A stretch of DNA of 64,000 bases, taken from an uncultured Spirochaetales bacterium (GTDB lineage Bacteria; Spirochaetota; Spirochaetia; JABEVK01). The notes below the pieces were generated by a model. The model was not told the origin of the DNA, ran no database searches, and was given only the letters and a program-made list of their open reading frames with translations. Shown here one piece after another: positions 1-64,000 of this stretch. The position numbers and the translations under genes are program-made. The DNA lies in NCBI GenBank assembly GCA_964475005.1, contig CAYYUZ010000002.1, positions 9,272 through 73,271 of the forward strand, in the 5' to 3' direction. How positions within the stretch are numbered: position 1 is the stretch's first letter; each line of letters begins with the position of its first letter.

Positions 1-125
1 AGCATTAAGGATTTTGTCAAAATGAATGTTAGATCAGTCCAAGATTTCGTTTGTACGGTCATTGACTCCCGCGTCAATTTCCTTCACAACAAAGAGACAA
101 CGGTCAACGCCGAAGGGGGAAGTTC

Positions 126-455
126 ATGAGGTTCTTCATAAACACCATGGAGGTCGTACGATTCAAAGATCTCGGTTGGGGACCCTATGAAGGCCAGTCT
201 TCGCGAGAAGTCGCCGAGACAAAATGGACAGACCTGCGGCGCTTGGCAGAGACGGAAGTCAGGGCGATCAAGTCCAAAGGTAAAAAGGATTTGGATTCAA
301 CCTCACCCGAGTTTGCCGCAATCGTCACCAAACACCTTGAAGAAGACTTGGTTCCCGCCTTTCTCGCTGCTCTGACCGAGGGACAACACCCCAAATGGTA
401 CTTCGGTGACGTCCCGAATCCTTCAAGCAAGAAGCCGAAAGTCCGGCTTTCCTGA
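126..455 (+). CDS. hypothetical protein (109 aa), no recognisable domain
   Basis: ORF with balanced amino-acid composition. The antisense ORF 185..532 is S/R-rich and looks spurious. A 35-codon upstream ORF (22..129) overlaps its ATG via ATGA. Confidence 0.35.
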   Translation: MRFFINTMEVVRFKDLGWGPYEGQSSREVAETKWTDLRRLAETEVRAIKSKGKKDLDSTSPEFAAIVTKHLEEDLVPAFLAALTEGQHPKWYFGDVPNPSSKKPKVRLS

Positions 456-497
456 CGCGGACCGGCGCCCTGGTTCGATGAAACCTGGCGCCGGGAG

Positions 498-1343
498 TCA
501 GTCGTTCCAGAACCATGAAAGTTTCTCGGCAATCGACAGGGCCTGCAACCTGGCCGCCTTGGCTACTGGGGCCCGGAGGAGAGGGTCGACGGCGTTGCCG
601 CCGGCATGGCGAAGGACCGACAGGACGTTCTGGTCTGGCTGGATCACCTCAACTTCGGCCCCCGACCGGCGAAGGAGCGCAACCTGATCGTCGAGGGTAT
701 AGGGCGTCGGAATGGGAAGGCCGACAGAAAGGATCAGGACCTTTTGATAGGAGGCCGCGAGGTCGGCGTTTTCCATGGAATAGACGCCCCCGTCGCAGTA
801 CAGACGTTCGCCAATCGCGACCGCGGGGTAGGCCGCCGGGAGCGCGCTGCTGGCGGCGACGGCCCGGATCAGATCGACGCAGGATTCCCGCGTCCAAAGC
901 ACTCGCCCTCCAGACTGGATGTCGACCCCGACCACTCCCAACCGTGACGGCCAGGTTGAAAGCTGAAGCCTTTGGGCGACCTCCCTGAGCCTTTGGGCTT
1001 CTGAGACCGTCATAGCAGCGGACAAGGCGCCCAGACCTAAGATCCACTCTTGGGGGGATTTGGCCTGGTTCCGAATCTGCGCATAGAGCTGAAGCAACGT
1101 GGCCGCTTCAACAGGGCTCGGCAGGTAGTGATTTTCGAGGAGCGGGTCGACCTGACGCGCCCAGATTTCCTCCCAGGCCAAACTCGAGGCGACCACCGCA
1201 CCCACCTGTGACCCCGCGGAAGTGCCGAGGATGAAGTCGACCTCACGGGCGTCGAACCCAGCCTCAGCCAGTCCAACAAGGATTCCGCTTTGCCAACCGA
1301 TCCCATACGATCCTCCCCCACCCAATACCAAAGACCTTTTCAT
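498..1343 (-). CDS. patatin-like phospholipase
   Basis: N-terminal glycine-rich loop LVLGGGGSYG, GTSAG (GxSxG nucleophile) and DGG aspartate motif. ATG at 1341-1343 preceded by a GGGAGG RBS. Confidence 0.8.
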   Translation of the reverse strand: MKRSLVLGGGGSYGIGWQSGILVGLAEAGFDAREVDFILGTSAGSQVGAVVASSLAWEEIWARQVDPLLENHYLPSPVEAATLLQLYAQIRNQAKSPQEWILGLGALSAAMTVSEAQRLREVAQRLQLSTWPSRLGVVGVDIQSGGRVLWTRESCVDLIRAVAASSALPAAYPAVAIGERLYCDGGVYSMENADLAASYQKVLILSVGLPIPTPYTLDDQVALLRRSGAEVEVIQPDQNVLSVLRHAGGNAVDPLLRAPVAKAARLQALSIAEKLSWFWND

Positions 1344-1432
1344 GATTGCCTCCCGGAACTTGACGTCCCAGAGGAGAGGCTACAAATTGATGAGGACAGA
1401 TTCAGTCACCAATCCGAGTAGGGAGCTAAGAA

Positions 1433-2365
1433 ATGTATCACCCCACTGGTCGGGTCCTGACCGTCCTTGAATTGTTACAGTCCCGTCCCTTGATCACCGG
1501 GATGGAAATTGCCGACAAACTTGAATGCGACATCCGGACTGTCCGGCGCTACATCGGAAAGCTCCTAGACGTGGGTATTCCCGTCGAATCGGTGCCAGGT
1601 CCTTCAGGAGGATACCTGCTCAGACCGGGGTTTCGACTGCCTCCCCTGATCTTCACCGAAGAAGAGGCCGCCGCCGTCGTCCTTGGCCTCGTCGCAACCC
1701 CTTGGCTCCGTGTGTCACTCCCTAGCGCCGCCATCGAATCGGCGTTGTCGAAAATTTCCCGCGTCCTCCCGACCAAGACCCGCAACCAGGTCGAAATCCT
1801 CAGCAAGCTTCTGGTGATGCCAGTCGACACGACGGGTAGCCTCGATACCGATCTCCTCCTGGGCGTGTGCCAAGCCTCCAGGGATTCCCGATGCCTCCGC
1901 GTGGAGTACCTTTCGCGCGAGGCGACTCTGCGCACCATCGAACCCTACGGTGTAGCTGGCCACGACGGACGATGGTACCTTGTGGGTTTCTGTCAACTGA
2001 GAAAGGGCATCCGGGTCTTCCGGCTTGACCGAATTCAAAGTGCTGTTGTTCTTGACGAGCGTTTCGAGCGTCCTGCAACCTTTGACCTCGAAAAATACAT
2101 CGATGAAGCCTTGGAATCGCAGCGCTGGAAAGTCAAACTCCGTTTTCGCGCGGCCCCAGAAGCGGTTCGAGCCTCCCTTGGACAGCGGGGAACAATCACG
2201 GCGACCTCGATCGGGTGCGACTACGAAGGACAAGCCTCGGACCTCGATCTGCTAGCGCGGCAACTGTTGCTGAGCCGGCTATCCCTTGAGCAGATTCAAC
2301 CTCAAGAACTCAAAGACGCTTTTCGTGTCCTTGCCGAGGAGGCTCTTCGGTCGGCCCTGGACTAA
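1433..2365 (+). CDS. WYL-domain transcriptional regulator (wHTH-WYL-WCX architecture, PafBC/BrxR/CapW-like)
   Basis: N-terminal HTH (VLTVLELLQSRPLITGMEIADKLECDIRTVRRYI) and central WYL region (RTIEPYGVAGHDGRWYLVGFCQLRKGIRVFRLDRI). GGGAG RBS before ATG 1433. Divergent from the patatin gene. Confidence 0.8.
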   Translation: MYHPTGRVLTVLELLQSRPLITGMEIADKLECDIRTVRRYIGKLLDVGIPVESVPGPSGGYLLRPGFRLPPLIFTEEEAAAVVLGLVATPWLRVSLPSAAIESALSKISRVLPTKTRNQVEILSKLLVMPVDTTGSLDTDLLLGVCQASRDSRCLRVEYLSREATLRTIEPYGVAGHDGRWYLVGFCQLRKGIRVFRLDRIQSAVVLDERFERPATFDLEKYIDEALESQRWKVKLRFRAAPEAVRASLGQRGTITATSIGCDYEGQASDLDLLARQLLLSRLSLEQIQPQELKDAFRVLAEEALRSALD

Positions 2366-2488
2366 CAGAGTCGAACCTATCGTCCTTTCTAGACTCCCGA
2401 ATCATGCTAAAAAGTGTGGAAAATTGGGAGTATCAGGATCAACGGACATGGGCTTAAGCTCACTCATCGTTTTTTGAGAGAGGGCCCC

Positions 2489-4330
2489 ATGCCGCTCCGC
2501 TGGAAACTCACACTTCTGGTACTGCTTTCCTTCGTTGTTCTGGCCCTTTGCGGCCTTCTCTACACCTCGCTGATGGCTCCCGTCAATCAAATCCGCCAAG
2601 AAACCTCGTCTCTTCAGCAACTCAAGGATGAGGTGCTGATCGAGAGAATGACCCTGAACCGACTCCCAATCGTCGGGTTGCAGGAGGGTCTGGCCAACCT
2701 TCAGGAAGCGCATGCGGCGACGGCAACCGCTACCGACGCGGTTTCGAATCTGAAGACGCTGACGGCCGCCGACAAGGACATCGCGACCGCGCTCACTTTG
2801 GTCGTGGGCTTCAGCCACAAGGCCAACGAACGATTCTCTATCCTCCTGACCGTCACCGACAATCTGAAGTCGGTGGCCGAGGCGGTCGGGGCGAACCCTA
2901 ACAATCTGGAACTCTACTCGTTTTTGGCGAGTCCCGAGGTCTTGGCCAGCCCCAAGAAACTTCTGGCCGCATCGGTGGTCGAGCAGCTCAAGGGCGCGAT
3001 CAACAAAACCGATGCCTGGTACAACAGCCTCTCCACGATGCTCAACCTCCAGTTTGACAAGATCAGCGGTCTAGTCTCCAAAATCGAACAGCGCGCCACC
3101 CTCACCTCAGGAATCATCGTCTTGGTCATCGCTCTGGCGGCCTTCTTCCTCATCCTCCTTCTGGCCGGACGCGTTTCGCGGACCATCATCCGGCTGGGAA
3201 CCGAAGTCCGAGCGCTCAGGGACGGCGACCTTACCCGCACCTTCAGCCAGAAGCTCAACGACGAAGTGGGTCAGTTGGGCCGCGATATGGACACCTTCTT
3301 GGCCCGCCACCGCGAGGTTGTCCGCAACATTCAGAACGTGGCCGCCGAAAATCACCTCGTGAAAGACGACCTCGACGCCGCCCAGACCCAGGCCGGCGAC
3401 GCTTCCAAGCTCCTCGACGAGTCGGTGGACGCCGTAGGACTTCAGATGCAGGAACTCAGGGGCGGACTTCAGTCAGTGCGCCAGGCCATCGAGGTCATCG
3501 ACCGGAACCTGGAACGGCAGACAACGTCGATCAACAGGCAAAACAGCCAGGTGCAGGACTCCACAGCGGCGGTGAATCAGATGCAGGCCAGCATCGACAG
3601 CATCCACCGGCTTACCAAGGCGAGGCTTGAAAACGTGAAGACCCTTGTTGACGCGGCGCACGAAGGTGGCGACAAGCTCGACCACACCAACGAGCTTATC
3701 CGCGCCGTGAACACCTCGGTCGCTGGAATTCAGGAAATGGCCGACATCATCAGCGAGATCTCCAGCCAGACCAACCTCCTGGCGATGAACGCCGCCATCG
3801 AAGCCGCCCACGCGGGCGAAGCAGGGCGCGGTTTTTCGGTGGTAGCCGACGAAATCCGCAAACTCGCCGAGGCATCTTCGGGAAACTCCAAACAGATCAG
3901 CGCCACCCTCAACTCCATCGTGACCACCATAGGCGAAGCGTTCCGCTCCAGCGCCGACACCAACACGAGTTTTCTACGCATTCAATCAGACATTCAGCAG
4001 GTGGCGCACGCCCTCGACGAGATCGCCAGCCAAGTGACAGAATTCAGCCTGGGGGGGCAGCAGATCTCTGAAGCCATGGCAGGTCTTCAAGAGCTTAGCC
4101 ACGCGGTAACCCAAGGAAATGAAGAGATGGCCCAGGCCACCCAAACGACCAACCAGGTGCTCCGATCGGTCGAACACGTTACAGGCGAGGTGGCGGAAGC
4201 CTTGGACCAACTGGGAGAGGCCAGCGCCACTCTCGGACGCTCCACCGAGGCGGTCGACGGTTTGCTAGACCGCATCAATGCCGTGGCCGATTCCCTGTCT
4301 GCGGAAACTGCCAAGTTCAAAACGGAGTAG
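2489..4330 (+). CDS. methyl-accepting chemotaxis protein (HAMP plus MCP signalling domain)
   Basis: Highly conserved MCP signalling motif [35 protein letters not shown]-terminal TM helices. Start moved to ATG 2489 (GAGAGGG RBS) inside the GTG-initiated ORF 2414..4330. Confidence 0.85.
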
Positions 4331-4423
4331 GTTCTTTCCCCCCAGAAAATAAGACCTAACCACCGCACGGCACCTGCGGCGAGCGAAGCGAAGCCCGTGT
4401 CGAACTGGGCGACGGACACCACG

Positions 4424-5263
4424 CTAGCCCTTCACGGCACCGGCAGTGACGCCAAGGGTGATATGGCGCTGGAAGAGGAGAAAGGTCGCCAGGGGGACCA
4501 CCATCGCAATCACCAGGGCGGCACTCAGGATGGGGACACGCAGGCCGAACTCGCCTCGCATCATGGCAATTCCCACCGTGAGCGTTCTGAGGCCTTGGGT
4601 CTGAAGGATCAACAGCGAAAATGGAAGCTCGTTCCACATGGACTGAAACCCGATGATGGCGATGGTCGCAATCATGGGCATCGCCAGAGGAGCCATGACC
4701 CGAGTGAGAATTCGCAGGGGACCGGCTCCATCGATGCGCGCCGCTTCGACGAGCTCGTACGGCATATCGGCGAAATAGGTTGTCATGATATAGGTGCCAA
4801 ACGGCGCAAAGTACGCGACCCACGAAAGGATGGCCCCGAACCCTGTGTTCGTCAGGTGCATGACCGAAATCAGTTTGAAAACTTGGGTCGCCAGAAGCAG
4901 CTGCGGAAAGATCGACAAAAACAGCACAAGAAGGAACAGCGGCAGGCGCAGGGCGAACCGCATCTTGCCGAAGGCGTAGCCTGCACAGATGCAAACCGCT
5001 AGGTAAAGAACAACGGCCCCGGGAACGTACAAGAGGCTGTTGACGGTGTACCTCAGCAACCCTCCGCTAAGTGCCGCATACTCATAGTTCTCGGAAACGA
5101 TTTTCTGCGGAAAGGACAGAGGATTTGTTGTGAATTCCTCTGTCGACTTCAAGCTTGAACTGATGACGTTGTAGAGAGGAAGAAGCGATGCCACAACAAG
5201 CAAGAGCATGAGCACCTGGACGGCGACTCGGGCCCCAGGGCCGAACGGCGAGGCCTTTTTCAT
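4424..5263 (-). CDS. carbohydrate ABC transporter permease (CUT1, MalG-like)
   Basis: EAA loop motif EAARIDGAGPLRILTRVMAPLAMP. Six predicted TM segments. 4-nt overlap with the upstream permease. Confidence 0.85.
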   Translation of the reverse strand: MKKASPFGPGARVAVQVLMLLLVVASLLPLYNVISSSLKSTEEFTTNPLSFPQKIVSENYEYAALSGGLLRYTVNSLLYVPGAVVLYLAVCICAGYAFGKMRFALRLPLFLLVLFLSIFPQLLLATQVFKLISVMHLTNTGFGAILSWVAYFAPFGTYIMTTYFADMPYELVEAARIDGAGPLRILTRVMAPLAMPMIATIAIIGFQSMWNELPFSLLILQTQGLRTLTVGIAMMRGEFGLRVPILSAALVIAMVVPLATFLLFQRHITLGVTAGAVKG

Positions 5264-6180
5264 GCGTCTCTCCTTCGCATCAAGCGGATCTGAACAATCG
5301 AGATCACGGCGCAGAACACAAACAAGACCATGGACCAGGCGCTTGCGTAACCGACGTGAAATTTCTGGAACCCCTGGTCGAAGATGCCATACTCCAACGT
5401 GAACGTGCTGTAGCCTGGCCCGCCTTGGGTAAGGGTATAGATGAACGAGAACATGCGCGCAAAGACTTCAATGAAGTTGAAGACCACGAAAAACTCGATC
5501 GCGAAGCTGATGCTGGGAACTGTGACTTTGGAGAAGGTCTTCCAGAAGCCGGCGCCATCGATCACGGCGGCTTCGTAGATTGACTGGTCGATGCCGTTCA
5601 TCGCCGCCAGAAAGTAAATGATGCCAAAGCCAAGGTGCAACCACACAACCAGGATCAATCCTATGGAATTCACTGCAAGAAACGGATTGATCAAGAAATG
5701 AATTGGTTCGCCAATGGCCCCTCTGATCAGAGCGTTCAGAGTGCCGTCGTCGCGAAGGTAAATCGAGAAGATGACACCCATGATGACGTAACCCAGAAGG
5801 TTAGGAATGTAGAGGATGGCACGGTAGGTTTTCCACCCCCGAATTCCTTCACGCATCAGGGCGGCAATGAAGATGGTGAACAAAGTTCCTAGCGGAATAT
5901 AAAGGACAAAGAGGCCCGTATTGAGAATGGAGGTCCAGAACGCTTGGTCCTGAAACATCTGCTCGTAGTTCGAAAGGCCGATCCATTTCTGAGACCCGTA
6001 ACCTTTCCATTCCGTAAAACTGGCGAACAGGTTCATCGCCACCGGATAGAGGATAAAGACAGACAGGAGGATAAGAAGCGGTGCCAGAAACAAGAACGGC
6101 GCAAAGCCGTCGGTCTCCAAGCCTCGATGTCGCATAGGCTTTCCCTCATGAAGGCGGGGTGAGGCTTCAAAAGGCCCCAC
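5260..6180 (-). CDS. carbohydrate ABC transporter permease (CUT1, MalF-like)
   Basis: EAAVIDGAGFWKTFSKVTVP permease signature and multiple TM helices. Confidence 0.85.
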   Translation of the reverse strand: MGPFEASPRLHEGKPMRHRGLETDGFAPFLFLAPLLILLSVFILYPVAMNLFASFTEWKGYGSQKWIGLSNYEQMFQDQAFWTSILNTGLFVLYIPLGTLFTIFIAALMREGIRGWKTYRAILYIPNLLGYVIMGVIFSIYLRDDGTLNALIRGAIGEPIHFLINPFLAVNSIGLILVVWLHLGFGIIYFLAAMNGIDQSIYEAAVIDGAGFWKTFSKVTVPSISFAIEFFVVFNFIEVFARMFSFIYTLTQGGPGYSTFTLEYGIFDQGFQKFHVGYASAWSMVLFVFCAVISIVQIRLMRRRDA

Positions 6181-6195
6181 CCCTGTGTGATTTCG

Positions 6196-7458
6196 TTACT
6201 TCTTCGTCGTGAGTTTTTGATACTCGGCAATGAACTGGTCGACGCTAAGCCCGCCAGTGATGAACAGCTGATCGAGCAGCCGGTTCGAATCGTCCTCGTA
6301 CCCGTTGTAGAACAAAGGAGGGTAGTCCTTCTGACTGTTCTTGAGGTACTTCTGGATATCTTTCAGCACGGGGTAGGCGGGATCGGAGCCCGAGGCAGCC
6401 GTGTTCGGAGAAAGAGCGCCGGTAGCAGCCGCGTAGATCTTCGCGCCCTCGCCGGTTGTCGCAAACTTGACGTAGGCGGCGGCCAGTTTCTCGTTCTTCG
6501 TCCATTTCATGACGCCGTAGCCGATGCCGGCTCCCTGGGCGACCTGCTGGTCTTTGTACTTGCCATTGGGGAAGTTGACGGCGGCAAAATAGCCGACGTT
6601 GTTGGCACCAAGTTTGTCCGAGAAAACCTTCCAGTTGCCGACATCAGAGAGCAAGCCCACGAACATGGCTCCACCACCGGCAGCGAACTTGTCGATACCG
6701 TCCATGAAGTACGGACGAGAGAATCCGTCTTTCTCGACGTAGCCTTTGTCAATCAGATCCTTGAGGAAGGTCAGGCTCGCCTTGAACACAGGGTTGTCGA
6801 ATTTCTGCGAGCCGTCGGTCAGGCCAACCACGTTGGGGCCGTAGGCGTTGGCCACAGCACAACGGAGGAAGAAGTCGATGGTGTAGGTTTGTCCAGAGGT
6901 GACGGGAACAAAACCGGCGGCCTTCAGTTTCTCACAGGCGGCCAGGAATTCCTTGGGCGTCTTGGGGGCTTTCTCGGGGTCGAGGCCGGCCTTCTTGAAG
7001 TAGGCCTTGTTGTAATAAATTCCGAAGCCCTGCATGGTCATCGGCAACAGCTTGACGGGGGCGCCAAGCTTGCCGCCGATCGAGACCATCTCGATGCTGG
7101 CCTGGGTAAACTGTCCCTTCACGTCTTTGATATAGGGACCCAAGTCGACGAGGATATCGTCAAAGCCGTACTCTCGGGCGCCAGGGTGGAACATGGCGAC
7201 GTCAGGACCGTCGTTGGCGGTCGCCGCGCTCTGAATGATTTGGTAGTACTGGGGTTCCAGAGGCTGCGACACATGGTTGACTTTGACACCGGGGTTCGCT
7301 TTCTCGAACAGCGCGTCGATTTGCTTCATGGGGGCCTGGGCGCCACCGGGGTTGACCTCGCCGTACTTGAAGTCCCAAACCGTGAGCGTCTGAGCGACGA
7401 GCGAACCCGCCGCAAAAAGGAACGCGAGACCGAGACCGAGGATGATTCTCTTCATCAT
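6196..7458 (-). CDS. ABC transporter extracellular solute-binding protein (family 1, sugar)
   Basis: Signal peptide MMKRIILGLGLAFLFAAGSLVAQ. Start placed at ATG 7458 with an AAGGAGG RBS; the ORF-track start at 7860 is too far upstream. Confidence 0.85.
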   Translation of the reverse strand: MMKRIILGLGLAFLFAAGSLVAQTLTVWDFKYGEVNPGGAQAPMKQIDALFEKANPGVKVNHVSQPLEPQYYQIIQSAATANDGPDVAMFHPGAREYGFDDILVDLGPYIKDVKGQFTQASIEMVSIGGKLGAPVKLLPMTMQGFGIYYNKAYFKKAGLDPEKAPKTPKEFLAACEKLKAAGFVPVTSGQTYTIDFFLRCAVANAYGPNVVGLTDGSQKFDNPVFKASLTFLKDLIDKGYVEKDGFSRPYFMDGIDKFAAGGGAMFVGLLSDVGNWKVFSDKLGANNVGYFAAVNFPNGKYKDQQVAQGAGIGYGVMKWTKNEKLAAAYVKFATTGEGAKIYAAATGALSPNTAASGSDPAYPVLKDIQKYLKNSQKDYPPLFYNGYEDDSNRLLDQLFITGGLSVDQFIAEYQKLTTKK

Positions 7459-7517
7459 CAACTCCTCCTTATAGAAACGTAATGGGGTCACTGTGGGACC
7501 ACTTTCCCCAGCGGTAA

Positions 7518-9407
7518 ATGGAGGGGATTGCGTCACTTCATGGACAAAATTCAAGGCCCGCCCGTCACGGGCCCGTGGTATTATTCGCCGTGGCTCGCTA
7601 TCGCACGGTTCGCGGGAACATCTTCCTTTGGGTCTCCATTCTCCTCGTCTGCGTTTTGTTGGCCTTCTCGCTCGTGGTTTACGACTATGCGTCGTCGGTG
7701 GCTCGTGAGCGGTTTTCCGACGCCCTGACTTCCCTGTCCAAATCGGTGATGGCCAACCTCGACGCCCAGGTTGCCGAGTTGAACCGACTGGGACTGACGC
7801 TCGTCTACTCTCAGGTGTTCCGTGGTCAGTACGCGAAACACCTGTCGATGCCCAGATCACCGGCGACAGTTCAGCAACGCATCGCCAAGCTCGAAAACAC
7901 CGAAGCGTTGATCGAAATCGGTGACACCGTACTAGGCCCCAACCAGTCCGCCCCGCAAATCAACGTCTTTGACTTTCAAGGAGAGATGATCGGGGCGGGC
8001 TACTACAGCCGGCTCATCGAACGCGACGCAAGACTCGAGCCGTGGTACCAGGAAGTTTTGGCGAAGAATGGGGAGCGGGTCATTCTTCCTCCCCATGAAG
8101 ATCCGCTTCAGGAACAGACCTCCATAGTCGTCAAGGGCAAACGCTACGTTTCCTTGCTTCGGTCGTTTCAAGATTCGCTTGTGTCGATTCGGGGCATCGT
8201 CGAGGTCATGCAGTATTGCGACGCCCTGTTTGCAGAACTCGATGCCCTGGGAAACACCGGGATCACCATTTTTGTTCTCGACGACAAAGGGAGACTTCTC
8301 TACCCCTATGAAGGACATTCCATCGGGGCGGCCGACCTTGAGATTTTGACGTCGTTGGCAAAGAAAGCGCCGATCGCCACAGGGCGTCTTCCGGGCAAGC
8401 GGGAATCGCAAATTTTTGTGACCGCGGGTTCACGAGATACGGGATGGACTGTTATCCTGGGAGAGCCCTCGGCCGGCTTGGCGTCAAGCATGCTTCAATA
8501 CACCACACGGATCGCTCTGCTCACCCTTGTCGCCATCCTGTGTTCCTTGGCGGCCTCCTACTTCATCGCGCGGCGGGTCACCGTCCCGATCAAGGCCCTC
8601 CACGCCGAAATTGAGTCCCTTGAAATCGACAACTTGCACGATCTGGCCGAACGGCCAAAGAGCTCCGACCTCAGCGAAATCGACTCCCTGAGAATGGCTT
8701 TCCGCGACATGAGGTTGAAGTTCAACGACTCCATTCAAGAAGCGATTTTGCTTCGAGCCCACGAGAAACAGGCCCAACTTGTCGCCCTGCAGTCGCAACT
8801 CAACCCGCATTTTCTCCACAACATGCTACAGACAATCGCCGTCATGGCTGAAGAAGGGAGTTTGGAGGCCATCCAAGGCCTTATCATCAACCTGTCCAAA
8901 GTTCTGCGCTACATCTCCTCCACCGAAGAGACCACCACCACCCTGAGGTCAGAAGTGGAGTGCGCCCAGAGCTACCTCGCCGCCATGCATTCAAGGTTCG
9001 GAAACAGCCTTGAATACCGGGTGGACGTTCCCGAGGCGCTGCGCGACATCGTTGTGCCCCGGCTCATCCTTCAACCCTTTCTTGAGAACTGCTTCAAGTA
9101 TGCCACGGCAAACCGCCCTCCGTGGGAAATCGTGCTCCGGGGGCGAATCGCGGGCGGCAGCTGGGAGATCGAGATCACCGACAACGGCCCCGGTTTTTCG
9201 GAAGCGACCCTCAGGGAACTGGCCAACAAGACCTCGTTGGGCGCCGAAAAAGGTGGGGGACTTACCCCGATGTCGATATCCGGCATGGGCATGCTCAATA
9301 CGGCTCAACGCCTTCGACTGTCCTTAGGAGAGACCGCCTACTTTCGGGTGAGCAATTCAGAAGCCGGCGGGGCGCGCGTTGTTCTCGGGGCCTGTCTCCA
9401 TGGGTGA
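7518..9407 (+). CDS. sensor histidine kinase, YesM/LytS-like (His_kinase plus HATPase_c)
   Basis: N-terminal TM helix, LNPHFLHNMLQTIAVMAEEG (pfam06580-type histidine region), ITDNGPGF ATP-lid motif. Start uncertain. Confidence 0.8.
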   Translation: MEGIASLHGQNSRPARHGPVVLFAVARYRTVRGNIFLWVSILLVCVLLAFSLVVYDYASSVARERFSDALTSLSKSVMANLDAQVAELNRLGLTLVYSQVFRGQYAKHLSMPRSPATVQQRIAKLENTEALIEIGDTVLGPNQSAPQINVFDFQGEMIGAGYYSRLIERDARLEPWYQEVLAKNGERVILPPHEDPLQEQTSIVVKGKRYVSLLRSFQDSLVSIRGIVEVMQYCDALFAELDALGNTGITIFVLDDKGRLLYPYEGHSIGAADLEILTSLAKKAPIATGRLPGKRESQIFVTAGSRDTGWTVILGEPSAGLASSMLQYTTRIALLTLVAILCSLAASYFIARRVTVPIKALHAEIESLEIDNLHDLAERPKSSDLSEIDSLRMAFRDMRLKFNDSIQEAILLRAHEKQAQLVALQSQLNPHFLHNMLQTIAVMAEEGSLEAIQGLIINLSKVLRYISSTEETTTTLRSEVECAQSYLAAMHSRFGNSLEYRVDVPEALRDIVVPRLILQPFLENCFKYATANRPPWEIVLRGRIAGGSWEIEITDNGPGFSEATLRELANKTSLGAEKGGGLTPMSISGMGMLNTAQRLRLSLGETAYFRVSNSEAGGARVVLGACLHG

Positions 9408-10161
9408 ACGGCGTTTTACCTTCCTTGTCGCGGAAGACGAGGAGAGAATGCGGGACTATCTGGTCCGCAAAGTCCCTGAACTCGACCCCCGCTTTGAATG
9501 CGTCGGCGCGGCGTCCGATGGAGAAGAAACCGTTGAACTTGTGGAAAGCCGTCTTCCCAGCCTTTTGCTCACCGACATCCGTATGCCCGTCCTTGGCGGA
9601 TTGGAGCTCATCGAGCGCATTCGGTCGACGAATCCCGATCTTCGGGTCGTGATCATTTCAGGGTATAGCGAGTTCGAGTACGCTCGGCGGGCCATCGAAC
9701 TGGGGGTGGACGAATACCTCCTCAAACCCGTCGACACAGACCACTTGCGCGGAACTCTCGAACGAATCCTGATCAAACTTGAGTCGTCTGCAGCCCTTGT
9801 CGAATCAGAATACGGACTGGAAGGCGCGCGGCCCGGAGACGAGGAATTGGCCAAGGCGGTGAGCCTCTTCCTCCAAGAACACTACAGGCAACCGTACTCC
9901 CTTGAACGTTTGGCAGCCCGCTTCGGCTGTAAGCCCGCGTACCTGTTGCGGCTCTATAGCCGTGTTACCGGCAGCACCCCGACTCGCGATCTGATCCGTT
10001 TGAGGATTGAGAAGGCCAAGAGGCTGCTACTGGGACACGCCCACCTCGAGGTCAAGCAAGTCGCCGCCGCCGTTGGCTACGATGACCCCCTCTATTTCTC
10101 GCGCCTCTTCAAGCGCGAAACCGGACTCAATCCGTCGGCGTTCAGGGAGTCTCAGCTCTAG
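9400..10161 (+). CDS. response regulator with AraC-type HTH output (YesN-like)
   Basis: Receiver domain (FLVAEDEE...LLTDIRMPVLGGLELI...LLKPV) plus C-terminal AraC HTH. ATG 9400 overlaps the kinase stop (9405-9407), indicating translational coupling. Confidence 0.85.
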   Translation: MGERRFTFLVAEDEERMRDYLVRKVPELDPRFECVGAASDGEETVELVESRLPSLLLTDIRMPVLGGLELIERIRSTNPDLRVVIISGYSEFEYARRAIELGVDEYLLKPVDTDHLRGTLERILIKLESSAALVESEYGLEGARPGDEELAKAVSLFLQEHYRQPYSLERLAARFGCKPAYLLRLYSRVTGSTPTRDLIRLRIEKAKRLLLGHAHLEVKQVAAAVGYDDPLYFSRLFKRETGLNPSAFRESQL

Positions 10162-11464
10162 ATCGAGAACTCGACCAGGCAGGGTCGCCCCCGGCGAGCG
10201 CGATGTTCGCGCGGCGAGCGTCGACGCTCGTGAGGAACTTTTCCGGGGTGATGGCACCGGCCAGCATCTGCTCAAAGTCGGCCTCGATTTCCATCCACTG
10301 AGCCATCATGTACTTGACCCCGCCCTGAAATGGTTCTCCACCAAAGTGCGTCTTTGTCAGAAACCCCTCTTCATTGGACTGCAAGCGAACCGGTTTTGTG
10401 GGGAACGACAGGCTGGTTCCCTCTGGTTGGAGAGCCGCGTAGCGGTCAAGGTTTTCCTGCCTCGTGAGAAAGCGGAAGAACTGGCGGACAGCCTCGGGAT
10501 CATGGCTCTTGGCGTTGCCGAACCAGGTGGGTGCCGACCGCTCGATGCTGACCGTTTGGTTGTCCAGCCAGGGAATGGGGAACATTCCCCAGGTTTCGGC
10601 CCCCGAGTCAGGGTTTGTTTTGAGCACGCTCCTCGAGAATCCGATCTTGTTGAGCGTCATCGCGGCGCTACCGGAAATCAAGGCCGTCTTGGCTCCCTCG
10701 ATGGTGTTGGCCATGAAGTTCTGCCCAAAGTACCCCCGATTCATCGCGTCTTTGATCTGGCTCAAAGCAAGCAAGAACGGTTTGTAGCCTGCAAAAGTTT
10801 GGCGGTTGGTGTTGAGGCGTTCGTAGAGTCCCGGGTCCCGCTCTTCAAACGTCGAGCCCATCTCGAAGAACGTGAGCGAGGAGTGCCATCGACTGGCGCC
10901 CGGTTCGTAGATTGGGGTGATCCCCGCCCTTTTCAGAGCCTCGCAGGCGGCCAGAAACTCTTCGGTGTTCCGGGGCACTTTGAGGCCTAGTCTGTCGAAG
11001 ACACGATTGTTGTAGGTGAACACCCAGCCTGTGTTGTCGTCCCAGAGAACCAGACCGTATACCCTTCCCTGGCGCTCCACCGTGGGCAGCCACTGGGGTT
11101 TGAGCCGGTGGGTCCATTCCTCGTCGGTCAGATCGAGACAGGATTTCAGAGGATCAAGCTCAGTGTTTAGATACCAGCGGGTCGATTGCATCAGGAAGAT
11201 GTCTGTGCCCTCGCCCGAGTCGAGGATGGTCCCCAAAGCGCGGAAGTAGACATGGGGCGCGAAGATGGAAAACGAGACCTTGATGCCGGTTTCCTTCTCG
11301 AAGAGTTTGGCGTTCTCGCCTATGACATCGTAGATCCAGCCATCCGAAGCCATGACCGTGATCTTCCTCGGCTCCCGCTGGGCCGGCTCGGGGGCCTTCC
11401 AAGGGCCGCACGCCGAGAGGATCAGCGCGAGGCCGAAAAGAACGAGGAGAACGGAGGTCTTCAC
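10142..11464 (-). CDS. ABC-type solute-binding lipoprotein (sugar-binding family 1)
   Basis: Lipoprotein signal MKTSVLLVLFGLALILSACG and SBP-like sequence. GTG start. Lies downstream of GH31 on the same strand. Confidence 0.8.
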   Translation of the reverse strand: MKTSVLLVLFGLALILSACGPWKAPEPAQREPRKITVMASDGWIYDVIGENAKLFEKETGIKVSFSIFAPHVYFRALGTILDSGEGTDIFLMQSTRWYLNTELDPLKSCLDLTDEEWTHRLKPQWLPTVERQGRVYGLVLWDDNTGWVFTYNNRVFDRLGLKVPRNTEEFLAACEALKRAGITPIYEPGASRWHSSLTFFEMGSTFEERDPGLYERLNTNRQTFAGYKPFLLALSQIKDAMNRGYFGQNFMANTIEGAKTALISGSAAMTLNKIGFSRSVLKTNPDSGAETWGMFPIPWLDNQTVSIERSAPTWFGNAKSHDPEAVRQFFRFLTRQENLDRYAALQPEGTSLSFPTKPVRLQSNEEGFLTKTHFGGEPFQGGVKYMMAQWMEIEADFEQMLAGAITPEKFLTSVDARRANIALAGGDPAWSSSRSRAETP

Positions 11465-11471
11465 GTCACCA

Positions 11472-13958
11472 TCATACCACGGGTCTCGGACGATCCGAGG
11501 CCTCGGGAATTACCACACGGCAAGCCATTCCCTCGTACACAATGGCTGTGACCGCACACCCGGCAACCTGAACCCTGAATTCGATCTCGGTAGGCATGCC
11601 TGGCCAGGTTCCCTGCCGAACTCCGAAGGAAAGGATTCGATTGGCATCGTCCCAAGCCAGGGCAATCGTCGACCATTGTCCGTCTTCGCAGGCCAAGGTC
11701 TCTGCGTCGTCCTGATACAGGGTGAAACTACCGTCGGCGCCAGGGTAGATTTGGAGCGAGAATTGGCCTTCACCAAGGTCTGCGGTGGTTTGCACCGGAT
11801 CCGCCATGGGAAGGATGGAACCGTCGCGTACGTACAAAGGAAGGGTTTCGAGCGGTGCGGAGGCCTCAATCGTCTGACCGCCCTCGTACCGACGCTGGGT
11901 CCAGAAATCCCACCACCCCGTCCCCTCGGGCAAGTACACCGTGCGCGACTGGCCGCCATCCCTAATGGGAACCGTCACCGGGCAAACCAACAGCTCCCTT
12001 CCCACAAGAAACTCATCCTTGAGGTCCAAAACGCGGGGGTCGTCGGGAAAGTCGAAAGCCAGCAGCCGCATCAGAGTCCCGGCTTCGCGTGTCGCCGCGG
12101 CGGCCAAAGAGTACCAGTAGGGAACCAAGGCGTACCTCAGTTTCAAGAATCGGGCGAGGGCATCGTACACAGGCTCACCGGGTTCCCCAAAACACCAGAC
12201 CTCCCGACGCGTGTCGGTTCCGTGTGCCCGGAACATGGGCAAGAAAGCCGCAAACTGAAACCAGCGAACGTAGAGCTCGCGGTACTCAGGATCTCGGTTG
12301 CCTTCCTCGTACAATCCATCCCAGAACCAGTACTTGCCGCGCTTGGTGAAGAAGGCGCCAATATCGCAGGTCCAGTAAGGGAGACCCGAAGCTGAGAAAC
12401 CCAGTCCCGCCGGAATCTGCTGCTTCAGGGCCTCCCACGATGCGGAACTATCCCCCGACCAAAGGATGGCTCCAAAGCGCTGTTGCCCAGCCCAGCCGCT
12501 GCGGGTTAGGTTGACCACGCGCTTGGTACGCGTCTGCGCCCTCTGCCCTTCGTCGATTCCCCTGGCGTGCCACAAGGCAAAGGCGTTCGTGCGCTCTTCG
12601 TCGATCCAGGTCCGCGCGGTTTCGAAGAACTCGCGGTAGTTTCGATCGGGTTCCGGTCGAACGACTAGGTTCCATTCAGGGGTGAAAGGCTCACAGGAGT
12701 CGGCCCACCATCCGTCGATTCCGTGAACGAACAGACCGCGACGGGCTTGCTCCCAGTACGCTTTGCGGGCGGGTGCCGAAAAGGCGTTGTAGATCTCCGA
12801 CACGGGAAACAGATGCCCCTGGTCCTTCAGTTCCTGATGATCTGGCGCCGAAGGGTCCATTGTCGGCCAGATGGAGATCATCATCTTGGCACCAAGAGCG
12901 TGGAGCTCGTCGGTCAGCGCCTTGGGGTCGGGAAACCTTTTTGCATCGAAGCTCTTTTGTCCCCACTGGCCTTCGATCCACGAAAGCCAGTCCAAAACAA
13001 TGGCGTCAAGGGAAAGCCCTCGACGGCGGTACTCCTTGACCGTGTCGAGCATCTCCTTCTGGGTTTCGTAGCGTTCCTGGCACTGAATGTAGCCAAAGCA
13101 CCATCGGGGCAACATAGAGGCCTCTCCGGTCAGCGCCCGGTACCCGGCCACCACGGCGTCGAGATTGTCGCCCTGAATGAAATAGTAGGCCGGTTGTTCC
13201 ACGGCTTCGAGGAACACGTATGAACCGTTCTCGGTGTCGTTGAAAATCATAGGGGCCGCCGTGTCGAAGAGCAGACCGTAGCCACGGGTTGAGACCAGCA
13301 GAGGCATCGCGATCTTGCGGTTGGCCTGATGAATGTACTGGCGGGAGCCCCTCAGGTTGAGCACGCCGTTGTCGTGCTGCCCCAGTCCGTAGAGGGCCTC
13401 GTCAGTTGCCCACTGCCACGAAAACCGAGCACGGTACAGAAACTTGCGGAATGCCCGCTTCGGCTCCGAGACCACGTCCTTCCAGCCGTCAGGCGTCTCG
13501 ATCTTGCTGACCTTGGACTCCTCGAACACGGTCCGCATCGACTCGAAGCGCTCGAGCGCCTTCCCTTCTCGCTCAGGCTCCTTCAGGAGACACGTGCCTT
13601 CGGAATCGAAGAAGGCCATGGCGCCCGTTCCGCGGCAAATGCTCAGCCGCAGCTTCTGGGTCTCCACGAGGATGGAATCGCCCGTCTCAACTTTCCATTC
13701 AGGGTCCACTCCCTTTTGGGGAATCGTTTCCAGAGCCGGCTGGCCCCAATCCCCTCCTTCAATGACGGCGATGCGGAAGATCGAATCGGTGATCGGCTGA
13801 ACTCGAATCATTCCGGCTGCCGTCTCCAGATCGACCCAGTGGGAGGACTTTCTGACGGCGAGAATTTCGTGGGTCGGACGCGGTTGGGCTTGAAGCATAT
13901 TGACAGGATACGGGCCTCTGAGGCCGCCGACTGCCAACTTTCCACCAAGTTTTGACAC
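11472..13958 (-). CDS. glycoside hydrolase family 31 (alpha-glucosidase / alpha-xylosidase-like)
   Basis: GH31-like nucleophile region GIDGWWADSCEP and WSGDSSASWEAL acid/base region. 828 aa. GTG start at 13958 is uncertain; alternative ATG at 13898. Confidence 0.8.
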   Translation of the reverse strand: MSKLGGKLAVGGLRGPYPVNMLQAQPRPTHEILAVRKSSHWVDLETAAGMIRVQPITDSIFRIAVIEGGDWGQPALETIPQKGVDPEWKVETGDSILVETQKLRLSICRGTGAMAFFDSEGTCLLKEPEREGKALERFESMRTVFEESKVSKIETPDGWKDVVSEPKRAFRKFLYRARFSWQWATDEALYGLGQHDNGVLNLRGSRQYIHQANRKIAMPLLVSTRGYGLLFDTAAPMIFNDTENGSYVFLEAVEQPAYYFIQGDNLDAVVAGYRALTGEASMLPRWCFGYIQCQERYETQKEMLDTVKEYRRRGLSLDAIVLDWLSWIEGQWGQKSFDAKRFPDPKALTDELHALGAKMMISIWPTMDPSAPDHQELKDQGHLFPVSEIYNAFSAPARKAYWEQARRGLFVHGIDGWWADSCEPFTPEWNLVVRPEPDRNYREFFETARTWIDEERTNAFALWHARGIDEGQRAQTRTKRVVNLTRSGWAGQQRFGAILWSGDSSASWEALKQQIPAGLGFSASGLPYWTCDIGAFFTKRGKYWFWDGLYEEGNRDPEYRELYVRWFQFAAFLPMFRAHGTDTRREVWCFGEPGEPVYDALARFLKLRYALVPYWYSLAAAATREAGTLMRLLAFDFPDDPRVLDLKDEFLVGRELLVCPVTVPIRDGGQSRTVYLPEGTGWWDFWTQRRYEGGQTIEASAPLETLPLYVRDGSILPMADPVQTTADLGEGQFSLQIYPGADGSFTLYQDDAETLACEDGQWSTIALAWDDANRILSFGVRQGTWPGMPTEIEFRVQVAGCAVTAIVYEGMACRVVIPEASDRPRPVV

Positions 13959-13986
13959 AATACGATCAATCCACTATCCTGGCCCC

Positions 13987-14874
13987 ATGCACCAGTACCG
14001 ATTCCGGGAGCGCCTCGAGCACGGCGACCAGGACCGTCCTTGGCACCTGTATTCACTCCCAGCCGTTCAGGGAAGCGTCTTTCCCTGCCACTGGCACCCT
14101 GAATGGGAACTTCTAATCGTGGAACGAGGAACAATGGTTCTGACCCGTAATCAGGACACCCAGGTCCTCAGGACGGGCGAAGCGGTTTTCCTCACGGGCG
14201 CTGACCTTCACACCGGGAACAGCGACGACCCCAAACTTCTGGTTCACGCCCTGGTCTTCCGTTCGGAACACTTGCGTTCTGAACGCAAAGACGCCGCAAC
14301 AAGTCACTGGGTGGGGCCCCTGGAAACTGCCCGTTCCTGGGTGCCGGGAGTCCTTTCGGCGCAAAGCCCTCCCGCGCTGCTGGCCAAGAAGCTCGTCGAA
14401 GTCATCGTGGGCAACGCCGCTGGAACGGAATTGGCGGTGAAGGGACTGCTTTTGCAGCTAATGGCCGCCCTTGTCGAGTCCAACCTCATCGAGCCGTGCC
14501 CACAGCCGCCTTCCCCGGATGCGATACCAACAATCCGCGGAGTCCTTCAATGGATCGAGGAGCACTTCGCCGATCGCTTGACCGTTGATCTCTTGGCCAC
14601 CAGGTCAGGCCTCAGCCCGTCGCATTTTTCCCGCTTGTTCAAGACTTTCACAGGAGACTCGGTCATCCGCTACCTCATTACTCGCCGAATCGCCGAAGCG
14701 GCCAGGCTCCTCAGAAGTGGTCAAACAACGGTCAGCGAGGCGGCACTCCGGGTGGGATTTACCAACTTCAGCTATTTCACGCGAACGTTTCGATCGTACC
14801 AAGGGGTCAAACCGTCGGAGACCGTGGGAAAATCGAGGCCTTTCGGATCAACCTCCTCCACCTCCATCCCTTGA
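13987..14874 (+). CDS. AraC family transcriptional regulator (cupin plus HTH)
   Basis: C-terminal AraC HTH (LSPSHFSRLFKTFTGDSVIRYLITRRIAEAARLL) and N-terminal cupin-like HWHPEWELLIV. ATG 13987. Confidence 0.8.
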   Translation: MHQYRFRERLEHGDQDRPWHLYSLPAVQGSVFPCHWHPEWELLIVERGTMVLTRNQDTQVLRTGEAVFLTGADLHTGNSDDPKLLVHALVFRSEHLRSERKDAATSHWVGPLETARSWVPGVLSAQSPPALLAKKLVEVIVGNAAGTELAVKGLLLQLMAALVESNLIEPCPQPPSPDAIPTIRGVLQWIEEHFADRLTVDLLATRSGLSPSHFSRLFKTFTGDSVIRYLITRRIAEAARLLRSGQTTVSEAALRVGFTNFSYFTRTFRSYQGVKPSETVGKSRPFGSTSSTSIP

Positions 14875-14974
14875 ACTTTCTCTACCAGCAAGGTAGTTTT
14901 TTATTGGGATTAAGAAATGCAGCAACTCCTTTGGGCATCTTTAGCGCCATCGATCCAGAGACAGTGGGTCACCC

Positions 14975-16525
14975 ATGGCTGAGGCGGCCCCCCAGACCCT
15001 GACCCCCGACGGTCTGGATCATCGACATTGGCTCGTCCCCGTTTTGGTCACCTTGATCGGCGTGTTCATGTCCATCCTCGACTCGAGCATCGTCAATGTG
15101 GCGATCTCGACCATCATGAATGTTTTCAATACAGACACGGCGGGCGTTGAGTGGGTTTCGACGGCCTACATGCTAGCGATGGGAATGGTCATCCCCCTCA
15201 GTGGTTGGATAGGCGACAAGATCGGTCTCAAACGCCTCTACCTTTCCTGTATGATCGCCTTCACTCTGGGTTCCCTCTTGTGCGCGGTCGCCTGGAGCAT
15301 CGAAAGTCTGATCGCCGCCAGGGTCATCCAAGCCCTCGGCGGCGGAATGATGATGCCGACGGTCATGGCCATGATCTACCGCCTCGTTCCCCGAGAACAA
15401 ATGGGCGCGGGAATGGGAATCTTCGGTGTCGGTCTGTTCGTGGCTCCTGCCTTGGGCCCCACTCTCGGAGGATGGCTTGTCGAGTACGTCGACTGGCGCT
15501 GGATCTTCACCATCAATCTTCCCGTCGGAATCCTTGGGAGCCTCCTGGGATGGTTTCTGATCCCCGAATTCAAGCAAGCCAAGGTCGGACGACTCGATAT
15601 TCCGGGGGCGATCACGGCCGCGGCAGGATTCGCGGGGGTTCTCTATGTGCTCTCGAAGGGCAACCAATGGGGTTGGAGTTCCGAGGCGACCATTGTGACG
15701 CTGGTGGCCAGCCTTGGGTTGCTGACCATTTTCGTCCTCATTGAGATCTGGTACCCCGAACCCCTTCTTGACCTGAGTGTCTTCCGCTACCCGAGTTTCA
15801 CCTTTGCCAACATCACTGTCGTGATTACCACGATCGGTCTGTTTGCAGGACTGTTTTATATTCCCATCTTCCTTCAAACCATTCGAGGTCTTGGGGCCCT
15901 GCAAACGGGAATGCTCATGCTTCCCGGGGCGGCGGCCTCGGCCGTAATGATGCCGATCACCGGTAAGATCTACGACAGATTCGGCCCGAGGATCATCATG
16001 ATCACAGGCCTTCTTGGACTGACCTTCTTGACCCTCCAGTTTGCCACCATCAGCGTCGTTACAAGCCTGGCGACCGTGGTCACCTGGATGGCCTTCCGAG
16101 GCATGACCATGAGTCTGGCCAGTATGCCGGCCCAAACCGCGGCCTTGGCCGACCTTCCCATGAACTTGATCAGCCGGGCCACCTCCGTTTCCTCAATCAT
16201 CCGAAACCTTGCCAGCTCGTTTGGCATAGCCGTGATGACGGTTCTCCTGAATCAGAGGATGACGTTTCACCACGCCAGAATCTCCGATTCCTTGAGTCCC
16301 GACAACGCGGCCTTTTGTGATTTTCTGAGAGGAAACCCCGAGATCGGTTCAACCATGGTTACGGGGAGGGTGGCCCAGCAGTCTTTTGTGTTCGCCATCC
16401 AGGACATCTTCATCTTCACGGCAGTCCTGACACTCCTGGCTTTGATTCCGGTGATGTTCCTGAAGAAACAGCGGAAAGCCCCCGGAAGCTCTCCTTCACC
16501 TGCTCCGCGACCCAAATCCAACTAA
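14975..16525 (+). CDS. MFS transporter, DHA2 (EmrB/QacA) family, 14 TM segments
   Basis: Typical DHA2 N-terminus (ILDSSIVNVAISTI..., GWIGDKIGLKRLY) and about 14 hydrophobic segments. Confidence 0.85.
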   Translation: MAEAAPQTLTPDGLDHRHWLVPVLVTLIGVFMSILDSSIVNVAISTIMNVFNTDTAGVEWVSTAYMLAMGMVIPLSGWIGDKIGLKRLYLSCMIAFTLGSLLCAVAWSIESLIAARVIQALGGGMMMPTVMAMIYRLVPREQMGAGMGIFGVGLFVAPALGPTLGGWLVEYVDWRWIFTINLPVGILGSLLGWFLIPEFKQAKVGRLDIPGAITAAAGFAGVLYVLSKGNQWGWSSEATIVTLVASLGLLTIFVLIEIWYPEPLLDLSVFRYPSFTFANITVVITTIGLFAGLFYIPIFLQTIRGLGALQTGMLMLPGAAASAVMMPITGKIYDRFGPRIIMITGLLGLTFLTLQFATISVVTSLATVVTWMAFRGMTMSLASMPAQTAALADLPMNLISRATSVSSIIRNLASSFGIAVMTVLLNQRMTFHHARISDSLSPDNAAFCDFLRGNPEIGSTMVTGRVAQQSFVFAIQDIFIFTAVLTLLALIPVMFLKKQRKAPGSSPSPAPRPKSN

Positions 16526-16686
16526 AACCAAGCGTTCAGAAGATCCTTTCGGGGTCGCAAAGCTCTGAAAATCGGAGTGTGCCATCCCAGTCCGCTTCCT
16601 CAGCGTTGCATGGTCACCTTCACTTCAAGGGCAGACCGATAGACAACGCCAGGAAGACGCAACGGGATGGCTTTCACGACTTTGAG

Positions 16687-17262
16687 CTAGAGTTGCGTTG
16701 ACCAGTTGTCCCTGCAAAGGAATTCGAGAAGCGGGTCGATTCCTGTGAATTCGGCGTGTCTCCTGTCTGGCCACTGGGCAACGTAGATTGGAGCTGCCGT
16801 CGGGAGGGTCTCGGCGACATGCTTCCAATAGTGAAGCTCGCGGCGGTCTTCTTCCAGGGAGGCTCCGTCCAACGCCAATTCATCAAGGTCGGTGGGAATC
16901 TTCCGGGTGGGAGGCGCGTCTCGAAACCTGAACGACAGGAGAAATCGCTCAGTTGGCAACTGCCTTTTGGAGACTTCGATCTGGTGGCCGTCGATAATGA
17001 AGTCGTAGGAGACACGACCCTCGTACTCGGCTTCGAGCTCTTCGGCGTCTTGTCTCACAATAAACCCCAGCGCATGCAACTCCGCGGCGGCGGCGTCAAG
17101 AAAGTCCTTGATCGCTCGATCACAAAGCGACTTCTCAACCTCCTTCACCCCATGAACGAGCTTCGCAATCTCAGCTCGAACAGCCCTGGCTTCGTCGCGA
17201 AAGGCCGAATGCTCGTCGGCTCTTAGTTTTTCGCTCGTGATACTTCCCTGGAACGTGCCCAT
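16687..17262 (-). CDS. hypothetical protein (191 aa)
   Basis: Clean ORF convergent with the MFS gene and divergent from ppdK. No recognisable motif. Confidence 0.5.
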   Translation of the reverse strand: MGTFQGSITSEKLRADEHSAFRDEARAVRAEIAKLVHGVKEVEKSLCDRAIKDFLDAAAAELHALGFIVRQDAEELEAEYEGRVSYDFIIDGHQIEVSKRQLPTERFLLSFRFRDAPPTRKIPTDLDELALDGASLEEDRRELHYWKHVAETLPTAAPIYVAQWPDRRHAEFTGIDPLLEFLCRDNWSTQL

Positions 17263-17473
17263 TTTGGCCTCCCGTATTCCCCCTCTCGGCTTCTCAGGGC
17301 AAATTTTACACCCGGTATCCAGGTTTTACAAGGATAAACTCTTCATAACCCCTTGACACCGACAAAGAGGCGCAAAACCACTCTTGACGGAAGTTAATCC
17401 TAGTACGAAAATGGAATCGGTCCAACGATAGGACGTGCTGCGACGGAAGCCTTGATGGACCGGGAGGTCAACT

Positions 17474-20161
17474 GTGGGCGAAGTCAGAAAATATGTTTTC
17501 TCTTTTGGGGCCGGTCGGGCTGAGGGCTCGGGCTCAATGAAGGCTCTTTTGGGCGGTAAGGGTGCGGGTTTGGCCGAAATGACCAATATCGGCCTTCCGG
17601 TTCCTGCCGGATTTACCCTGACGACAGAGGTCTGCGACCTCTACTATAAGAATGACAAGAAGTATCCGGAACAGCTGAAGGAACAGGTTGCCGATCACCT
17701 GGCCCGACTGGAAGCCACCACCGGCAAATCCTTTGGAAACCCCGACAATCCGCTACTGGTGTCGGTACGGTCGGGAGCGCAGATCTCGATGCCCGGCATG
17801 ATGGAGACCATCTTGAACCTCGGCCTCAACGACAAGAGCGTGGAAGGGCTGGCTGTTCGCACCGGAAACCGCAGGTTTGCGCTCGATGCCTATCGAAGGT
17901 TCATTTCCATGTATGGATCCACAGCGCGGGGGATTTCGTCTGAGGAATTCGATCTGGCCTTTCAAGACGTCAAGAATAGCATGACCCGAACCAGGCTTGG
18001 AGCCAAGGCGGGGAAGCGAATCCAAGACAGCGAAGTCAACGAAGCCGAGTTCGACGCGCTCATTCCCCGCTACAAGACCATCTATCGGGAACATACCAAG
18101 GAAGCTTTTCCGCAGGACCCTCAGGTTCAACTCTGGGGAGCGATCGCGGCCGTCTTCAATAGCTGGTCGGCCCCCAAGGCCGTGACCTACCGAGAGGTGG
18201 AGAAGATCACTAACCTTGCGGGAACAGCCGTCAGTGTCGTCCAAATGGTGTTCGGAAACCTTGCCAACCATTCGGGTACGGGCGTTTGTTTCACCCGTGA
18301 CCCCAACCGCGGCGACAACATCTTCTATGGGGACTACCTGCCCAACGCTCAAGGCGAGGATGTCGTGGCCGGAATTCGAACACCGATGACCCTGTCGGAT
18401 TTTGAGAGGACGGAGCCGGAATCCTACCGCCAGCTCGTCGAGGTTCGACGTCGGCTCGAAGGACACTATCGTGACATGCAGGATCTTGAATTCACTGTCG
18501 AGGAAGGCACGCTTTACATGTTGCAGTGCCGGACAGGCAAACGCTCGCCATCGGCCGCCTTCCAAATCGCCGTCGACATGGTGAAAGAAGGCTTGATTAG
18601 CAAGGCTGAAGCCGTGCTTCGAATCCGAGACAAAGATGTCGAAGGCCTGTTCTACCCGGTCATCGACTCTTCGAAAAAAGACGCCATGAAGGACGCCTGG
18701 CTGGTTCAAGGCATCGACGCGGTGCCTGGTGCTGCGGCCGGCCGCGTGGTGTTCACGGCCAAAGACGCCGAACAATGGACGGCGCGGGGAGAGGCTGTCA
18801 TCTTGGTTCGCCGAGAAACCAGCCCCGAAGACGTCGGCGGCATGCATTCCGCCAAAGGAATTCTCACCGCGACGGGGGGAAAGACCAGTCACGCCGCCGT
18901 TGTCGCCAGAGGTTGGGGACGGTGTTGTATTGTCGGTTGTGAGGCTCTGGAGGTCGACTACGAAGACAAGCTGTTCCATGTGGGAAACGTCGTAGTTCGT
19001 GAGGGCGACGAAATTACCCTCAACGGATCAACGGGAGACGTCTACCGCGGACGCCTGGAGCTCATTCAACCTCAACCGTCAGAAGCCTTTGGGACGCTGA
19101 TGAGTTGGGCCGACTCGTTCCGAAGTCTGCAAGTCCGGGCCAACGTGGACACGCCCTACGACGCGGTCAAGGCCAGGGAATTTGGGGCCCAGGGTGTCGG
19201 CCTATGCCGAACCGAACACATGTTCTTCGACTCCGAAGAGAGGATCTTGTCCATCCGCAAGATGATCGTTGCCGAATCCTCGCAAGAACGGACCAAGGCA
19301 CTTGAGACGCTCTTGCCGCTTCAGCGAGAGGACTTTGCCGGTATCTTCCGGGCGATGGACGGACTTCCCGTCACGATTCGCCTCATCGATCCGCCGCTCC
19401 ACGAGTTCGTTCCTCACGACGAGGCCGGACAGCGGGGGTTGGCCAAGGCGACAGGCAAGACCTTTGAGGCCGTGCACGCGCACATCGAACGGCTCCATGA
19501 ACAGAACCCCATGCTGGGGCACCGTGGCTGCCGCTTGTGCATCACCTATCCAGAAATCCTCGACATGCAGGTCACGGCCATCATCGAGGCGGCCCTGATT
19601 TGTGTCAAAGAAGGCTTGACGGTGCATCCGGAAATCATGCATCCGCTCATTATTGATAGGCGTGAATTTGCCTACCTTGAGGCACGCACCCGGCTGGTCG
19701 CCGACGCCCTGATCAAAAAATCGGGACTGAAGCTCGACTACTTGGTGGGAGCCATGATCGAGACGCCCCGTGCTGCGCTACTTTCCGACACCATCGCCGA
19801 ACGGGCGGAGTTCTTCTCGTTTGGAACCAACGACTTGACCCAAATGACGATGGGAATCTCGCGCGACGACGCGGGCCGGTTCTTGCCAGACTACGTCGAC
19901 GAACACAGGGCGGCCATCTTCCGCCATGATCCGTTCTACACTCTGGACCAAGAGGGTGTGGGAAAACTCATCGTCATGGCCATCGACCAGGCCCGCCGCG
20001 TTCGCACGGGAATCAAGATTGGCATCTGTGGGGAACACGGAGGAGAGATGGAGTCGGTGAAGTTCTGCCACAAAGTCGGCATGAACTATGTCTCCTGCTC
20101 GCCCTACCGGGTCGCGATTGCCAGATTGGCCGCCGGCCAGGCTTCCATACCGACCCGCTGA
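17474..20161 (+). CDS. ppdK: pyruvate, phosphate dikinase
   Basis: N-terminal ATP-grasp GGKGAGLAEMTNIGLPVPAGFT, phospho-histidine domain GGKTSHAAVVARGWGRCCIVGC, C-terminal PEP-utilising TIM domain. GTG start with GGGAGG RBS. Confidence 0.95.
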   Translation: MGEVRKYVFSFGAGRAEGSGSMKALLGGKGAGLAEMTNIGLPVPAGFTLTTEVCDLYYKNDKKYPEQLKEQVADHLARLEATTGKSFGNPDNPLLVSVRSGAQISMPGMMETILNLGLNDKSVEGLAVRTGNRRFALDAYRRFISMYGSTARGISSEEFDLAFQDVKNSMTRTRLGAKAGKRIQDSEVNEAEFDALIPRYKTIYREHTKEAFPQDPQVQLWGAIAAVFNSWSAPKAVTYREVEKITNLAGTAVSVVQMVFGNLANHSGTGVCFTRDPNRGDNIFYGDYLPNAQGEDVVAGIRTPMTLSDFERTEPESYRQLVEVRRRLEGHYRDMQDLEFTVEEGTLYMLQCRTGKRSPSAAFQIAVDMVKEGLISKAEAVLRIRDKDVEGLFYPVIDSSKKDAMKDAWLVQGIDAVPGAAAGRVVFTAKDAEQWTARGEAVILVRRETSPEDVGGMHSAKGILTATGGKTSHAAVVARGWGRCCIVGCEALEVDYEDKLFHVGNVVVREGDEITLNGSTGDVYRGRLELIQPQPSEAFGTLMSWADSFRSLQVRANVDTPYDAVKAREFGAQGVGLCRTEHMFFDSEERILSIRKMIVAESSQERTKALETLLPLQREDFAGIFRAMDGLPVTIRLIDPPLHEFVPHDEAGQRGLAKATGKTFEAVHAHIERLHEQNPMLGHRGCRLCITYPEILDMQVTAIIEAALICVKEGLTVHPEIMHPLIIDRREFAYLEARTRLVADALIKKSGLKLDYLVGAMIETPRAALLSDTIAERAEFFSFGTNDLTQMTMGISRDDAGRFLPDYVDEHRAAIFRHDPFYTLDQEGVGKLIVMAIDQARRVRTGIKIGICGEHGGEMESVKFCHKVGMNYVSCSPYRVAIARLAAGQASIPTR

Positions 20162-20180
20162 CGATAAGGAGTCGCTGCCA

Positions 20181-20828
20181 GTGAGCAGCAACGCGGCCCT
20201 CGTTGAGTTGGTGCGGAGGAATTCTGTTTCCTATCTCGATGCGATGCATCGAGATGATCGAGTCTTGCAAGCCATGCTGGAAGTCGATCGGGCAGAATTC
20301 CTTCCCGCCAACGTTAGAAACCACGCCTATCGCGACGAGCCGGTTTCCATAGGTTTCGCGGAAACTTGCTCTGAGCCCAGCATGGTTGCGTTTATTCTCG
20401 ACAAGCTCGAGATCCGAGATGGGAACAAAGTACTTGAGATTGGGTCGGGGTGTGGCTACGCGGCCGCCATCGCCTCGCGGCTTTGTGGATCTTACGGGAA
20501 GATTTACGCTTGCGAGGTGATACCTCATCTCGCCTACCAAATGAAACTGAACTTTCTCAAAAAGTACGCGGACATTTCCATCATCATCACCGACGGATCG
20601 GCTGGTTTTCCCGAGCTTGCACCGTTTGACAGGATCTTCCTCTCGGCTGGAGTCGACAGCGAACGTTTCAACAGCAAGGTGCTCGTGGAGCAACTGTCGG
20701 AAGCAGGGAAGCTGATCTATCCCGAGGCTTACGGTTCACTTCATGTGCTGGAAAAGCAAGGTTCCACGGTGACCCAGACCACCTATCCAGGTGTCCGTTT
20801 TGTTCCGCTGACGGGAAAGAATAGCTAG
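20181..20828 (+). CDS. pcm: protein-L-isoaspartate(D-aspartate) O-methyltransferase
   Basis: SAM-binding LEIGSGCGYAAAIASRL and PCMT-like layout. GTG 20181 preceded by AAGGAG, 20 nt after the ppdK stop. Confidence 0.8.
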   Translation: MSSNAALVELVRRNSVSYLDAMHRDDRVLQAMLEVDRAEFLPANVRNHAYRDEPVSIGFAETCSEPSMVAFILDKLEIRDGNKVLEIGSGCGYAAAIASRLCGSYGKIYACEVIPHLAYQMKLNFLKKYADISIIITDGSAGFPELAPFDRIFLSAGVDSERFNSKVLVEQLSEAGKLIYPEAYGSLHVLEKQGSTVTQTTYPGVRFVPLTGKNS

Positions 20829-20856
20829 CCCGCGATCAGTCTACCGCATCTGGCGC

Positions 20857-23142
20857 CTAACCAAACCTCGCGAGCGAAGCCGCCGGTTCCTTTCCGTTGG
20901 CGACGTCGAGCATAGTCCGAACGAATTCAATCTTCACCAGGCCCTGCGACATCCGAGCCAGGTTGCGGAGCGGCAGTTCACGAAGCATGCTTCTCATCAT
21001 CAGGTCCTCGGCCGACCCCTCCTCGTAGATTCCGAACGCCGGTAGCAACTTCTTCATGAGGACTCGAACGAGAGAGCCTACCTCGGGGTGGTCCTCAAGA
21101 GAACTCACAGTCGAGTTTTCGGTGTAGTTGATTTTCAACGGCTGAGGAGAAGTGATGTGGATCCGCGTCCTTGCCCTCAGGTCGCGGCTGGAGGAACCGG
21201 CAACCAACTCGAACTCGCCCGACTCGACCACCCAGCGATGTTCTTTTACCGACCACCACGAAAACGCCCGAGGTCCCAGTTCGAACTCCACGGTTTTCGT
21301 CTGGCCCGGTTGAAGGAAGATCTTCTCGAAGCCTTTGAGTTCTCGAACCGGCCGCAACACAGAAGCCTTCACGTCCTCAACGTAGAGCTGAACCACTTCG
21401 GAGCCCGCTGTCTTTCCGACGTTGGTGACCGTCACCCGCGCGACAATTTGTGCAGTGCCGGACCCAAGAGTTTCAACCCTCAAGGAACCGTAGTCGAACT
21501 GCGTATAGCTCAGGCCGTGACCGAACGGAAACAACGGGTCCACGTGGGCGGTGTCATGGTAGCGGTAGCCCACGAAAACACCTTCGCGATACTCGACTTG
21601 TGTTCCGTCGCCGGGGAAGTTCAAGAAGGAGGGCGTGTCTTCGAGACGACGAGGAAAAGTCTCGGTCAGCTTTCCCGAAGGGTTGGCCAACCCGAACAAG
21701 AGGTCGCTCACGGCGCCGCCCCAGGCCTGCCCGCCCAGGTACCCTTCCAATACCGCGGGAACTCGGTCGAGCCAAGGCATTTCAATAGGGGAACCGTTGC
21801 TGAGGACCACCACCACATTCTTTTGAACCGCTAGAATGGCGTCGAGCAACGCTGTATGGCTGGCAGGAATGCTCAGATGACTACGGTCGAAACCCTCACT
21901 TTCCAACTCGTCGGTCAGCCCGAGAAAGACCACAGCCACCTCAGCCGCTTTGGCAGTCCGCACGGCGTCTTCCTGGAGAGCCTTGTCAACTGCACCGCCG
22001 CGCAGGGCGTACCCGGACGCGTAGGTGAACTGGGTCCCAGGGGAAGCACACCGCTTGGCTTCCTCGAGCGCGTCGTCAATTCGCGTCGGAATAATGTGGC
22101 TGCTTCCACCGCCTTGGTAGCGCGGGTGCCTTGCAAACGCCCCAATAAAGGCCACCCGCCCGCCGCTCAGAGGGAGAACACCGTCGTTCTTGAGCAAAAC
22201 CATGCTTTCGGTGGCGACCCGCCGCGCCAGGGAGTGGTGGGCGTCGACGTCAAAAACGGCGGAAGTGTCGAGATTCCCCATGACCTTCAACGTGAGGTCC
22301 AAGATACGGCGCACGGCGTTGTCTAGTTCGCCGATAGTCAGTTGGCCGCTCTTCACGGCACCGACAAGATCGGCGTCGGTCAAGCCGCCGTTGCCGGGCA
22401 TCTCGAAATCTTGCCCGGCGCGAATGCCTTCCACTCGATCGTTGCAAGCACCCCAGTCGGTAACGACAAGCCCCTTGTGCCCCCACTCTTTTTTCAGCAC
22501 TTCCGTCAGAAGCCAATGGTTCTCGGCGGCATAGGTTCCGTTGATCCTGTTGTAGGAACACATCACCGTCCACGGCTGAGCCCCCACGACCGCAGTCTCG
22601 AAGGCTGGCAGGTAAATCTCACGCAAGGTACGCTCGTCGACCCGAGCGTCGATAGTCATGCGGAGTTTCTCTTGGTTGTTGACGGCGAAGTGCTTCAGCG
22701 AAGTTCCCACACCTTCGGACTGCACCCCGCGAATGTGATGCTTGGCGATTTCCCCGGCCACGAAGGGATCTTCGGAAAAATACTCAAAATTCCGTCCGCA
22801 TAGGGGGCTTCGTTTGATGTTCACGGCGGGTCCCAGGATCACGCCGACCTGGCTGGCCTTGGATTCGCGGCCCAGTGCCCGGCCGACCTCTTCGACCAAG
22901 TCTCGATTCCAGGTGGAAGCCAGCCCGACCCCGGAAGGAAAACACGTCGCTGGAACACTATTCGTCAGCCCCACCCCACCGCCAATCTGCTTTCGGAGTC
23001 CGTGAGGCCCGTCGGTCATCGTCCACGAGGGAAGACCCAACCGTTCCACAGCCTTGGTATTCCAAAAGTCTTTCCCAGAGCAAAGGCTGGCCTTTTCTTC
23101 TAGCGTCAGTTCCTTGAGCAGGGTTTCGATGCGTTCGTTCAT
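20857..23142 (-). CDS. glycoside hydrolase family 3 beta-glucosidase (BglX-like)
   Basis: N-terminal GH3 region (LTLEEKASLCSGKDFWNTKAVERLGLPSWTMTDGPHGLR), GLVVTDWGA nucleophile region, C-terminal fibronectin-like domain. Start overlaps the TetR stop (ATGA). Confidence 0.9.
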   Translation of the reverse strand: MNERIETLLKELTLEEKASLCSGKDFWNTKAVERLGLPSWTMTDGPHGLRKQIGGGVGLTNSVPATCFPSGVGLASTWNRDLVEEVGRALGRESKASQVGVILGPAVNIKRSPLCGRNFEYFSEDPFVAGEIAKHHIRGVQSEGVGTSLKHFAVNNQEKLRMTIDARVDERTLREIYLPAFETAVVGAQPWTVMCSYNRINGTYAAENHWLLTEVLKKEWGHKGLVVTDWGACNDRVEGIRAGQDFEMPGNGGLTDADLVGAVKSGQLTIGELDNAVRRILDLTLKVMGNLDTSAVFDVDAHHSLARRVATESMVLLKNDGVLPLSGGRVAFIGAFARHPRYQGGGSSHIIPTRIDDALEEAKRCASPGTQFTYASGYALRGGAVDKALQEDAVRTAKAAEVAVVFLGLTDELESEGFDRSHLSIPASHTALLDAILAVQKNVVVVLSNGSPIEMPWLDRVPAVLEGYLGGQAWGGAVSDLLFGLANPSGKLTETFPRRLEDTPSFLNFPGDGTQVEYREGVFVGYRYHDTAHVDPLFPFGHGLSYTQFDYGSLRVETLGSGTAQIVARVTVTNVGKTAGSEVVQLYVEDVKASVLRPVRELKGFEKIFLQPGQTKTVEFELGPRAFSWWSVKEHRWVVESGEFELVAGSSSRDLRARTRIHITSPQPLKINYTENSTVSSLEDHPEVGSLVRVLMKKLLPAFGIYEEGSAEDLMMRSMLRELPLRNLARMSQGLVKIEFVRTMLDVANGKEPAASLARFG

Positions 23143-23828
23143 GACAAGTCTCCTTGAGAAGGTGCCAGGCCGTCTAGAAGAAGGTCGACCAGGGTCTGGG
23201 GCATTTTTCCGGGTTCCCCGGGAAGGGCTTCAATGAGAATGTCGCCACGAAGCAGCACCCGTTGGTGCAGACTGCGTACGGCATTGAGCAGGGTCACGCC
23301 GACAAGATGCTGATCAAGATCCGCTCGCAGACTTCCGTCTATGGCCCCGCGGCTGAGAAAATCGGCAAGGAAAGGGTCCTGCGGAAAATGAAGCCGCGCG
23401 GCCAAATTCTCTCGAAATTGGGCAGCAACGGCTGTTCCGGCAGGAATCCTCCCGCCCGAGAAGTAAGCGTCGAACTCGGCGAGGAAGACCATCTGTTTCT
23501 CGAAACGAGGCGACAACCAGTGATTCTTGAGATAACACCCCAAAGCTGTGCGTGCCGAAGCGCCGGCAGGAACGCTGTCACGCCACGAGGAGTCGGCTAT
23601 AAAGGATGCAAACACCTCTTCCAACAAACACGACGCCAAATCGGTTTTGTCCTGAAAGTAGCGGTAGAGAGTGCTTCGGCTGATGCCAGCGGCGTGGGCG
23701 ACGTCCTTCATCTGAGTGTCGAAGAACCCCTTTTGCAGGAAAAGCTCGAGAGCGGTGTCGAGGATACCCCGACGGGACTCGGGGGTCTGATAGATCATGC
23801 GCGGAGACTTGTCGGCGGTATCGGTCAT
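23139..23828 (-). CDS. TetR family transcriptional regulator
   Basis: TetR HTH ILDTALELFLQKGFFDTQMKDVAHAAGISRSTLYRYF. Start chosen at ATG 23828; alternative 23798. Confidence 0.8.
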   Translation of the reverse strand: MTDTADKSPRMIYQTPESRRGILDTALELFLQKGFFDTQMKDVAHAAGISRSTLYRYFQDKTDLASCLLEEVFASFIADSSWRDSVPAGASARTALGCYLKNHWLSPRFEKQMVFLAEFDAYFSGGRIPAGTAVAAQFRENLAARLHFPQDPFLADFLSRGAIDGSLRADLDQHLVGVTLLNAVRSLHQRVLLRGDILIEALPGEPGKMPQTLVDLLLDGLAPSQGDLS

Positions 23829-23841
23829 GGTACACTCGTTA

Positions 23842-23857
23842 TAGAACACGTGTACTA
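23842..23857. promoter_or_regulatory. imperfect 16-bp palindrome TAGAACACGTGTACTA, candidate TetR operator
   Basis: 14/16 symmetric, centred on ACACGTGT, 14-29 nt upstream of the TetR start. Confidence 0.4.
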
Positions 23858-23883
23858 CACAGTGAGTCCAGCAAATTGTTCTG

Positions 23884-24543
23884 TCAACCAAATTCGAAAG
23901 GCCGCGTCATCGTCAGGCTCTGCGACAGAAGCCCAACGGCCTCGGTAAAGGAATCGGCGAACTGGGGCGACTCGACCTGTCCAAAACCATACTTCGCGAA
24001 GAGAAAAGGAATACGGTTTTGTTGCGCAGCTTCGGCGTCGTGCGCGGTGTCTCCCACGTAGACCGGCGACCTCAGCTGATAGGTTTGGACAACCAGGGCA
24101 ATGTTGTCAGCCTTCGACTTGCCGGTTCGTCCGAAACACTCGAACCCCTCAAAGACCTCGCCAAGGTTGTTCTTAGCCAAAAAGTTCTCGATGTAGCCTT
24201 CCAAACAGTTGCTGATGATGAACAGCCGCTTCGACACCGCCAGGCGTGAAAGCCCGGCCTGGACGCCCTCGTAAAGAATGCCCCCGGATTTCTGAACAAG
24301 GCGCGACTCGTGACCGCGGTAGACCTTCACGAGTTCGGGATACAGTTCAGGAGGAATCCAGGGGAAGAACCTCGGCAAGAGGGTCTCAAAGGGCAGACCG
24401 GTGAAGGCGCGCACCTGGGGCGCCGACACGATCCGGTCGCCCCAGCCTAGAGTCTTCAGTGTTTCTGTCCAAGCCATGGCGCAAGTTGAACTGGCGTCCC
24501 ACAGCGTTCCGTCTAGGTCAAACAGGACGCTGTCGAAAGTCAT
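23884..24543 (-). CDS. HAD superfamily hydrolase (beta-phosphoglucomutase / sugar-phosphatase-like, subfamily IA)
   Basis: Motif I FDLDGTLWD at the N-terminus. Start re-placed at ATG 24543, which overlaps the upstream permease stop. Confidence 0.8.
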   Translation of the reverse strand: MTFDSVLFDLDGTLWDASSTCAMAWTETLKTLGWGDRIVSAPQVRAFTGLPFETLLPRFFPWIPPELYPELVKVYRGHESRLVQKSGGILYEGVQAGLSRLAVSKRLFIISNCLEGYIENFLAKNNLGEVFEGFECFGRTGKSKADNIALVVQTYQLRSPVYVGDTAHDAEAAQQNRIPFLFAKYGFGQVESPQFADSFTEAVGLLSQSLTMTRPFEFG

Positions 24544-25535
24544 ACCAATTCGCGTTTGCGCTTCTGGGTGTAGCTGTCGAGCCACAGGATGGCGACGATC
24601 ACCGCACCCTTGAGCATGACCTGGTACCACGAAGGGATGGTCAACATGTTCATGGCATTGTCGAGTAGGCCAAACACGAGCAGCCCCAGAGCCGACTGAG
24701 GAATTCCGCCTACGCCGCCGGCGAACGACGTGCCACCGACCACGGCGCCGCAGTTGACTACCAGCGCTGTGAAATCCCCGTAGACGGCGGACCCGGTGTT
24801 GAGCTTGGACGACAGCAGAACTCCGCCGAGGGCTGCCATCGTCCCGCTGATAACCAGGGTCATCCATTTGTTCTTGATGACATCGATGCCTGAATAACGG
24901 GCGACGTCGTAGTCGCCGCCGATGGCGTACAGGTTGCGTCCGAAGGCCGTGTAGCGCATCAGCCAGGCAAACAGGACGAAGCAGACCAGCATGATAATCA
25001 CCAAGTTTGGGATTCCCGGAAAGTGCCCATCGGCGAAAGTGCCGTCGCCGAAGAGGTAGCCGTTGCCAATCTGCATAAAGTCTGGATTCTTGGCGGGGAC
25101 GGGGTGGGCATCAGAAAGCTGCTGGGCCACTCCTGTCAGCATGAGGCCCACGCCAAGGGTGATGATGAACGGCTCGGTTTTCTGGTGAACCACTAGAAAA
25201 CCGTTCACGAAGCCCACCAAGGTACCGAACAGCACCGCCAGCAACAGAGCCAGCGGCATGGGCATGAAGTCCTGCAGTTGGATAGAGAGGATACCCGCGA
25301 CGACGAGGATGCCGCCGATGGAGAGGTCGCAACCACCTGAAATGATGGTTAAGCTCACGCCGAAACCCAGGATCATCAGGATGGAGGACGAGTTGAGCAT
25401 GTCGAGCAGGTTGTAGGCGCTGTAGAACTGGTCTCCTACGCTGAAAAGACCCGGCGCCATCGCCATGACAACCAGAATGATGACAATCGCCACAAGGGCC
25501 TTCTGCCTCACAAAAAGGCGGTAGAGGTTGTTCAT
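24540..25535 (-). CDS. sugar ABC transporter permease (CUT2, RbsC-like)
   Basis: About 8-10 TM helices and branched-chain/ribose permease-like sequence. ATG 25535 overlaps the upstream gene stop. Confidence 0.85.
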   Translation of the reverse strand: MNNLYRLFVRQKALVAIVIILVVMAMAPGLFSVGDQFYSAYNLLDMLNSSSILMILGFGVSLTIISGGCDLSIGGILVVAGILSIQLQDFMPMPLALLLAVLFGTLVGFVNGFLVVHQKTEPFIITLGVGLMLTGVAQQLSDAHPVPAKNPDFMQIGNGYLFGDGTFADGHFPGIPNLVIIMLVCFVLFAWLMRYTAFGRNLYAIGGDYDVARYSGIDVIKNKWMTLVISGTMAALGGVLLSSKLNTGSAVYGDFTALVVNCGAVVGGTSFAGGVGGIPQSALGLLVFGLLDNAMNMLTIPSWYQVMLKGAVIVAILWLDSYTQKRKRELV

Positions 25536-26500
25536 AGCTGGTTTCCCTGCACTTCTTTGCGGTTGTCGAGCCAGATGGCGAAAACGAGGATGAGACCCCT
25601 TGCGGCCCACTGCATGTACGAGGACACCCCCAAGAGGTTGAGGCAGTTGTTGAGCATAATTACGAGAAGAACTCCCATGACGGTGCGCAGGACGCTTCCC
25701 TTTCCTCCCTTAAGCGTCGTACCGCCCACGACCACGGCCAGAATGGCGTTTGTCTCGAAACCGAAGCCGATGACAGGGGCCGCCGTGGTGATCCGAGAGA
25801 AGAGCACAATGGCTCCGAGGGCCGCCATGAAACCGCCGATGGTGTAGATCAGGACAATCGAGCGGTCCACCGGGACGCCAGCCAGACGCGCCGCTGTCTT
25901 GTTGCCGCCCGTAAGCGAAATCGCACGGCCTGCAGCGGTCCTTGTATGGAAGATCCACAGGATGGCCAGCGCCACGAGGAAGATGATGAACGACACGGAA
26001 AGCGGACCCACGTCTCCGGCTCCGATGGAATCAAACACGGAGTGGCTGGTTGTGAGGTCCCAGAAGTGCCTTGTTGATCCTCCCGAATAGATGAGGGCGA
26101 AGGAGGAGTAGACGGTGCTCATGCCAAAGGTGATGAACAGCGCCTCGGCCTGTGTCGTCGCACCCCCTGTTAGGATGAGCACGGCGTTCATGGCGCCGCA
26201 GACCGACCCTAGAAACAGGCCGGTCGCCAAAGCTCCAGCCTGTCCGAGGGGATCGATGAGGGAGATGGTGACAACAGCGACCAAGTTGATGGTGCCGGCG
26301 ACCGAAAGATCGATGAACCCGCCTATGATGACAAAGGTCATCCCCAGCGATACAAGGATGAGCGGGCCAAACTGGCGCATGATGTTCACTAGGTTGGCCG
26401 GCGAGATGAATTTCGGCTGGATTACGGCGGTAATGAGGGCCAAGCCCAGAATCATCACAAGGACAAGGTAGTCTTTCAGGATGGAGCCCAACGCCCTCAC
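25532..26500 (-). CDS. sugar ABC transporter permease (CUT2, RbsC-like)
   Basis: Hydrophobic multi-TM protein adjacent to and overlapping the ATPase gene. Confidence 0.85.
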   Translation of the reverse strand: MRALGSILKDYLVLVMILGLALITAVIQPKFISPANLVNIMRQFGPLILVSLGMTFVIIGGFIDLSVAGTINLVAVVTISLIDPLGQAGALATGLFLGSVCGAMNAVLILTGGATTQAEALFITFGMSTVYSSFALIYSGGSTRHFWDLTTSHSVFDSIGAGDVGPLSVSFIIFLVALAILWIFHTRTAAGRAISLTGGNKTAARLAGVPVDRSIVLIYTIGGFMAALGAIVLFSRITTAAPVIGFGFETNAILAVVVGGTTLKGGKGSVLRTVMGVLLVIMLNNCLNLLGVSSYMQWAARGLILVFAIWLDNRKEVQGNQL

Positions 26501-27996
26501 AATGCGCCTCCCGCAAGCCCCAGCGCGGCCCGCATGATAGTATCGACGGGAACGTGCTCGGGCTCAAATTCACCGGTGATCCGGCCGTCGTAGATGGTGA
26601 GCACCCGGTTGCTCATGTTGAGCACCTCGGGAAGCTCTGAAGAAATCAAAATCACCGCCCCGCCCTTCTCGGCGATCTGTTTCATCAGGAGATAAATCTC
26701 GTACTTGGCACCTACGTCGATCCCCTTGGTTGGCTCGTCCATGATGAAGATGCTCGGTCCGATTTCGAGCCAGCGGCCGACGATGCATTTCTGCTGATTG
26801 CCGCCAGACAGATTCTTGATGGCGACCTTGACGTTCGGTGTTTTGATCCTGAGAGATTGCACTTGCTTCGCGCCGATGCCCTTCTCAGAAGATTTCCTCA
26901 GAAACCCGAACCTGGTGAAGCGCTCGATGGACGCCATGGAGATGTTGTGCTCCACCGAGAACGGCAGAACCAGGCCCTGGAGTTTCCGGTCTTCGGGGAT
27001 GAAGCCCAGACCCGCGTCCTTGGCGTTTTTCGGGTTGCGAATGTTCACCGGCTTTCCGTTGATGGAAATCGAATGCCCGTGGACCCGGTCGGCGCCGAAT
27101 AGAGCCCGCACGATTTCAGTGCGGCCAGCTCCGACCAAACCAACCAGGCCCAAGATTTCTCCCTTCTTCAGGTTGAATCGGATGTCATGAAGCTTTCTTG
27201 TGTTGAGGTTCTTCACCTCCATGAGCGTTTCGCCGAGATTCCGCGACCGTTCGGGATATTCGTTCTCGATGGTCCGGCCAACCATCTTGGTGATCAGTTC
27301 GTCTCGGGTGAAGTCTTGTTTCGGTTTGGTGTCGATCACGTTGCCGTCACGCATGACCGTGACGATGTCGCAGAAGTCGAAGATCTCCTCGAGCTTGTGA
27401 CTGATGTAGATGATGGAGATCCCCTGGGCCTTGAGCTGGTGGATGATCTTGACGAGCAGGGCCATTTCCTCGCTGGTCAGGCTGGTGCTAGGCTCATCCA
27501 TGATGATGAGCTTGGACTGGAACGAGAGCGCCTTGGAGATCTCGACCATCTGTTTGGTCGAAACGCTCAGCTCGGAAACGAGCTTGGTCGTGCTGACTTT
27601 GCAGCCAATACTGTCAAGCAGTTCGCGGGCTTTGGCGTGGGTCCCACGCATCCCTTTCATTTCTTTGAAGCGCCCGAGGAAGATGTTCTCGCCGACGCTC
27701 ATCGTGTTCACCAGGTTAAGCTCCTGATAGATGATGGCCAAACCGCTCTGCATGGATTCGTAAGGGGTGGTGTGCTCAATCGTCTTGCCGTCGAAGACAA
27801 TGGTTCCTGTATCTTTCTTGTAGACACCGGAAAGGATCTTCATGAGCGTGGACTTGCCCGCACCGTTCTCTCCCACCACTCCGTGCACCATGCCGCGCCT
27901 GAAATCGATCGAAACACCGTTCAGGGCCCTGACCCCGGGGAAAGTTTTTGTGACCTCTTTGATGGATAAGATAATCTCTGACCCTGCTGTATCCAT
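26497..27996 (-). CDS. sugar ABC transporter ATP-binding protein with duplicated ATPase domains (RbsA/MglA-like)
   Basis: Two Walker A motifs (GENGAGKST, GLVGAGRT), two LSGGNQQK signatures, Walker B IIMDEPT. Confidence 0.9.
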   Translation of the reverse strand: MDTAGSEIILSIKEVTKTFPGVRALNGVSIDFRRGMVHGVVGENGAGKSTLMKILSGVYKKDTGTIVFDGKTIEHTTPYESMQSGLAIIYQELNLVNTMSVGENIFLGRFKEMKGMRGTHAKARELLDSIGCKVSTTKLVSELSVSTKQMVEISKALSFQSKLIIMDEPSTSLTSEEMALLVKIIHQLKAQGISIIYISHKLEEIFDFCDIVTVMRDGNVIDTKPKQDFTRDELITKMVGRTIENEYPERSRNLGETLMEVKNLNTRKLHDIRFNLKKGEILGLVGLVGAGRTEIVRALFGADRVHGHSISINGKPVNIRNPKNAKDAGLGFIPEDRKLQGLVLPFSVEHNISMASIERFTRFGFLRKSSEKGIGAKQVQSLRIKTPNVKVAIKNLSGGNQQKCIVGRWLEIGPSIFIMDEPTKGIDVGAKYEIYLLMKQIAEKGGAVILISSELPEVLNMSNRVLTIYDGRITGEFEPEHVPVDTIMRAALGLAGGAL

Positions 27997-28077
27997 AAGT
28001 CCTAACCTATATTGGATTTGAAAAAAAACGGCCCGTTCCCCATGATGACGGAACGGGCCGCTAAACTCAACTGTCGA

Positions 28078-29022
28078 CTACCACTGGGGCAGAGGGTAGT
28101 TGTTGACGGTGCTCTTGTCGTAGATGAGCTGGGGAATCACGTTGAAGGCCTGGACCTTCTTTCCGGCCAGGACATCCTTGGCAAGGCTCAGTTCTTTCTT
28201 GACCATGGCGGTGAAGTCCTGGGCAATGGAAACGGCCTGATCGCCGCTCTTAACCTGGACATAGCCGGCCTTGTTGCCGTCGACGCCGACGATAAAGATG
28301 TTCTTAAGCCCGGCGGCCTTGGCGGCCTGGATAACGCCCGTCGCACCGTTGTCCCAGTGAACGAACACACCCTGAATCTTGTTGCCGTACTTGACGATGT
28401 CGTCTTCCATGATGGCCTGGGCTTGGTCGGTAGCCCACTGCTGGCAAGCCTTGAAGTCAAGGACCTGAATCTTGGAGCCCTTGATGCCCTTGTCGCCGTT
28501 GAAGCCGTCGTGGCGTTGCAACTGGGCGTTGTGGCCGGCCTGGCCGCCGATCTCTACGACCGTGGCGCCGTTCGGGAAAGCCTTGATGAACTGCTGGGCG
28601 GCGAGTTGTCCGCCGAGGTTGTCGTCGCTAGTGGCGGCGAAGTCGCGGTACTTCTGATCGGCCCCGACAAGTTCAGAGGAGAACATGCCAACGATGAGGC
28701 CGGCTTGTTTGGCCTTGATGATGGCCGGAACGATGGCGTGGATGTCGTTCGGATTGAGGAAGATCGCCTTGAACTTCTGAGCGATGCAGTTCGTGACGAT
28801 CTGCGACTCAGCCTGGGTGTCGCCCTTGGCGTCGAAAGTGGACACTTCGAACCCGTAGTCGGCACCGTATTTCAAAAACTCTTTTGCGGAGAAAGCCTGC
28901 GACTCGTTGGCCTGGTTGGACACGATGAACGCGGCCTTGACTTTGGCTTGGGCGAACGCTCCCGCGCTCATCCCGATGAGCAACGCCAGTCCTATGACCA
29001 GCACCTTGTTGAATCTTGCCAC
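28078..29022 (-). CDS. sugar ABC transporter periplasmic binding protein (RbsB-like)
   Basis: Signal peptide ARFNKVLVIGLALLIGMSAGAFAQA and periplasmic-binding fold sequence. GTG start at 29022 with GGAGG RBS. Confidence 0.85.
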   Translation of the reverse strand: MARFNKVLVIGLALLIGMSAGAFAQAKVKAAFIVSNQANESQAFSAKEFLKYGADYGFEVSTFDAKGDTQAESQIVTNCIAQKFKAIFLNPNDIHAIVPAIIKAKQAGLIVGMFSSELVGADQKYRDFAATSDDNLGGQLAAQQFIKAFPNGATVVEIGGQAGHNAQLQRHDGFNGDKGIKGSKIQVLDFKACQQWATDQAQAIMEDDIVKYGNKIQGVFVHWDNGATGVIQAAKAAGLKNIFIVGVDGNKAGYVQVKSGDQAVSIAQDFTAMVKKELSLAKDVLAGKKVQAFNVIPQLIYDKSTVNNYPLPQW

Positions 29023-29110
29023 AATGAACCTCCATTGTTTTTTTACAGAACGTGAAGACGCCTGTAATTCCCAAAATCTTCGATCCACTTTCGGTATCTG
29101 TCAAGCACGA

Positions 29111-29140
29111 TTTCATAAGAAACTATATTGCTTTCATATG
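29111..29140. promoter_or_regulatory. direct repeat TTTCATAAG-N12-TTTCATATG upstream of the CUT2 ABC operon
   Basis: Two TTTCATA half-sites 21 bp apart. The motif CATATGAAAGCAA is also present upstream of GRE activase 2 (49340..49371). Confidence 0.35.
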
Positions 29141-29262
29141 CGCACAATTCCTCGACGAATGTTAGTCTTTGGGCGACGCCAAGCCACGAGAGACATCGGA
29201 GCCATGTCCCGAGCTGTCACACTGGAACTCGGCCGAGAGCTGAGCTCCTGCAGTTTCGTCTT

Positions 29263-29282
29263 AATTGTGTTCGCACACAATT
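29263..29282. promoter_or_regulatory. 20-bp palindrome AATTGTGTTCGCACACAATT, candidate LacI-family operator
   Basis: Perfect 8-bp arms around a TCGC centre, strongly resembling LacI/CcpA-type operators. Sits in the 413-bp divergent region between the ABC operon and the LacI gene. Confidence 0.5.
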
Positions 29283-29435
29283 GGAAATATCGGCCCAGCG
29301 GAAGCCTGTGTCAAGAAATTTCGGGTTGGAGAGCTTCAGGTTAGGAGGACTCGCATCTTCTTTTGTGTTTGGGCCTCAATTCTGTTGCATAACACCTTTT
29401 CTTGGTGCATTCCTTGTTATAGAGAGGAATATCAG

Positions 29436-30446
29436 GTGCCCTCACAACAGCAAGTGGCCGCGAGAGCCAACGTGTCATACATGACCGTCTCGCGGGTGGT
29501 CAACAACCATCCCAACGTGAAGAAGGAAACTCGCGAGCTTGTGCTCAAGGCGATCCAGGAGCTAGGATACCATCCCAACGCGTCGGCCCGGGCACTGAAC
29601 GCCCATAAGACCAGCAACATCGGTCTCATCTTTCCGCCCAAAGAGAACGTTTACTCGCGCCCGTTTTATGTGGACCTAGCGATCGAACTCGAAGACCAAC
29701 TGCACCGGCGAGGTTACCACCTGTTCCTCGGAATGACGAGGACTGGAGACCAGTTCCGGGATCCTGCACTTCTGCTCAAGGAACGCAAAGTCGACGGCAT
29801 CATCCTTGTAGCGCCACGTATGGGCGACCTGGAAGTCGAAAGACTTGTGTCCGACGGGTTGCCTCTGGTCCTTTTGCATGGACGCAGCGACACGACGACC
29901 TGCCCCTACGTGGATACCGACAACGTGATGGGAACCCAAATGATCCTCCGCTATTTGATCCAACTTGGACACCGGCGCATCGGGTTCGTTAGCGGCATTA
30001 TGGGTGAGGTGAACGCTCAAGATCGCTACAACGCCTATTGCGACGAACTGAAGTCCGCCGGCCTGGCGTTTGACAACACTCTCGTCTTCCGAGGGGACTG
30101 GTCCATTGAGAGCGGCTACGAGGCGTTTTCGGCAATCCGCAACAGGGCACCAGACGCGACGGCCCTGTTCTATTCGAACGATCAGATGGCGCTGGGCGGG
30201 TTCCGGGCAGCGTATGACAACAATCTCTTCATTCCCGAAGACATCTCGATCAGCGGCTACGATGATACGAAGTACGCCTCGTTCGCGGTTCCAGCGCTAA
30301 CGACGGTTCGGCAACCTCTGTCGGAACTGGCGTCTGCCGCCGTTGAGCTTGTCCTTGAGCGCATCAAGGGGCGCCCGATCCGCAACGTCGTCCTGACTCC
30401 CGAGATCAAAATCCGCTCATCCTGCCGTCGAATCAACCCTCTGTAA
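29436..30446 (+). CDS. LacI family transcriptional regulator
   Basis: N-terminal HTH (VAARANVSYMTVSRVVNNHPNVKKETRELV) and periplasmic-binding-like effector domain. GTG 29436 with GAGAGG RBS. Confidence 0.85.
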   Translation: MPSQQQVAARANVSYMTVSRVVNNHPNVKKETRELVLKAIQELGYHPNASARALNAHKTSNIGLIFPPKENVYSRPFYVDLAIELEDQLHRRGYHLFLGMTRTGDQFRDPALLLKERKVDGIILVAPRMGDLEVERLVSDGLPLVLLHGRSDTTTCPYVDTDNVMGTQMILRYLIQLGHRRIGFVSGIMGEVNAQDRYNAYCDELKSAGLAFDNTLVFRGDWSIESGYEAFSAIRNRAPDATALFYSNDQMALGGFRAAYDNNLFIPEDISISGYDDTKYASFAVPALTTVRQPLSELASAAVELVLERIKGRPIRNVVLTPEIKIRSSCRRINPL

Positions 30447-31995
30447 GGTGGTCCGCCAGCCGTAGAGCCAGGGCAACAATCGTGAGGGTGGGATTGGCGT
30501 AGCCGCTGGTGGGAAACTGCCCGCAACCCGCCGAGTACAGATTGTCGACGGTGTGGAAACGCGAGTCGGAATTGACGATACCTTCTTCGGAAGTCGCGGC
30601 CATGCGCAGAGCTCCCATGTGGTGGTCGCCGGTGGCCAGGGCGTTTTCGGTCCGCCCGAAGGTCCACTGCTCGGCTCCCCCCTCCAGATTGGTGGTGAGT
30701 CGGAACTCCGTGGCGCCGTGACGGCGCAGATAGGCTTCGCCTAAAGCCATGGCCCTCACCGCGGTCCTCTTGTCTTCTTCGGCCAGTCGCCAGTCGAGCC
30801 GGGTGACTGCTTGGTCAAAAACAGGGTCGACTTCACGCTCATCAAGGGTAATGCGGCTGGCTTCGTTGGGAACCTGCTCCCAGTTGATGTTGAGTTCCGC
30901 GCGGTCGCCCTCCGGGTTGAACCTGACAATGATGCGGAAGTTTCCGATCTTTTCTGCGGCCAGGGTTTCGTGCGTCGGGACCAAGACGCCCCACGCGTTG
31001 AAGACGCAATGCTTGAATAGAAGCCGCGGATCGACAAGCGGAGCCGTGTCGTGAACCCAGTCCTGTTGGGCTTCGGGGTTTCTCAGCCGGATCTGCTGGT
31101 CCCTGTAGAAATTTCTTACCTCGGCGGCGACAGGCTGGGCAAACCTGACCTCGGCGACCGTTGTGATGAGAGGATGGACCATGAAGCCCCTTCCCAAATG
31201 GTCTTTTCGGTTGTTGCCCAGGTCGCCCGAAAGCTTGAGAACCCTCACGGTCTCGATACCGCCCAGGGCCAGCACGAATTTCGAAGCCGTGACAGTAAAC
31301 CTGTGCCCTTCCCTCCCCCCTGCGATGCTGGCACAGACAAGGGAAGTGACGTGAGACTTGTCGGGGGAAGCCTCAATCTTGAGGAGACTCGCGTTGAACA
31401 GGACGGTCACATTGGCCGCCGCCTTAAGCGTGTCGCCCGCACGAAGCTGAAAATCGTGGTAACGTTCCTCGTACTGGGCATGAAAGATGGCGACGCCGAG
31501 TTCGTCACCCGGAAGCGTTGGGAAGTTCTTTCCAAACAGGGCCTTTTCCCAGAACGGCAGGTCGTCGAAATTGAATGGCCCGTAGCGGCCCCAATCCATG
31601 GCTTGTTGATAGTACGGGGTCAAAGTCTGTAGAGCAAAGGGCCAGGAGGCGGCGCGGTAGCCCGGCCGCGGAAGAAAGTCGGCCTCGTCGAGGGGCCTCG
31701 ACCAGAAGCCAAAGTGGTTGGTTGTCCCGCCGAACATATGCAGGCGAGATCTCCTCAGAAAGAGAGGGTCGACCTTTTCGAGGAAGGGGCCTCGGGTGCC
31801 ACCGTAGATCTTTTGGCGAAAACTGGGAGGAAGTCCTTTCTCGTCGGGAAGGCCGGCGGCGAGCACGAGAACTTTCTTGCCGCTCCCCGCCAAACGCCGC
31901 GCCAAGACCAGCCCCGCCGCGCCGGCGCCCACAATGCAGATGTCGTATTCGCGTACAAGAGTTCCGCGGGGAATGTCTTCACTGGAGAGGTACAT
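30433..31995 (-). CDS. GMC family FAD-dependent oxidoreductase
   Basis: N-terminal Rossmann fold DICIVGAGAAGLVLARRL, 520 aa, C-terminal GMC region (HHMGALRMA...). Confidence 0.8.
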   Translation of the reverse strand: MYLSSEDIPRGTLVREYDICIVGAGAAGLVLARRLAGSGKKVLVLAAGLPDEKGLPPSFRQKIYGGTRGPFLEKVDPLFLRRSRLHMFGGTTNHFGFWSRPLDEADFLPRPGYRAASWPFALQTLTPYYQQAMDWGRYGPFNFDDLPFWEKALFGKNFPTLPGDELGVAIFHAQYEERYHDFQLRAGDTLKAAANVTVLFNASLLKIEASPDKSHVTSLVCASIAGGREGHRFTVTASKFVLALGGIETVRVLKLSGDLGNNRKDHLGRGFMVHPLITTVAEVRFAQPVAAEVRNFYRDQQIRLRNPEAQQDWVHDTAPLVDPRLLFKHCVFNAWGVLVPTHETLAAEKIGNFRIIVRFNPEGDRAELNINWEQVPNEASRITLDEREVDPVFDQAVTRLDWRLAEEDKRTAVRAMALGEAYLRRHGATEFRLTTNLEGGAEQWTFGRTENALATGDHHMGALRMAATSEEGIVNSDSRFHTVDNLYSAGCGQFPTSGYANPTLTIVALALRLADHLTEG

Positions 31996-32017
31996 GCCTC
32001 ATGGTATACTAGGAACC

Positions 32018-32848
32018 ATGGCAGAATCCCCCTCTTCACGGGCGGAAATCACCGCGAGTTTTCTGGCCGCTATTCGTCCACAGGCCGTCGAGGTCAGGTT
32101 CTGCGAGCGTTTTGACGGTCAAAGCCGAATCTGGAACTTCGAGAACCACTCCCACGGGGTGTTTGAGTTCCTCTATTTTCTTGATGGAGGAGCCATGATC
32201 CGCGCCGGCGAGGCAGAGCTGGAGGCCGGGCTCTTCGACCTGGTCGTCTACCCACCGGGCGTGGTCCACGAGGAAAAGCTTGTCGAAGGGTTCCGTAATG
32301 AAGTCTTTTGCTTCTGGCTCGATTTGGGTGAGGTTCCCCGGTTCCCTTGGGGGATCAAGGTGCGCGATTCCACCGGAGAGATTCGCGTGCTGATCGAGGC
32401 CATCTATCAGGAGGCGGTTTCGCGCCGGCCCCTCGGCCCCGAGATGATCACAACCTATGTACAGGGACTGCTGGTATTGGCCCGGCGCTGGTTTGCCGAG
32501 CCCAACAGAGAGGACGGAGGCCTGGTTGGCCGATGCCTGAGCTACATTCACGAGCACTACACCGAGGACTTCGCCATTGAAACGATGGCCAAGGCCGTGG
32601 CGGTGAGCCCCTCCTACCTGTTCCGTTCGTTCAAGAAGAAGATGAACCAGACCCCCATGCACTTTCGCAACACCGTCAGGATTGAGAAGTCCAAACTCCT
32701 GTTGTGCCAAAGCAACCGCCGGATCGAACTGGTGGCCCTCGATCTAGGGTTCGCCGACGTGAAGTATTTCTCGTCGCTGTTCCGCCAGATCACCGGGCAG
32801 ACTCCCGGAACGTTTCGAAAGCTCAACCGGCACCCGGCGTTGCAGTAG
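32018..32848 (+). CDS. AraC family transcriptional regulator (cupin plus HTH)
   Basis: Cupin-like N-terminus (HSHGVFEFLYFLDGG) and AraC HTH C-terminus (SPSYLFRSFKKKMNQTPMHFR). ATG 32018; ATG 31994 would overlap the GMC start. Confidence 0.75.
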   Translation: MAESPSSRAEITASFLAAIRPQAVEVRFCERFDGQSRIWNFENHSHGVFEFLYFLDGGAMIRAGEAELEAGLFDLVVYPPGVVHEEKLVEGFRNEVFCFWLDLGEVPRFPWGIKVRDSTGEIRVLIEAIYQEAVSRRPLGPEMITTYVQGLLVLARRWFAEPNREDGGLVGRCLSYIHEHYTEDFAIETMAKAVAVSPSYLFRSFKKKMNQTPMHFRNTVRIEKSKLLLCQSNRRIELVALDLGFADVKYFSSLFRQITGQTPGTFRKLNRHPALQ

Positions 32849-32923
32849 ACAGTTCACTTTTGTCTACCTTCGCGTCATTCCACGGAGTTTCTATTTGGGG
32901 ACAGTGGAACTAGGCTAATAGAT

Positions 32924-35308
32924 ATGAAGAGTCTTCCTGTTTTCTTCATCCCGGAACCTTCCCTCAGAATTGCGTCGCTCAAGGCCAAACTCCAAGCCGA
33001 GCCACGGTACCTGTCGATTGAGCAAGCTCTCCTTGTCACCAAGACCTACAAGGCCCACGAAGGGGCTTCTGTCGCCAAGAAAAGGGCGCTCTCGCTGGCG
33101 CTGTCCCTCAGGGAGATTGGTATCGCCCTCGACATTGACGAACTGATCGTGGGCAATCGGACCGCGGGAATCCGGGCAGGGGTTGTTTTCCCCGAAGCGG
33201 GCATATCTTGGATCGACAAGGAGCTCGAGAGTCTGCCGACCCGCCCTCAGGACAGGTTCCTGGTTAGGCCCGACGACGCCCAGAAATTTCGCAAGGTCAT
33301 TTTGCCGTACTGGAAAGGAAAGACTCTTGAAGACACCATCAGGGAGGAGGCGGGCGACGTCGTCGATGCCATCGGCCGGGTGGTGAAGATCAATCAGAAG
33401 GACCACGCCCAAGGCCACATTTGCCCCGATACCGCGTTGTGGATCAAGGTGGGCGCTGCGGGTCTTCAACAGGACGCGCACAAGCGCTTGGATCAAGAGG
33501 CAGACCCAAGGAAGAAAGAGTTTTACGAGAGTGTTGTCATCGTCTTGTCGGCGGCAAGGGATTTCATGGTTCGCTATGCGGTGCAAGCCGAGGCCATGCT
33601 TCACACCGCCGGGGCCGACCAGCGCAGCAACCTGGCCGAGATCGCCCGGATCTGCCGAAAACTGGCCGGTCCAGCGGGAACCTGCGGGGCCGAGACCTTC
33701 CGCGAGGCCCTTCAGGCCCTGTGGTTTCTGTTTGTCATCCTCCATTTAGAAAGCAACGCTTCGTCGTTCTCGCCGGGTCGAGCCGACCAGTACTTGCTTC
33801 CCTACTTTCGCGCCGACCGCACGGCGGGCCGCTTGAGTGAGGCCGATGCGCTGGAACTGGTCGAGGCTCTCTGGTTGAAATTCAACCAGATCGTCTACCT
33901 GCGAAACGCTCACAGCGCCGCGTTTTTTGCCGGGTTTCCGATCGGATTTAACGTGGCCATCGGTGGCCGAAACCCCGATGCCTCTGATGCGGCGAACGAG
34001 CTTTCGTATCTGTTTCTTCAAGCGCAAGGAGCCCTGGGGCTTCCCCAACCCAACCTTTCGGCGAGACTCCACGAACGCTCGCCCCAGGAATTCCTCGACG
34101 CGTGCTCCACGGTGATCGGACGGGGCAGCGGCATGCCCCAAGTCTTCAATGATGAGAGCATCGTACCCGCGCTGACGGTGCAGGGTATTTCAAAAGCCGA
34201 TGCCGAAAACTACGCCATCGTCGGGTGCGTGGAACTGACCACTCACGGCAACAATCTTGGGTGGAGCGACGCGGCCATGTTCAACCTGCCCAAGGCCCTT
34301 GAGCTGGCCCTCAACGATGGAGTCGACCTGATTTCCGGACAAAGGCTGTCGCCGGGAACCGGCACTTTGGCCGACTATGCCACCTTCCTCGACGTCGAAA
34401 ACGCCTTTCGCGTTCAGATCGACTATTTCTTTGAAAAGATGATCGAGGCGTGCGAAAAAGTGGAATCGGCGCACCAAAGGCTCATGCCCACCGCCTTCCT
34501 TTCATCGGTCATCGGGGACTGTCTGGAAAGTGGGCTCGACGTGGTCGCCGGTGGGGCGCACTACAACCTTTCCGGTATCCAGGTGATCCAGCCGGCCAAC
34601 ATCGCCGATTCTCTGGCGGCGCTCAAGTCATTGGTCTACGACCGGCACGAAATTGACAGAGGCTTCGTATTGGATGCCCTCAGAAACAACTTTCACGACA
34701 ACGAGAGCCTTCAAAAGGTCCTCCTCGAGGAAGCCCCCAAGTACGGAAACGATGTGGAGTGGGTCGACGGGCTCGCGAACGTCTGGATCACCTACTTTGC
34801 TAAAAAGTTCGAAGGCCGTTCAAACTTTCGGGGCGGCCGCTACCACACGGGAATGTACACGGTGAGCGCCCACGTACCGATGGGGGCCAACGTCGGCGCC
34901 TCGCCCGACGGCAGGCTGGCCAAGACTCCTCTGGCTGACGGAGGGATGTCGGCCGTCTACGGCCGGGACCGCAAGGGACCGACCGCCGTTCTCAAATCGG
35001 TGTCTCGGATCAATTCCGCTCTCGGGAGCAACGGCACCCTGCTCAACCTGAAGTTCCTCCCGCAGTTCTTCTCGACACAAGAGGGAATCCGCAAGTTCTC
35101 AAGCCTGCTCAAGGCCTTCGTCAGACTTCGCATCAACCACGCGCAGTTCAACGTGGTTCGCAAGGAGGACCTCCTTGACGCGCAAAAACACCCAGAAAAC
35201 TATAGGTCGCTAACGATCCGGGTGGCCGGCTACACGGCCTACTTCACCGAGTTGGCCACGGATCTCCAGAATGAAATCATCGCCCGAACTTCGTATGACG
35301 ATCTTTGA
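32924..35308 (+). CDS. glycyl radical enzyme, PFL2/dehydratase-eliminase clade (794 aa)
   Basis: C-terminal glycine-radical motif RVAGYTAYFTEL. Single active-site Cys followed by Glu (AIVGCVELTTHG), as in glycerol dehydratase, CutC, HypD and IslA-type eliminases. Confidence 0.9.
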   Translation: MKSLPVFFIPEPSLRIASLKAKLQAEPRYLSIEQALLVTKTYKAHEGASVAKKRALSLALSLREIGIALDIDELIVGNRTAGIRAGVVFPEAGISWIDKELESLPTRPQDRFLVRPDDAQKFRKVILPYWKGKTLEDTIREEAGDVVDAIGRVVKINQKDHAQGHICPDTALWIKVGAAGLQQDAHKRLDQEADPRKKEFYESVVIVLSAARDFMVRYAVQAEAMLHTAGADQRSNLAEIARICRKLAGPAGTCGAETFREALQALWFLFVILHLESNASSFSPGRADQYLLPYFRADRTAGRLSEADALELVEALWLKFNQIVYLRNAHSAAFFAGFPIGFNVAIGGRNPDASDAANELSYLFLQAQGALGLPQPNLSARLHERSPQEFLDACSTVIGRGSGMPQVFNDESIVPALTVQGISKADAENYAIVGCVELTTHGNNLGWSDAAMFNLPKALELALNDGVDLISGQRLSPGTGTLADYATFLDVENAFRVQIDYFFEKMIEACEKVESAHQRLMPTAFLSSVIGDCLESGLDVVAGGAHYNLSGIQVIQPANIADSLAALKSLVYDRHEIDRGFVLDALRNNFHDNESLQKVLLEEAPKYGNDVEWVDGLANVWITYFAKKFEGRSNFRGGRYHTGMYTVSAHVPMGANVGASPDGRLAKTPLADGGMSAVYGRDRKGPTAVLKSVSRINSALGSNGTLLNLKFLPQFFSTQEGIRKFSSLLKAFVRLRINHAQFNVVRKEDLLDAQKHPENYRSLTIRVAGYTAYFTELATDLQNEIIARTSYDDL

Positions 35309-36071
35309 CGTTCAGCGCTTCTCGGTCCACGACGGACCGGGAATTCGCACGACGGCGTTTTTGAAGGGATGTCTGCTGAGGTGTGTGTGGTGCCAGAATC
35401 CTGAGGGGCTCAAGTTCGGCACAGGCGATCCGATGCACTCAAGCAAAGTCCGCGAAGTCACCCCAGCGGCCTTGGCCGAAGAACTGCTTGCCGACCGCGT
35501 GTTCTTCGAGACCTCGGGAGGAGGCGTCACGTTCTCAGGAGGCGAGCCGCTGGCGCAGGCCGAAGGTTTGGTTGAAACGGCCAGAATTCTACGCTCGCAA
35601 GGAATTCACGTCGCGGTTGAAACGTCGCTGGAGGTTCCTCTGGAGCGGCTCCAACGGGTTTTGGACGAGGTGGATTTGGTCCTGGCCGACCTCAAGGTTG
35701 CCGATCCAGAAGATCACAAGAAGTGGACCGGACGCGGAAATGAGAGGATTCTGGGGAACTTCCAGGCGCTGGCGAAGTATTCAGCAAAGCACGGACATCC
35801 TCAAATCGTCGTCCGCACGCCTCTGGTTCCGGGGCATACGGCCACCAAGGCCAACCTGACCAAACTCCGCGAGTTTCTGGCCTCTTGGGGACCTGTTTCT
35901 TGGGAACTTCTGGATTTCAACCCATTGGCCAAAGCCAAGTACCGGGCCCTCGGCCGCTCCGACTACCCTTTCGACCACCTCAGCACAGGCTTGACGCACG
36001 AAGAACGCTGCCAATTGAACGAGGCGGCCGGACTGATCGAATCACCGCCTAAGGAGACCTCCACCTCATGA
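35295..36071 (+). CDS. glycyl radical enzyme activating enzyme (radical SAM), compact form
   Basis: CLLRCVWCQNPE (CX3CX2C) near the N-terminus and FDVQRFSVHDGPGIRT. Only about 40 residues to the GGGVTFSGGEP motif, so no ferredoxin-like insertion. Overlaps the GRE stop by 14 nt. Confidence 0.9.
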   Translation: MTIFDVQRFSVHDGPGIRTTAFLKGCLLRCVWCQNPEGLKFGTGDPMHSSKVREVTPAALAEELLADRVFFETSGGGVTFSGGEPLAQAEGLVETARILRSQGIHVAVETSLEVPLERLQRVLDEVDLVLADLKVADPEDHKKWTGRGNERILGNFQALAKYSAKHGHPQIVVRTPLVPGHTATKANLTKLREFLASWGPVSWELLDFNPLAKAKYRALGRSDYPFDHLSTGLTHEERCQLNEAAGLIESPPKETSTS

Positions 36072-37912
36072 TTTCGAGTATCGAGTCGTTCTTGACACGA
36101 GCCAAAGCGGGTAGCCCGGTCTTCATCACCGAAGTCCGGCGAACCTTCGAAGCACTTCCGCGGGATCAGAGGTTTCGTCTGGGCGTCAACTTGACCCTGC
36201 CGGACCGCACGGTGCGCTGTTTTAGGATCACGCTACCAACGTTTGCCGTCGACAGCCAGCCGGATCCGCAGCGGCTCTTTGCCGAAGAGTACTTTCTTTC
36301 CGAAATGTACAACCGGATCTCGGCTCTGGGGGCCAGAGACCTCGAGTTTCGGACCGAGGAGGGACTGCCCGAAGCGGTTTGGCTGCACCAACGCTTTGAA
36401 GCCGCCTTCGGTCTGGCACAGAGGCGAAAGGCCCGACGGGGCTACGGCCGCGCCGTCAACGTTGTCGAGCGGATGATCGATTCTTTGGAACACACAACCA
36501 ATTCACGAATGTCGTGCCGGTTCACCCTCGGTCGTTTGGAGGAGGTTACTCAGGTGTCCCGTGCGCACAGTGGTGGAGTTCTCGCTCTGGCCGACCGAGC
36601 GCTGCGAGGGGTGGCACGACGCACCCTTTTAGGCATCGATGTGGGCGGAAGCGACATCAAACTGGCGTTGTCGATCGACGGCAGGCTGGCCGGCCTCAAG
36701 GAATACGACTGGTTCCCCGCTCAATTCACTCGCATCGCCTCGTTGACCGACCCCATCGAAGCTCTGGTAAGGCTCATGGCCTGGAAGGCTGTCGCATTGG
36801 GTGCCGCTGATGGAAGACCCGACCCAGCCCTCGATGCGGTTCTAGACCCGGCCTTTGCACTCAAAGCGGACAACGCCACCCTGAATCGAGTCTTGGAACT
36901 GGCCGCACCGCTTGTAGAAAGCCGCGACACAGCGTTCAAGCTCGACGGCATTGGACTCTCGTTTCCCGATGTCGTGGTCAAAGACAAGATTGTCGGCGGC
37001 GAGGTCTACAAGACCCGCGGCATCCGCGACAACCCTTCACTCGACTACGAGGCCGAGTTCCGCTCCCTGACCGAACTTGACACGCGTTTGCGGCGGTTGG
37101 TGAAGGACGGGGCCCCAGTGGTCACGGTGAACGACGGACCGATGGCCGCCTTCACGGCGCTGGTCGAAGGAAGTCTTGCCGATCCGAGCGGCGTCGAGGA
37201 CGGCATTTTTGCCCATACTCTCGGAACCGAACTCGGTACCGGCTGGGTGACCGAAAACGGCAAGATTCCTGACATCCCCCTCGAGGTCTACAACTTCATC
37301 ATCGACCTGGGCTCGTACCCCGAAAGGGAGTTCGACTGCGATGATCCCCGGAGTGTGAAGAACTTCAACACCGACCTTCCGGGCACCCTGCAGAAGTACA
37401 CAAGCCAGAGCGGCGCGTTCCGCCTGGCTCTCAAGCATTTCCCTGTCGAGCGTCCGGACTTGCTGAGAGAAATCTTCAAGAAAGGCTTCGTTGTGCCTGG
37501 TCCCGGTGACACTCTGCGAATTCCCTCGGAACCTCAAGATCAGCGCAAGCCGTTCCTCGAATACCTGATGGCCCTTCCTGATCGTGACGGGCAGGCTTCA
37601 GTGAACCGGATCTTTCGTGAGATCGGTGAGTTCCTCGCGGTAGCCACAGAGGAATGCAACCAGATTTTGCAACCCGCGGCTTCGCCTCGCATCCTTTTTG
37701 GACGCATGGTCAAGAACCCCTCGTGTTTTCGCTTGATGCGGGAGGGGGCGCAGTCGTTCGATCCGAAGATCACCCTCGGTCAGGCGGCCGACGACATGGC
37801 GATGTCAAAACTGATGCGCGAATTGAAGGAGGACCCCCGTCACACTGTGGCTCAATTCGCCCAGGCCGTTGGCGCGGTTCACTACGTTGCCAGCCGTTTT
37901 CAAGGCGCGTGA
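36068..37912 (+). CDS. uncharacterised ASKHA-superfamily (sugar-kinase/HgdC/ROK-like fold) protein with about 200-aa N-terminal extension
   Basis: Phosphate-1-like GIDVGGSDIKLAL near residue 215 and glycine-rich FAHTLGTELGTGWV later. ATGA overlap with the activase stop. Confidence 0.6.
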   Translation: MISSIESFLTRAKAGSPVFITEVRRTFEALPRDQRFRLGVNLTLPDRTVRCFRITLPTFAVDSQPDPQRLFAEEYFLSEMYNRISALGARDLEFRTEEGLPEAVWLHQRFEAAFGLAQRRKARRGYGRAVNVVERMIDSLEHTTNSRMSCRFTLGRLEEVTQVSRAHSGGVLALADRALRGVARRTLLGIDVGGSDIKLALSIDGRLAGLKEYDWFPAQFTRIASLTDPIEALVRLMAWKAVALGAADGRPDPALDAVLDPAFALKADNATLNRVLELAAPLVESRDTAFKLDGIGLSFPDVVVKDKIVGGEVYKTRGIRDNPSLDYEAEFRSLTELDTRLRRLVKDGAPVVTVNDGPMAAFTALVEGSLADPSGVEDGIFAHTLGTELGTGWVTENGKIPDIPLEVYNFIIDLGSYPEREFDCDDPRSVKNFNTDLPGTLQKYTSQSGAFRLALKHFPVERPDLLREIFKKGFVVPGPGDTLRIPSEPQDQRKPFLEYLMALPDRDGQASVNRIFREIGEFLAVATEECNQILQPAASPRILFGRMVKNPSCFRLMREGAQSFDPKITLGQAADDMAMSKLMRELKEDPRHTVAQFAQAVGAVHYVASRFQGA

Positions 37913-37965
37913 TCGTACACAGGGGTTGATCTCAGCGGTTCTTCCGGAGTTTAATCGCTTCGATC

Positions 37966-38706
37966 ATGACCAAGCGCCTTGACCAAATTCTGAAGATCCT
38001 CTCAGAACAGCACAAAGTCTCGGTGATTGAACTTTCGGAAGACCTGAAGGTTTCTCCGGCCACCATTCGACAAGATTTGACAGTGCTTGAGCAGGAAGGC
38101 CTACTTGTCCGCAACCATGGCGGGGCCGAGCTCAGGGAATCGGACGATCTGGCCCATCGCATGGCGATCAACTACGAAGACAAACTGAAGATCGCCCACA
38201 AGGCGGTAGAACTTGTCGATGAAGGCGATACAATCTTTGTCGAGTCCGGGTCAACCAACGCAATCTTCGTGAAGGAGCTGACGGCCGCCAAGCGGGTGAC
38301 CATCATCACGTCCAACGCCTTCATCGCCCGCAAGGTCGACCAATCCAGGGGTGGAAGCGTGATCTTGATCGGCGGCGTCTTTCAGAGGGAAAGCGAAAGC
38401 ATCGTCGGCAATATGGCCAAGGACAACATCGACCAGGTCAACTTTAACCGGGCCTTTTTGGGAGTCGACGGGTTCACCCCCGAAACCGGGTTCACCGGCC
38501 GCGACATGATGCGCGCCGAGATCGTCAACTACATCGTTTCCAAGGCCCGCGAAGTCATCATCCTCACCGATTCTTCGAAGTTCGGGCAAATCCACCTGTC
38601 TCGCTGTTGCCGGCTCGAAGACGTCGACCGCATCATCACCGACGGCCGCCTCTCGGAAAAGTACCGGGAGTTGGTGTCGGCAAAAGTTGACTTGATGCTG
38701 GTGTAG
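37966..38706 (+). CDS. DeoR family transcriptional regulator
   Basis: N-terminal DeoR HTH (RLDQILKILSEQHKVSVIELSEDLKVSPATIRQDLTVLE) and C-terminal sugar-phosphate-binding domain. Confidence 0.85.
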   Translation: MTKRLDQILKILSEQHKVSVIELSEDLKVSPATIRQDLTVLEQEGLLVRNHGGAELRESDDLAHRMAINYEDKLKIAHKAVELVDEGDTIFVESGSTNAIFVKELTAAKRVTIITSNAFIARKVDQSRGGSVILIGGVFQRESESIVGNMAKDNIDQVNFNRAFLGVDGFTPETGFTGRDMMRAEIVNYIVSKAREVIILTDSSKFGQIHLSRCCRLEDVDRIITDGRLSEKYRELVSAKVDLMLV

Positions 38707-38765
38707 CTCTACAAGAACTTGCCGGATTGGAATGGTGAGCTCATACTGGGGTCAGGAGACTGAAT

Positions 38766-39698
38766 TTGTCTGGCCTTGCTTCTGAACATACGCTTGCAGC
38801 CTATACCCTCGGCACCGGCCCCACCGAGGGCTACCGACTCAACATCGCCGTGGCCGAAGGTCCCGATGCTTTGGCGCTGTATCGTCACGAAGGCAATTTC
38901 CGCTTCCTGATTTCTCCCAAGAGCCCCATTGAGCTGGAAACTGGCCGTGGTCGGCGCATTCTGGCGGCGCCGTGTCTTGTCTGGAACTGGGAAGGCCTGG
39001 TCCCTCCCCTCCAGGCCGATGCCACGGCTCTCAAGTTGATTTCCTTTCACCCCGATGTCGTCAACGGTCGTTTCACTTACGAACTGTTACGGTGCCAGGA
39101 AGGCCTGTCGGTGACCGAAAGCCAGGACCTCTACTTTATGGAACCGTTCCTGCAGGCCGCGGGCGACAAGGCCGGGTGTCTCGAACTGGCCTTTGCCGAG
39201 GCTCCTCATTTTCTCAAACTTTTTGACAACCTGAAGCTTTTGTTGGAACGGCACGATTTTGAAGGTTGGCCGTGTGAATCTCGCGCCACGGTGATCGAGT
39301 TGATGTTTGCCTTGCGCCGCCTGACCGATAGGATTCTGCCCGACACCCTCACCGAAACTCAGGATGAATTGGTCGGCCGGGTCGCCTTCGCCGTCCAAGC
39401 CCGCTTGTCCGAGGCCCTCCACGTGGTCGACTTGTCCCGGGAGTTCGCCACGAACCGGACGAGCCTGACCGAACGATTCCAAGCCGCCTACGGCTGCGGT
39501 GTCATTGAATTCCAGCGGGCCGCCCGGCTCAGAGCGGCCCAGGCCATGCTGAAAGACACCTTTCTACCCATTGACTCGATCATGCAGCGGGTCGGCTACA
39601 ACGATGCCAGCGCCTTCAGCCGCGCCTTCAAAGGCAACTACGGCTGCCCTCCCTCGGAGTATCGCAACCAGCATTCCTGGATGCTTGGTCGAAACTAG
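38766..39698 (+). CDS. AraC family transcriptional regulator
   Basis: C-terminal AraC HTH (GYNDASAFSRAFKGNYGCPPSEYR). TTG start in the ORF track, so start uncertain. Confidence 0.7.
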   Translation: MSGLASEHTLAAYTLGTGPTEGYRLNIAVAEGPDALALYRHEGNFRFLISPKSPIELETGRGRRILAAPCLVWNWEGLVPPLQADATALKLISFHPDVVNGRFTYELLRCQEGLSVTESQDLYFMEPFLQAAGDKAGCLELAFAEAPHFLKLFDNLKLLLERHDFEGWPCESRATVIELMFALRRLTDRILPDTLTETQDELVGRVAFAVQARLSEALHVVDLSREFATNRTSLTERFQAAYGCGVIEFQRAARLRAAQAMLKDTFLPIDSIMQRVGYNDASAFSRAFKGNYGCPPSEYRNQHSWMLGRN

Positions 39699-39873
39699 CG
39701 GAAGCAAAGGGCCGGTGGAAGCAACCCAGGCATCGGTTCCTCGTCGACAGGTCGATCAGAATTTGTTCGGGAGCACAGCCAGACTGTCGCCCGGCTCTCC
39801 CCCCGCGGCGCTTTCTCACCTCATGCTCTCATCACGGCTTGACGGACACAACGCTGGGCCAAGGAGGAGACCG

Positions 39874-40737
39874 ATGAAGCTACGCGCTTTCGCTTTTATA
39901 CTGACGGTTCTGACCGGAGTTTCGCTGGGAGTCAGTGCTGAAACCCCTACCCAATGGTCCAAGGTTCGCACGGTGAGTTTGACCTTTCCGGCTAATCTTG
40001 TCGGATTTTTCGACGATCACTTCGGCCTGACGGTCGGGTACGCCGGCGAAATCCACCAAAGCGTCGATGGGGGCAACACCTGGCCGAGGGTCCACAACAA
40101 TTCCGCGTGCCGCTTCGGTCTAGAAATTGTCGACCAGCAAACCGCCTTCCATTGCGGCAACCTCGGACAGGTCGGCAAGACCGTCGATGGGGGCCAGAAT
40201 TGGACTCGGATCGCCACCTTCAGCGGCAGCGAACCGGCCCACGCCCGCTACCTGAGTTTCTACGACCCTGAACATGGCTGGATCGCCACCCCCAGCAAAC
40301 TGGGTGCGAGCGAGAACGGTGGGACCAGTTGGACCCCGGTGCCCCTCCCCAAAGGAATGGGTAAAATTCTGGCAATCGCGCGGCTGGATCTGCAGTCGGG
40401 GGCCGTCTTTGACGCGGCCGGCGTCCTCTGGCAAACCACCGATGCCGGCGCCAACTGGAACAAGACTCAGGCCGTGACCGATCCGTTCAGCAACACAGTA
40501 GAGTTTGCGGCCGTGGCCTGCCTGCGTTTGAGCGATTGGGCGCACGCGACGCTGGTGTACTATCGTTTGGGCGACCAGCCAAGCTGGATTGTCCGACAGA
40601 GTTCCGATGGTGGAAAAACCTGGACCGATCAGGCGATTGAAGGCCCTTACGCCAACCCCTGGCTGGATCGCACGGCGCACTTTTTGACCACCACCGACTC
40701 AATCAAGAAAGAGGTGACGGTGTTCGAATTGAAGTAG
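39874..40737 (+). CDS. secreted BNR/Asp-box repeat protein (Ycf48/sialidase-like beta-propeller)
   Basis: Signal peptide MKLRAFAFILTVLTGVSLGVSA. Five S-x-D-x-G-x-T-W repeats (SVDGGNTW, TVDGGQNW, SENGGTSW, TTDAGANW, SSDGGKTW). AAGGAGG RBS before ATG 39874. Confidence 0.75.
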   Translation: MKLRAFAFILTVLTGVSLGVSAETPTQWSKVRTVSLTFPANLVGFFDDHFGLTVGYAGEIHQSVDGGNTWPRVHNNSACRFGLEIVDQQTAFHCGNLGQVGKTVDGGQNWTRIATFSGSEPAHARYLSFYDPEHGWIATPSKLGASENGGTSWTPVPLPKGMGKILAIARLDLQSGAVFDAAGVLWQTTDAGANWNKTQAVTDPFSNTVEFAAVACLRLSDWAHATLVYYRLGDQPSWIVRQSSDGGKTWTDQAIEGPYANPWLDRTAHFLTTTDSIKKEVTVFELK

Positions 40738-40767
40738 GGCCGCGCTGGGACAACTGGGTGTCAGGAT

Positions 40768-41892
40768 CTAATAATCCGCCACGGGCACCCAGCGCTGGTC
40801 GAGCGCAGAAGCGTAGGCCGCGTCCATCACGAGGTTGTTGCGCAAACCATCCTCGATGCCGGGGCTGGGGGGTGTGCGTTCGATGACGGATTTCAGGAAC
40901 TGGTACTGGTTTTCCGCGTGCGTTCTCTCCCAGCCGAGGATGGCCCTGGCGGGCGGCACAATGGCTCCCTCGTAGGTTTGAATCGTTTCAAGTCGCGTCC
41001 AGCCCGCCTCTCCGGATTTTCGCGTGGCGTCGAACCAGTACAGCCAGTTGGCGTCCATCAAGTCGAAGCGAAACGCCCCCTTGGAGCCCTCCACGATCAA
41101 ACGCAGATCGTCGGCCGAACCTGTGGCAAAACGCGAAACCGTCAGCGTGCCCGTGGCCCCGTTCTTCATCGTCGCCTGAATCCAAGCGGCGTCGTCAACG
41201 TCAACGGGTCCGGTCTCCGGGGCTCCTTTGAAGAGCGGTCGCTGGGTGATGTAGGTCTTGGTCGTGGCCGAGACCTCGGCAAATTCGCCGACAAGGAAGC
41301 GGACCAAGTCGATGATGTGCGAGCCGAGATCCATGATTGCCCCGCCCCCGGAACTTTCGCGCTTCATCCGCCAACTGAGCGGCCGTGAAGCGTCCTGGTA
41401 GCCTGTGTGCAGGTACTCGGCGTGAAAGCGGTAAATCTCCCCAAGGGCCCCCGACTCGACGAGCCTGCGGGCCTTTTGGATGGCAGGCACAAACCTGTAG
41501 TTGAAGGTCATGCCAAGAGTCCCTGTCGACGAGGCCGCGAGGGCCGCGAGTTCGCGGGCCTCCTTTCCTGTCAATGCCAACGGCTTCTCACAATAGATGC
41601 TCTTCCCGGCCCGCAACGTGGCAAAAACCGCCTCCTTGTGGGCGTCGTTGGGGAGCACGCAGTCGACGACGTGGACCTCAGGGTCGTTCACCATTTCCTG
41701 AAGGTTGGTGTACGCCTTTGTGAAACCCCCGTCGGCAGCGGCTGCCTGAGCACTCTTCTGGGAGCGCGTACACACGGCCGCCAGACGGTAGCGGGGAAAA
41801 CTCGGGTAGTAACTGGGAATGCTTCTGTAGGCCAAAGTGTGGAGCTTGCCGATGCCCCCGTAGCCCGCCAGGCCAATACCAAGTGTTGTCAT
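40768..41892 (-). CDS. Gfo/Idh/MocA family NAD(P)-dependent oxidoreductase
   Basis: N-terminal Rossmann fold LGIGLAGYGGIGKLH and characteristic Gfo/Idh/MocA layout (EKPLALT...). Confidence 0.85.
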   Translation of the reverse strand: MTTLGIGLAGYGGIGKLHTLAYRSIPSYYPSFPRYRLAAVCTRSQKSAQAAAADGGFTKAYTNLQEMVNDPEVHVVDCVLPNDAHKEAVFATLRAGKSIYCEKPLALTGKEARELAALAASSTGTLGMTFNYRFVPAIQKARRLVESGALGEIYRFHAEYLHTGYQDASRPLSWRMKRESSGGGAIMDLGSHIIDLVRFLVGEFAEVSATTKTYITQRPLFKGAPETGPVDVDDAAWIQATMKNGATGTLTVSRFATGSADDLRLIVEGSKGAFRFDLMDANWLYWFDATRKSGEAGWTRLETIQTYEGAIVPPARAILGWERTHAENQYQFLKSVIERTPPSPGIEDGLRNNLVMDAAYASALDQRWVPVADY

Positions 41893-41901
41893 GGGAGTTC
41901 C

Positions 41902-42696
41902 TTAGACCAGACCGGACGCATTCCGGTACTTTGCCGAGGCTTCATCCATGGTTGCCTTCAATTCCTTCACGGCCCGGGCGATGTCGCCGGCCCCAGGCTC
42001 AAAACGGCCTTTCGGACCCTTCATAAGCGGCGAGGAGAATTCGCCAACGGTCATGCCGGCCGCGATGAACTCACCGACGTTCTTTTTGTTTAGGCCGCCG
42101 TCTTCCATCACGTCGAGGTCGCCCTCGCGACCAGCGGCGACCACCATCGCGTGGAGCCGACGGATGTTGTCGAGCATGATGGGGTCCATGGTGTGGGGGC
42201 TGGCCGCGCCCGACAAGGGTTTCCAGAACGGGGCCTTGCTCTCGTACTCGATGATATCCACAAAAGGGATGTATTGTTCAAAGGAGACGAGGGGGGTTCC
42301 CTGCCAGGCCCAGACTCCCACCTTCATCCCTAAAGTTTCCTTAACCATAAGGACCTGCTGCATGAGCATTTCGCCAGTCGTTTCAATGGGAAGACTAACA
42401 AGGTCGGCACCGAGGTCCTTCAATTGACGCAAAAGGTCGAAATTGGGTCTCATCATCTGAAGCTGAACTTCGATCTCAAGCTTGGTGTGCCGTCTGATTC
42501 CTTCCAAGATGTCGATTCCGCCGCGGGGAGCCGAGAAGTCCATGTACTTGCCGTCGCGCATTTCAATGTGGATCCAGTCCGCGCCGCCGGCTTCAAGTTC
42601 CTTGACCGTGTCGGCAAGATTTCCGTAGTCGGCCCAGAACAGCCCAGCCGCAATCTTGGCGTGTTTCCCCACTTTTCCAATCCTAGAATCGCCCAT
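41902..42696 (-). CDS. ribulose-phosphate 3-epimerase family protein (divergent, RPE/allulose-6-P epimerase-like TIM barrel)
   Basis: KIAAGLFWADYGNLADTVKELEAGGADWIHIEMRDGKY parallels the RPE N-terminus; C-terminal EDGGLN motif. ATG 42696 with GGAGG RBS. Confidence 0.65.
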   Translation of the reverse strand: MGDSRIGKVGKHAKIAAGLFWADYGNLADTVKELEAGGADWIHIEMRDGKYMDFSAPRGGIDILEGIRRHTKLEIEVQLQMMRPNFDLLRQLKDLGADLVSLPIETTGEMLMQQVLMVKETLGMKVGVWAWQGTPLVSFEQYIPFVDIIEYESKAPFWKPLSGAASPHTMDPIMLDNIRRLHAMVVAAGREGDLDVMEDGGLNKKNVGEFIAAGMTVGEFSSPLMKGPKGRFEPGAGDIARAVKELKATMDEASAKYRNASGLV

Positions 42697-42839
42697 CCCA
42701 GAGCCTCCAATGCGCCAAAGGCTAATCCGAAGCAGGGACGCTGTCAAGCAAAATGTTCGTTTATTCAGATATACGAAAGCTATTTCATTTCACTTGAAGT
42801 CATGATATTCTTCATTTGTCGACATTTGGAGGGCAATCG

Positions 42840-43799
42840 ATGAGTTCACTTCTTTGTGGAGTAGACCTGGGAGGCACCAAACTCAGCGTGGGATTGGTGA
42901 AAGAAACCGGTGAAGTTCTAGACCAGGTGACGGTCTACGATCACAGCAAGAAGGCGCCAGACCTTATCTTGGAGGAGATCGCTAACCTTGTGCGGCAGCT
43001 GCTTGCCAACCATGGACTGGGCGAAAAGGACCTGCGCGGCATCGGTGTGGCCACCGCGGGTCACCTCAGGTATCGCGACGGAGTTCTGATTACAATGTCG
43101 AACCTGGAAGGCTTCCGCCAGTATCCCATCCGCGACAAAATGGCAGCCCATTTTTCGGTGCCCATCGAAGTCGACAACGACGCCAACGCGCAGGCCTACG
43201 CCGAGTACAAGTTTGGGGCCGGCCGGGGCTACCAGGACATGATCTTCATGACCCTCAGCACCCAGATCGGCGCCGGTATCGTTTTGGGGGGCCAGCTGTT
43301 TCGGGGAATGACGGGGACCGCGGGAGAAATCGGCCACACCATTGTCGACCCCCACAGCGACCTCGTCTGCCCCTGCGGCAACCGGGGCTGCCTGATCGCC
43401 GTGGCTTCGGGCGTTTCGCTTCCCGCGATTGTTACCAAAAAGCTGAGCTCGGGGTTGGTTTCCAAAAGGATTTCGCTGGAGACTCTCGCCTCGACGGTGA
43501 TCGACGGCAACTTTATCCGCGAAGGATTGGCCCAAGGCGATCCGCTATGCCAAAGCGTGGTCGCCGATTACGCCGGGTCCATAGGAATCGGCATCTACAA
43601 CCTGTTCCAGATCTTCAACCCTGAAGCCGTAGTTCTTGGCGGCGGCTTGACCCAGTGGGGTGCGCCGCTTTTTGAGGGAATTCGCAACCGGGTCCGAGAA
43701 CTGGCCCGCGACATGATGTTCGATCCGATGGCCATCCTTGAGGGGACAGTCGCCAACTCAGGGCTGGTCGGGGCGGCGTCTCTGGTGTCCAAAAAATGA
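42840..43799 (+). CDS. ROK family sugar kinase (glucokinase / N-acetylglucosamine kinase-like)
   Basis: LLCGVDLGGTKLSVGLV and ROK zinc motif CPCGNRGCLIAVASG. GGAGGG RBS before ATG 42840. Confidence 0.85.
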   Translation: MSSLLCGVDLGGTKLSVGLVKETGEVLDQVTVYDHSKKAPDLILEEIANLVRQLLANHGLGEKDLRGIGVATAGHLRYRDGVLITMSNLEGFRQYPIRDKMAAHFSVPIEVDNDANAQAYAEYKFGAGRGYQDMIFMTLSTQIGAGIVLGGQLFRGMTGTAGEIGHTIVDPHSDLVCPCGNRGCLIAVASGVSLPAIVTKKLSSGLVSKRISLETLASTVIDGNFIREGLAQGDPLCQSVVADYAGSIGIGIYNLFQIFNPEAVVLGGGLTQWGAPLFEGIRNRVRELARDMMFDPMAILEGTVANSGLVGAASLVSKK

Positions 43800-45277
43800 A
43801 CCTGCGTTTCGACATCGTCATTGTGGGCTCGGGTCTCGGTGGCTCGGCGGCCGCCAAGGTTCTGCAGGAGACAGGGCGGTCCATCCTTATCCTTGAACGG
43901 GGCGACTACGTCAAACAGGAAAAGGCGAATTGGGATGTCATCGAAGTCTCGGTCAAACGGCGCTACGACTCTCCAGAGAAATGGATCGACGGTAACGGGA
44001 AGGAATTCAGCCCACGCACCTACTACAACGTGGGGGGAAGCACCAAGTTCTACGGAGGAACGGCGCTGAGGTTCCGGGAATCGGACTTTGCGGCCCGGAC
44101 TCTGGGGGAAGGAAGGACGGTGGCGTGGCCGTTTTCCTACGATGAGCTGAGGCCTTGGTACGATCAGGCCGAGAGACTCCTTGAGGTTCACGGCCAAACC
44201 GGCGAGGACCCCACAGAGCCGCCGCGGGGTCCCTTTCCCTTCCCTCCCCTCGAGCAAGAGCCCGTTATCGCCACGCTGGCCGAGCGGTTGCGAAGTCAAG
44301 GCCTCCACCCCATCCATTTGCCTATCGCCGTCGACCAAGGGGGCAAGGGTCGTTGCATCAAGGGCAGTCCTTGCGACGGGTTTCCTTGCCTGTACCGAGC
44401 CAAGGGCGACGCGGAAAACCGCCTTTTGCGCCCCCTGCTCTTAAAGAAACCCGCCAACGTCACGTTGTGGACCAACGCCCTGGTCGAACGGCTCGAAACT
44501 GGCCCGAGCGGTGCGGTCACTTCGGTCCTGGTGGTTCGAAACGGTGAACGGGTCGAGGTGGAAGGCGGTGTCTTTATCCTATCGGCGGGTGCAGTGAATT
44601 CGGCAGCCCTTCTGCTGAAATCCAAGAGCCCTCGGCACCCCAATGGCCTAGCCAACGGCTCCGATCAGGTGGGGCGGAATTTCATGTCGCACAACAATAC
44701 GGTTCTGCTGGCTCTCTCGCCCTGGCGCAAGAATCCGACGGAGTTTCAGAAGACTCTGACCATTCACGACTTCTACGAGTGGGGGACGATTCAATGCCGA
44801 GGCAAGGTCAAGCCGGAAATGCTGCAGAGCAAGAACGCCTGGGCGCTTCGAACCTTTCGCAAGGCCATTGCGGCCCGAAGCGTGGACTTTTGGGTGATGT
44901 CGGAGGACCTTCCCGACCCTTCCAACCGAGTGACCGTGGACGACGAGGGGCGAATCCACCTGACCCGAAAGGCCACCAACCTCGCGGCGCATCGCGCCTT
45001 GGTCACAAGGGCCAAGAGCATGCTGGCGAAAGCCGGCCTTCCTCTGTGCTTTGTCGACGAGCGCGGCATCAACGCCATCCAGCACCAGTGCGGAACAGTC
45101 CGCATGGGCGACGATCCTCGTACCTCGGTGCTCGACCCGTGGTGCCGAAGCCATGAAGTCGAGAACCTCTACGTGATCGACGCAGGCTTCTTTCCTTCTT
45201 CTGCGGCGGTCAATCCGGCCCTGACGGTCCTAGCCCAGGCCCTGAGGGCGGCCGAGCACCTGAAAAGGTCGTTCTAG
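43796..45277 (+). CDS. GMC family FAD-dependent oxidoreductase (second copy)
   Basis: FDIVIVGSGLGGSAAAKVL Rossmann fold, 493 aa. Start overlaps the ROK stop. Confidence 0.8.
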   Translation: MNLRFDIVIVGSGLGGSAAAKVLQETGRSILILERGDYVKQEKANWDVIEVSVKRRYDSPEKWIDGNGKEFSPRTYYNVGGSTKFYGGTALRFRESDFAARTLGEGRTVAWPFSYDELRPWYDQAERLLEVHGQTGEDPTEPPRGPFPFPPLEQEPVIATLAERLRSQGLHPIHLPIAVDQGGKGRCIKGSPCDGFPCLYRAKGDAENRLLRPLLLKKPANVTLWTNALVERLETGPSGAVTSVLVVRNGERVEVEGGVFILSAGAVNSAALLLKSKSPRHPNGLANGSDQVGRNFMSHNNTVLLALSPWRKNPTEFQKTLTIHDFYEWGTIQCRGKVKPEMLQSKNAWALRTFRKAIAARSVDFWVMSEDLPDPSNRVTVDDEGRIHLTRKATNLAAHRALVTRAKSMLAKAGLPLCFVDERGINAIQHQCGTVRMGDDPRTSVLDPWCRSHEVENLYVIDAGFFPSSAAVNPALTVLAQALRAAEHLKRSF

Positions 45278-46020
45278 ACCTTCAAAACGATGATTCCTGA
45301 CTCCTGCAAGAATCGAAAGTCGGGCTCGGGGATGCCAGTGTCGGTGATGACCGTGTGGATGCTTGTGTTCTCGCCGCAAATGGGCGCCAAATGTGCAGCC
45401 CCAAACTTGCTCGAATCGGTCAGAATGTAGCTCGCGGCTCCCTTGGAAAGGATGGCCTGAGTGATCTCGGCGCGAAGCGAATCGTTGAGGGTGAAGCCCG
45501 TTGTCTGGGTGAAACCTGTGACTCCGAGAAAACACTTGGAAAACGTGAGTTCTGCTAGGGCGTTTTTCGTCACCGAGCCGACAAAGCTTTCGCTACTCTC
45601 TTGGTAGAAACCGCCCAAGACAATGACGCGGGTACCGCTGGCACGAAACAGCCGCGCGATAAAGAGGTTCGACGTGATGACCGTGAGGTTGCGCAGATCC
45701 TTGATCCTCTCGGCAAGGATGGACACCGTTGAACCGGCCTCAAGGAGGATGGTATCACCGGGTTCGATGAACGTTGCCGCCGCTCGGGCGATGCGAGACT
45801 TGTCTTCGAACCGGGAGCCCATGCGGAAGGGAATCTCGTCACCCTCAAACGCCCGCGCCTCGCCGTGAAACCTGCGGACCAACATCTTCTTTTCAAGCGC
45901 CGAGAGAGTCTTGCGGATCGTGACCCCCGAGACGCCAAGCTCGGCGGCGAGATCCAGAACCTTCTTCGGTCCGCCCCGCAACACAAGGTCGGCCACTTGG
46001 GATTCCAGGTCGCGTTTCAT
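45274..46020 (-). CDS. DeoR family transcriptional regulator (second copy)
   Basis: DeoR HTH LVLRGGPKKVLDLAAELGVSGVTIRKTLSALEKKMLV. ATG 46020 overlaps the GRE2 stop (ATGA). Confidence 0.85.
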   Translation of the reverse strand: MKRDLESQVADLVLRGGPKKVLDLAAELGVSGVTIRKTLSALEKKMLVRRFHGEARAFEGDEIPFRMGSRFEDKSRIARAAATFIEPGDTILLEAGSTVSILAERIKDLRNLTVITSNLFIARLFRASGTRVIVLGGFYQESSESFVGSVTKNALAELTFSKCFLGVTGFTQTTGFTLNDSLRAEITQAILSKGAASYILTDSSKFGAAHLAPICGENTSIHTVITDTGIPEPDFRFLQESGIIVLKV

Positions 46021-48407
46021 CAGAGTCTGTGTTCCGTCCGCGCAATGATGTCGTCTTGAGTGTCCGAAGCCAGGTCTCGGAAAAAGGCCGAGTACCCGGC
46101 CACACGAACAACAAGATCGCGGTACTTCTCGGGGTCCTTCTTGGCCGCGATCAGGGTCTCGCGCGAAACGATGTTGTACTGCACGTGCCACCCCCCCAAG
46201 TCGTCGAAGAAGGTCCGGATCAGCGCTTCAAGTTTCAATTTGTCGTTGGGCGTTTCAAGAGACTTGGGCGAGAGTTTTTGGTTGAGCAGGACACCGCCGA
46301 AGATCCGCCCAGCGGGAAGTTTGCCGATCGACTTGAAGACCGCGGTGGGTCCCAGAAGATCGGTGCCCGACGACGGGGAGCAGCCTTCGGCCAGAGGAGT
46401 TCCTGCATGACGGCCGTCGGCGGTGGCCCCGACTTCTGAACCCGACGGAACGTTGGAGGAAATGCTCGACGTTCCGGGGTAGTAGCCGCCGCCGATGGGT
46501 CCCCTCCCCCAACGCGTGTTGTGAAGTTTCTCGATCTGGTCGGCAAAGTACCCGTAGGCCTCCACTACTAAGGCGTCGACTTCGTCGTTGTCATTGCCGA
46601 ACTTGGGGGCCCCGTTGAGAAGCCGTTGCCTGAGGATCTCCCCCTGGGGACCCGCAAAATCGTTGGCCAGTGCGTCGAGCAGTTCCTGACGGCCGATGAC
46701 GCCTTCTTCGAAGACAAGTTTCTTCACCGCGGCCAGGGCGTTGCCCAAATTGGCGACGCCAACCTGCAGGCCTGAAACCCAGTCGTAAACCGCGCCCCCC
46801 TCCTTGAGGTGCTTTCCGCGGGCGATACAGTCGTCGGTGAAGACAGAGCACAGAACATCGGGAACAAGCTCTTCGAGCGCCGTGTCGACCGCGACATCGA
46901 TGGCAACCGTGGCCCGGGCGTAGAACTGCACCTGTTTCTTCCAGGCTTCCATCAACGCCCCGAAGTCGGCAAAGTCAGCCAGTTTCCCCGTTCCCGCCAG
47001 GAAGGTCATTCCCGTCTCGGGATCACGGCCATCCTGGAGCGCGAGATTGAAAACCCTCATGAAGTTCAGAAAGCTCATGCCGGTGGTGCGGTAGCCCCAC
47101 TTGCCGGGAACCGCCACCTCGATACAACCGATGGCCGAGTAGTCGCGGGCGTCTTCCAAACTGACCCCCAAGCGGAGCATGCCGGGAATGACCACCTCGT
47201 CGTTGTTGAAGGCCGGCATGCCGAAGCCCTTCTCAATCACGCGTATTGAGGCGGCCAGGAACTCCGCGCTCGTGCCCGAATGGTACCGGATCGAGAGGTT
47301 GGGCTGAGTCAGCTTCATCTCACCGACAGACTCCAAGATGAGGAAACTGAGGGCATTGGTGGCGTCGTGGCCGTCAAGCCCGACTCCGCCGATCGTCACG
47401 TTTTGGTACAGAGGCCCGCCGGCCGACGTTCGTGTGTGCGACGCCGATCGAACCTTCTTGATCGAAGTCAGTTTGATCCACGTCCAGCAGAGTCCCTGTT
47501 TGGCGGTTTCGCGGTCGAGAGTTCCGGCCTTCAAGTCGCGGTCGTAGTACGGCCCCAAGTACTGGTCCAGACGCCCGAACGACAAAGAATGCCCGTTGGA
47601 CTCGATCTGCAGAACAATCTGCAAAAAGACGCAAAGCTGGAGCGCTTCAAAGAACGTTTGCGGAGGCTTGGTGGAGATGACCTCGCAGGTCTGAGCGATC
47701 TTCTTCAGCTCCTCAGCCCTTTGGGGATTGTTCTCGGCTACAGCCTGCTGACGCGCTAGCTCGGCGTACCTCTCGATATACCTCGAGAGCCCGCTGAGCG
47801 CATCGAGCATCGCAAGGTACAACTGACGCTTTTTGAGGTCGAAGAACGACGCGGGGTCAAGTTCGGCCAACGCCTTTTCAACCTTGCGCCTAGTCCCTCC
47901 TACCCCAAACTCCAAAGCCTTGCGGAGGTTGATCGCCACGTGCCCGTCTCCCGAGGTCATGTTCCCCTCGGCCTTGATGATCTTGGTGGCGTGAAGTTCC
48001 TCAAGCTCAGGAGACAACAAGGCGTGGGCACGCTCCTGCAGAGTTTTGCCCCGCCAGAACTGACAAATCTCCTTGAGTTCGGCCTTCTCTTGAGGCGTCC
48101 CGAGGTAGGCCTCCGCTGGACGTTTGTCGATGGTGTCGATTTCGCTGGCAAGCCAACCCACAGAGTATTCGGGAAAGATCGGCGCCGCCTTGGGTCGGGA
48201 GGAGTGGTTGCCGACGATGGTCTCGTCAGGCTCAATGAAGATGACCATCTCTTCAAGGGTTTTTCGCAGAGCGAGTCCCCTCCTCCGGACAATCGGCAAG
48301 GCCTCGTTCTCACGGTAGACACGGGTGTAGATGCGCGCCCGCTCCAGGCAGAGGCTTGCCTTTGTCGACAACATGCGGTCTTTGGCAAGCATCAGCTTCT
48401 CGCTCAT
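46020..48407 (-). CDS. glycyl radical enzyme, PFL2/eliminase clade (795 aa, second copy)
   Basis: Glycine-radical motif RVAGYSAFFRDL. Active-site Cys-Ile-Glu (SAIGCIEVAVPG). Confidence 0.9.
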   Translation of the reverse strand: MSEKLMLAKDRMLSTKASLCLERARIYTRVYRENEALPIVRRRGLALRKTLEEMVIFIEPDETIVGNHSSRPKAAPIFPEYSVGWLASEIDTIDKRPAEAYLGTPQEKAELKEICQFWRGKTLQERAHALLSPELEELHATKIIKAEGNMTSGDGHVAINLRKALEFGVGGTRRKVEKALAELDPASFFDLKKRQLYLAMLDALSGLSRYIERYAELARQQAVAENNPQRAEELKKIAQTCEVISTKPPQTFFEALQLCVFLQIVLQIESNGHSLSFGRLDQYLGPYYDRDLKAGTLDRETAKQGLCWTWIKLTSIKKVRSASHTRTSAGGPLYQNVTIGGVGLDGHDATNALSFLILESVGEMKLTQPNLSIRYHSGTSAEFLAASIRVIEKGFGMPAFNNDEVVIPGMLRLGVSLEDARDYSAIGCIEVAVPGKWGYRTTGMSFLNFMRVFNLALQDGRDPETGMTFLAGTGKLADFADFGALMEAWKKQVQFYARATVAIDVAVDTALEELVPDVLCSVFTDDCIARGKHLKEGGAVYDWVSGLQVGVANLGNALAAVKKLVFEEGVIGRQELLDALANDFAGPQGEILRQRLLNGAPKFGNDNDEVDALVVEAYGYFADQIEKLHNTRWGRGPIGGGYYPGTSSISSNVPSGSEVGATADGRHAGTPLAEGCSPSSGTDLLGPTAVFKSIGKLPAGRIFGGVLLNQKLSPKSLETPNDKLKLEALIRTFFDDLGGWHVQYNIVSRETLIAAKKDPEKYRDLVVRVAGYSAFFRDLASDTQDDIIARTEHRL

Positions 48408-48411
48408 CGTC

Positions 48412-49308
48412 TCATCCTCCCAGGGTAACGGCGAATCCCCATTCGGCGGCCGCCGCTCGCCATCGGTCCAGAGTGACTTGATTCAGTGGTTTGCGGGTGT
48501 AGGGGTTAGCACGGCCCAACTGGGCATACTTTCCGGCCGCCAACTCGTGATACGGCAAAATGTCCACCCGCGCGGGCTTCAAGGTTCGCTCCAGGCCGGC
48601 AATGAGTCCAAACAACCGTTCTCTGTCGTCTTCACCATCGTTGAAGTCGGGAATCAGCGGTATACGGTAGGTCACCCGTGGGGCCGACCGCGAAACTGTG
48701 CGAAGGTTATCAAGGATAGGCGACAGCCGTCCCGAAGTCTGTTCCAGAAACTTCGTTTCGTCGATGTGCTTGACGTCAACAAGCCATTCGATGGGATACG
48801 GCAGCAGCACCGCCAACGCCGCGGGCGGGGCCGCGAGGCAGGTCTCGATCGCGACGTCGATGCCAGCTTCGATCAACTGTTCCAGGCACGGCACCAGGAA
48901 CTCAGCCTGGTCGAGCGGTTCTCCGCCCGAAAACGTCACACCGCCGCCGCTCTTGGCAAAAAAGAGGCGATCTTTGAGGACTTCGGCGATCAACGCGGAG
49001 GAATCGACCTCACGGCCTGCGATTCGGATCGCCTGGGTGGGGCAAACCTTCCCCAATCCGGGCGGCACGGGTCGAGTTCTGTCCGGAACAATCATGCCGG
49101 CCGTTTCCTGCATCGCACCGCCAAACTGCGGCTCAAGGCACGAGCGGCAACGAATACAGCGTTTGGCGTCAAAGAGGATCTCGGCGTCCCTCTTCTGGCT
49201 CTCGGGGTTGGAGCACCATTGACACCGCAGCGAACACCCTTTCAAGAACACGACGGTCCGGATTCCCGGCCCGTCGTGAGTTGAATAGCGCTGAACATCA
49301 AAGATCAT
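48412..49308 (-). CDS. glycyl radical enzyme activating enzyme with ferredoxin-like insertion
   Basis: CSLRCQWCSNPE radical-SAM cluster motif, plus an extra Cys cluster (CIRCRSC...CPTQAI) between the SAM cluster and GGGVTFSGGEP. Confidence 0.9.
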   Translation of the reverse strand: MIFDVQRYSTHDGPGIRTVVFLKGCSLRCQWCSNPESQKRDAEILFDAKRCIRCRSCLEPQFGGAMQETAGMIVPDRTRPVPPGLGKVCPTQAIRIAGREVDSSALIAEVLKDRLFFAKSGGGVTFSGGEPLDQAEFLVPCLEQLIEAGIDVAIETCLAAPPAALAVLLPYPIEWLVDVKHIDETKFLEQTSGRLSPILDNLRTVSRSAPRVTYRIPLIPDFNDGEDDRERLFGLIAGLERTLKPARVDILPYHELAAGKYAQLGRANPYTRKPLNQVTLDRWRAAAAEWGFAVTLGG

Positions 49309-49339
49309 GGGTGCCTCACGTCTGAAGAATAGACGTTAA

Positions 49340-49371
49340 CTTTCATATTGTCAATATTTTGCTTTCATATG
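49340..49371. promoter_or_regulatory. direct repeat CTTTCATATT-N12-CTTTCATATG upstream of GRE activase 2
   Basis: Two half-sites 22 bp apart. Shares the 13-mer TTGCTTTCATATG with 29128..29140. Preceded by a leader inverted repeat ACGTCT-N7-AGACGT (49318..49336). Confidence 0.35.
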
Positions 49372-49410
49372 AATGCGATTATGGCACTTTTCGATGTTAT
49401 TTCGGTCGGA

Positions 49411-50508
49411 TCACCGGGGCACCCGCTTTTGAACAAAGATCCCCAAGAGAAGGAACGCCGCGGGCAGCGCAAGCATTCCCCAATCCCAGCCCCACGCAAG
49501 GACGGCGGGGCCCGTGAAAGGATAGCTGGCCTTGAACCGATCAATGAAAAGCATCTCCCAAAAGGGAAAGAGGGACCACAGCAACCAAACGGTCAGCAAC
49601 AGTGTTCCGGCAAAACAGCCCAAGGCCAGCAGCCCTTCAACGAACGAACGCGGTACCGCTGGCAAAAACCAGAGCCGCGAAAGACGGTGTTGCCACACAA
49701 GTCCCAACAGGCCGCAGGCGATGGCCAAGATGACCACGTCGCGCAGGATGAACAAGGGGACGGCCGCGCCAAGGACTCGGGCTCGAAACTCCTTGCTGGC
49801 AACCTTCCAGCTCTTCAGCTGGACGCCAAAGCCCAGAAACGCTTCCCCATGCTCCTTGATCCACCGGTCGGGGTCGAGCCCTCCCGCGAGGCGGACGGCG
49901 AAACTTGTCACTCGTGCGCGGGCACCAAGAAGGCTCTGGGCTGTTTCTAAATCCAACAGCACCGTATCGGGACCCAAGAACACCGAGGTTCGTTCCATCG
50001 AACCCACGACGGCCGTACCCGAACTCCAGGTCCCGTCTGTCGAAGTCAGCCCGGCGGTTTCACTGGGAAACAGGAAGGCTTGATCCTCCCACGACTTGGG
50101 AATAAGCAGCCCCGAAAGCGGTCCCGAAATTCCATGAAGGATGCGGCTGTGAAACGAAGTCACCTTATCTTCTTGGGCAAAACTGAACGCCCTAACAGGC
50201 ACGGTCTTCGACTTTCCCTGGGGGTTGGTCACCTTCATACTGAACTCAAGCCGCGCCGAGGCCGCCACGACTCCGGGTATCCCTTCGATCAGCGACCGGA
50301 GGCGGAAGTACTGGTCGAGCCCGCCTTGGGTCGATTCGACAAGAACCTGCCCGGTTTCGAGGATTTGAATACCCTGGTCGAAGCCTTGGTCGAACCCTCT
50401 GCCAAGCCCGACGGCCCAAACCACTCCGCCAAGTAGCAGACCCAGAACGAAAAAGGTCGTCCCATGCAGGACCTTCCAGCTCTCTAGAAGCTCATCGAGC
50501 ATCGTCAC
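49411..50508 (-). CDS. hypothetical membrane protein (N-terminal TM, central extracytoplasmic region, C-terminal TM bundle; possibly FtsX-like)
   Basis: Hydropathy pattern only; no ATPase partner nearby. Confidence 0.45.
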   Translation of the reverse strand: MTMLDELLESWKVLHGTTFFVLGLLLGGVVWAVGLGRGFDQGFDQGIQILETGQVLVESTQGGLDQYFRLRSLIEGIPGVVAASARLEFSMKVTNPQGKSKTVPVRAFSFAQEDKVTSFHSRILHGISGPLSGLLIPKSWEDQAFLFPSETAGLTSTDGTWSSGTAVVGSMERTSVFLGPDTVLLDLETAQSLLGARARVTSFAVRLAGGLDPDRWIKEHGEAFLGFGVQLKSWKVASKEFRARVLGAAVPLFILRDVVILAIACGLLGLVWQHRLSRLWFLPAVPRSFVEGLLALGCFAGTLLLTVWLLWSLFPFWEMLFIDRFKASYPFTGPAVLAWGWDWGMLALPAAFLLLGIFVQKRVPR

Positions 50509-50698
50509 TCCCTTCGTGGACCTTTTCGGGGAACAAGGGTTCGCCCTCGTCGAGTCCGACCTCGAGGAATTCCGGCGCCCAACGGTTCTTGAGCTTGTAG
50601 CTCCGCCGAATCACTTTTTGCCGCCGGGTCTCCTTGCTGTCAACAAAGACCGCCATGACCGTGCGACCAAAACCAAACAGTCCAACGCGGATACTCAT
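50492..50698 (-). CDS. small hypothetical protein (about 68 aa)
   Basis: ATG 50698 lies 4 nt from the stop of the large OmpA-domain gene and overlaps the next gene by 17 nt. No motif recognised. Confidence 0.35.
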   Translation of the reverse strand: MSIRVGLFGFGRTVMAVFVDSKETRRQKVIRRSYKLKNRWAPEFLEVGLDEGEPLFPEKVHEGSDDAR

Positions 50699-53229
50699 TT
50701 TGACTTCTCCAAATAGAACTCTACCCGTCGGTTCTTCCAACGGTTTTCGAGGTCGGTGTTGGGGACTAGGGGGCGTAGAGCCCCGAAGCCTTGCACTGTA
50801 AAGCGCGCGTCATCGACACCCAGGAGAACCAACGCCATCTTGACTTCTTGGGCCCGATCCTGCGACAGAGGAAGCAGTTGGGTGGTCTGCTCCCATTCCG
50901 AGGTCTTGGCATCGGTCGAAAACTCGCTGACGGCGTACCCTTCCAGCCCGATCTTGTACCCCGGCAGACGGTTGAGAACCGAGGCCAACCTTTGCAACAC
51001 GAAGACATTCTTAGACAACAGAGCTTGAGGCAATTTGAACACGTCCGAGCTGTAGCCGGAAAACTGAATCGAATTGATGACGATTTTGTAGCGACCGTCG
51101 GCCAGCTTGTCGACAAGGATGTCGACCGTGACCACATCCTGCTTGCTCCCCTGCCGCCCGGCGGTGTCATCGACTTCAAAGATCACCTCGTACTGTTCCC
51201 CGGACTCCACGTAGTCGCCAGAGTCTGACTTTCCATCCCAAACCACGTGAGCCGGCGGTGAACCGTTCCCCGAGAACAAACGGAAGCCCTTCCCGCGAGG
51301 ATCCAGAATCTGGAGACTCCACGAAGCCAAAGGAGAGGCGCCCTCCTTGGCCTTGAGGTCGATGGTCAGAAACTGCGGTCCGTCGACATTCTTGGGGGCA
51401 AATACAAGCGAAGAAAGGTGAATGTCGGCGTTGGGTGCAGTGGTATCGAGGAACTTGGAGTCGACCGTCACGTCGGAAGAGGCCCTCGACACGGTGCCGT
51501 TGGCGTAGGTGACTTCCACCGCCACCCGATAGGCACCGTCGGGAACCGGGCGGGTGTCGGTACCCGAACCGTCCCAGTCCCAAAAGGTCAGAAGCGATTC
51601 GGCCTGGCGGTTGGCGACGACCGTGCCATTCGAACCTGTCACTTTGTAGACGGTCTTGTCGATGGAATCCGCCACACTCAAAACCGGCGTAACGCGAACG
51701 ATTCCCGCCTGACCTCGATTGGGAACAACCACGGTGCGCGAAAGGTCCAGCCCGACCTTCATGGGCCGGTTGTCTTTACGCACCGAGATACGGGTGAATC
51801 CCAGAACGCCCGCGCGGTTCTTCGCCGACGCCTGCAGAACGAGGGTTCCGTCCGGCAGTGGTTTTCCCTGTTCATCGAGTCCCTGAAACTCGACCGAACC
51901 GTTGCCAGAATCGCCCAAATCGTAGTGCCTGAGTAGTTGGCCCTTGGTCGTCAGAACGTCAAGACCCCAGGGAATTCCCGGTTCACCTTTCAGATCCACC
52001 GTGATTCCGGCGCGGCCCGTCCCGCCAAACACCATCGCCGACGCAGAAAGAACCGCTTGGGGCGGGGTCAGGACGAGGTCAAACGAGAATGGGTTCGAAA
52101 CCCCCGTGTTGCCGTTGTCGTAGGAAATAGTCAAGGTCGCGGCGTAGTGCCCCTCTGGGAGAGGCAGACCCGAGGTCGTGTTCCCAGCAAACTCGATCTC
52201 CTTGGGGACGGGGGCCGGACCCGAGCGGGTCCATCGGGCGAGGGTCGGATTGGTGGCGTCAGACACCGTGACGCGCCACTGGGTCAGCCCCTCCTGAATT
52301 TCCACCTCGGGTTTGAAGAGGATCGAGGTCGGCGCGCCAACGGCCTTCGGAGAAAACTGGGTTGTCTCTGAGCTCAACACGGGAATCCCCGACCGTTCAC
52401 TCACCGTCAGAGCCTGAGTCAGAGTGGTTGAGGCCGAAGCCCCTGCCCGGTTGCGTCCCGTGAGGGAGTAGAAATAAACCCCATCGGGAACCACGGTACC
52501 GGAGTCGTCCCGCCCGTCCCAGGAGAAAGGCGGCGGCGCCAAGTCATCCGCCACTGACTCGCTCGTATTCTCCCAGAGGTAGGTTCGAACTATCCTTCCT
52601 GCTGAGTCAATGAAACGTCCTTCCCAGTGGCTCTCGTGACTCCCCGACTGTTCAATCGATACGGTAGGCCGGTTCCCCAAGGGAGCAAAGATCGGCTGTG
52701 CAACGCGGATGAAATAGACGGCAACCTTGGCGTTCTTGATGGTGGCGTTGAAGGGAGGAGTTTGCGCCCGCCCGCCCGCGCTGTCGACGACGGTAATCTG
52801 ATACGTGTAGTTTCCATCGGGAACGAACATCCCGTCTTGGGGATTCTTAGCACCGTGGTAGCGCCCGTCCCAGGTCAGTTCCTTCGGGATTTCGACCTGA
52901 GGACGAGGGCCGAGGTTGAACAAATCGCCAAAGAACCCTCGGCTGCGAGTCTCCAGCCGGGACTCCTCGGAAACCAGGTGGCCCGAGGAGTCGAAAACGG
53001 AAAAGGTCCACGATTTGATGACCTGCCCCTTGGCCGTGAACGTCAGCGACGAGAAGGGCAGGACAAGGGTCTGATTCTTGGCCGTCGGATCTTGAGGAGC
53101 CAGGTACTGGCGCGGTTGGGCATCCATCTGAATGACGGGAGCGGCCTCAGCCTGCCCACTGGCCCAAAGAGACGGACTCCCCATTCCGAGAAAGGTCAAA
53201 ACCAAACCAAAAAGCAGGCGGCCAAACAT
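50695..53229 (-). CDS. OmpA-family surface protein with multiple FlgD-Ig-like repeat modules (844 aa)
   Basis: Signal peptide MFGRLLFGLVLTFLGMGSPSLWA. At least five repeats of the form VPDG-x-Y-x-Y...AG (VPDGNYTYQITVVDSAGG, VPDGVYFYSLTGRNRAG, LPEGHYAATLTISYDNGN, LPDGTLVLQASAKNRAG, VPDGAYRVAVEVTYANGT). C-terminal OmpA-like peptidoglycan-binding domain with the NRRVEF signature. Confidence 0.8.
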   Translation of the reverse strand: MFGRLLFGLVLTFLGMGSPSLWASGQAEAAPVIQMDAQPRQYLAPQDPTAKNQTLVLPFSSLTFTAKGQVIKSWTFSVFDSSGHLVSEESRLETRSRGFFGDLFNLGPRPQVEIPKELTWDGRYHGAKNPQDGMFVPDGNYTYQITVVDSAGGRAQTPPFNATIKNAKVAVYFIRVAQPIFAPLGNRPTVSIEQSGSHESHWEGRFIDSAGRIVRTYLWENTSESVADDLAPPPFSWDGRDDSGTVVPDGVYFYSLTGRNRAGASASTTLTQALTVSERSGIPVLSSETTQFSPKAVGAPTSILFKPEVEIQEGLTQWRVTVSDATNPTLARWTRSGPAPVPKEIEFAGNTTSGLPLPEGHYAATLTISYDNGNTGVSNPFSFDLVLTPPQAVLSASAMVFGGTGRAGITVDLKGEPGIPWGLDVLTTKGQLLRHYDLGDSGNGSVEFQGLDEQGKPLPDGTLVLQASAKNRAGVLGFTRISVRKDNRPMKVGLDLSRTVVVPNRGQAGIVRVTPVLSVADSIDKTVYKVTGSNGTVVANRQAESLLTFWDWDGSGTDTRPVPDGAYRVAVEVTYANGTVSRASSDVTVDSKFLDTTAPNADIHLSSLVFAPKNVDGPQFLTIDLKAKEGASPLASWSLQILDPRGKGFRLFSGNGSPPAHVVWDGKSDSGDYVESGEQYEVIFEVDDTAGRQGSKQDVVTVDILVDKLADGRYKIVINSIQFSGYSSDVFKLPQALLSKNVFVLQRLASVLNRLPGYKIGLEGYAVSEFSTDAKTSEWEQTTQLLPLSQDRAQEVKMALVLLGVDDARFTVQGFGALRPLVPNTDLENRWKNRRVEFYLEKSK

Positions 53230-53327
53230 CACAACCCCTTGGTATTCCTTAGCAACTAGGCTAAGCTTTTTATTAAGCGAGTTTCGAGATTGAATATTAT
53301 TATCAGGCATTTTTTTTAATGAGTCAA

Positions 53328-53355
53328 TTGACTTTTGAATTAATGTTGATATGAT
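53328..53355 (+). promoter_or_regulatory. sigma70-like promoter TTGACT-N16-TATGAT in an AT-rich island
   Basis: -35 at 53328-53333 and -10 at 53350-53355, about 25 nt upstream of the response-regulator ATG (53381, GAGGTG RBS). The region 53230..53380 is about 30% GC against about 60% genome-wide. Confidence 0.5.
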
Positions 53356-53380
53356 GAGTTCGAGCAAAGCCGAGGTGACC

Positions 53381-54073
53381 ATGAAACTGCTCTTCGTGGA
53401 TGACGAGCCGAGGATTCAAGAAATCGTCAGGAACGGACTGGCGCAGGATGGGTTCGAGGTCGAGACCTTCTCAACGGCCGAAGAGGTCATGAGTGTCCTT
53501 CAAAACTCTCGCCCGTCCTACGACGCCTTCCTGCTGGACATTGTTCTTCCCGGACTCAGCGGCTTGGAACTCTGTCGATGGCTGAGAGAGACAGGGCATA
53601 AACAGGCCATCGTTATGTTGACGGCCAAGGGCCAGGTCGACGACAAGGTCGCCGGGCTCGACGCCGGTGCCGACGACTACCTGGCCAAACCGTTCGAGGT
53701 CGCAGAACTTCAAGCCCGATTCCGCGCTCTGTACCGGAAGATGCACGGGTATCCCAGGCCACCCTTGGTCGTGGGCGATCTGGTGATGGACCCCAATACC
53801 CAAAGGGTAACTCGGGGCGGCGTTGAACTCGGGCTGCCAAAAAAGGAAAAGGCGCTCCTTGAGTTCTTGATGAAAAATTCAAACCGGGTCGTCACCCGAT
53901 CCATGATCGCCAACGCCCTTTGGGACGAAGGTAGCGGACTCTATACAAATGTCATCGACGTCTTTATTGCCTACCTGAGAAAGAGGATAGACACTCCTTC
54001 CCGGCCCCGTCTGCTGCACACGGTTCGGGGCAAAGGATTCCGCCTTTCGATCAATCCCCTGTCGGACGAGTGA
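53381..54073 (+). CDS. OmpR family response regulator (receiver plus winged-helix)
   Basis: MKLLFVDDEPRIQEIV...DAFLLDIVLPGLSGLEL receiver. C-terminal winged helix (VVTRSMIANALWDE...RGKGFRL). Confidence 0.9.
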   Translation: MKLLFVDDEPRIQEIVRNGLAQDGFEVETFSTAEEVMSVLQNSRPSYDAFLLDIVLPGLSGLELCRWLRETGHKQAIVMLTAKGQVDDKVAGLDAGADDYLAKPFEVAELQARFRALYRKMHGYPRPPLVVGDLVMDPNTQRVTRGGVELGLPKKEKALLEFLMKNSNRVVTRSMIANALWDEGSGLYTNVIDVFIAYLRKRIDTPSRPRLLHTVRGKGFRLSINPLSDE

Positions 54074-54074
54074 A

Positions 54075-55586
54075 GTGGGCGTCCCCCTTTCCGTCAAGCA
54101 GAAGATTCTGCTTTCCCTCTGGGTGATCACTCTGTTACTGCTGCTGCTTGTCGGTTCGGTGGCTTCGGTCTGGTTCATTCGGGACCAAGCCGGCAGGATC
54201 GATGCGTTTCTGACCAGGGAGATTCGAAGCACGCAAGATAGCCTCAGTGTCTATTTTGCCGCCAATAGCGGCGAGAGTCCTGTGGCCGATTCGGTGTCGA
54301 CGGTTGAGTTTCGGGCGTTTCTCGACAAGTACCTGCGGGAGAGGCTGAACAATCCCTCGCCATACAAGACGACTCTGGGAATCTTCGACCCCAGGGGCGC
54401 CCGAATCCAGGTGTCGAACTTGGCGCTCGATCTCGATATTCCCGGAGTTGGAGTGGAGAACAGTCTTCAACTGATCACGGCCAACCAGGACACGCCCTAC
54501 CGGGTCGCGGTGCTTCCCGTTTTGCACAACGGCCAGCCCCTGGGGACGGTCAGGCTGGCCTGTCTGACGGTCACCCTGAGCGAAGTCTGGGGAAGTTTCA
54601 TTCTAAGCCTGTCGATAGTCTTCGGTCTTGTCTTTTTGGCGTTTGGCCTATTGGGGACACTGCTGATCAACTGGGCCATGCGTCCGGTCCGGCGTTTGAG
54701 CCTCTCGGCCCAGAAAATTTCGGAATCGCAGCTGAACTTGCGCCTCACCGTTCCTCCAGGGAGAGACGAGGTCTCACAGATGGCCTCGACGCTGAACACC
54801 CTCCTGGCCAAGCTGGAGCAGGATTTTCAGTTTGAGGAGGCGCTGGTGGGCCAACTGAGCCATGAACTGAGGACTCCCCTCACCGTCCTGCGCGGTCGCA
54901 ATGAGATCACCTTGGCGCATCTTCCTGTGTCGATGGCAACCGTGCAGTCCCTGCTTGAGGACAACCTCGCCGACATCGACCACATCGTCTATCTGCTCAA
55001 CACGCTGCTCCGTCTAGCCAGACTCGACAGCGGATACGACCGCCCTCCCATGACTGCCTGCGATCTGAAAACCCTTTTGGCCGAGCTCATCGAAGAGCTT
55101 GAACCACTGTGGGACGCAAAGGAGCTCACTTTTGAATATCAGTTGCCGCAAGGGGCTACCTCGTTGTCGCGCTGCCCCCCGCTGGCTTGTCTGGGAAACA
55201 GCGTCCTTCTCCACCAGGTCTTTCTGAACATCCTCACGAACGCGTTCAAATACGCGCCGAAGGCGAGTCCCCTCCATCTTTCCCTTGAAGAGGCAGGAAC
55301 CAACGACGCCCCGCTGTGGCGGCTGGTGTTCCGCAATTCCGGCCCGGCCATTCCCGAAGAGTCGCTTGAGTTGATCTTTAAGCGGTTCTACCGGGTCGAA
55401 GCTCAGGACCCTGACCGAGTGGAGAAGGCCAGCGGTCTCGGGCAAAAGGGGTTCGGCCTCGGCCTCAGCTTGGCCCGAGCCATGCTGAACCTCCAAGAGG
55501 GCCAAATTCGGGCGTTCAACCCCCCTCAGGGCGGCGCCGCTTTCGAGCTTCTCATCCGCCGTCTGCCTGCAGTCCTCCAACCGTGA
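54075..55586 (+). CDS. sensor histidine kinase (2 TM, HAMP, HisKA, HATPase_c)
   Basis: H-box LSHELRTPLTVL, N-box LNILTNAFKYA, G-box GLGLSLA. GTG start 1 nt after the regulator stop. Confidence 0.85.
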   Translation: MGVPLSVKQKILLSLWVITLLLLLLVGSVASVWFIRDQAGRIDAFLTREIRSTQDSLSVYFAANSGESPVADSVSTVEFRAFLDKYLRERLNNPSPYKTTLGIFDPRGARIQVSNLALDLDIPGVGVENSLQLITANQDTPYRVAVLPVLHNGQPLGTVRLACLTVTLSEVWGSFILSLSIVFGLVFLAFGLLGTLLINWAMRPVRRLSLSAQKISESQLNLRLTVPPGRDEVSQMASTLNTLLAKLEQDFQFEEALVGQLSHELRTPLTVLRGRNEITLAHLPVSMATVQSLLEDNLADIDHIVYLLNTLLRLARLDSGYDRPPMTACDLKTLLAELIEELEPLWDAKELTFEYQLPQGATSLSRCPPLACLGNSVLLHQVFLNILTNAFKYAPKASPLHLSLEEAGTNDAPLWRLVFRNSGPAIPEESLELIFKRFYRVEAQDPDRVEKASGLGQKGFGLGLSLARAMLNLQEGQIRAFNPPQGGAAFELLIRRLPAVLQP

Positions 55587-55661
55587 GAAGACCTCACGAG
55601 AAAGGCAAACTCCGCCGACACTAAAAGAGGCAAGTAACGACAAGAAATCGGCGAGGTCTGT

Positions 55662-55949
55662 ATGAATTTGGCGCTATTCGAAACGCTCCCGGCTCAAACC
55701 TTTCTGGGGGACTTTCCCCCCCACCGCGATCCGCTTTCCGCGGCGATGGTCAGGGAAGGGTTGGCAGAGGAGTTTCCTGAGTTTAGTGAGCTGGAACTGT
55801 TCCTTGAGGTGAACTGCCATTGGGTCGTTCTTCAAAACGAACGCGAGACGCCAGTTTCGGCCACCGAGGCCGTGCTGGATTTTGGTTCCCGTTTTGCGGG
55901 AACCGCCAATAGCCGCTTCCATTTTCAGCTGGGAAAACGACGACTTTAG
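55662..55949 (+). CDS. hypothetical protein (95 aa)
   Basis: ORF only. No motif. Lies between the kinase and an MCP. Confidence 0.3.
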   Translation: MNLALFETLPAQTFLGDFPPHRDPLSAAMVREGLAEEFPEFSELELFLEVNCHWVVLQNERETPVSATEAVLDFGSRFAGTANSRFHFQLGKRRL

Positions 55950-55971
55950 CCTGACGATTTGATCCTTCCGC

Positions 55972-57771
55972 CTACAGCGTGAACTTCGTTATGACGGCGC
56001 TCAACGCGCTGATCTGGTCGCTGTTGAGGTGACCCACCACTTCCAGAAGCTCGCTGGCTTTCCGTATGCCGTTGGTCGCGTCCTCGATTTCGTGCATCGA
56101 CGCGTTCAGCTCTTCGCTGACAGCCGCCAAGTTGTGCATCTCCGTCCGGATCGATTGGCTGCCTGACGTCACTTCGGCGGCGTTGTCCTTGACGTGGGTG
56201 GTGATCGTGTTGATTTCACCGATGGCTTCGAGAATCTGCATCGACCCCGACTTCTGTTCCTGCATGGCGTTCTTGATTTCGAGTTCGTAGCGGTTGAGGA
56301 CGGCGATTTCGTCGATGACGAGTTGGAAAGCCCTCTGGGACTCGTCGGTTGCCGAGGCCACGGTGACAATTTCCGCAAGGATGGCGTTGATGTCACGGCC
56401 GATCTCCACGGACTCTTTGGCCGAGGATTCGGCCAGTTTGCGGATTTCATCGGCAACAACGGCAAATCCCCTGCCCGCGGACCCGGCGTGAGCGGCTTCG
56501 ATGGCGGCGTTCATGGCCAACAGGTTGGTTTGAGCCGAAATTGTCTTGATCATCGCGTTAGTTTCCAGGAGCTTGCGGCTCTGCTCACCCACGACTTTGA
56601 CCCGTTCGCCGACCACCCCCAATTTGGCTTTGCCGACGTCAGAAGCGTCGATGAGCTTGGTGAACTCTTCACCCATGAGTTCCACGTTCTTCGAGACCGA
56701 TTGGATATTGGAGGTCATTTCTTCGATAGACGCCGACGACTGGATGACCGAAGTTGCCTGGGAATTGATGTCTTGCTGCAACCCTTCGACGTTGCGGACG
56801 ATCTGGTTAATCGTGGCCGCCGTTTCGGTCACGCTGGCGGCCTGATTCTGAACTCGTGCGTTCACGCTTTCCACACTCTTTCCGATCGTGTCGACCGCCG
56901 TGCCAGCGTCTTCGATCGCTCTGGCGAGTTGAGATCCGACTCGTTCCAGCGCGTGGGAGCTCCCCTCAACGTGCCGGATCGACTCCACGAGATCGCTCTG
57001 CATGTGATCAAGACCGCGCAACAGGGCTCCAAACTCGTCCTTGGGTGTCAGGAGCTTCGCCTCGACCCTGAAGGCCAAGTTCCCTTCGACGATGGCGTTG
57101 GCAAGGGTCAGCGCGTGTTTGAGGGGCATTTTGATCATACGGACGATGAGGAGCCCGACCAGCACAGCCAGAAGCACCGAGACAAGGCTCGTTGCGATCA
57201 GCACGTAAACAACGAACTCAGCTTCCTTGTTTTGATCGGTGCTCGTCGTTCCAGCTTGAAACTTTTGACTCTTGTCGAGGGTCTTGAACGACTCCATGAT
57301 CTGGTCAAAGGCCACGTCAACCTGCGCAAACATCACCTGCTGGGCTTCTTTCCTCTTATTCTCCTTGACCAGCTTCACGACCTGAGCAGCGTTTTCATCC
57401 ATGGCTTTGGCGTCGGTGAGAATTTTCTGAACGACGCCATTTTGACTTTCATTCTTGTTGGTGCTGGCAAAATTGGTCAGGGTAGAATTGAAGACCTCAG
57501 CGTCACTGGCCAACTCCTCGTCGAGCCCGCCAAACTTCGAAGTGTCGAGCTCGGCCAAGTACTCGTAGAGGAGACGCTGGTAGTCCAGCTGCGCCTGCTG
57601 CGCCGAGTCGACAGAAAGGATTCCATAGACGGAGTCTTGAACCAAGTTTTTCTCAGATTCCACGGCCCTCAGCAAACTGGCGATACCGACAAGAGAAACA
57701 AAAACCACAAGAACTACGAAGACCGCAAAGGCGGCCCCGAGTTTCAACCCCACCGAGAAATTCCTGAACAT
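55972..57771 (-). CDS. methyl-accepting chemotaxis protein (4HB/HAMP plus MCP signalling domain)
   Basis: [36 protein letters not shown]. Signal/[30 protein letters not shown] 57771. Confidence 0.85.
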
Positions 57772-58008
57772 CGATATCCCCCACACAAAGACAAGTCTAA
57801 GGCAGGCCAGTCGAAAAGACGTCGAATATCAGAAGAACTGAACTCCGACGTTCCCAAAGAGCAGCATTAGGTTTGGCTGTCGTTATTTTCGCGGAAGAAC
57901 GTGCCATGCCCGTCAAGGGACCGCGGACAGATCCTTCCAGTACGAGGGTACGACTTTCCCGATCACAGTTCCAGTTTTGGGCTATCCTATGATACAAAGG
58001 GACGCCCA

Positions 58009-58614
58009 ATGTACCATATCAAAGAGGATGCCCGATCTCTTCAGTCGGTGGAATGGTTGCTTGTCGCCTTGGGCGAACTGATGAAAACCGCAGCTTTTTC
58101 CCAGATCAAAGTCGTGCAACTGGCGGCGAAGGCGGGTCTTTCCCGCTCCACCTTCTACAGGAACTTCGACGAAACCGAAGACTTGCTACGGTACATGGTC
58201 GACAGGGACTTCTCTGACCTCTTCGCTGCTGTCCTGGGTTACTACAGGGAACAAACCGTCTCGGGAAAGGGGTTTCGAACGGCGTTTGTCGTTCCCTTCC
58301 TGCGATTTTGGGAATCGCGGTTTCGCACGGTGGAGCTGATTGTCCTGGCCGGCCGAGAATCCTTCCTCTTGGCGGCCTTCGGCCGACACGCGCGCAAGGT
58401 TCTGTCGCTCAGCGAAAACAGTAACTTTCTTTCAGACGAGGCCAAGGAATACTTTGTGGCGATGCGGTCCGGTGAGGCCATCGGTCTCCTGATCTACTGG
58501 GTCAGCCAAGGGAGAAGCCTCTCCCAAGAAACACTTTCGAACCTCGTGATTGCGCAAACTCTCGAGTCGTTCGACATGGATTTGAACCTGCGGCGCGAAC
58601 CTGTCGACGACTAG
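58009..58614 (+). CDS. TetR family transcriptional regulator
   Basis: HTH FSQIKVVQLAAKAGLSRSTFYRNF. ATG 58009. Upstream of an MFS efflux gene. Confidence 0.8.
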   Translation: MYHIKEDARSLQSVEWLLVALGELMKTAAFSQIKVVQLAAKAGLSRSTFYRNFDETEDLLRYMVDRDFSDLFAAVLGYYREQTVSGKGFRTAFVVPFLRFWESRFRTVELIVLAGRESFLLAAFGRHARKVLSLSENSNFLSDEAKEYFVAMRSGEAIGLLIYWVSQGRSLSQETLSNLVIAQTLESFDMDLNLRREPVDD

Positions 58615-58661
58615 CTCAATTCTTAGTATTTTGGTCACATCAAATCCCCGGTAGGTAATCC

Positions 58662-60107
58662 TTGAGTCCCTCCCCCCTTGGGCTTCGCGGCCCCCGTGGC
58701 CCGATCCTTCTGGCCCTTATGGTTTCTTCGGGTTTGGCGGCCCTCGATGCATCCATTTTGGCTACCGCCATTCCGGCCATTGTTCTCGACCTTGGTGATT
58801 TCGCTCACTTCCCCTGGCTGTTTTCGATCTATCTCCTGGCGCAGGCGGTTTCCGTGCCGCTATACGCCAAGCTTTCCGACGTCTTGGGTCGCAAGCCCAT
58901 CCTTCTTTTTGGAATTGGCCTCTTCCTGACCGCATCGGTATTGTGCGGTGTGGCTTGGTCGATGCCCCTATTGATTCTGGCTCGTGGCCTGCAGGGATTG
59001 GGAGCCGGCGCCATTCTCCCCATGACCATCACCATTGCAGGAGACATTTACACTGTCGAAGAACGCGCCAAGACACAGGGCTACCTCGCCAGCGTGTGGG
59101 CCGTTTCTTCGGTGGTTGGTCCGACTCTGGGCGGTCTGTTTTGCCAGTACCTTTCCTGGCGCTGGGTGTTCTGGATCAACCTACCTCTGGGGTTCGTGGC
59201 TGTAGCGCTGCTGTTGAAGAGCTTCCATGAAAAGGTGACCCACCGCGATCACAAGATCGACTTCCTGGGCATCGTCTTAATGACCGTATCGCTGGGTTTG
59301 GTCATCCTAGGCATTCTTGAAGGGGGCCAGGCTTGGGCTTGGAGTTCCCCGATCAGTGTGGGGGCCTTGGTCGGAGGAACCGTTCTGTTCGGAATCTTCC
59401 TTTTCGTGGAACGACGCGCGGCAGAACCCGTTCTTCCCCTTTGGATCTTCACCAGGCGGCTGCTGGTGACCACCTCGATCGCCGCCTTCGGAATGGGAGC
59501 CATCCTTTTAGGCCTGACCTCGTACATTCCGACTTACCTCGTGAAAACGCTGGGTGCGACGCCCATCGTGGCGGGGCTGTCGATTGCCGCCATCTTGGCC
59601 GGTTGGCCGCTTGCCGCGACGTTCTCTGGCCGTTTCTACCTGAAGATCGGTTTTCGGCGGACAGCGATCCTTGGCCTGGGACTTGTCTCCGTTGCAGTCG
59701 GCGGCCTGACGCTTGTCGTCGGTACGCCCTCCTTGCTGGGAATTACGGTGTTCTGCTTCGTCGCGGGCATGGGCTTCGGGCTTTCCGCGACGCCGACCAT
59801 GATCGCCGCACAAGCCAGTGTGGTCTGGCACGAACGCGGCGTTGTGACCGGCAATAATCAATTTGCACGGGCCGTTGGAAGCGCCGTAGGAGTCGCCATC
59901 TTTGGTGCCGTCGCCAACGCGGTCCTGCGCGCTTCGAGCGGAGGGGCCGAAGTCGCGGCTAACCTTATTCAGGCTACGGGGTGGGTCTTTTCTGTGGCTT
60001 TTGGGTTTGCTCTGCTGACTTGGCTGGCTGCGTGGGCGATGCCCAAGGATCCGCCGGTTGGGCCCGCTTCAGGCGCACCAAACCCCGAACCGACTGCCGT
60101 CGAGTAG
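58662..60107 (+). CDS. MFS transporter, DHA2 (EmrB/QacA) family
   Basis: 14-TM pattern; LDASILATAIPAIV and GRKPILLFGIGLF are DHA2-like. TTG start as in the ORF track, so start uncertain. Confidence 0.8.
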   Translation: MSPSPLGLRGPRGPILLALMVSSGLAALDASILATAIPAIVLDLGDFAHFPWLFSIYLLAQAVSVPLYAKLSDVLGRKPILLFGIGLFLTASVLCGVAWSMPLLILARGLQGLGAGAILPMTITIAGDIYTVEERAKTQGYLASVWAVSSVVGPTLGGLFCQYLSWRWVFWINLPLGFVAVALLLKSFHEKVTHRDHKIDFLGIVLMTVSLGLVILGILEGGQAWAWSSPISVGALVGGTVLFGIFLFVERRAAEPVLPLWIFTRRLLVTTSIAAFGMGAILLGLTSYIPTYLVKTLGATPIVAGLSIAAILAGWPLAATFSGRFYLKIGFRRTAILGLGLVSVAVGGLTLVVGTPSLLGITVFCFVAGMGFGLSATPTMIAAQASVVWHERGVVTGNNQFARAVGSAVGVAIFGAVANAVLRASSGGAEVAANLIQATGWVFSVAFGFALLTWLAAWAMPKDPPVGPASGAPNPEPTAVE

Positions 60108-60110
60108 CGA

Positions 60111-61805
60111 TCAGTCCGTTTTGAACCGCGTGGCCAGAGCGACAAGATCCTCAAGGAGCTGCTTGTTGGTTTGGGTATGCTCAGAGATCGAATGGATGGC
60201 CATCGTGGTGTCGCGGATGCCCTGGGAAATCTCAGCAGAACTCGAATGCACGGTCTGGCTGATCTCCTTGAGCGCCTGGATGCGTTCCTGAACCGCTCTT
60301 GTATCCTTATCGATTTCACGCGCGTGGTTGGTCACGTTCTCGTTGAGCTGCGACGCAGCCCCGAGAATTCTGACGGTTTCATCGACGGTTCGCGAAGATT
60401 CATGGATGGAATCGACAGTCCTCTGCGACTGCGCCTCTGCGCTCGAAATCGTTGAGTTAAGACCCTCGAAACTCTTCTCGACTTCTTGCGAAGAATGGAA
60501 GATCTCCTGGATGATCTTCATCATGACGCCGATGTCGGCTTGAGTCTGTTTGGCCTGAACCGCAGAACTCTCGGCCAGATTGCGGATTTCCTCAGAGACG
60601 ACGGAGAACCCCTTTCCGGCCTCACCCGCGTGCGCCGCTTCGATGGCCGCGTTCATGGCCAGCATGTTCGTTCTAGCAGCGATGTCGCCGATGGCCTCGG
60701 TGGCACCCACGAGGCTGTCGGAACGCGAAAAGATCTCGTTAATTTTGCTGTTGACCTCGGCGAGGAGTCCCTTGCTTTCCAGGTTGGCCTTCGCGATCTG
60801 CGTGAACAGCCGCGCGTCGGCCATCACCGATTCACGCACCAGCCCCAAGCCGTCGGTGATCTTCGAGACGGAATCGACAACCCGGATCAGAGTGTCGCTC
60901 TGCTCCATAACGCTGTACTGCTGGCTGGAGAGCCTCGTGACCATGCCGTCGAGGGTCTTGACGACCGTGTTTACACTTTCGGTTTGCACGTCGATGTTCT
61001 TCACAATAGAGACAACGTTTGTGTTGATCTCGTGTGCTCCCGAGGCAGTTTCCTGGGTATTGCTCGCTAAGCTATTGGTACTTTCCTGCAACCGCGTGCC
61101 GATGGAAACCAGCTGGCGAATCATGGCGGCCAGCTTCTCTCGAAACTGATTGAAGTACTGGGCAATCAAACCGATTTCGTCCTTGGAAACTACAGGAACC
61201 TTGATCGTGAGGTCACCTTCTCCCTGGCTGATCTGCGCCAGAACCTTGTCGAGACCCGAAAGCGGACGCTTGACCATCACGTTCATCAACGCAGCGATCA
61301 AAAGGGCCAACAAAACATTCGTGATGATGATCAGCGCAACTTCGAAGAGGACCTGTCCCCGAACCCGTTCGAAGATTTGGCCATAGCTGACTTCGAGAAT
61401 GACTTTGCCGACAACGGTGCTTCGGTCTTTGACGTCGGCAGACAGACTGATGTCGCCCTTGGGAATCTTTGCCGGGTCGGGCGACGAGGAGAGTTCGCCG
61501 TTGATCCAAGCGCTTTCGGTCACCGTGGAGTCGGTTTTGTCGGTGACCTTGGCATAGACGATGATATGGCCCTGCATCTCGCCTTGAATCACAAAGTCGG
61601 CCTCGTCGAGCGCTTTGTTGACTACGGGATAGGCCAAATTGTGCGCCAGGCGGTTGAGCGCCGCGTGAGACTCGGCCTGAATCTGAGCCACCTCGGTTAG
61701 CCCGATGGTGACAATCCGCAACACTCCGCTGGCCAGCAAGACCAGCGAGATGCAGACTCCAGCGATGACGATGAACTTGACGGAAAGTGATCGTGCTTTG
61801 GCCAT
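60111..61805 (-). CDS. methyl-accepting chemotaxis protein with periplasmic Cache-like sensor domain
   Basis: [37 protein letters not shown]-terminal TM, about 150-aa periplasmic region, second TM, then HAMP. Confidence 0.85.
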
Positions 61806-61847
61806 CGCTCCTCCCTTGCTGTCCTACAGGCTCCTCTTTACTCGAAA

Positions 61848-63035
61848 TCAGCGTTTAACGCGACGGGTAGCCACGTCGAAAATGACCGCCAAGGCCAGAA
61901 CGGCACCGCGGACGACGTACTGCAGCGACTCGTCGACGCCCATCAAGTTCATGCCGTTTCGCAGCGACATATAGACCAAGGCGCCGACCATGGAACCCGT
62001 AATCTTGCCCACGCCGCCTGCCGCCGAGACACCGCCGATGTAGGCTGCCGCGATTGCGTCCAACTCGAACAACGTGCCACCCGTCGGGCCAGCCGACTGT
62101 AACCGCGACGAGAACAAAATGCCGGCCAAGGCTGACAAGAGTCCCATCGATCCAAACACGAGCAGGGTGATGTTGCTGACGCTGATACCCGAAAGTTCAG
62201 CGGCTTCTGGGTTGCCGCCAACGGCGTAGATGTGACGGCCCAAAATGGTCTGCCGAGAAACCCAGTCATAGATGCCAACCACAACGAGCATGACAACGAC
62301 TGTCCAGCCCATTCCGTTGTAGCCAGCGAGCTTCCAGGTAATGAAACCAATGGCGGCAGAAATCAAAACTAGCTTGAGGACCAGCATGTCGGTCGGGATG
62401 ACGTCAAATTGGTAGGACTTCTTTTGCTTTCTCGACCGGAGATCGGAGATGATGAACCAAATCACGGCCAAAACTCCCAACAGCAGGGTGACCTTGTGCA
62501 GGCCGGGCAGGAAGGGACTGTCATCGGGGAAGAAGTCCGGAATGCTGCCGTTGCCCAGCGCCACGAAGGCGGGATCGGAAATGTTGATGGTTCCCGTCGA
62601 TGTGGTCGACAGCAAAAGGAAGCCGCGGTAAATCAACCAACCGGCCAACGAAGCGACAAACGAGGGGATTCCCAGTTTCGCCACCGGCAGGGCCGTCAGC
62701 AGACCGGCCAGGATTCCCAGAAGCAAGACCGCGGGGACCACGATCAAAATGGACCAGTGAAGGACACTCAGCCCGATCGCGGCGACGGCGCCGAGAAATC
62801 CGGCCAAGAACCCGACAGACAAGTCAATGTGCCGAATGACGATGACCAAGGTCATGCCGACGGCCAAAACGGCAATGTAGCCCGTTTGATTCATCAAGTC
62901 AGCGATGTTGCGGGACGACAAGAACAAGCCGTTGGTCGCGATCGTAAAGATCGTCATAATCACGAACAGGGCGATAAACATCCCATAGTCGCGGATGTTT
63001 TTGTTGAGGGCTTTTTGCAGATCTTGGGTGGTCAC
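61848..63035 (-). CDS. sugar ABC transporter permease (CUT2, XylH/RbsC-like)
   Basis: About 10 TM segments. Xylose/ribose-type permease sequence. Confidence 0.85.
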   Translation of the reverse strand: MTTQDLQKALNKNIRDYGMFIALFVIMTIFTIATNGLFLSSRNIADLMNQTGYIAVLAVGMTLVIVIRHIDLSVGFLAGFLGAVAAIGLSVLHWSILIVVPAVLLLGILAGLLTALPVAKLGIPSFVASLAGWLIYRGFLLLSTTSTGTINISDPAFVALGNGSIPDFFPDDSPFLPGLHKVTLLLGVLAVIWFIISDLRSRKQKKSYQFDVIPTDMLVLKLVLISAAIGFITWKLAGYNGMGWTVVVMLVVVGIYDWVSRQTILGRHIYAVGGNPEAAELSGISVSNITLLVFGSMGLLSALAGILFSSRLQSAGPTGGTLFELDAIAAAYIGGVSAAGGVGKITGSMVGALVYMSLRNGMNLMGVDESLQYVVRGAVLALAVIFDVATRRVKR

Positions 63036-63065
63036 GGGCGGGTCTCCTTGGTTTCTTGGTTTCGG

Positions 63066-64000
63066 TTAGCTTGTCGCAAGATGCATGATCTTTTCCTGGT
63101 CAGCTTCTTCCCGGGAAAGTTCACCGGCGATCCGGCCCGCCGAAACGACGTAGATGCGGTCGCTCATTCCCAAAACCTCGGGAAGTTCCGACGAGATCAT
63201 GATGATGCTCATTCCCTGTTCGACCAGACGATTCATGATGGTGTAAATCTCATACTTCGCACCCACGTCGATACCGCGCGACGGTTCATCGAGAATGAGA
63301 ATCTTGGGCTCGACGAAGAGCCACTTGGCGATCGACACCTTCTGCTGGTTACCGCCGGAAAGGTTCACGACAGTCTGTTCAACGCTCGGGGTCTTGATCT
63401 TTAGGGCATTTTTGTAGTCGTTGGCTTCTTTGACTTCACGGTTGGCGTCGAGAATTCCGCGGTTGGAAACCTTTTCGAGGTTCGCCAGGGTGATGTTCGA
63501 CTTGATGTCTTGAATCAGGATGAGGCCGTTGCCTTTGCGATCTTCCGACGCGTAAGCCAAACCGGCTTGAATCGCCTCCCCGGGATGCTTGAAGCGCTTC
63601 TTTTGTTGATGAAAGGTCATCTCGCCGCGAAGCTCATAACCATCGGGATTGCCAAACAGGCTCTTGGCGAGTTCGGTTCGTCCCGAGCCCATCAGACCGG
63701 CGAAGCCGATGATTTCACCTTTGTGCAGATTGAATTGAATGTCCTTCAGAACGGCACGGCCAAGTTTGGGACTGTAGGCGTTCCAGTTCCTCACGTCGAG
63801 CACCACTTCGTCGGTAACGCAGTTGCCGCGGGCAGGATAGATCTTGTGAATTTCACGTCCAACCATGTTCTTGATCAGAACCGACTCAGAAACTTGGCCT
63901 TTTCTGGCATCGAGGGTGCAAATGGTCTTGCCGTCACGCAACACCGTGACGGTGTCGGCGATCTCGATGACTTCCTTCAGACGATGCGAGATCAACACCG
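63066..64000 (-). CDS. sugar ABC transporter ATP-binding protein, C-terminal portion (gene continues beyond window end)
   Basis: Second-half ATPase domain with LSGGNQQK, ILDEPSRGID and a Walker A (GLMGSGRT). The ORF is open to the window edge. Confidence 0.8.
   Translation of the reverse strand, partial: VLISHRLKEVIEIADTVTVLRDGKTICTLDARKGQVSESVLIKNMVGREIHKIYPARGNCVTDEVVLDVRNWNAYSPKLGRAVLKDIQFNLHKGEIIGFAGLMGSGRTELAKSLFGNPDGYELRGEMTFHQQKKRFKHPGEAIQAGLAYASEDRKGNGLILIQDIKSNITLANLEKVSNRGILDANREVKEANDYKNALKIKTPSVEQTVVNLSGGNQQKVSIAKWLFVEPKILILDEPSRGIDVGAKYEIYTIMNRLVEQGMSIIMISSELPEVLGMSDRIYVVSAGRIAGELSREEADQEKIMHLATS

Follow-up and report, generated by a model that had tools for sequence, protein, structure and literature searches.

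AE2, GRE2 and DeoR2 constitute a genuine three-gene operon, encoding a radical-SAM activase, a glycyl radical enzyme and a DeoR repressor, within the 64-kb stretch of spirochaete DNA that was analysed here (the window). We put the probability at roughly 0.78 that this operon serves radical ring-opening in anaerobic 1,5-anhydrohexitol catabolism of the kind known from E. coli YbiY/YbiW. Because the operon is close kin of this recently characterised pair, it represents a known type and no new system. The open reading frames, domains and coordinates of the module were confirmed as the first-pass annotation had claimed them (Table 1).

Table 1. Positions of the genes and of the promoter and operator candidates in the window.
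Feature	Position	Strand	Description
AE2	48412..49308	minus	298 aa; YbiY-type glycyl-radical-enzyme activase (radical SAM)
GRE2	46020..48407	minus	795 aa; YbiW-type glycyl radical enzyme; key residues Cys428, Glu430, Gly771
DeoR2	45274..46020	minus	248 aa; DeoR-family regulator: HTH and DeoRC sugar-phosphate sensor domain
GRE1	32924..35308	plus	module 1; PflD-type motifs
AE1	35271..36071	plus	module 1 activase
DeoR1	37966..38706		DeoR gene closing module 1
ROK-family sugar kinase	42840..43799	plus	motifs GVDLGGT, DNDAN, CPCGNRGC
GMC-family FAD oxidoreductase	43796..45277	plus	co-oriented with ROK gene, convergent on DeoR2
Ribose-type sugar ABC transporter	24543..29139	minus	Pfam matches
ABC binding protein	28078..29088	minus	component of ribose-type transporter
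ABC ATPase	26497..27996	minus	component of ribose-type transporter
ABC permeases	25532..26500 and 24540..25610	minus	components of ribose-type transporter
Sigma-70-like promoter	49326..49354	minus	TTGACA, 17-nt spacer, TATTCT; upstream of AE2
Box 1, candidate operator	49362..49373	minus	TTCATATGAAAG; includes palindrome TTCATATGAA
Box 2, candidate operator	49340..49348	minus	ATATGAAAG; inside -35/-10 spacer
Further box	42771..42779	plus	ATACGAAAG; divergent intergenic region of ROK kinase and ribulose-phosphate-epimerase-like genes
ABC-transporter box	29131..29139	minus	ATATGAAAG; upstream of binding-protein gene

The Pfam search identified in GRE2 a PFL-like domain (PF02901, E 1.6e-197) and a Gly_radical domain (PF01228, E 1.2e-30). 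The glycine-radical motif VVRVAGYSAFF, with Gly771, carries the RVxGY signature of the glycyl radical superfamily, and a dedicated radical-SAM activase with a CX3CX2C motif, another mark of that superfamily, adjoins the gene at a distance of 4 nt. This activase, AE2, contains Radical_SAM and Fer4_12 domains (Pfam) and scored 277.7 bits against the NCBIfam model TIGR02494 (cutoff 174.35). The cysteines of its CX3CX2C motif (C25, C29 and C32) are invariant in the activase alignment, and a ferredoxin-like insert provides four more (C51, C54, C57 and C89).

Comparison of GRE2 with PDB sequences gave 962 bits for YbiW (8id7, 8yjn, 6xs4), 575 for glycerol dehydratase and 481 for PflD. The alignment with YbiW extended over the full length, with 55% identity over 802 residues (BLASTP), and AE2 was 39% identical to E. 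coli YbiY, also over the full length. Cys441 and Glu443 of YbiW, the Cys-x-Glu pair of the Cys loop for which catalytic roles have been described (PMC13450708), align with Cys428 and Glu430 of GRE2 (G-C441-I-E443 and G-C428-I-E430, respectively). GRE2 further possesses all motifs kept in 201 YbiW-clade sequences, namely SGDxH, ESNGHS, PLYQNVTIGG, GFGMPAFNNDE, GCIE...GKWGYRxTGMSF, GTSSIS, GGVLLNQKL and RVAGYSAFF, and ten of its motif windows are identical or nearly identical to the consensus of these sequences, unlike those of PflD and GRE1, which carry another set. YbiW is a 1,5-anhydroglucitol-6-phosphate C-O lyase and PflD a 1,5-anhydromannitol-6-phosphate C-O lyase (PMC13450708 section 5.7, PMC12441222), and both yield 1-deoxyfructose-6-phosphate (PMC13450708). 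GRE2 is thus predicted from its sequence to be a 1,5-anhydroglucitol-6-phosphate C-O lyase, with the limit that 55% identity is no proof of an identical substrate.

Homologues of GRE2 bear other names in many source annotations. That GRE2 might be a pyruvate formate-lyase (formate C-acetyltransferase), as these names and the PFL-like Pfam domain would have it, can practically be dismissed: the protein lacks an adjacent Cys-Cys pair, its loop reading GCIE instead; TIGR01255 scored 143 bits (cutoff 994); and pyruvate formate-lyase structures matched just the C-terminal 190 residues, with 147 bits. The label "formate C-acetyltransferase/glycerol dehydratase family" also raises the reading of GRE2 as a B12-independent glycerol or diol dehydratase, which agrees with a score of 921 bits for TIGR01774, a mere subfamily model, and with part of the active site. 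Out of His164, Ser282, Tyr339, Cys433, Glu435 and Asp447, which form the active-site set of glycerol dehydratase (1R8W), His164, Ser282 and Tyr339 are conserved in GRE2 according to the alignment, as are the Cys and the Glu, but the position of Asp447 is occupied by a Thr that belongs to an insertion of two residues forming the YbiW-specific loop GKWGYRxTGMSF. The dehydratase strand GLYPSS, moreover, reads GTSSIS in GRE2, the score for glycerol dehydratase lies far below that for YbiW, and the locus links the gene to a sugar kinase, a sugar ABC transporter and a DeoR gene, with no microcompartment or propanediol/glycerol genes. A dehydratase is therefore very unlikely, and we retain the assignment to the YbiW-type lyases.

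The window holds a second glycyl radical enzyme, GRE1, and the two modules had been described as opposite in gene order. This was observed: GRE1 precedes AE1, both on the plus strand. The activase-first order of AE2-GRE2, however, is not a peculiarity of the locus. It is the ancestral YbiY-YbiW order, found in E. coli, where ybiY adjoins ybiW upstream with a 5-nt gap (the structures of YbiW being PDB 8ID7, 8YJN and 6XS4), and in 79 of the 84 related loci, from five phyla, that made up our comparison set. E. coli PflD-PflC is the counterpart of module 1 and not of AE2-GRE2; in its native order the GRE comes first and the two genes overlap, and PflD-type enzymes, unlike GRE2, show GCVE, ESNASS and YTVSAHVP motifs. 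PflD shares with GRE2 the superfamily and the predicted product, at an identity of only 36%. The reported difference between the Cys loops, GCIE in GRE2 (C428/E430) and GCVE in GRE1, was likewise verified, and GCIE/GCVE separates the YbiW and PflD clades.

The pairwise comparison suggested by the first-pass annotation showed GRE1 and GRE2 to be 36% identical overall, as expected of old paralogues, so that a recent duplication was not borne out. Their N-terminal regions do diverge, with 18-28% identity over the first 200 residues and 34-47% over the remainder, but the proposal that this divergence signals a different substrate did not hold: a similar N-to-C gradient separates GRE2 from its orthologue YbiW (39-41% vs 52-71%) and is therefore a general trait of these enzymes. 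The idea of different substrates within a shared pathway is nevertheless supported by orthology, since GRE2 is YbiW-like and GRE1 has PflD-type motifs, pointing to 1,5-anhydroglucitol-6-phosphate and 1,5-anhydromannitol-6-phosphate as the respective predicted substrates with one product.

Among the 84 related loci, the next same-strand gene is a ROK kinase in 73, and in 46 a DeoR gene follows it on the same strand, making AE-GRE-ROK kinase-DeoR the usual operon among relatives. Operons of this form (loci L008 and L019-L088) occur in Bacteroidota, Spirochaetota, Victivallales, Clostridia and Planctomycetota, with AE and GRE equivalents 57-68% identical to those of the window, and both arrangements include a ROK kinase and a DeoR gene. 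In the window, by contrast, the ROK gene lies on the opposite strand, where it and the GMC gene form an operon that converges on DeoR2, and the regulator attached to the operon is a paralogue, DeoR2. The usual YbiW-operon regulator is 47-54% identical to DeoR1 and 36-47% identical to DeoR2, which makes DeoR1 its closer relative. Apart from the contigs of this organism itself, direct same-strand adjacency of GRE and DeoR was found only in L090, where the AE-GRE-DeoR2 triad recurs in another neighbourhood with a DeoR 71% identical, and DeoR2 is altogether absent from some close relatives. The coupling of the enzyme to its regulator, presented earlier as a feature of the module, should rather be regarded as a lineage-specific variant of the usual operon.

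DeoR2 belongs to the DeoR family (DeoRC PF00455, 142 bits, cutoff 31.8; HTH_DeoR PF08220, 32.6 bits, cutoff 21). As in the sugar-phosphate repressors of this family, an N-terminal HTH_DeoR domain is joined to a DeoRC sensor in a protein of about 250 aa. Its best NCBIfam matches, YciT, AgaR, SrlR and GlpR, all remained below cutoff, with YciT at the top (201 bits vs 450).

The junctions within the operon are tight. AE2 stops 4 nt before the ATG of GRE2, which is preceded by the ribosome-binding site GGAGGA. At the GRE2/DeoR2 junction (ctc TGA TGA aac), GRE2 ends with the first TGA (46022..46020), whose last base also opens the DeoR2 ATG (46020..46018), giving a 1-nt overlap (TGATG). An overlap of the stop and start codons had been correctly perceived as tight coupling, but not as the 4-nt ATGA type; the ATGA at this junction consists of the DeoR2 ATG and a second, in-frame TGA. 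On the other side, the stop codon of DeoR2 interlocks with that of the convergent GMC gene in CTAG. A longer DeoR2 starting at GTG 46191 was rejected: it would share about 170 nt with GRE2 in a different frame, the HTH begins at residue 8 of the 248-aa form, and relatives are called at 248 aa. A hairpin with a T-run at 46101..46086 was also considered as a terminator between GRE2 and DeoR2 and rejected as an attenuator, as it lies inside GRE2, within the codons of the conserved VAGYSAFF motif, and would be translated; it is unremarkable, with 7 terminator-like matches against a shuffle expectation of 5.8 ± 2.3. Rfam and tRNA scans found no RNA genes in the window.

The promoter upstream of AE2 is the sole sigma-70-like site on the minus strand between 44800 and 49700, and its -35 TTGAC is invariant in the aligned promoters of related AE genes. 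Box 1 ends 7 nt upstream of the -35 hexamer, and the distance between boxes 2 and 1 is 22 nt, or two helical turns. The degenerate form ATAYGAAAG occurs in five copies in the window, against 0.30 expected, and none of 100 shuffles reached five; four of the five copies fall in promoter regions, namely those of AE2, of the ABC transporter and of the ROK/epimerase pair. The enrichment is limited to the exact or Y-degenerate form, as ATATGAAAG with one mismatch was not significant in the window (10 matches vs 6.1 expected). The layout box 1-TTGACA-box 2 is kept in 11 related AE promoters, and also in L090 and L091. These features make it plausible that the ATATGAAAG boxes bracketing the -35 hexamer of AE2 are an operator. 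An assignment of the boxes to DeoR2 was considered and set aside, for the boxes persist without a nearby DeoR2 in L091 and in the AraC-linked loci L007, L011, L016 and L018.

The neighbouring genes differ from those of the E. coli YbiW locus, in which the fsaA aldolase and the ybiV phosphatase are neighbours and the substrate enters by a PTS (PMC12441222). The window instead links the module to a ROK kinase, an ABC transporter and a DeoR gene, with neither aldolase nor phosphatase. Searches with E. coli queries (tblastn, E<1e-3) detected no homologues of FsaA, FsaB, YbiV or GldA in the 64-kb window, and Pfam scans of essentially all of its large ORFs revealed no aldolase, transaldolase/Fsa or PTS domains. 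The linked Fsa gene and PTS components of the E. coli-type pathway are accordingly missing from the window, although an aldolase may be encoded elsewhere in the genome; an Fsa-like gene was present in only one of the 84 related loci (L034). The ROK kinase corresponds to the one encoded between GRE and DeoR in the majority of related operons and is predicted to be a 1,5-anhydrohexitol 6-kinase. A further protein with a ROK fold, 614 aa long, is encoded at 36068..37912. The ribose-type ABC transporter, 70-83% identical to one flanking the DeoR2-like and YbiW-like genes of L005-L007, is probably the uptake system for the substrate of the module. The GMC gene convergent on DeoR2 is syntenic with the module in L002, L010 and L091.

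These neighbours bear on a further explanation, that GRE2 is a C-O lyase of the YbiW clade which in the cell acts on another anhydro- or deoxy-hexitol phosphate, either an epimer or a derivative produced by the GMC, GFO/IDH/MocA and epimerase-like enzymes nearby. The locus does encode proteins that the E. coli ybiW locus lacks (two GMC, one GFO/IDH/MocA and one RPE-like protein), up to three GRE paralogues occur in related spirochaete loci, and the identity between GRE2 and YbiW is no higher than 55%. The clade-wide motifs at the Cys loop and the barrel strands, however, are all identical to those of YbiW, and in many phyla the AE-GRE-ROK-DeoR core is found unaccompanied by those oxidoreductases. 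The GFO/IDH/MocA protein is levoglucosan-dehydrogenase-like, with 256 bits against a cutoff of 650. We consider another substrate improbable, if less so than a dehydratase function, and 1,5-anhydroglucitol-6-phosphate is preferred.

On the YbiW model, substrate would be supplied by the ribose-type ABC transporter and the ROK kinase, as their conserved gene linkage suggests, whereas E. coli uses a PTS. AE2, by means of S-adenosylmethionine and a reduced [4Fe-4S] cluster, would set a radical on Gly771 of GRE2, as shown for the family. By the steps shown for YbiW, the radical would then move to Cys428, which would take a hydrogen from C2 of 1,5-anhydroglucitol-6-phosphate; Glu430 would deprotonate the C2-OH, the ring C1-O5 bond would break and the Cys-SH would quench the keto radical, giving 1-deoxyfructose-6-phosphate. 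An aldolase encoded outside the window may cleave this product to glyceraldehyde-3-phosphate and hydroxyacetone. DeoR2 would be translated from the AE2-GRE2 mRNA by translational coupling at TGATG, might repress the single promoter via the two ATATGAAAG boxes around the -35 hexamer, and might be released by a sugar phosphate, either substrate or product. Autoregulation by DeoR2, as first suggested, is thus plausible from the single promoter, the translational coupling and the conserved boxes.

Rather tentatively, the spirochaete may have split the usual AE-GRE-ROK-DeoR operon and put the paralogue DeoR2 on the lyase gene, with a TGAAA-box operator common to the AE2, ABC-transporter and ROK promoters. 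The outcome would be a separate, kinase-based (non-PTS) regulon for a 1,5-anhydroglucitol-type substrate, independent of the PflD-type module with its ancestral-type DeoR1. If this doubtful proposal were true, the region would be a two-branch "anhydro-sugar island", whose substrates might derive from 1,5-anhydrofructose or from further anhydro-sugars on which the GMC and GFO enzymes act. The ATATGAAAG boxes provide a concrete candidate operator. The database labels "formate C-acetyltransferase" and "glycerol dehydratase family", attached to GRE2 and to environmental relatives that number in the hundreds, are corrected to a better-supported function, the ring opening of 1,5-anhydrohexitol-6-phosphates, and outside enterobacteria the typical partners of this pathway are not a PTS but a ROK kinase, an ABC transporter and a DeoR regulator.

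The AE2, GRE2 and DeoR2 genes (the activase, glycyl radical enzyme and DeoR regulator of module 2) form a closely packed trio on the minus strand with unambiguous domain assignments, and at 277.7 bits AE2 clears the cutoff of 174 set for the NCBIfam subfamily model of GRE activases. Only 4 nt separate the AE2 stop from the GRE2 ATG, with GGAGGA just 5' of the ATG, and GRE2 ends in ctc-TGA-TGA-aac. The first-pass annotation described the module correctly except for one detail: the GRE2 stop does overlap the DeoR2 start, but not in the 4-nt ATGA form, as the junction reads TGATG and a single nucleotide is shared, the A of the first TGA being the first base of the DeoR2 ATG, followed by a second in-frame stop. 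At the other end of DeoR2, the CTAG at 45274..45277 consists of the interlocked TAG stops of DeoR2 and of the GMC oxidoreductase gene of a convergent ROK-GMC operon. This leaves no intergenic room for terminators, so the two transcripts would have to overlap or end within each other's genes. It is reasonable to infer that AE2-GRE2-DeoR2 is co-transcribed and autoregulated. A small 68-aa ORF upstream of AE2 was called in L002 and L003, two of the organism's own contigs; this, the 365-aa and the 895-aa genes are probably unrelated to module 2, because their linkage was seen only in these contigs.

Features of the two modules and their surroundings
Feature	Position	Strand	Remarks
GH31 glycosidase with DUF5110	11472..13958	-	upstream of locus
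Pyruvate phosphate dikinase	17474..20161	+	upstream of locus
GH3 glycosidase	20857..23142	-	upstream of locus
ATAYGAAAG copy	29131		upstream of ABC-transporter binding-protein gene
GMC FAD-oxidoreductase	30433..31995	-	distant from second GMC (24% identical)
AraC-family gene	31877..32848		
AE1	35271..36071	+	266 aa
614-aa ORF	36068..37912	+	after AE1; ATG overlaps AE1 stop
DeoR1	37966..38706	+	module 1
GFO/IDH/MocA dehydrogenase	40768..41892	-	best NCBIfam match levoglucosan dehydrogenase, well under cutoff
Ribulose-phosphate-3-epimerase-family protein	41902..42747	-	
ATAYGAAAG copy	42771		intergenic, between ROK kinase and epimerase-like gene
ROK kinase	42840..43799		ROK-GMC operon
GMC FAD-oxidoreductase	43796..45277	+	ROK-GMC operon
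DeoR2	45274..46020	-	248 aa; HTH_DeoR, DeoRC
GRE2	46020..48407	-	795 aa; PFL-like (E 1.6e-197), Gly_radical (E 1.2e-30)
AE2	48412..49308	-	298 aa; Radical_SAM, Fer4_12
Sigma-70-like site TTGACA-17-TATTCT	49354..49326	-	one such site on coding strand upstream of AE2
Two exact ATATGAAAG copies	49370..49362, 49348..49340	-	flank -35 hexamer, 22 nt apart
365-aa ORF	49411..50508	-	no family match; upstream of AE2
FlgD_ig/Big_13/OmpA protein	50695..53382	-	895 aa; upstream of AE2

Among all PDB sequences, GRE2 matched YbiW of E. coli first (962 bits; 8ID7, 8YJN and 6XS4), followed by glycerol dehydratase (575 bits) and PflD (481 bits), and it is 55% identical to K-12 YbiW over 802 residues. [quoted passage not shown] In an alignment of 201 YbiW-clade sequences with PflD-type sequences, these residues correspond to Cys428/Glu430 of GRE2, which carries all of the YbiW-clade-wide motifs (SGDxH, ESNGHS, PLYQNVTIGG, GFGMPAFNNDE, GCIE..GKWGYRxTGMSF, GTSSIS, GGVLLNQKL and RVAGYSAFF). 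A different set (ESNASS, FAGFPxG, GCVEL, YTVSAHVP and NGTLLNxKF) is common to GRE1, its relative in locus L006 and E. coli PflD. The best solved relatives of GRE1 were PflD structures (611 and 605 bits, versus 546 for glycerol dehydratase), and its identity to E. coli PflD was 41%, so that its assignment is softer than that of GRE2. AE2-GRE2-DeoR2 is a genuine operon with clear limits and belongs, at the level of orthologues, to the YbiY/YbiW system.

GRE1 and GRE2 shared 36% identity and their activases 34%, and are thus not near-identical copies. The earlier proposal that the two enzymes act on different substrates was supported, as matches and motifs make GRE2 YbiW-type and GRE1 PflD-type, and the Cys-loop difference, GCIE in GRE2 versus GCVE in GRE1, proved to be a true clade marker in the alignment. 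The N-terminal divergence put forward alongside it is real, the first 200 residues being the least conserved (18-28% identity, versus 34-47% in the remainder), but GRE2 and its orthologue YbiW show the same gradient (39-41% versus 52-71%), and it is therefore uninformative on substrate. A ferredoxin-like Cys insert is present in AE2, YbiY, PflC and the L006 counterpart (306 aa, Fer4 domains) and absent from the short activase AE1.

Gene order was counted by tblastn in 84 loci. Four of these were metagenomic; the other 80, with GRE2 relatives at 57-74% identity, came from a scan of a single genome for each GTDB species and belong to Spirochaetota, Bacteroidota, Victivallales, Clostridia and Planctomycetota. 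The activase gene lay directly upstream of the GRE gene in 79/84 loci, with 3 more at contig edges. E. coli K-12 has the same order: ybiY directly precedes ybiW, both on one strand and 5 nt apart. Activase-first is thus the ancestral order of the family and no feature specific to module 2, and the emphasis formerly placed on a reversed order is unsupported. Module 1 instead resembles the K-12 pflD arrangement, in which pflD precedes pflC with a 35-nt overlap and adjoins the AraC-type regulator gene yijO: here, the AraC-family gene is followed by GRE1 and by AE1 overlapping its end. A ROK kinase gene was the next same-strand gene in 73 of the 84 loci, and AE-GRE-ROK-DeoR occupied a single strand in 46. 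A DeoR gene directly 3' of the GRE gene on the same strand was found only in the organism's own contigs (L002-L004) and in L090 (GRE 83% and DeoR 71% identical, 10-nt gap, different neighbourhood). The close relatives L010 (74%) and L091 (81%) share synteny with the window (AE-GRE, GMC and ROK on the opposite strand, epimerase-like and GFO genes, and a DeoR1-like gene) and lack DeoR2. A unique coupling of GRE2 to its regulator is therefore not borne out; what is seen here is the AE-GRE-ROK-DeoR operon, common in relatives, in a locally rearranged form.

DeoR1 and DeoR2 were 43% identical. In the usual operon of other phyla (AE-YbiW-like-ROK-DeoR), the regulator resembles DeoR1 (47-54%, ~240 bits) more than DeoR2 (36-47%, ~150 bits), so that either regulator may control either module. 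DeoR2-type genes (51-58% identity) occurred only in Rectinemataceae- and Treponemataceae-like loci, mostly divergent from a ribose-type ABC transporter; by these identities and this distribution, DeoR2 is a lineage-specific paralogue variably adjoining the lyase in close relatives. The window holds five copies of the motif ATAYGAAAG where 0.30 would be expected (0/100 shuffles reached 5): the two ATATGAAAG copies at the AE2 promoter, those at 29131 and 42771, and one within GRE1 that is possibly due to chance. The layout 'TTTCAnATGAAA – 7 nt – TTGACA – 2 nt – ATGAAA' aligned in 11 related AE promoters, and likewise in L090 and L091. The ABC transporter of the window is 70-83% identical to the one that lies beside DeoR2-like and GRE genes in L005-L007, where the transporter-operon promoters carry ATGAAAC/GTTTCAT palindromes. 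Box enrichment, conserved layout and palindromes together support a common candidate operator. The boxes persist in relatives without DeoR2 nearby, so that DeoR2 is at most a candidate for the protein that binds them.

The 614-aa ORF of module 1 had no Pfam or NCBIfam match even at E ≤ 10 and 1220 homologues at E ≤ 1e-5, of which the best 120 had no source name or were called 'hypothetical protein'. Some relatives carry it as a fusion with a GRE activase (P0126, 854 aa; P0127, 890 aa, L091 17624..20296). Its AlphaFold model (pLDDT 93) found ROK-family sugar kinases as best PDB matches (2QM1, E 3e-11, target-normalised TM ~0.7). Judging from alignment lengths of ~430-445 columns, the kinase fold would take up roughly residues 170-614, preceded by an additional N-terminal domain of ~170 aa. 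The protein is probably the module 1 kinase, representing an undescribed family; with this ROK-like fold, lyase, activase, sugar kinase and DeoR regulator would all be represented in each module.

Sugar-related genes surround both modules, including those for two GMC oxidoreductases, a GFO/IDH/MocA dehydrogenase and a ribulose-phosphate-epimerase-family protein, besides HAD, GH3 and GH31 enzymes and several regulators. GH31 also includes the alpha-1,4-glucan lyases, whose product is 1,5-anhydrofructose. No Fsa-type aldolase, YbiV-type phosphatase or PTS was found in the window, suggesting that the aldolase step is encoded elsewhere. Both GMC, the GFO/IDH/MocA and the epimerase-family genes are syntenic with GRE modules in the spirochaete relatives L010, L012, L013, L021, L022, L028-L030 and L091, and their products may serve to interconvert anhydro-sugars upstream of the lyases. 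A third GRE paralogue adjoins the same ribose-type ABC transporter in the spirochaete loci L005 (17161..18388, 811 aa) and L007 (1..1197, 836 aa), which suggests a larger anhydro-sugar GRE family in this spirochaete lineage.
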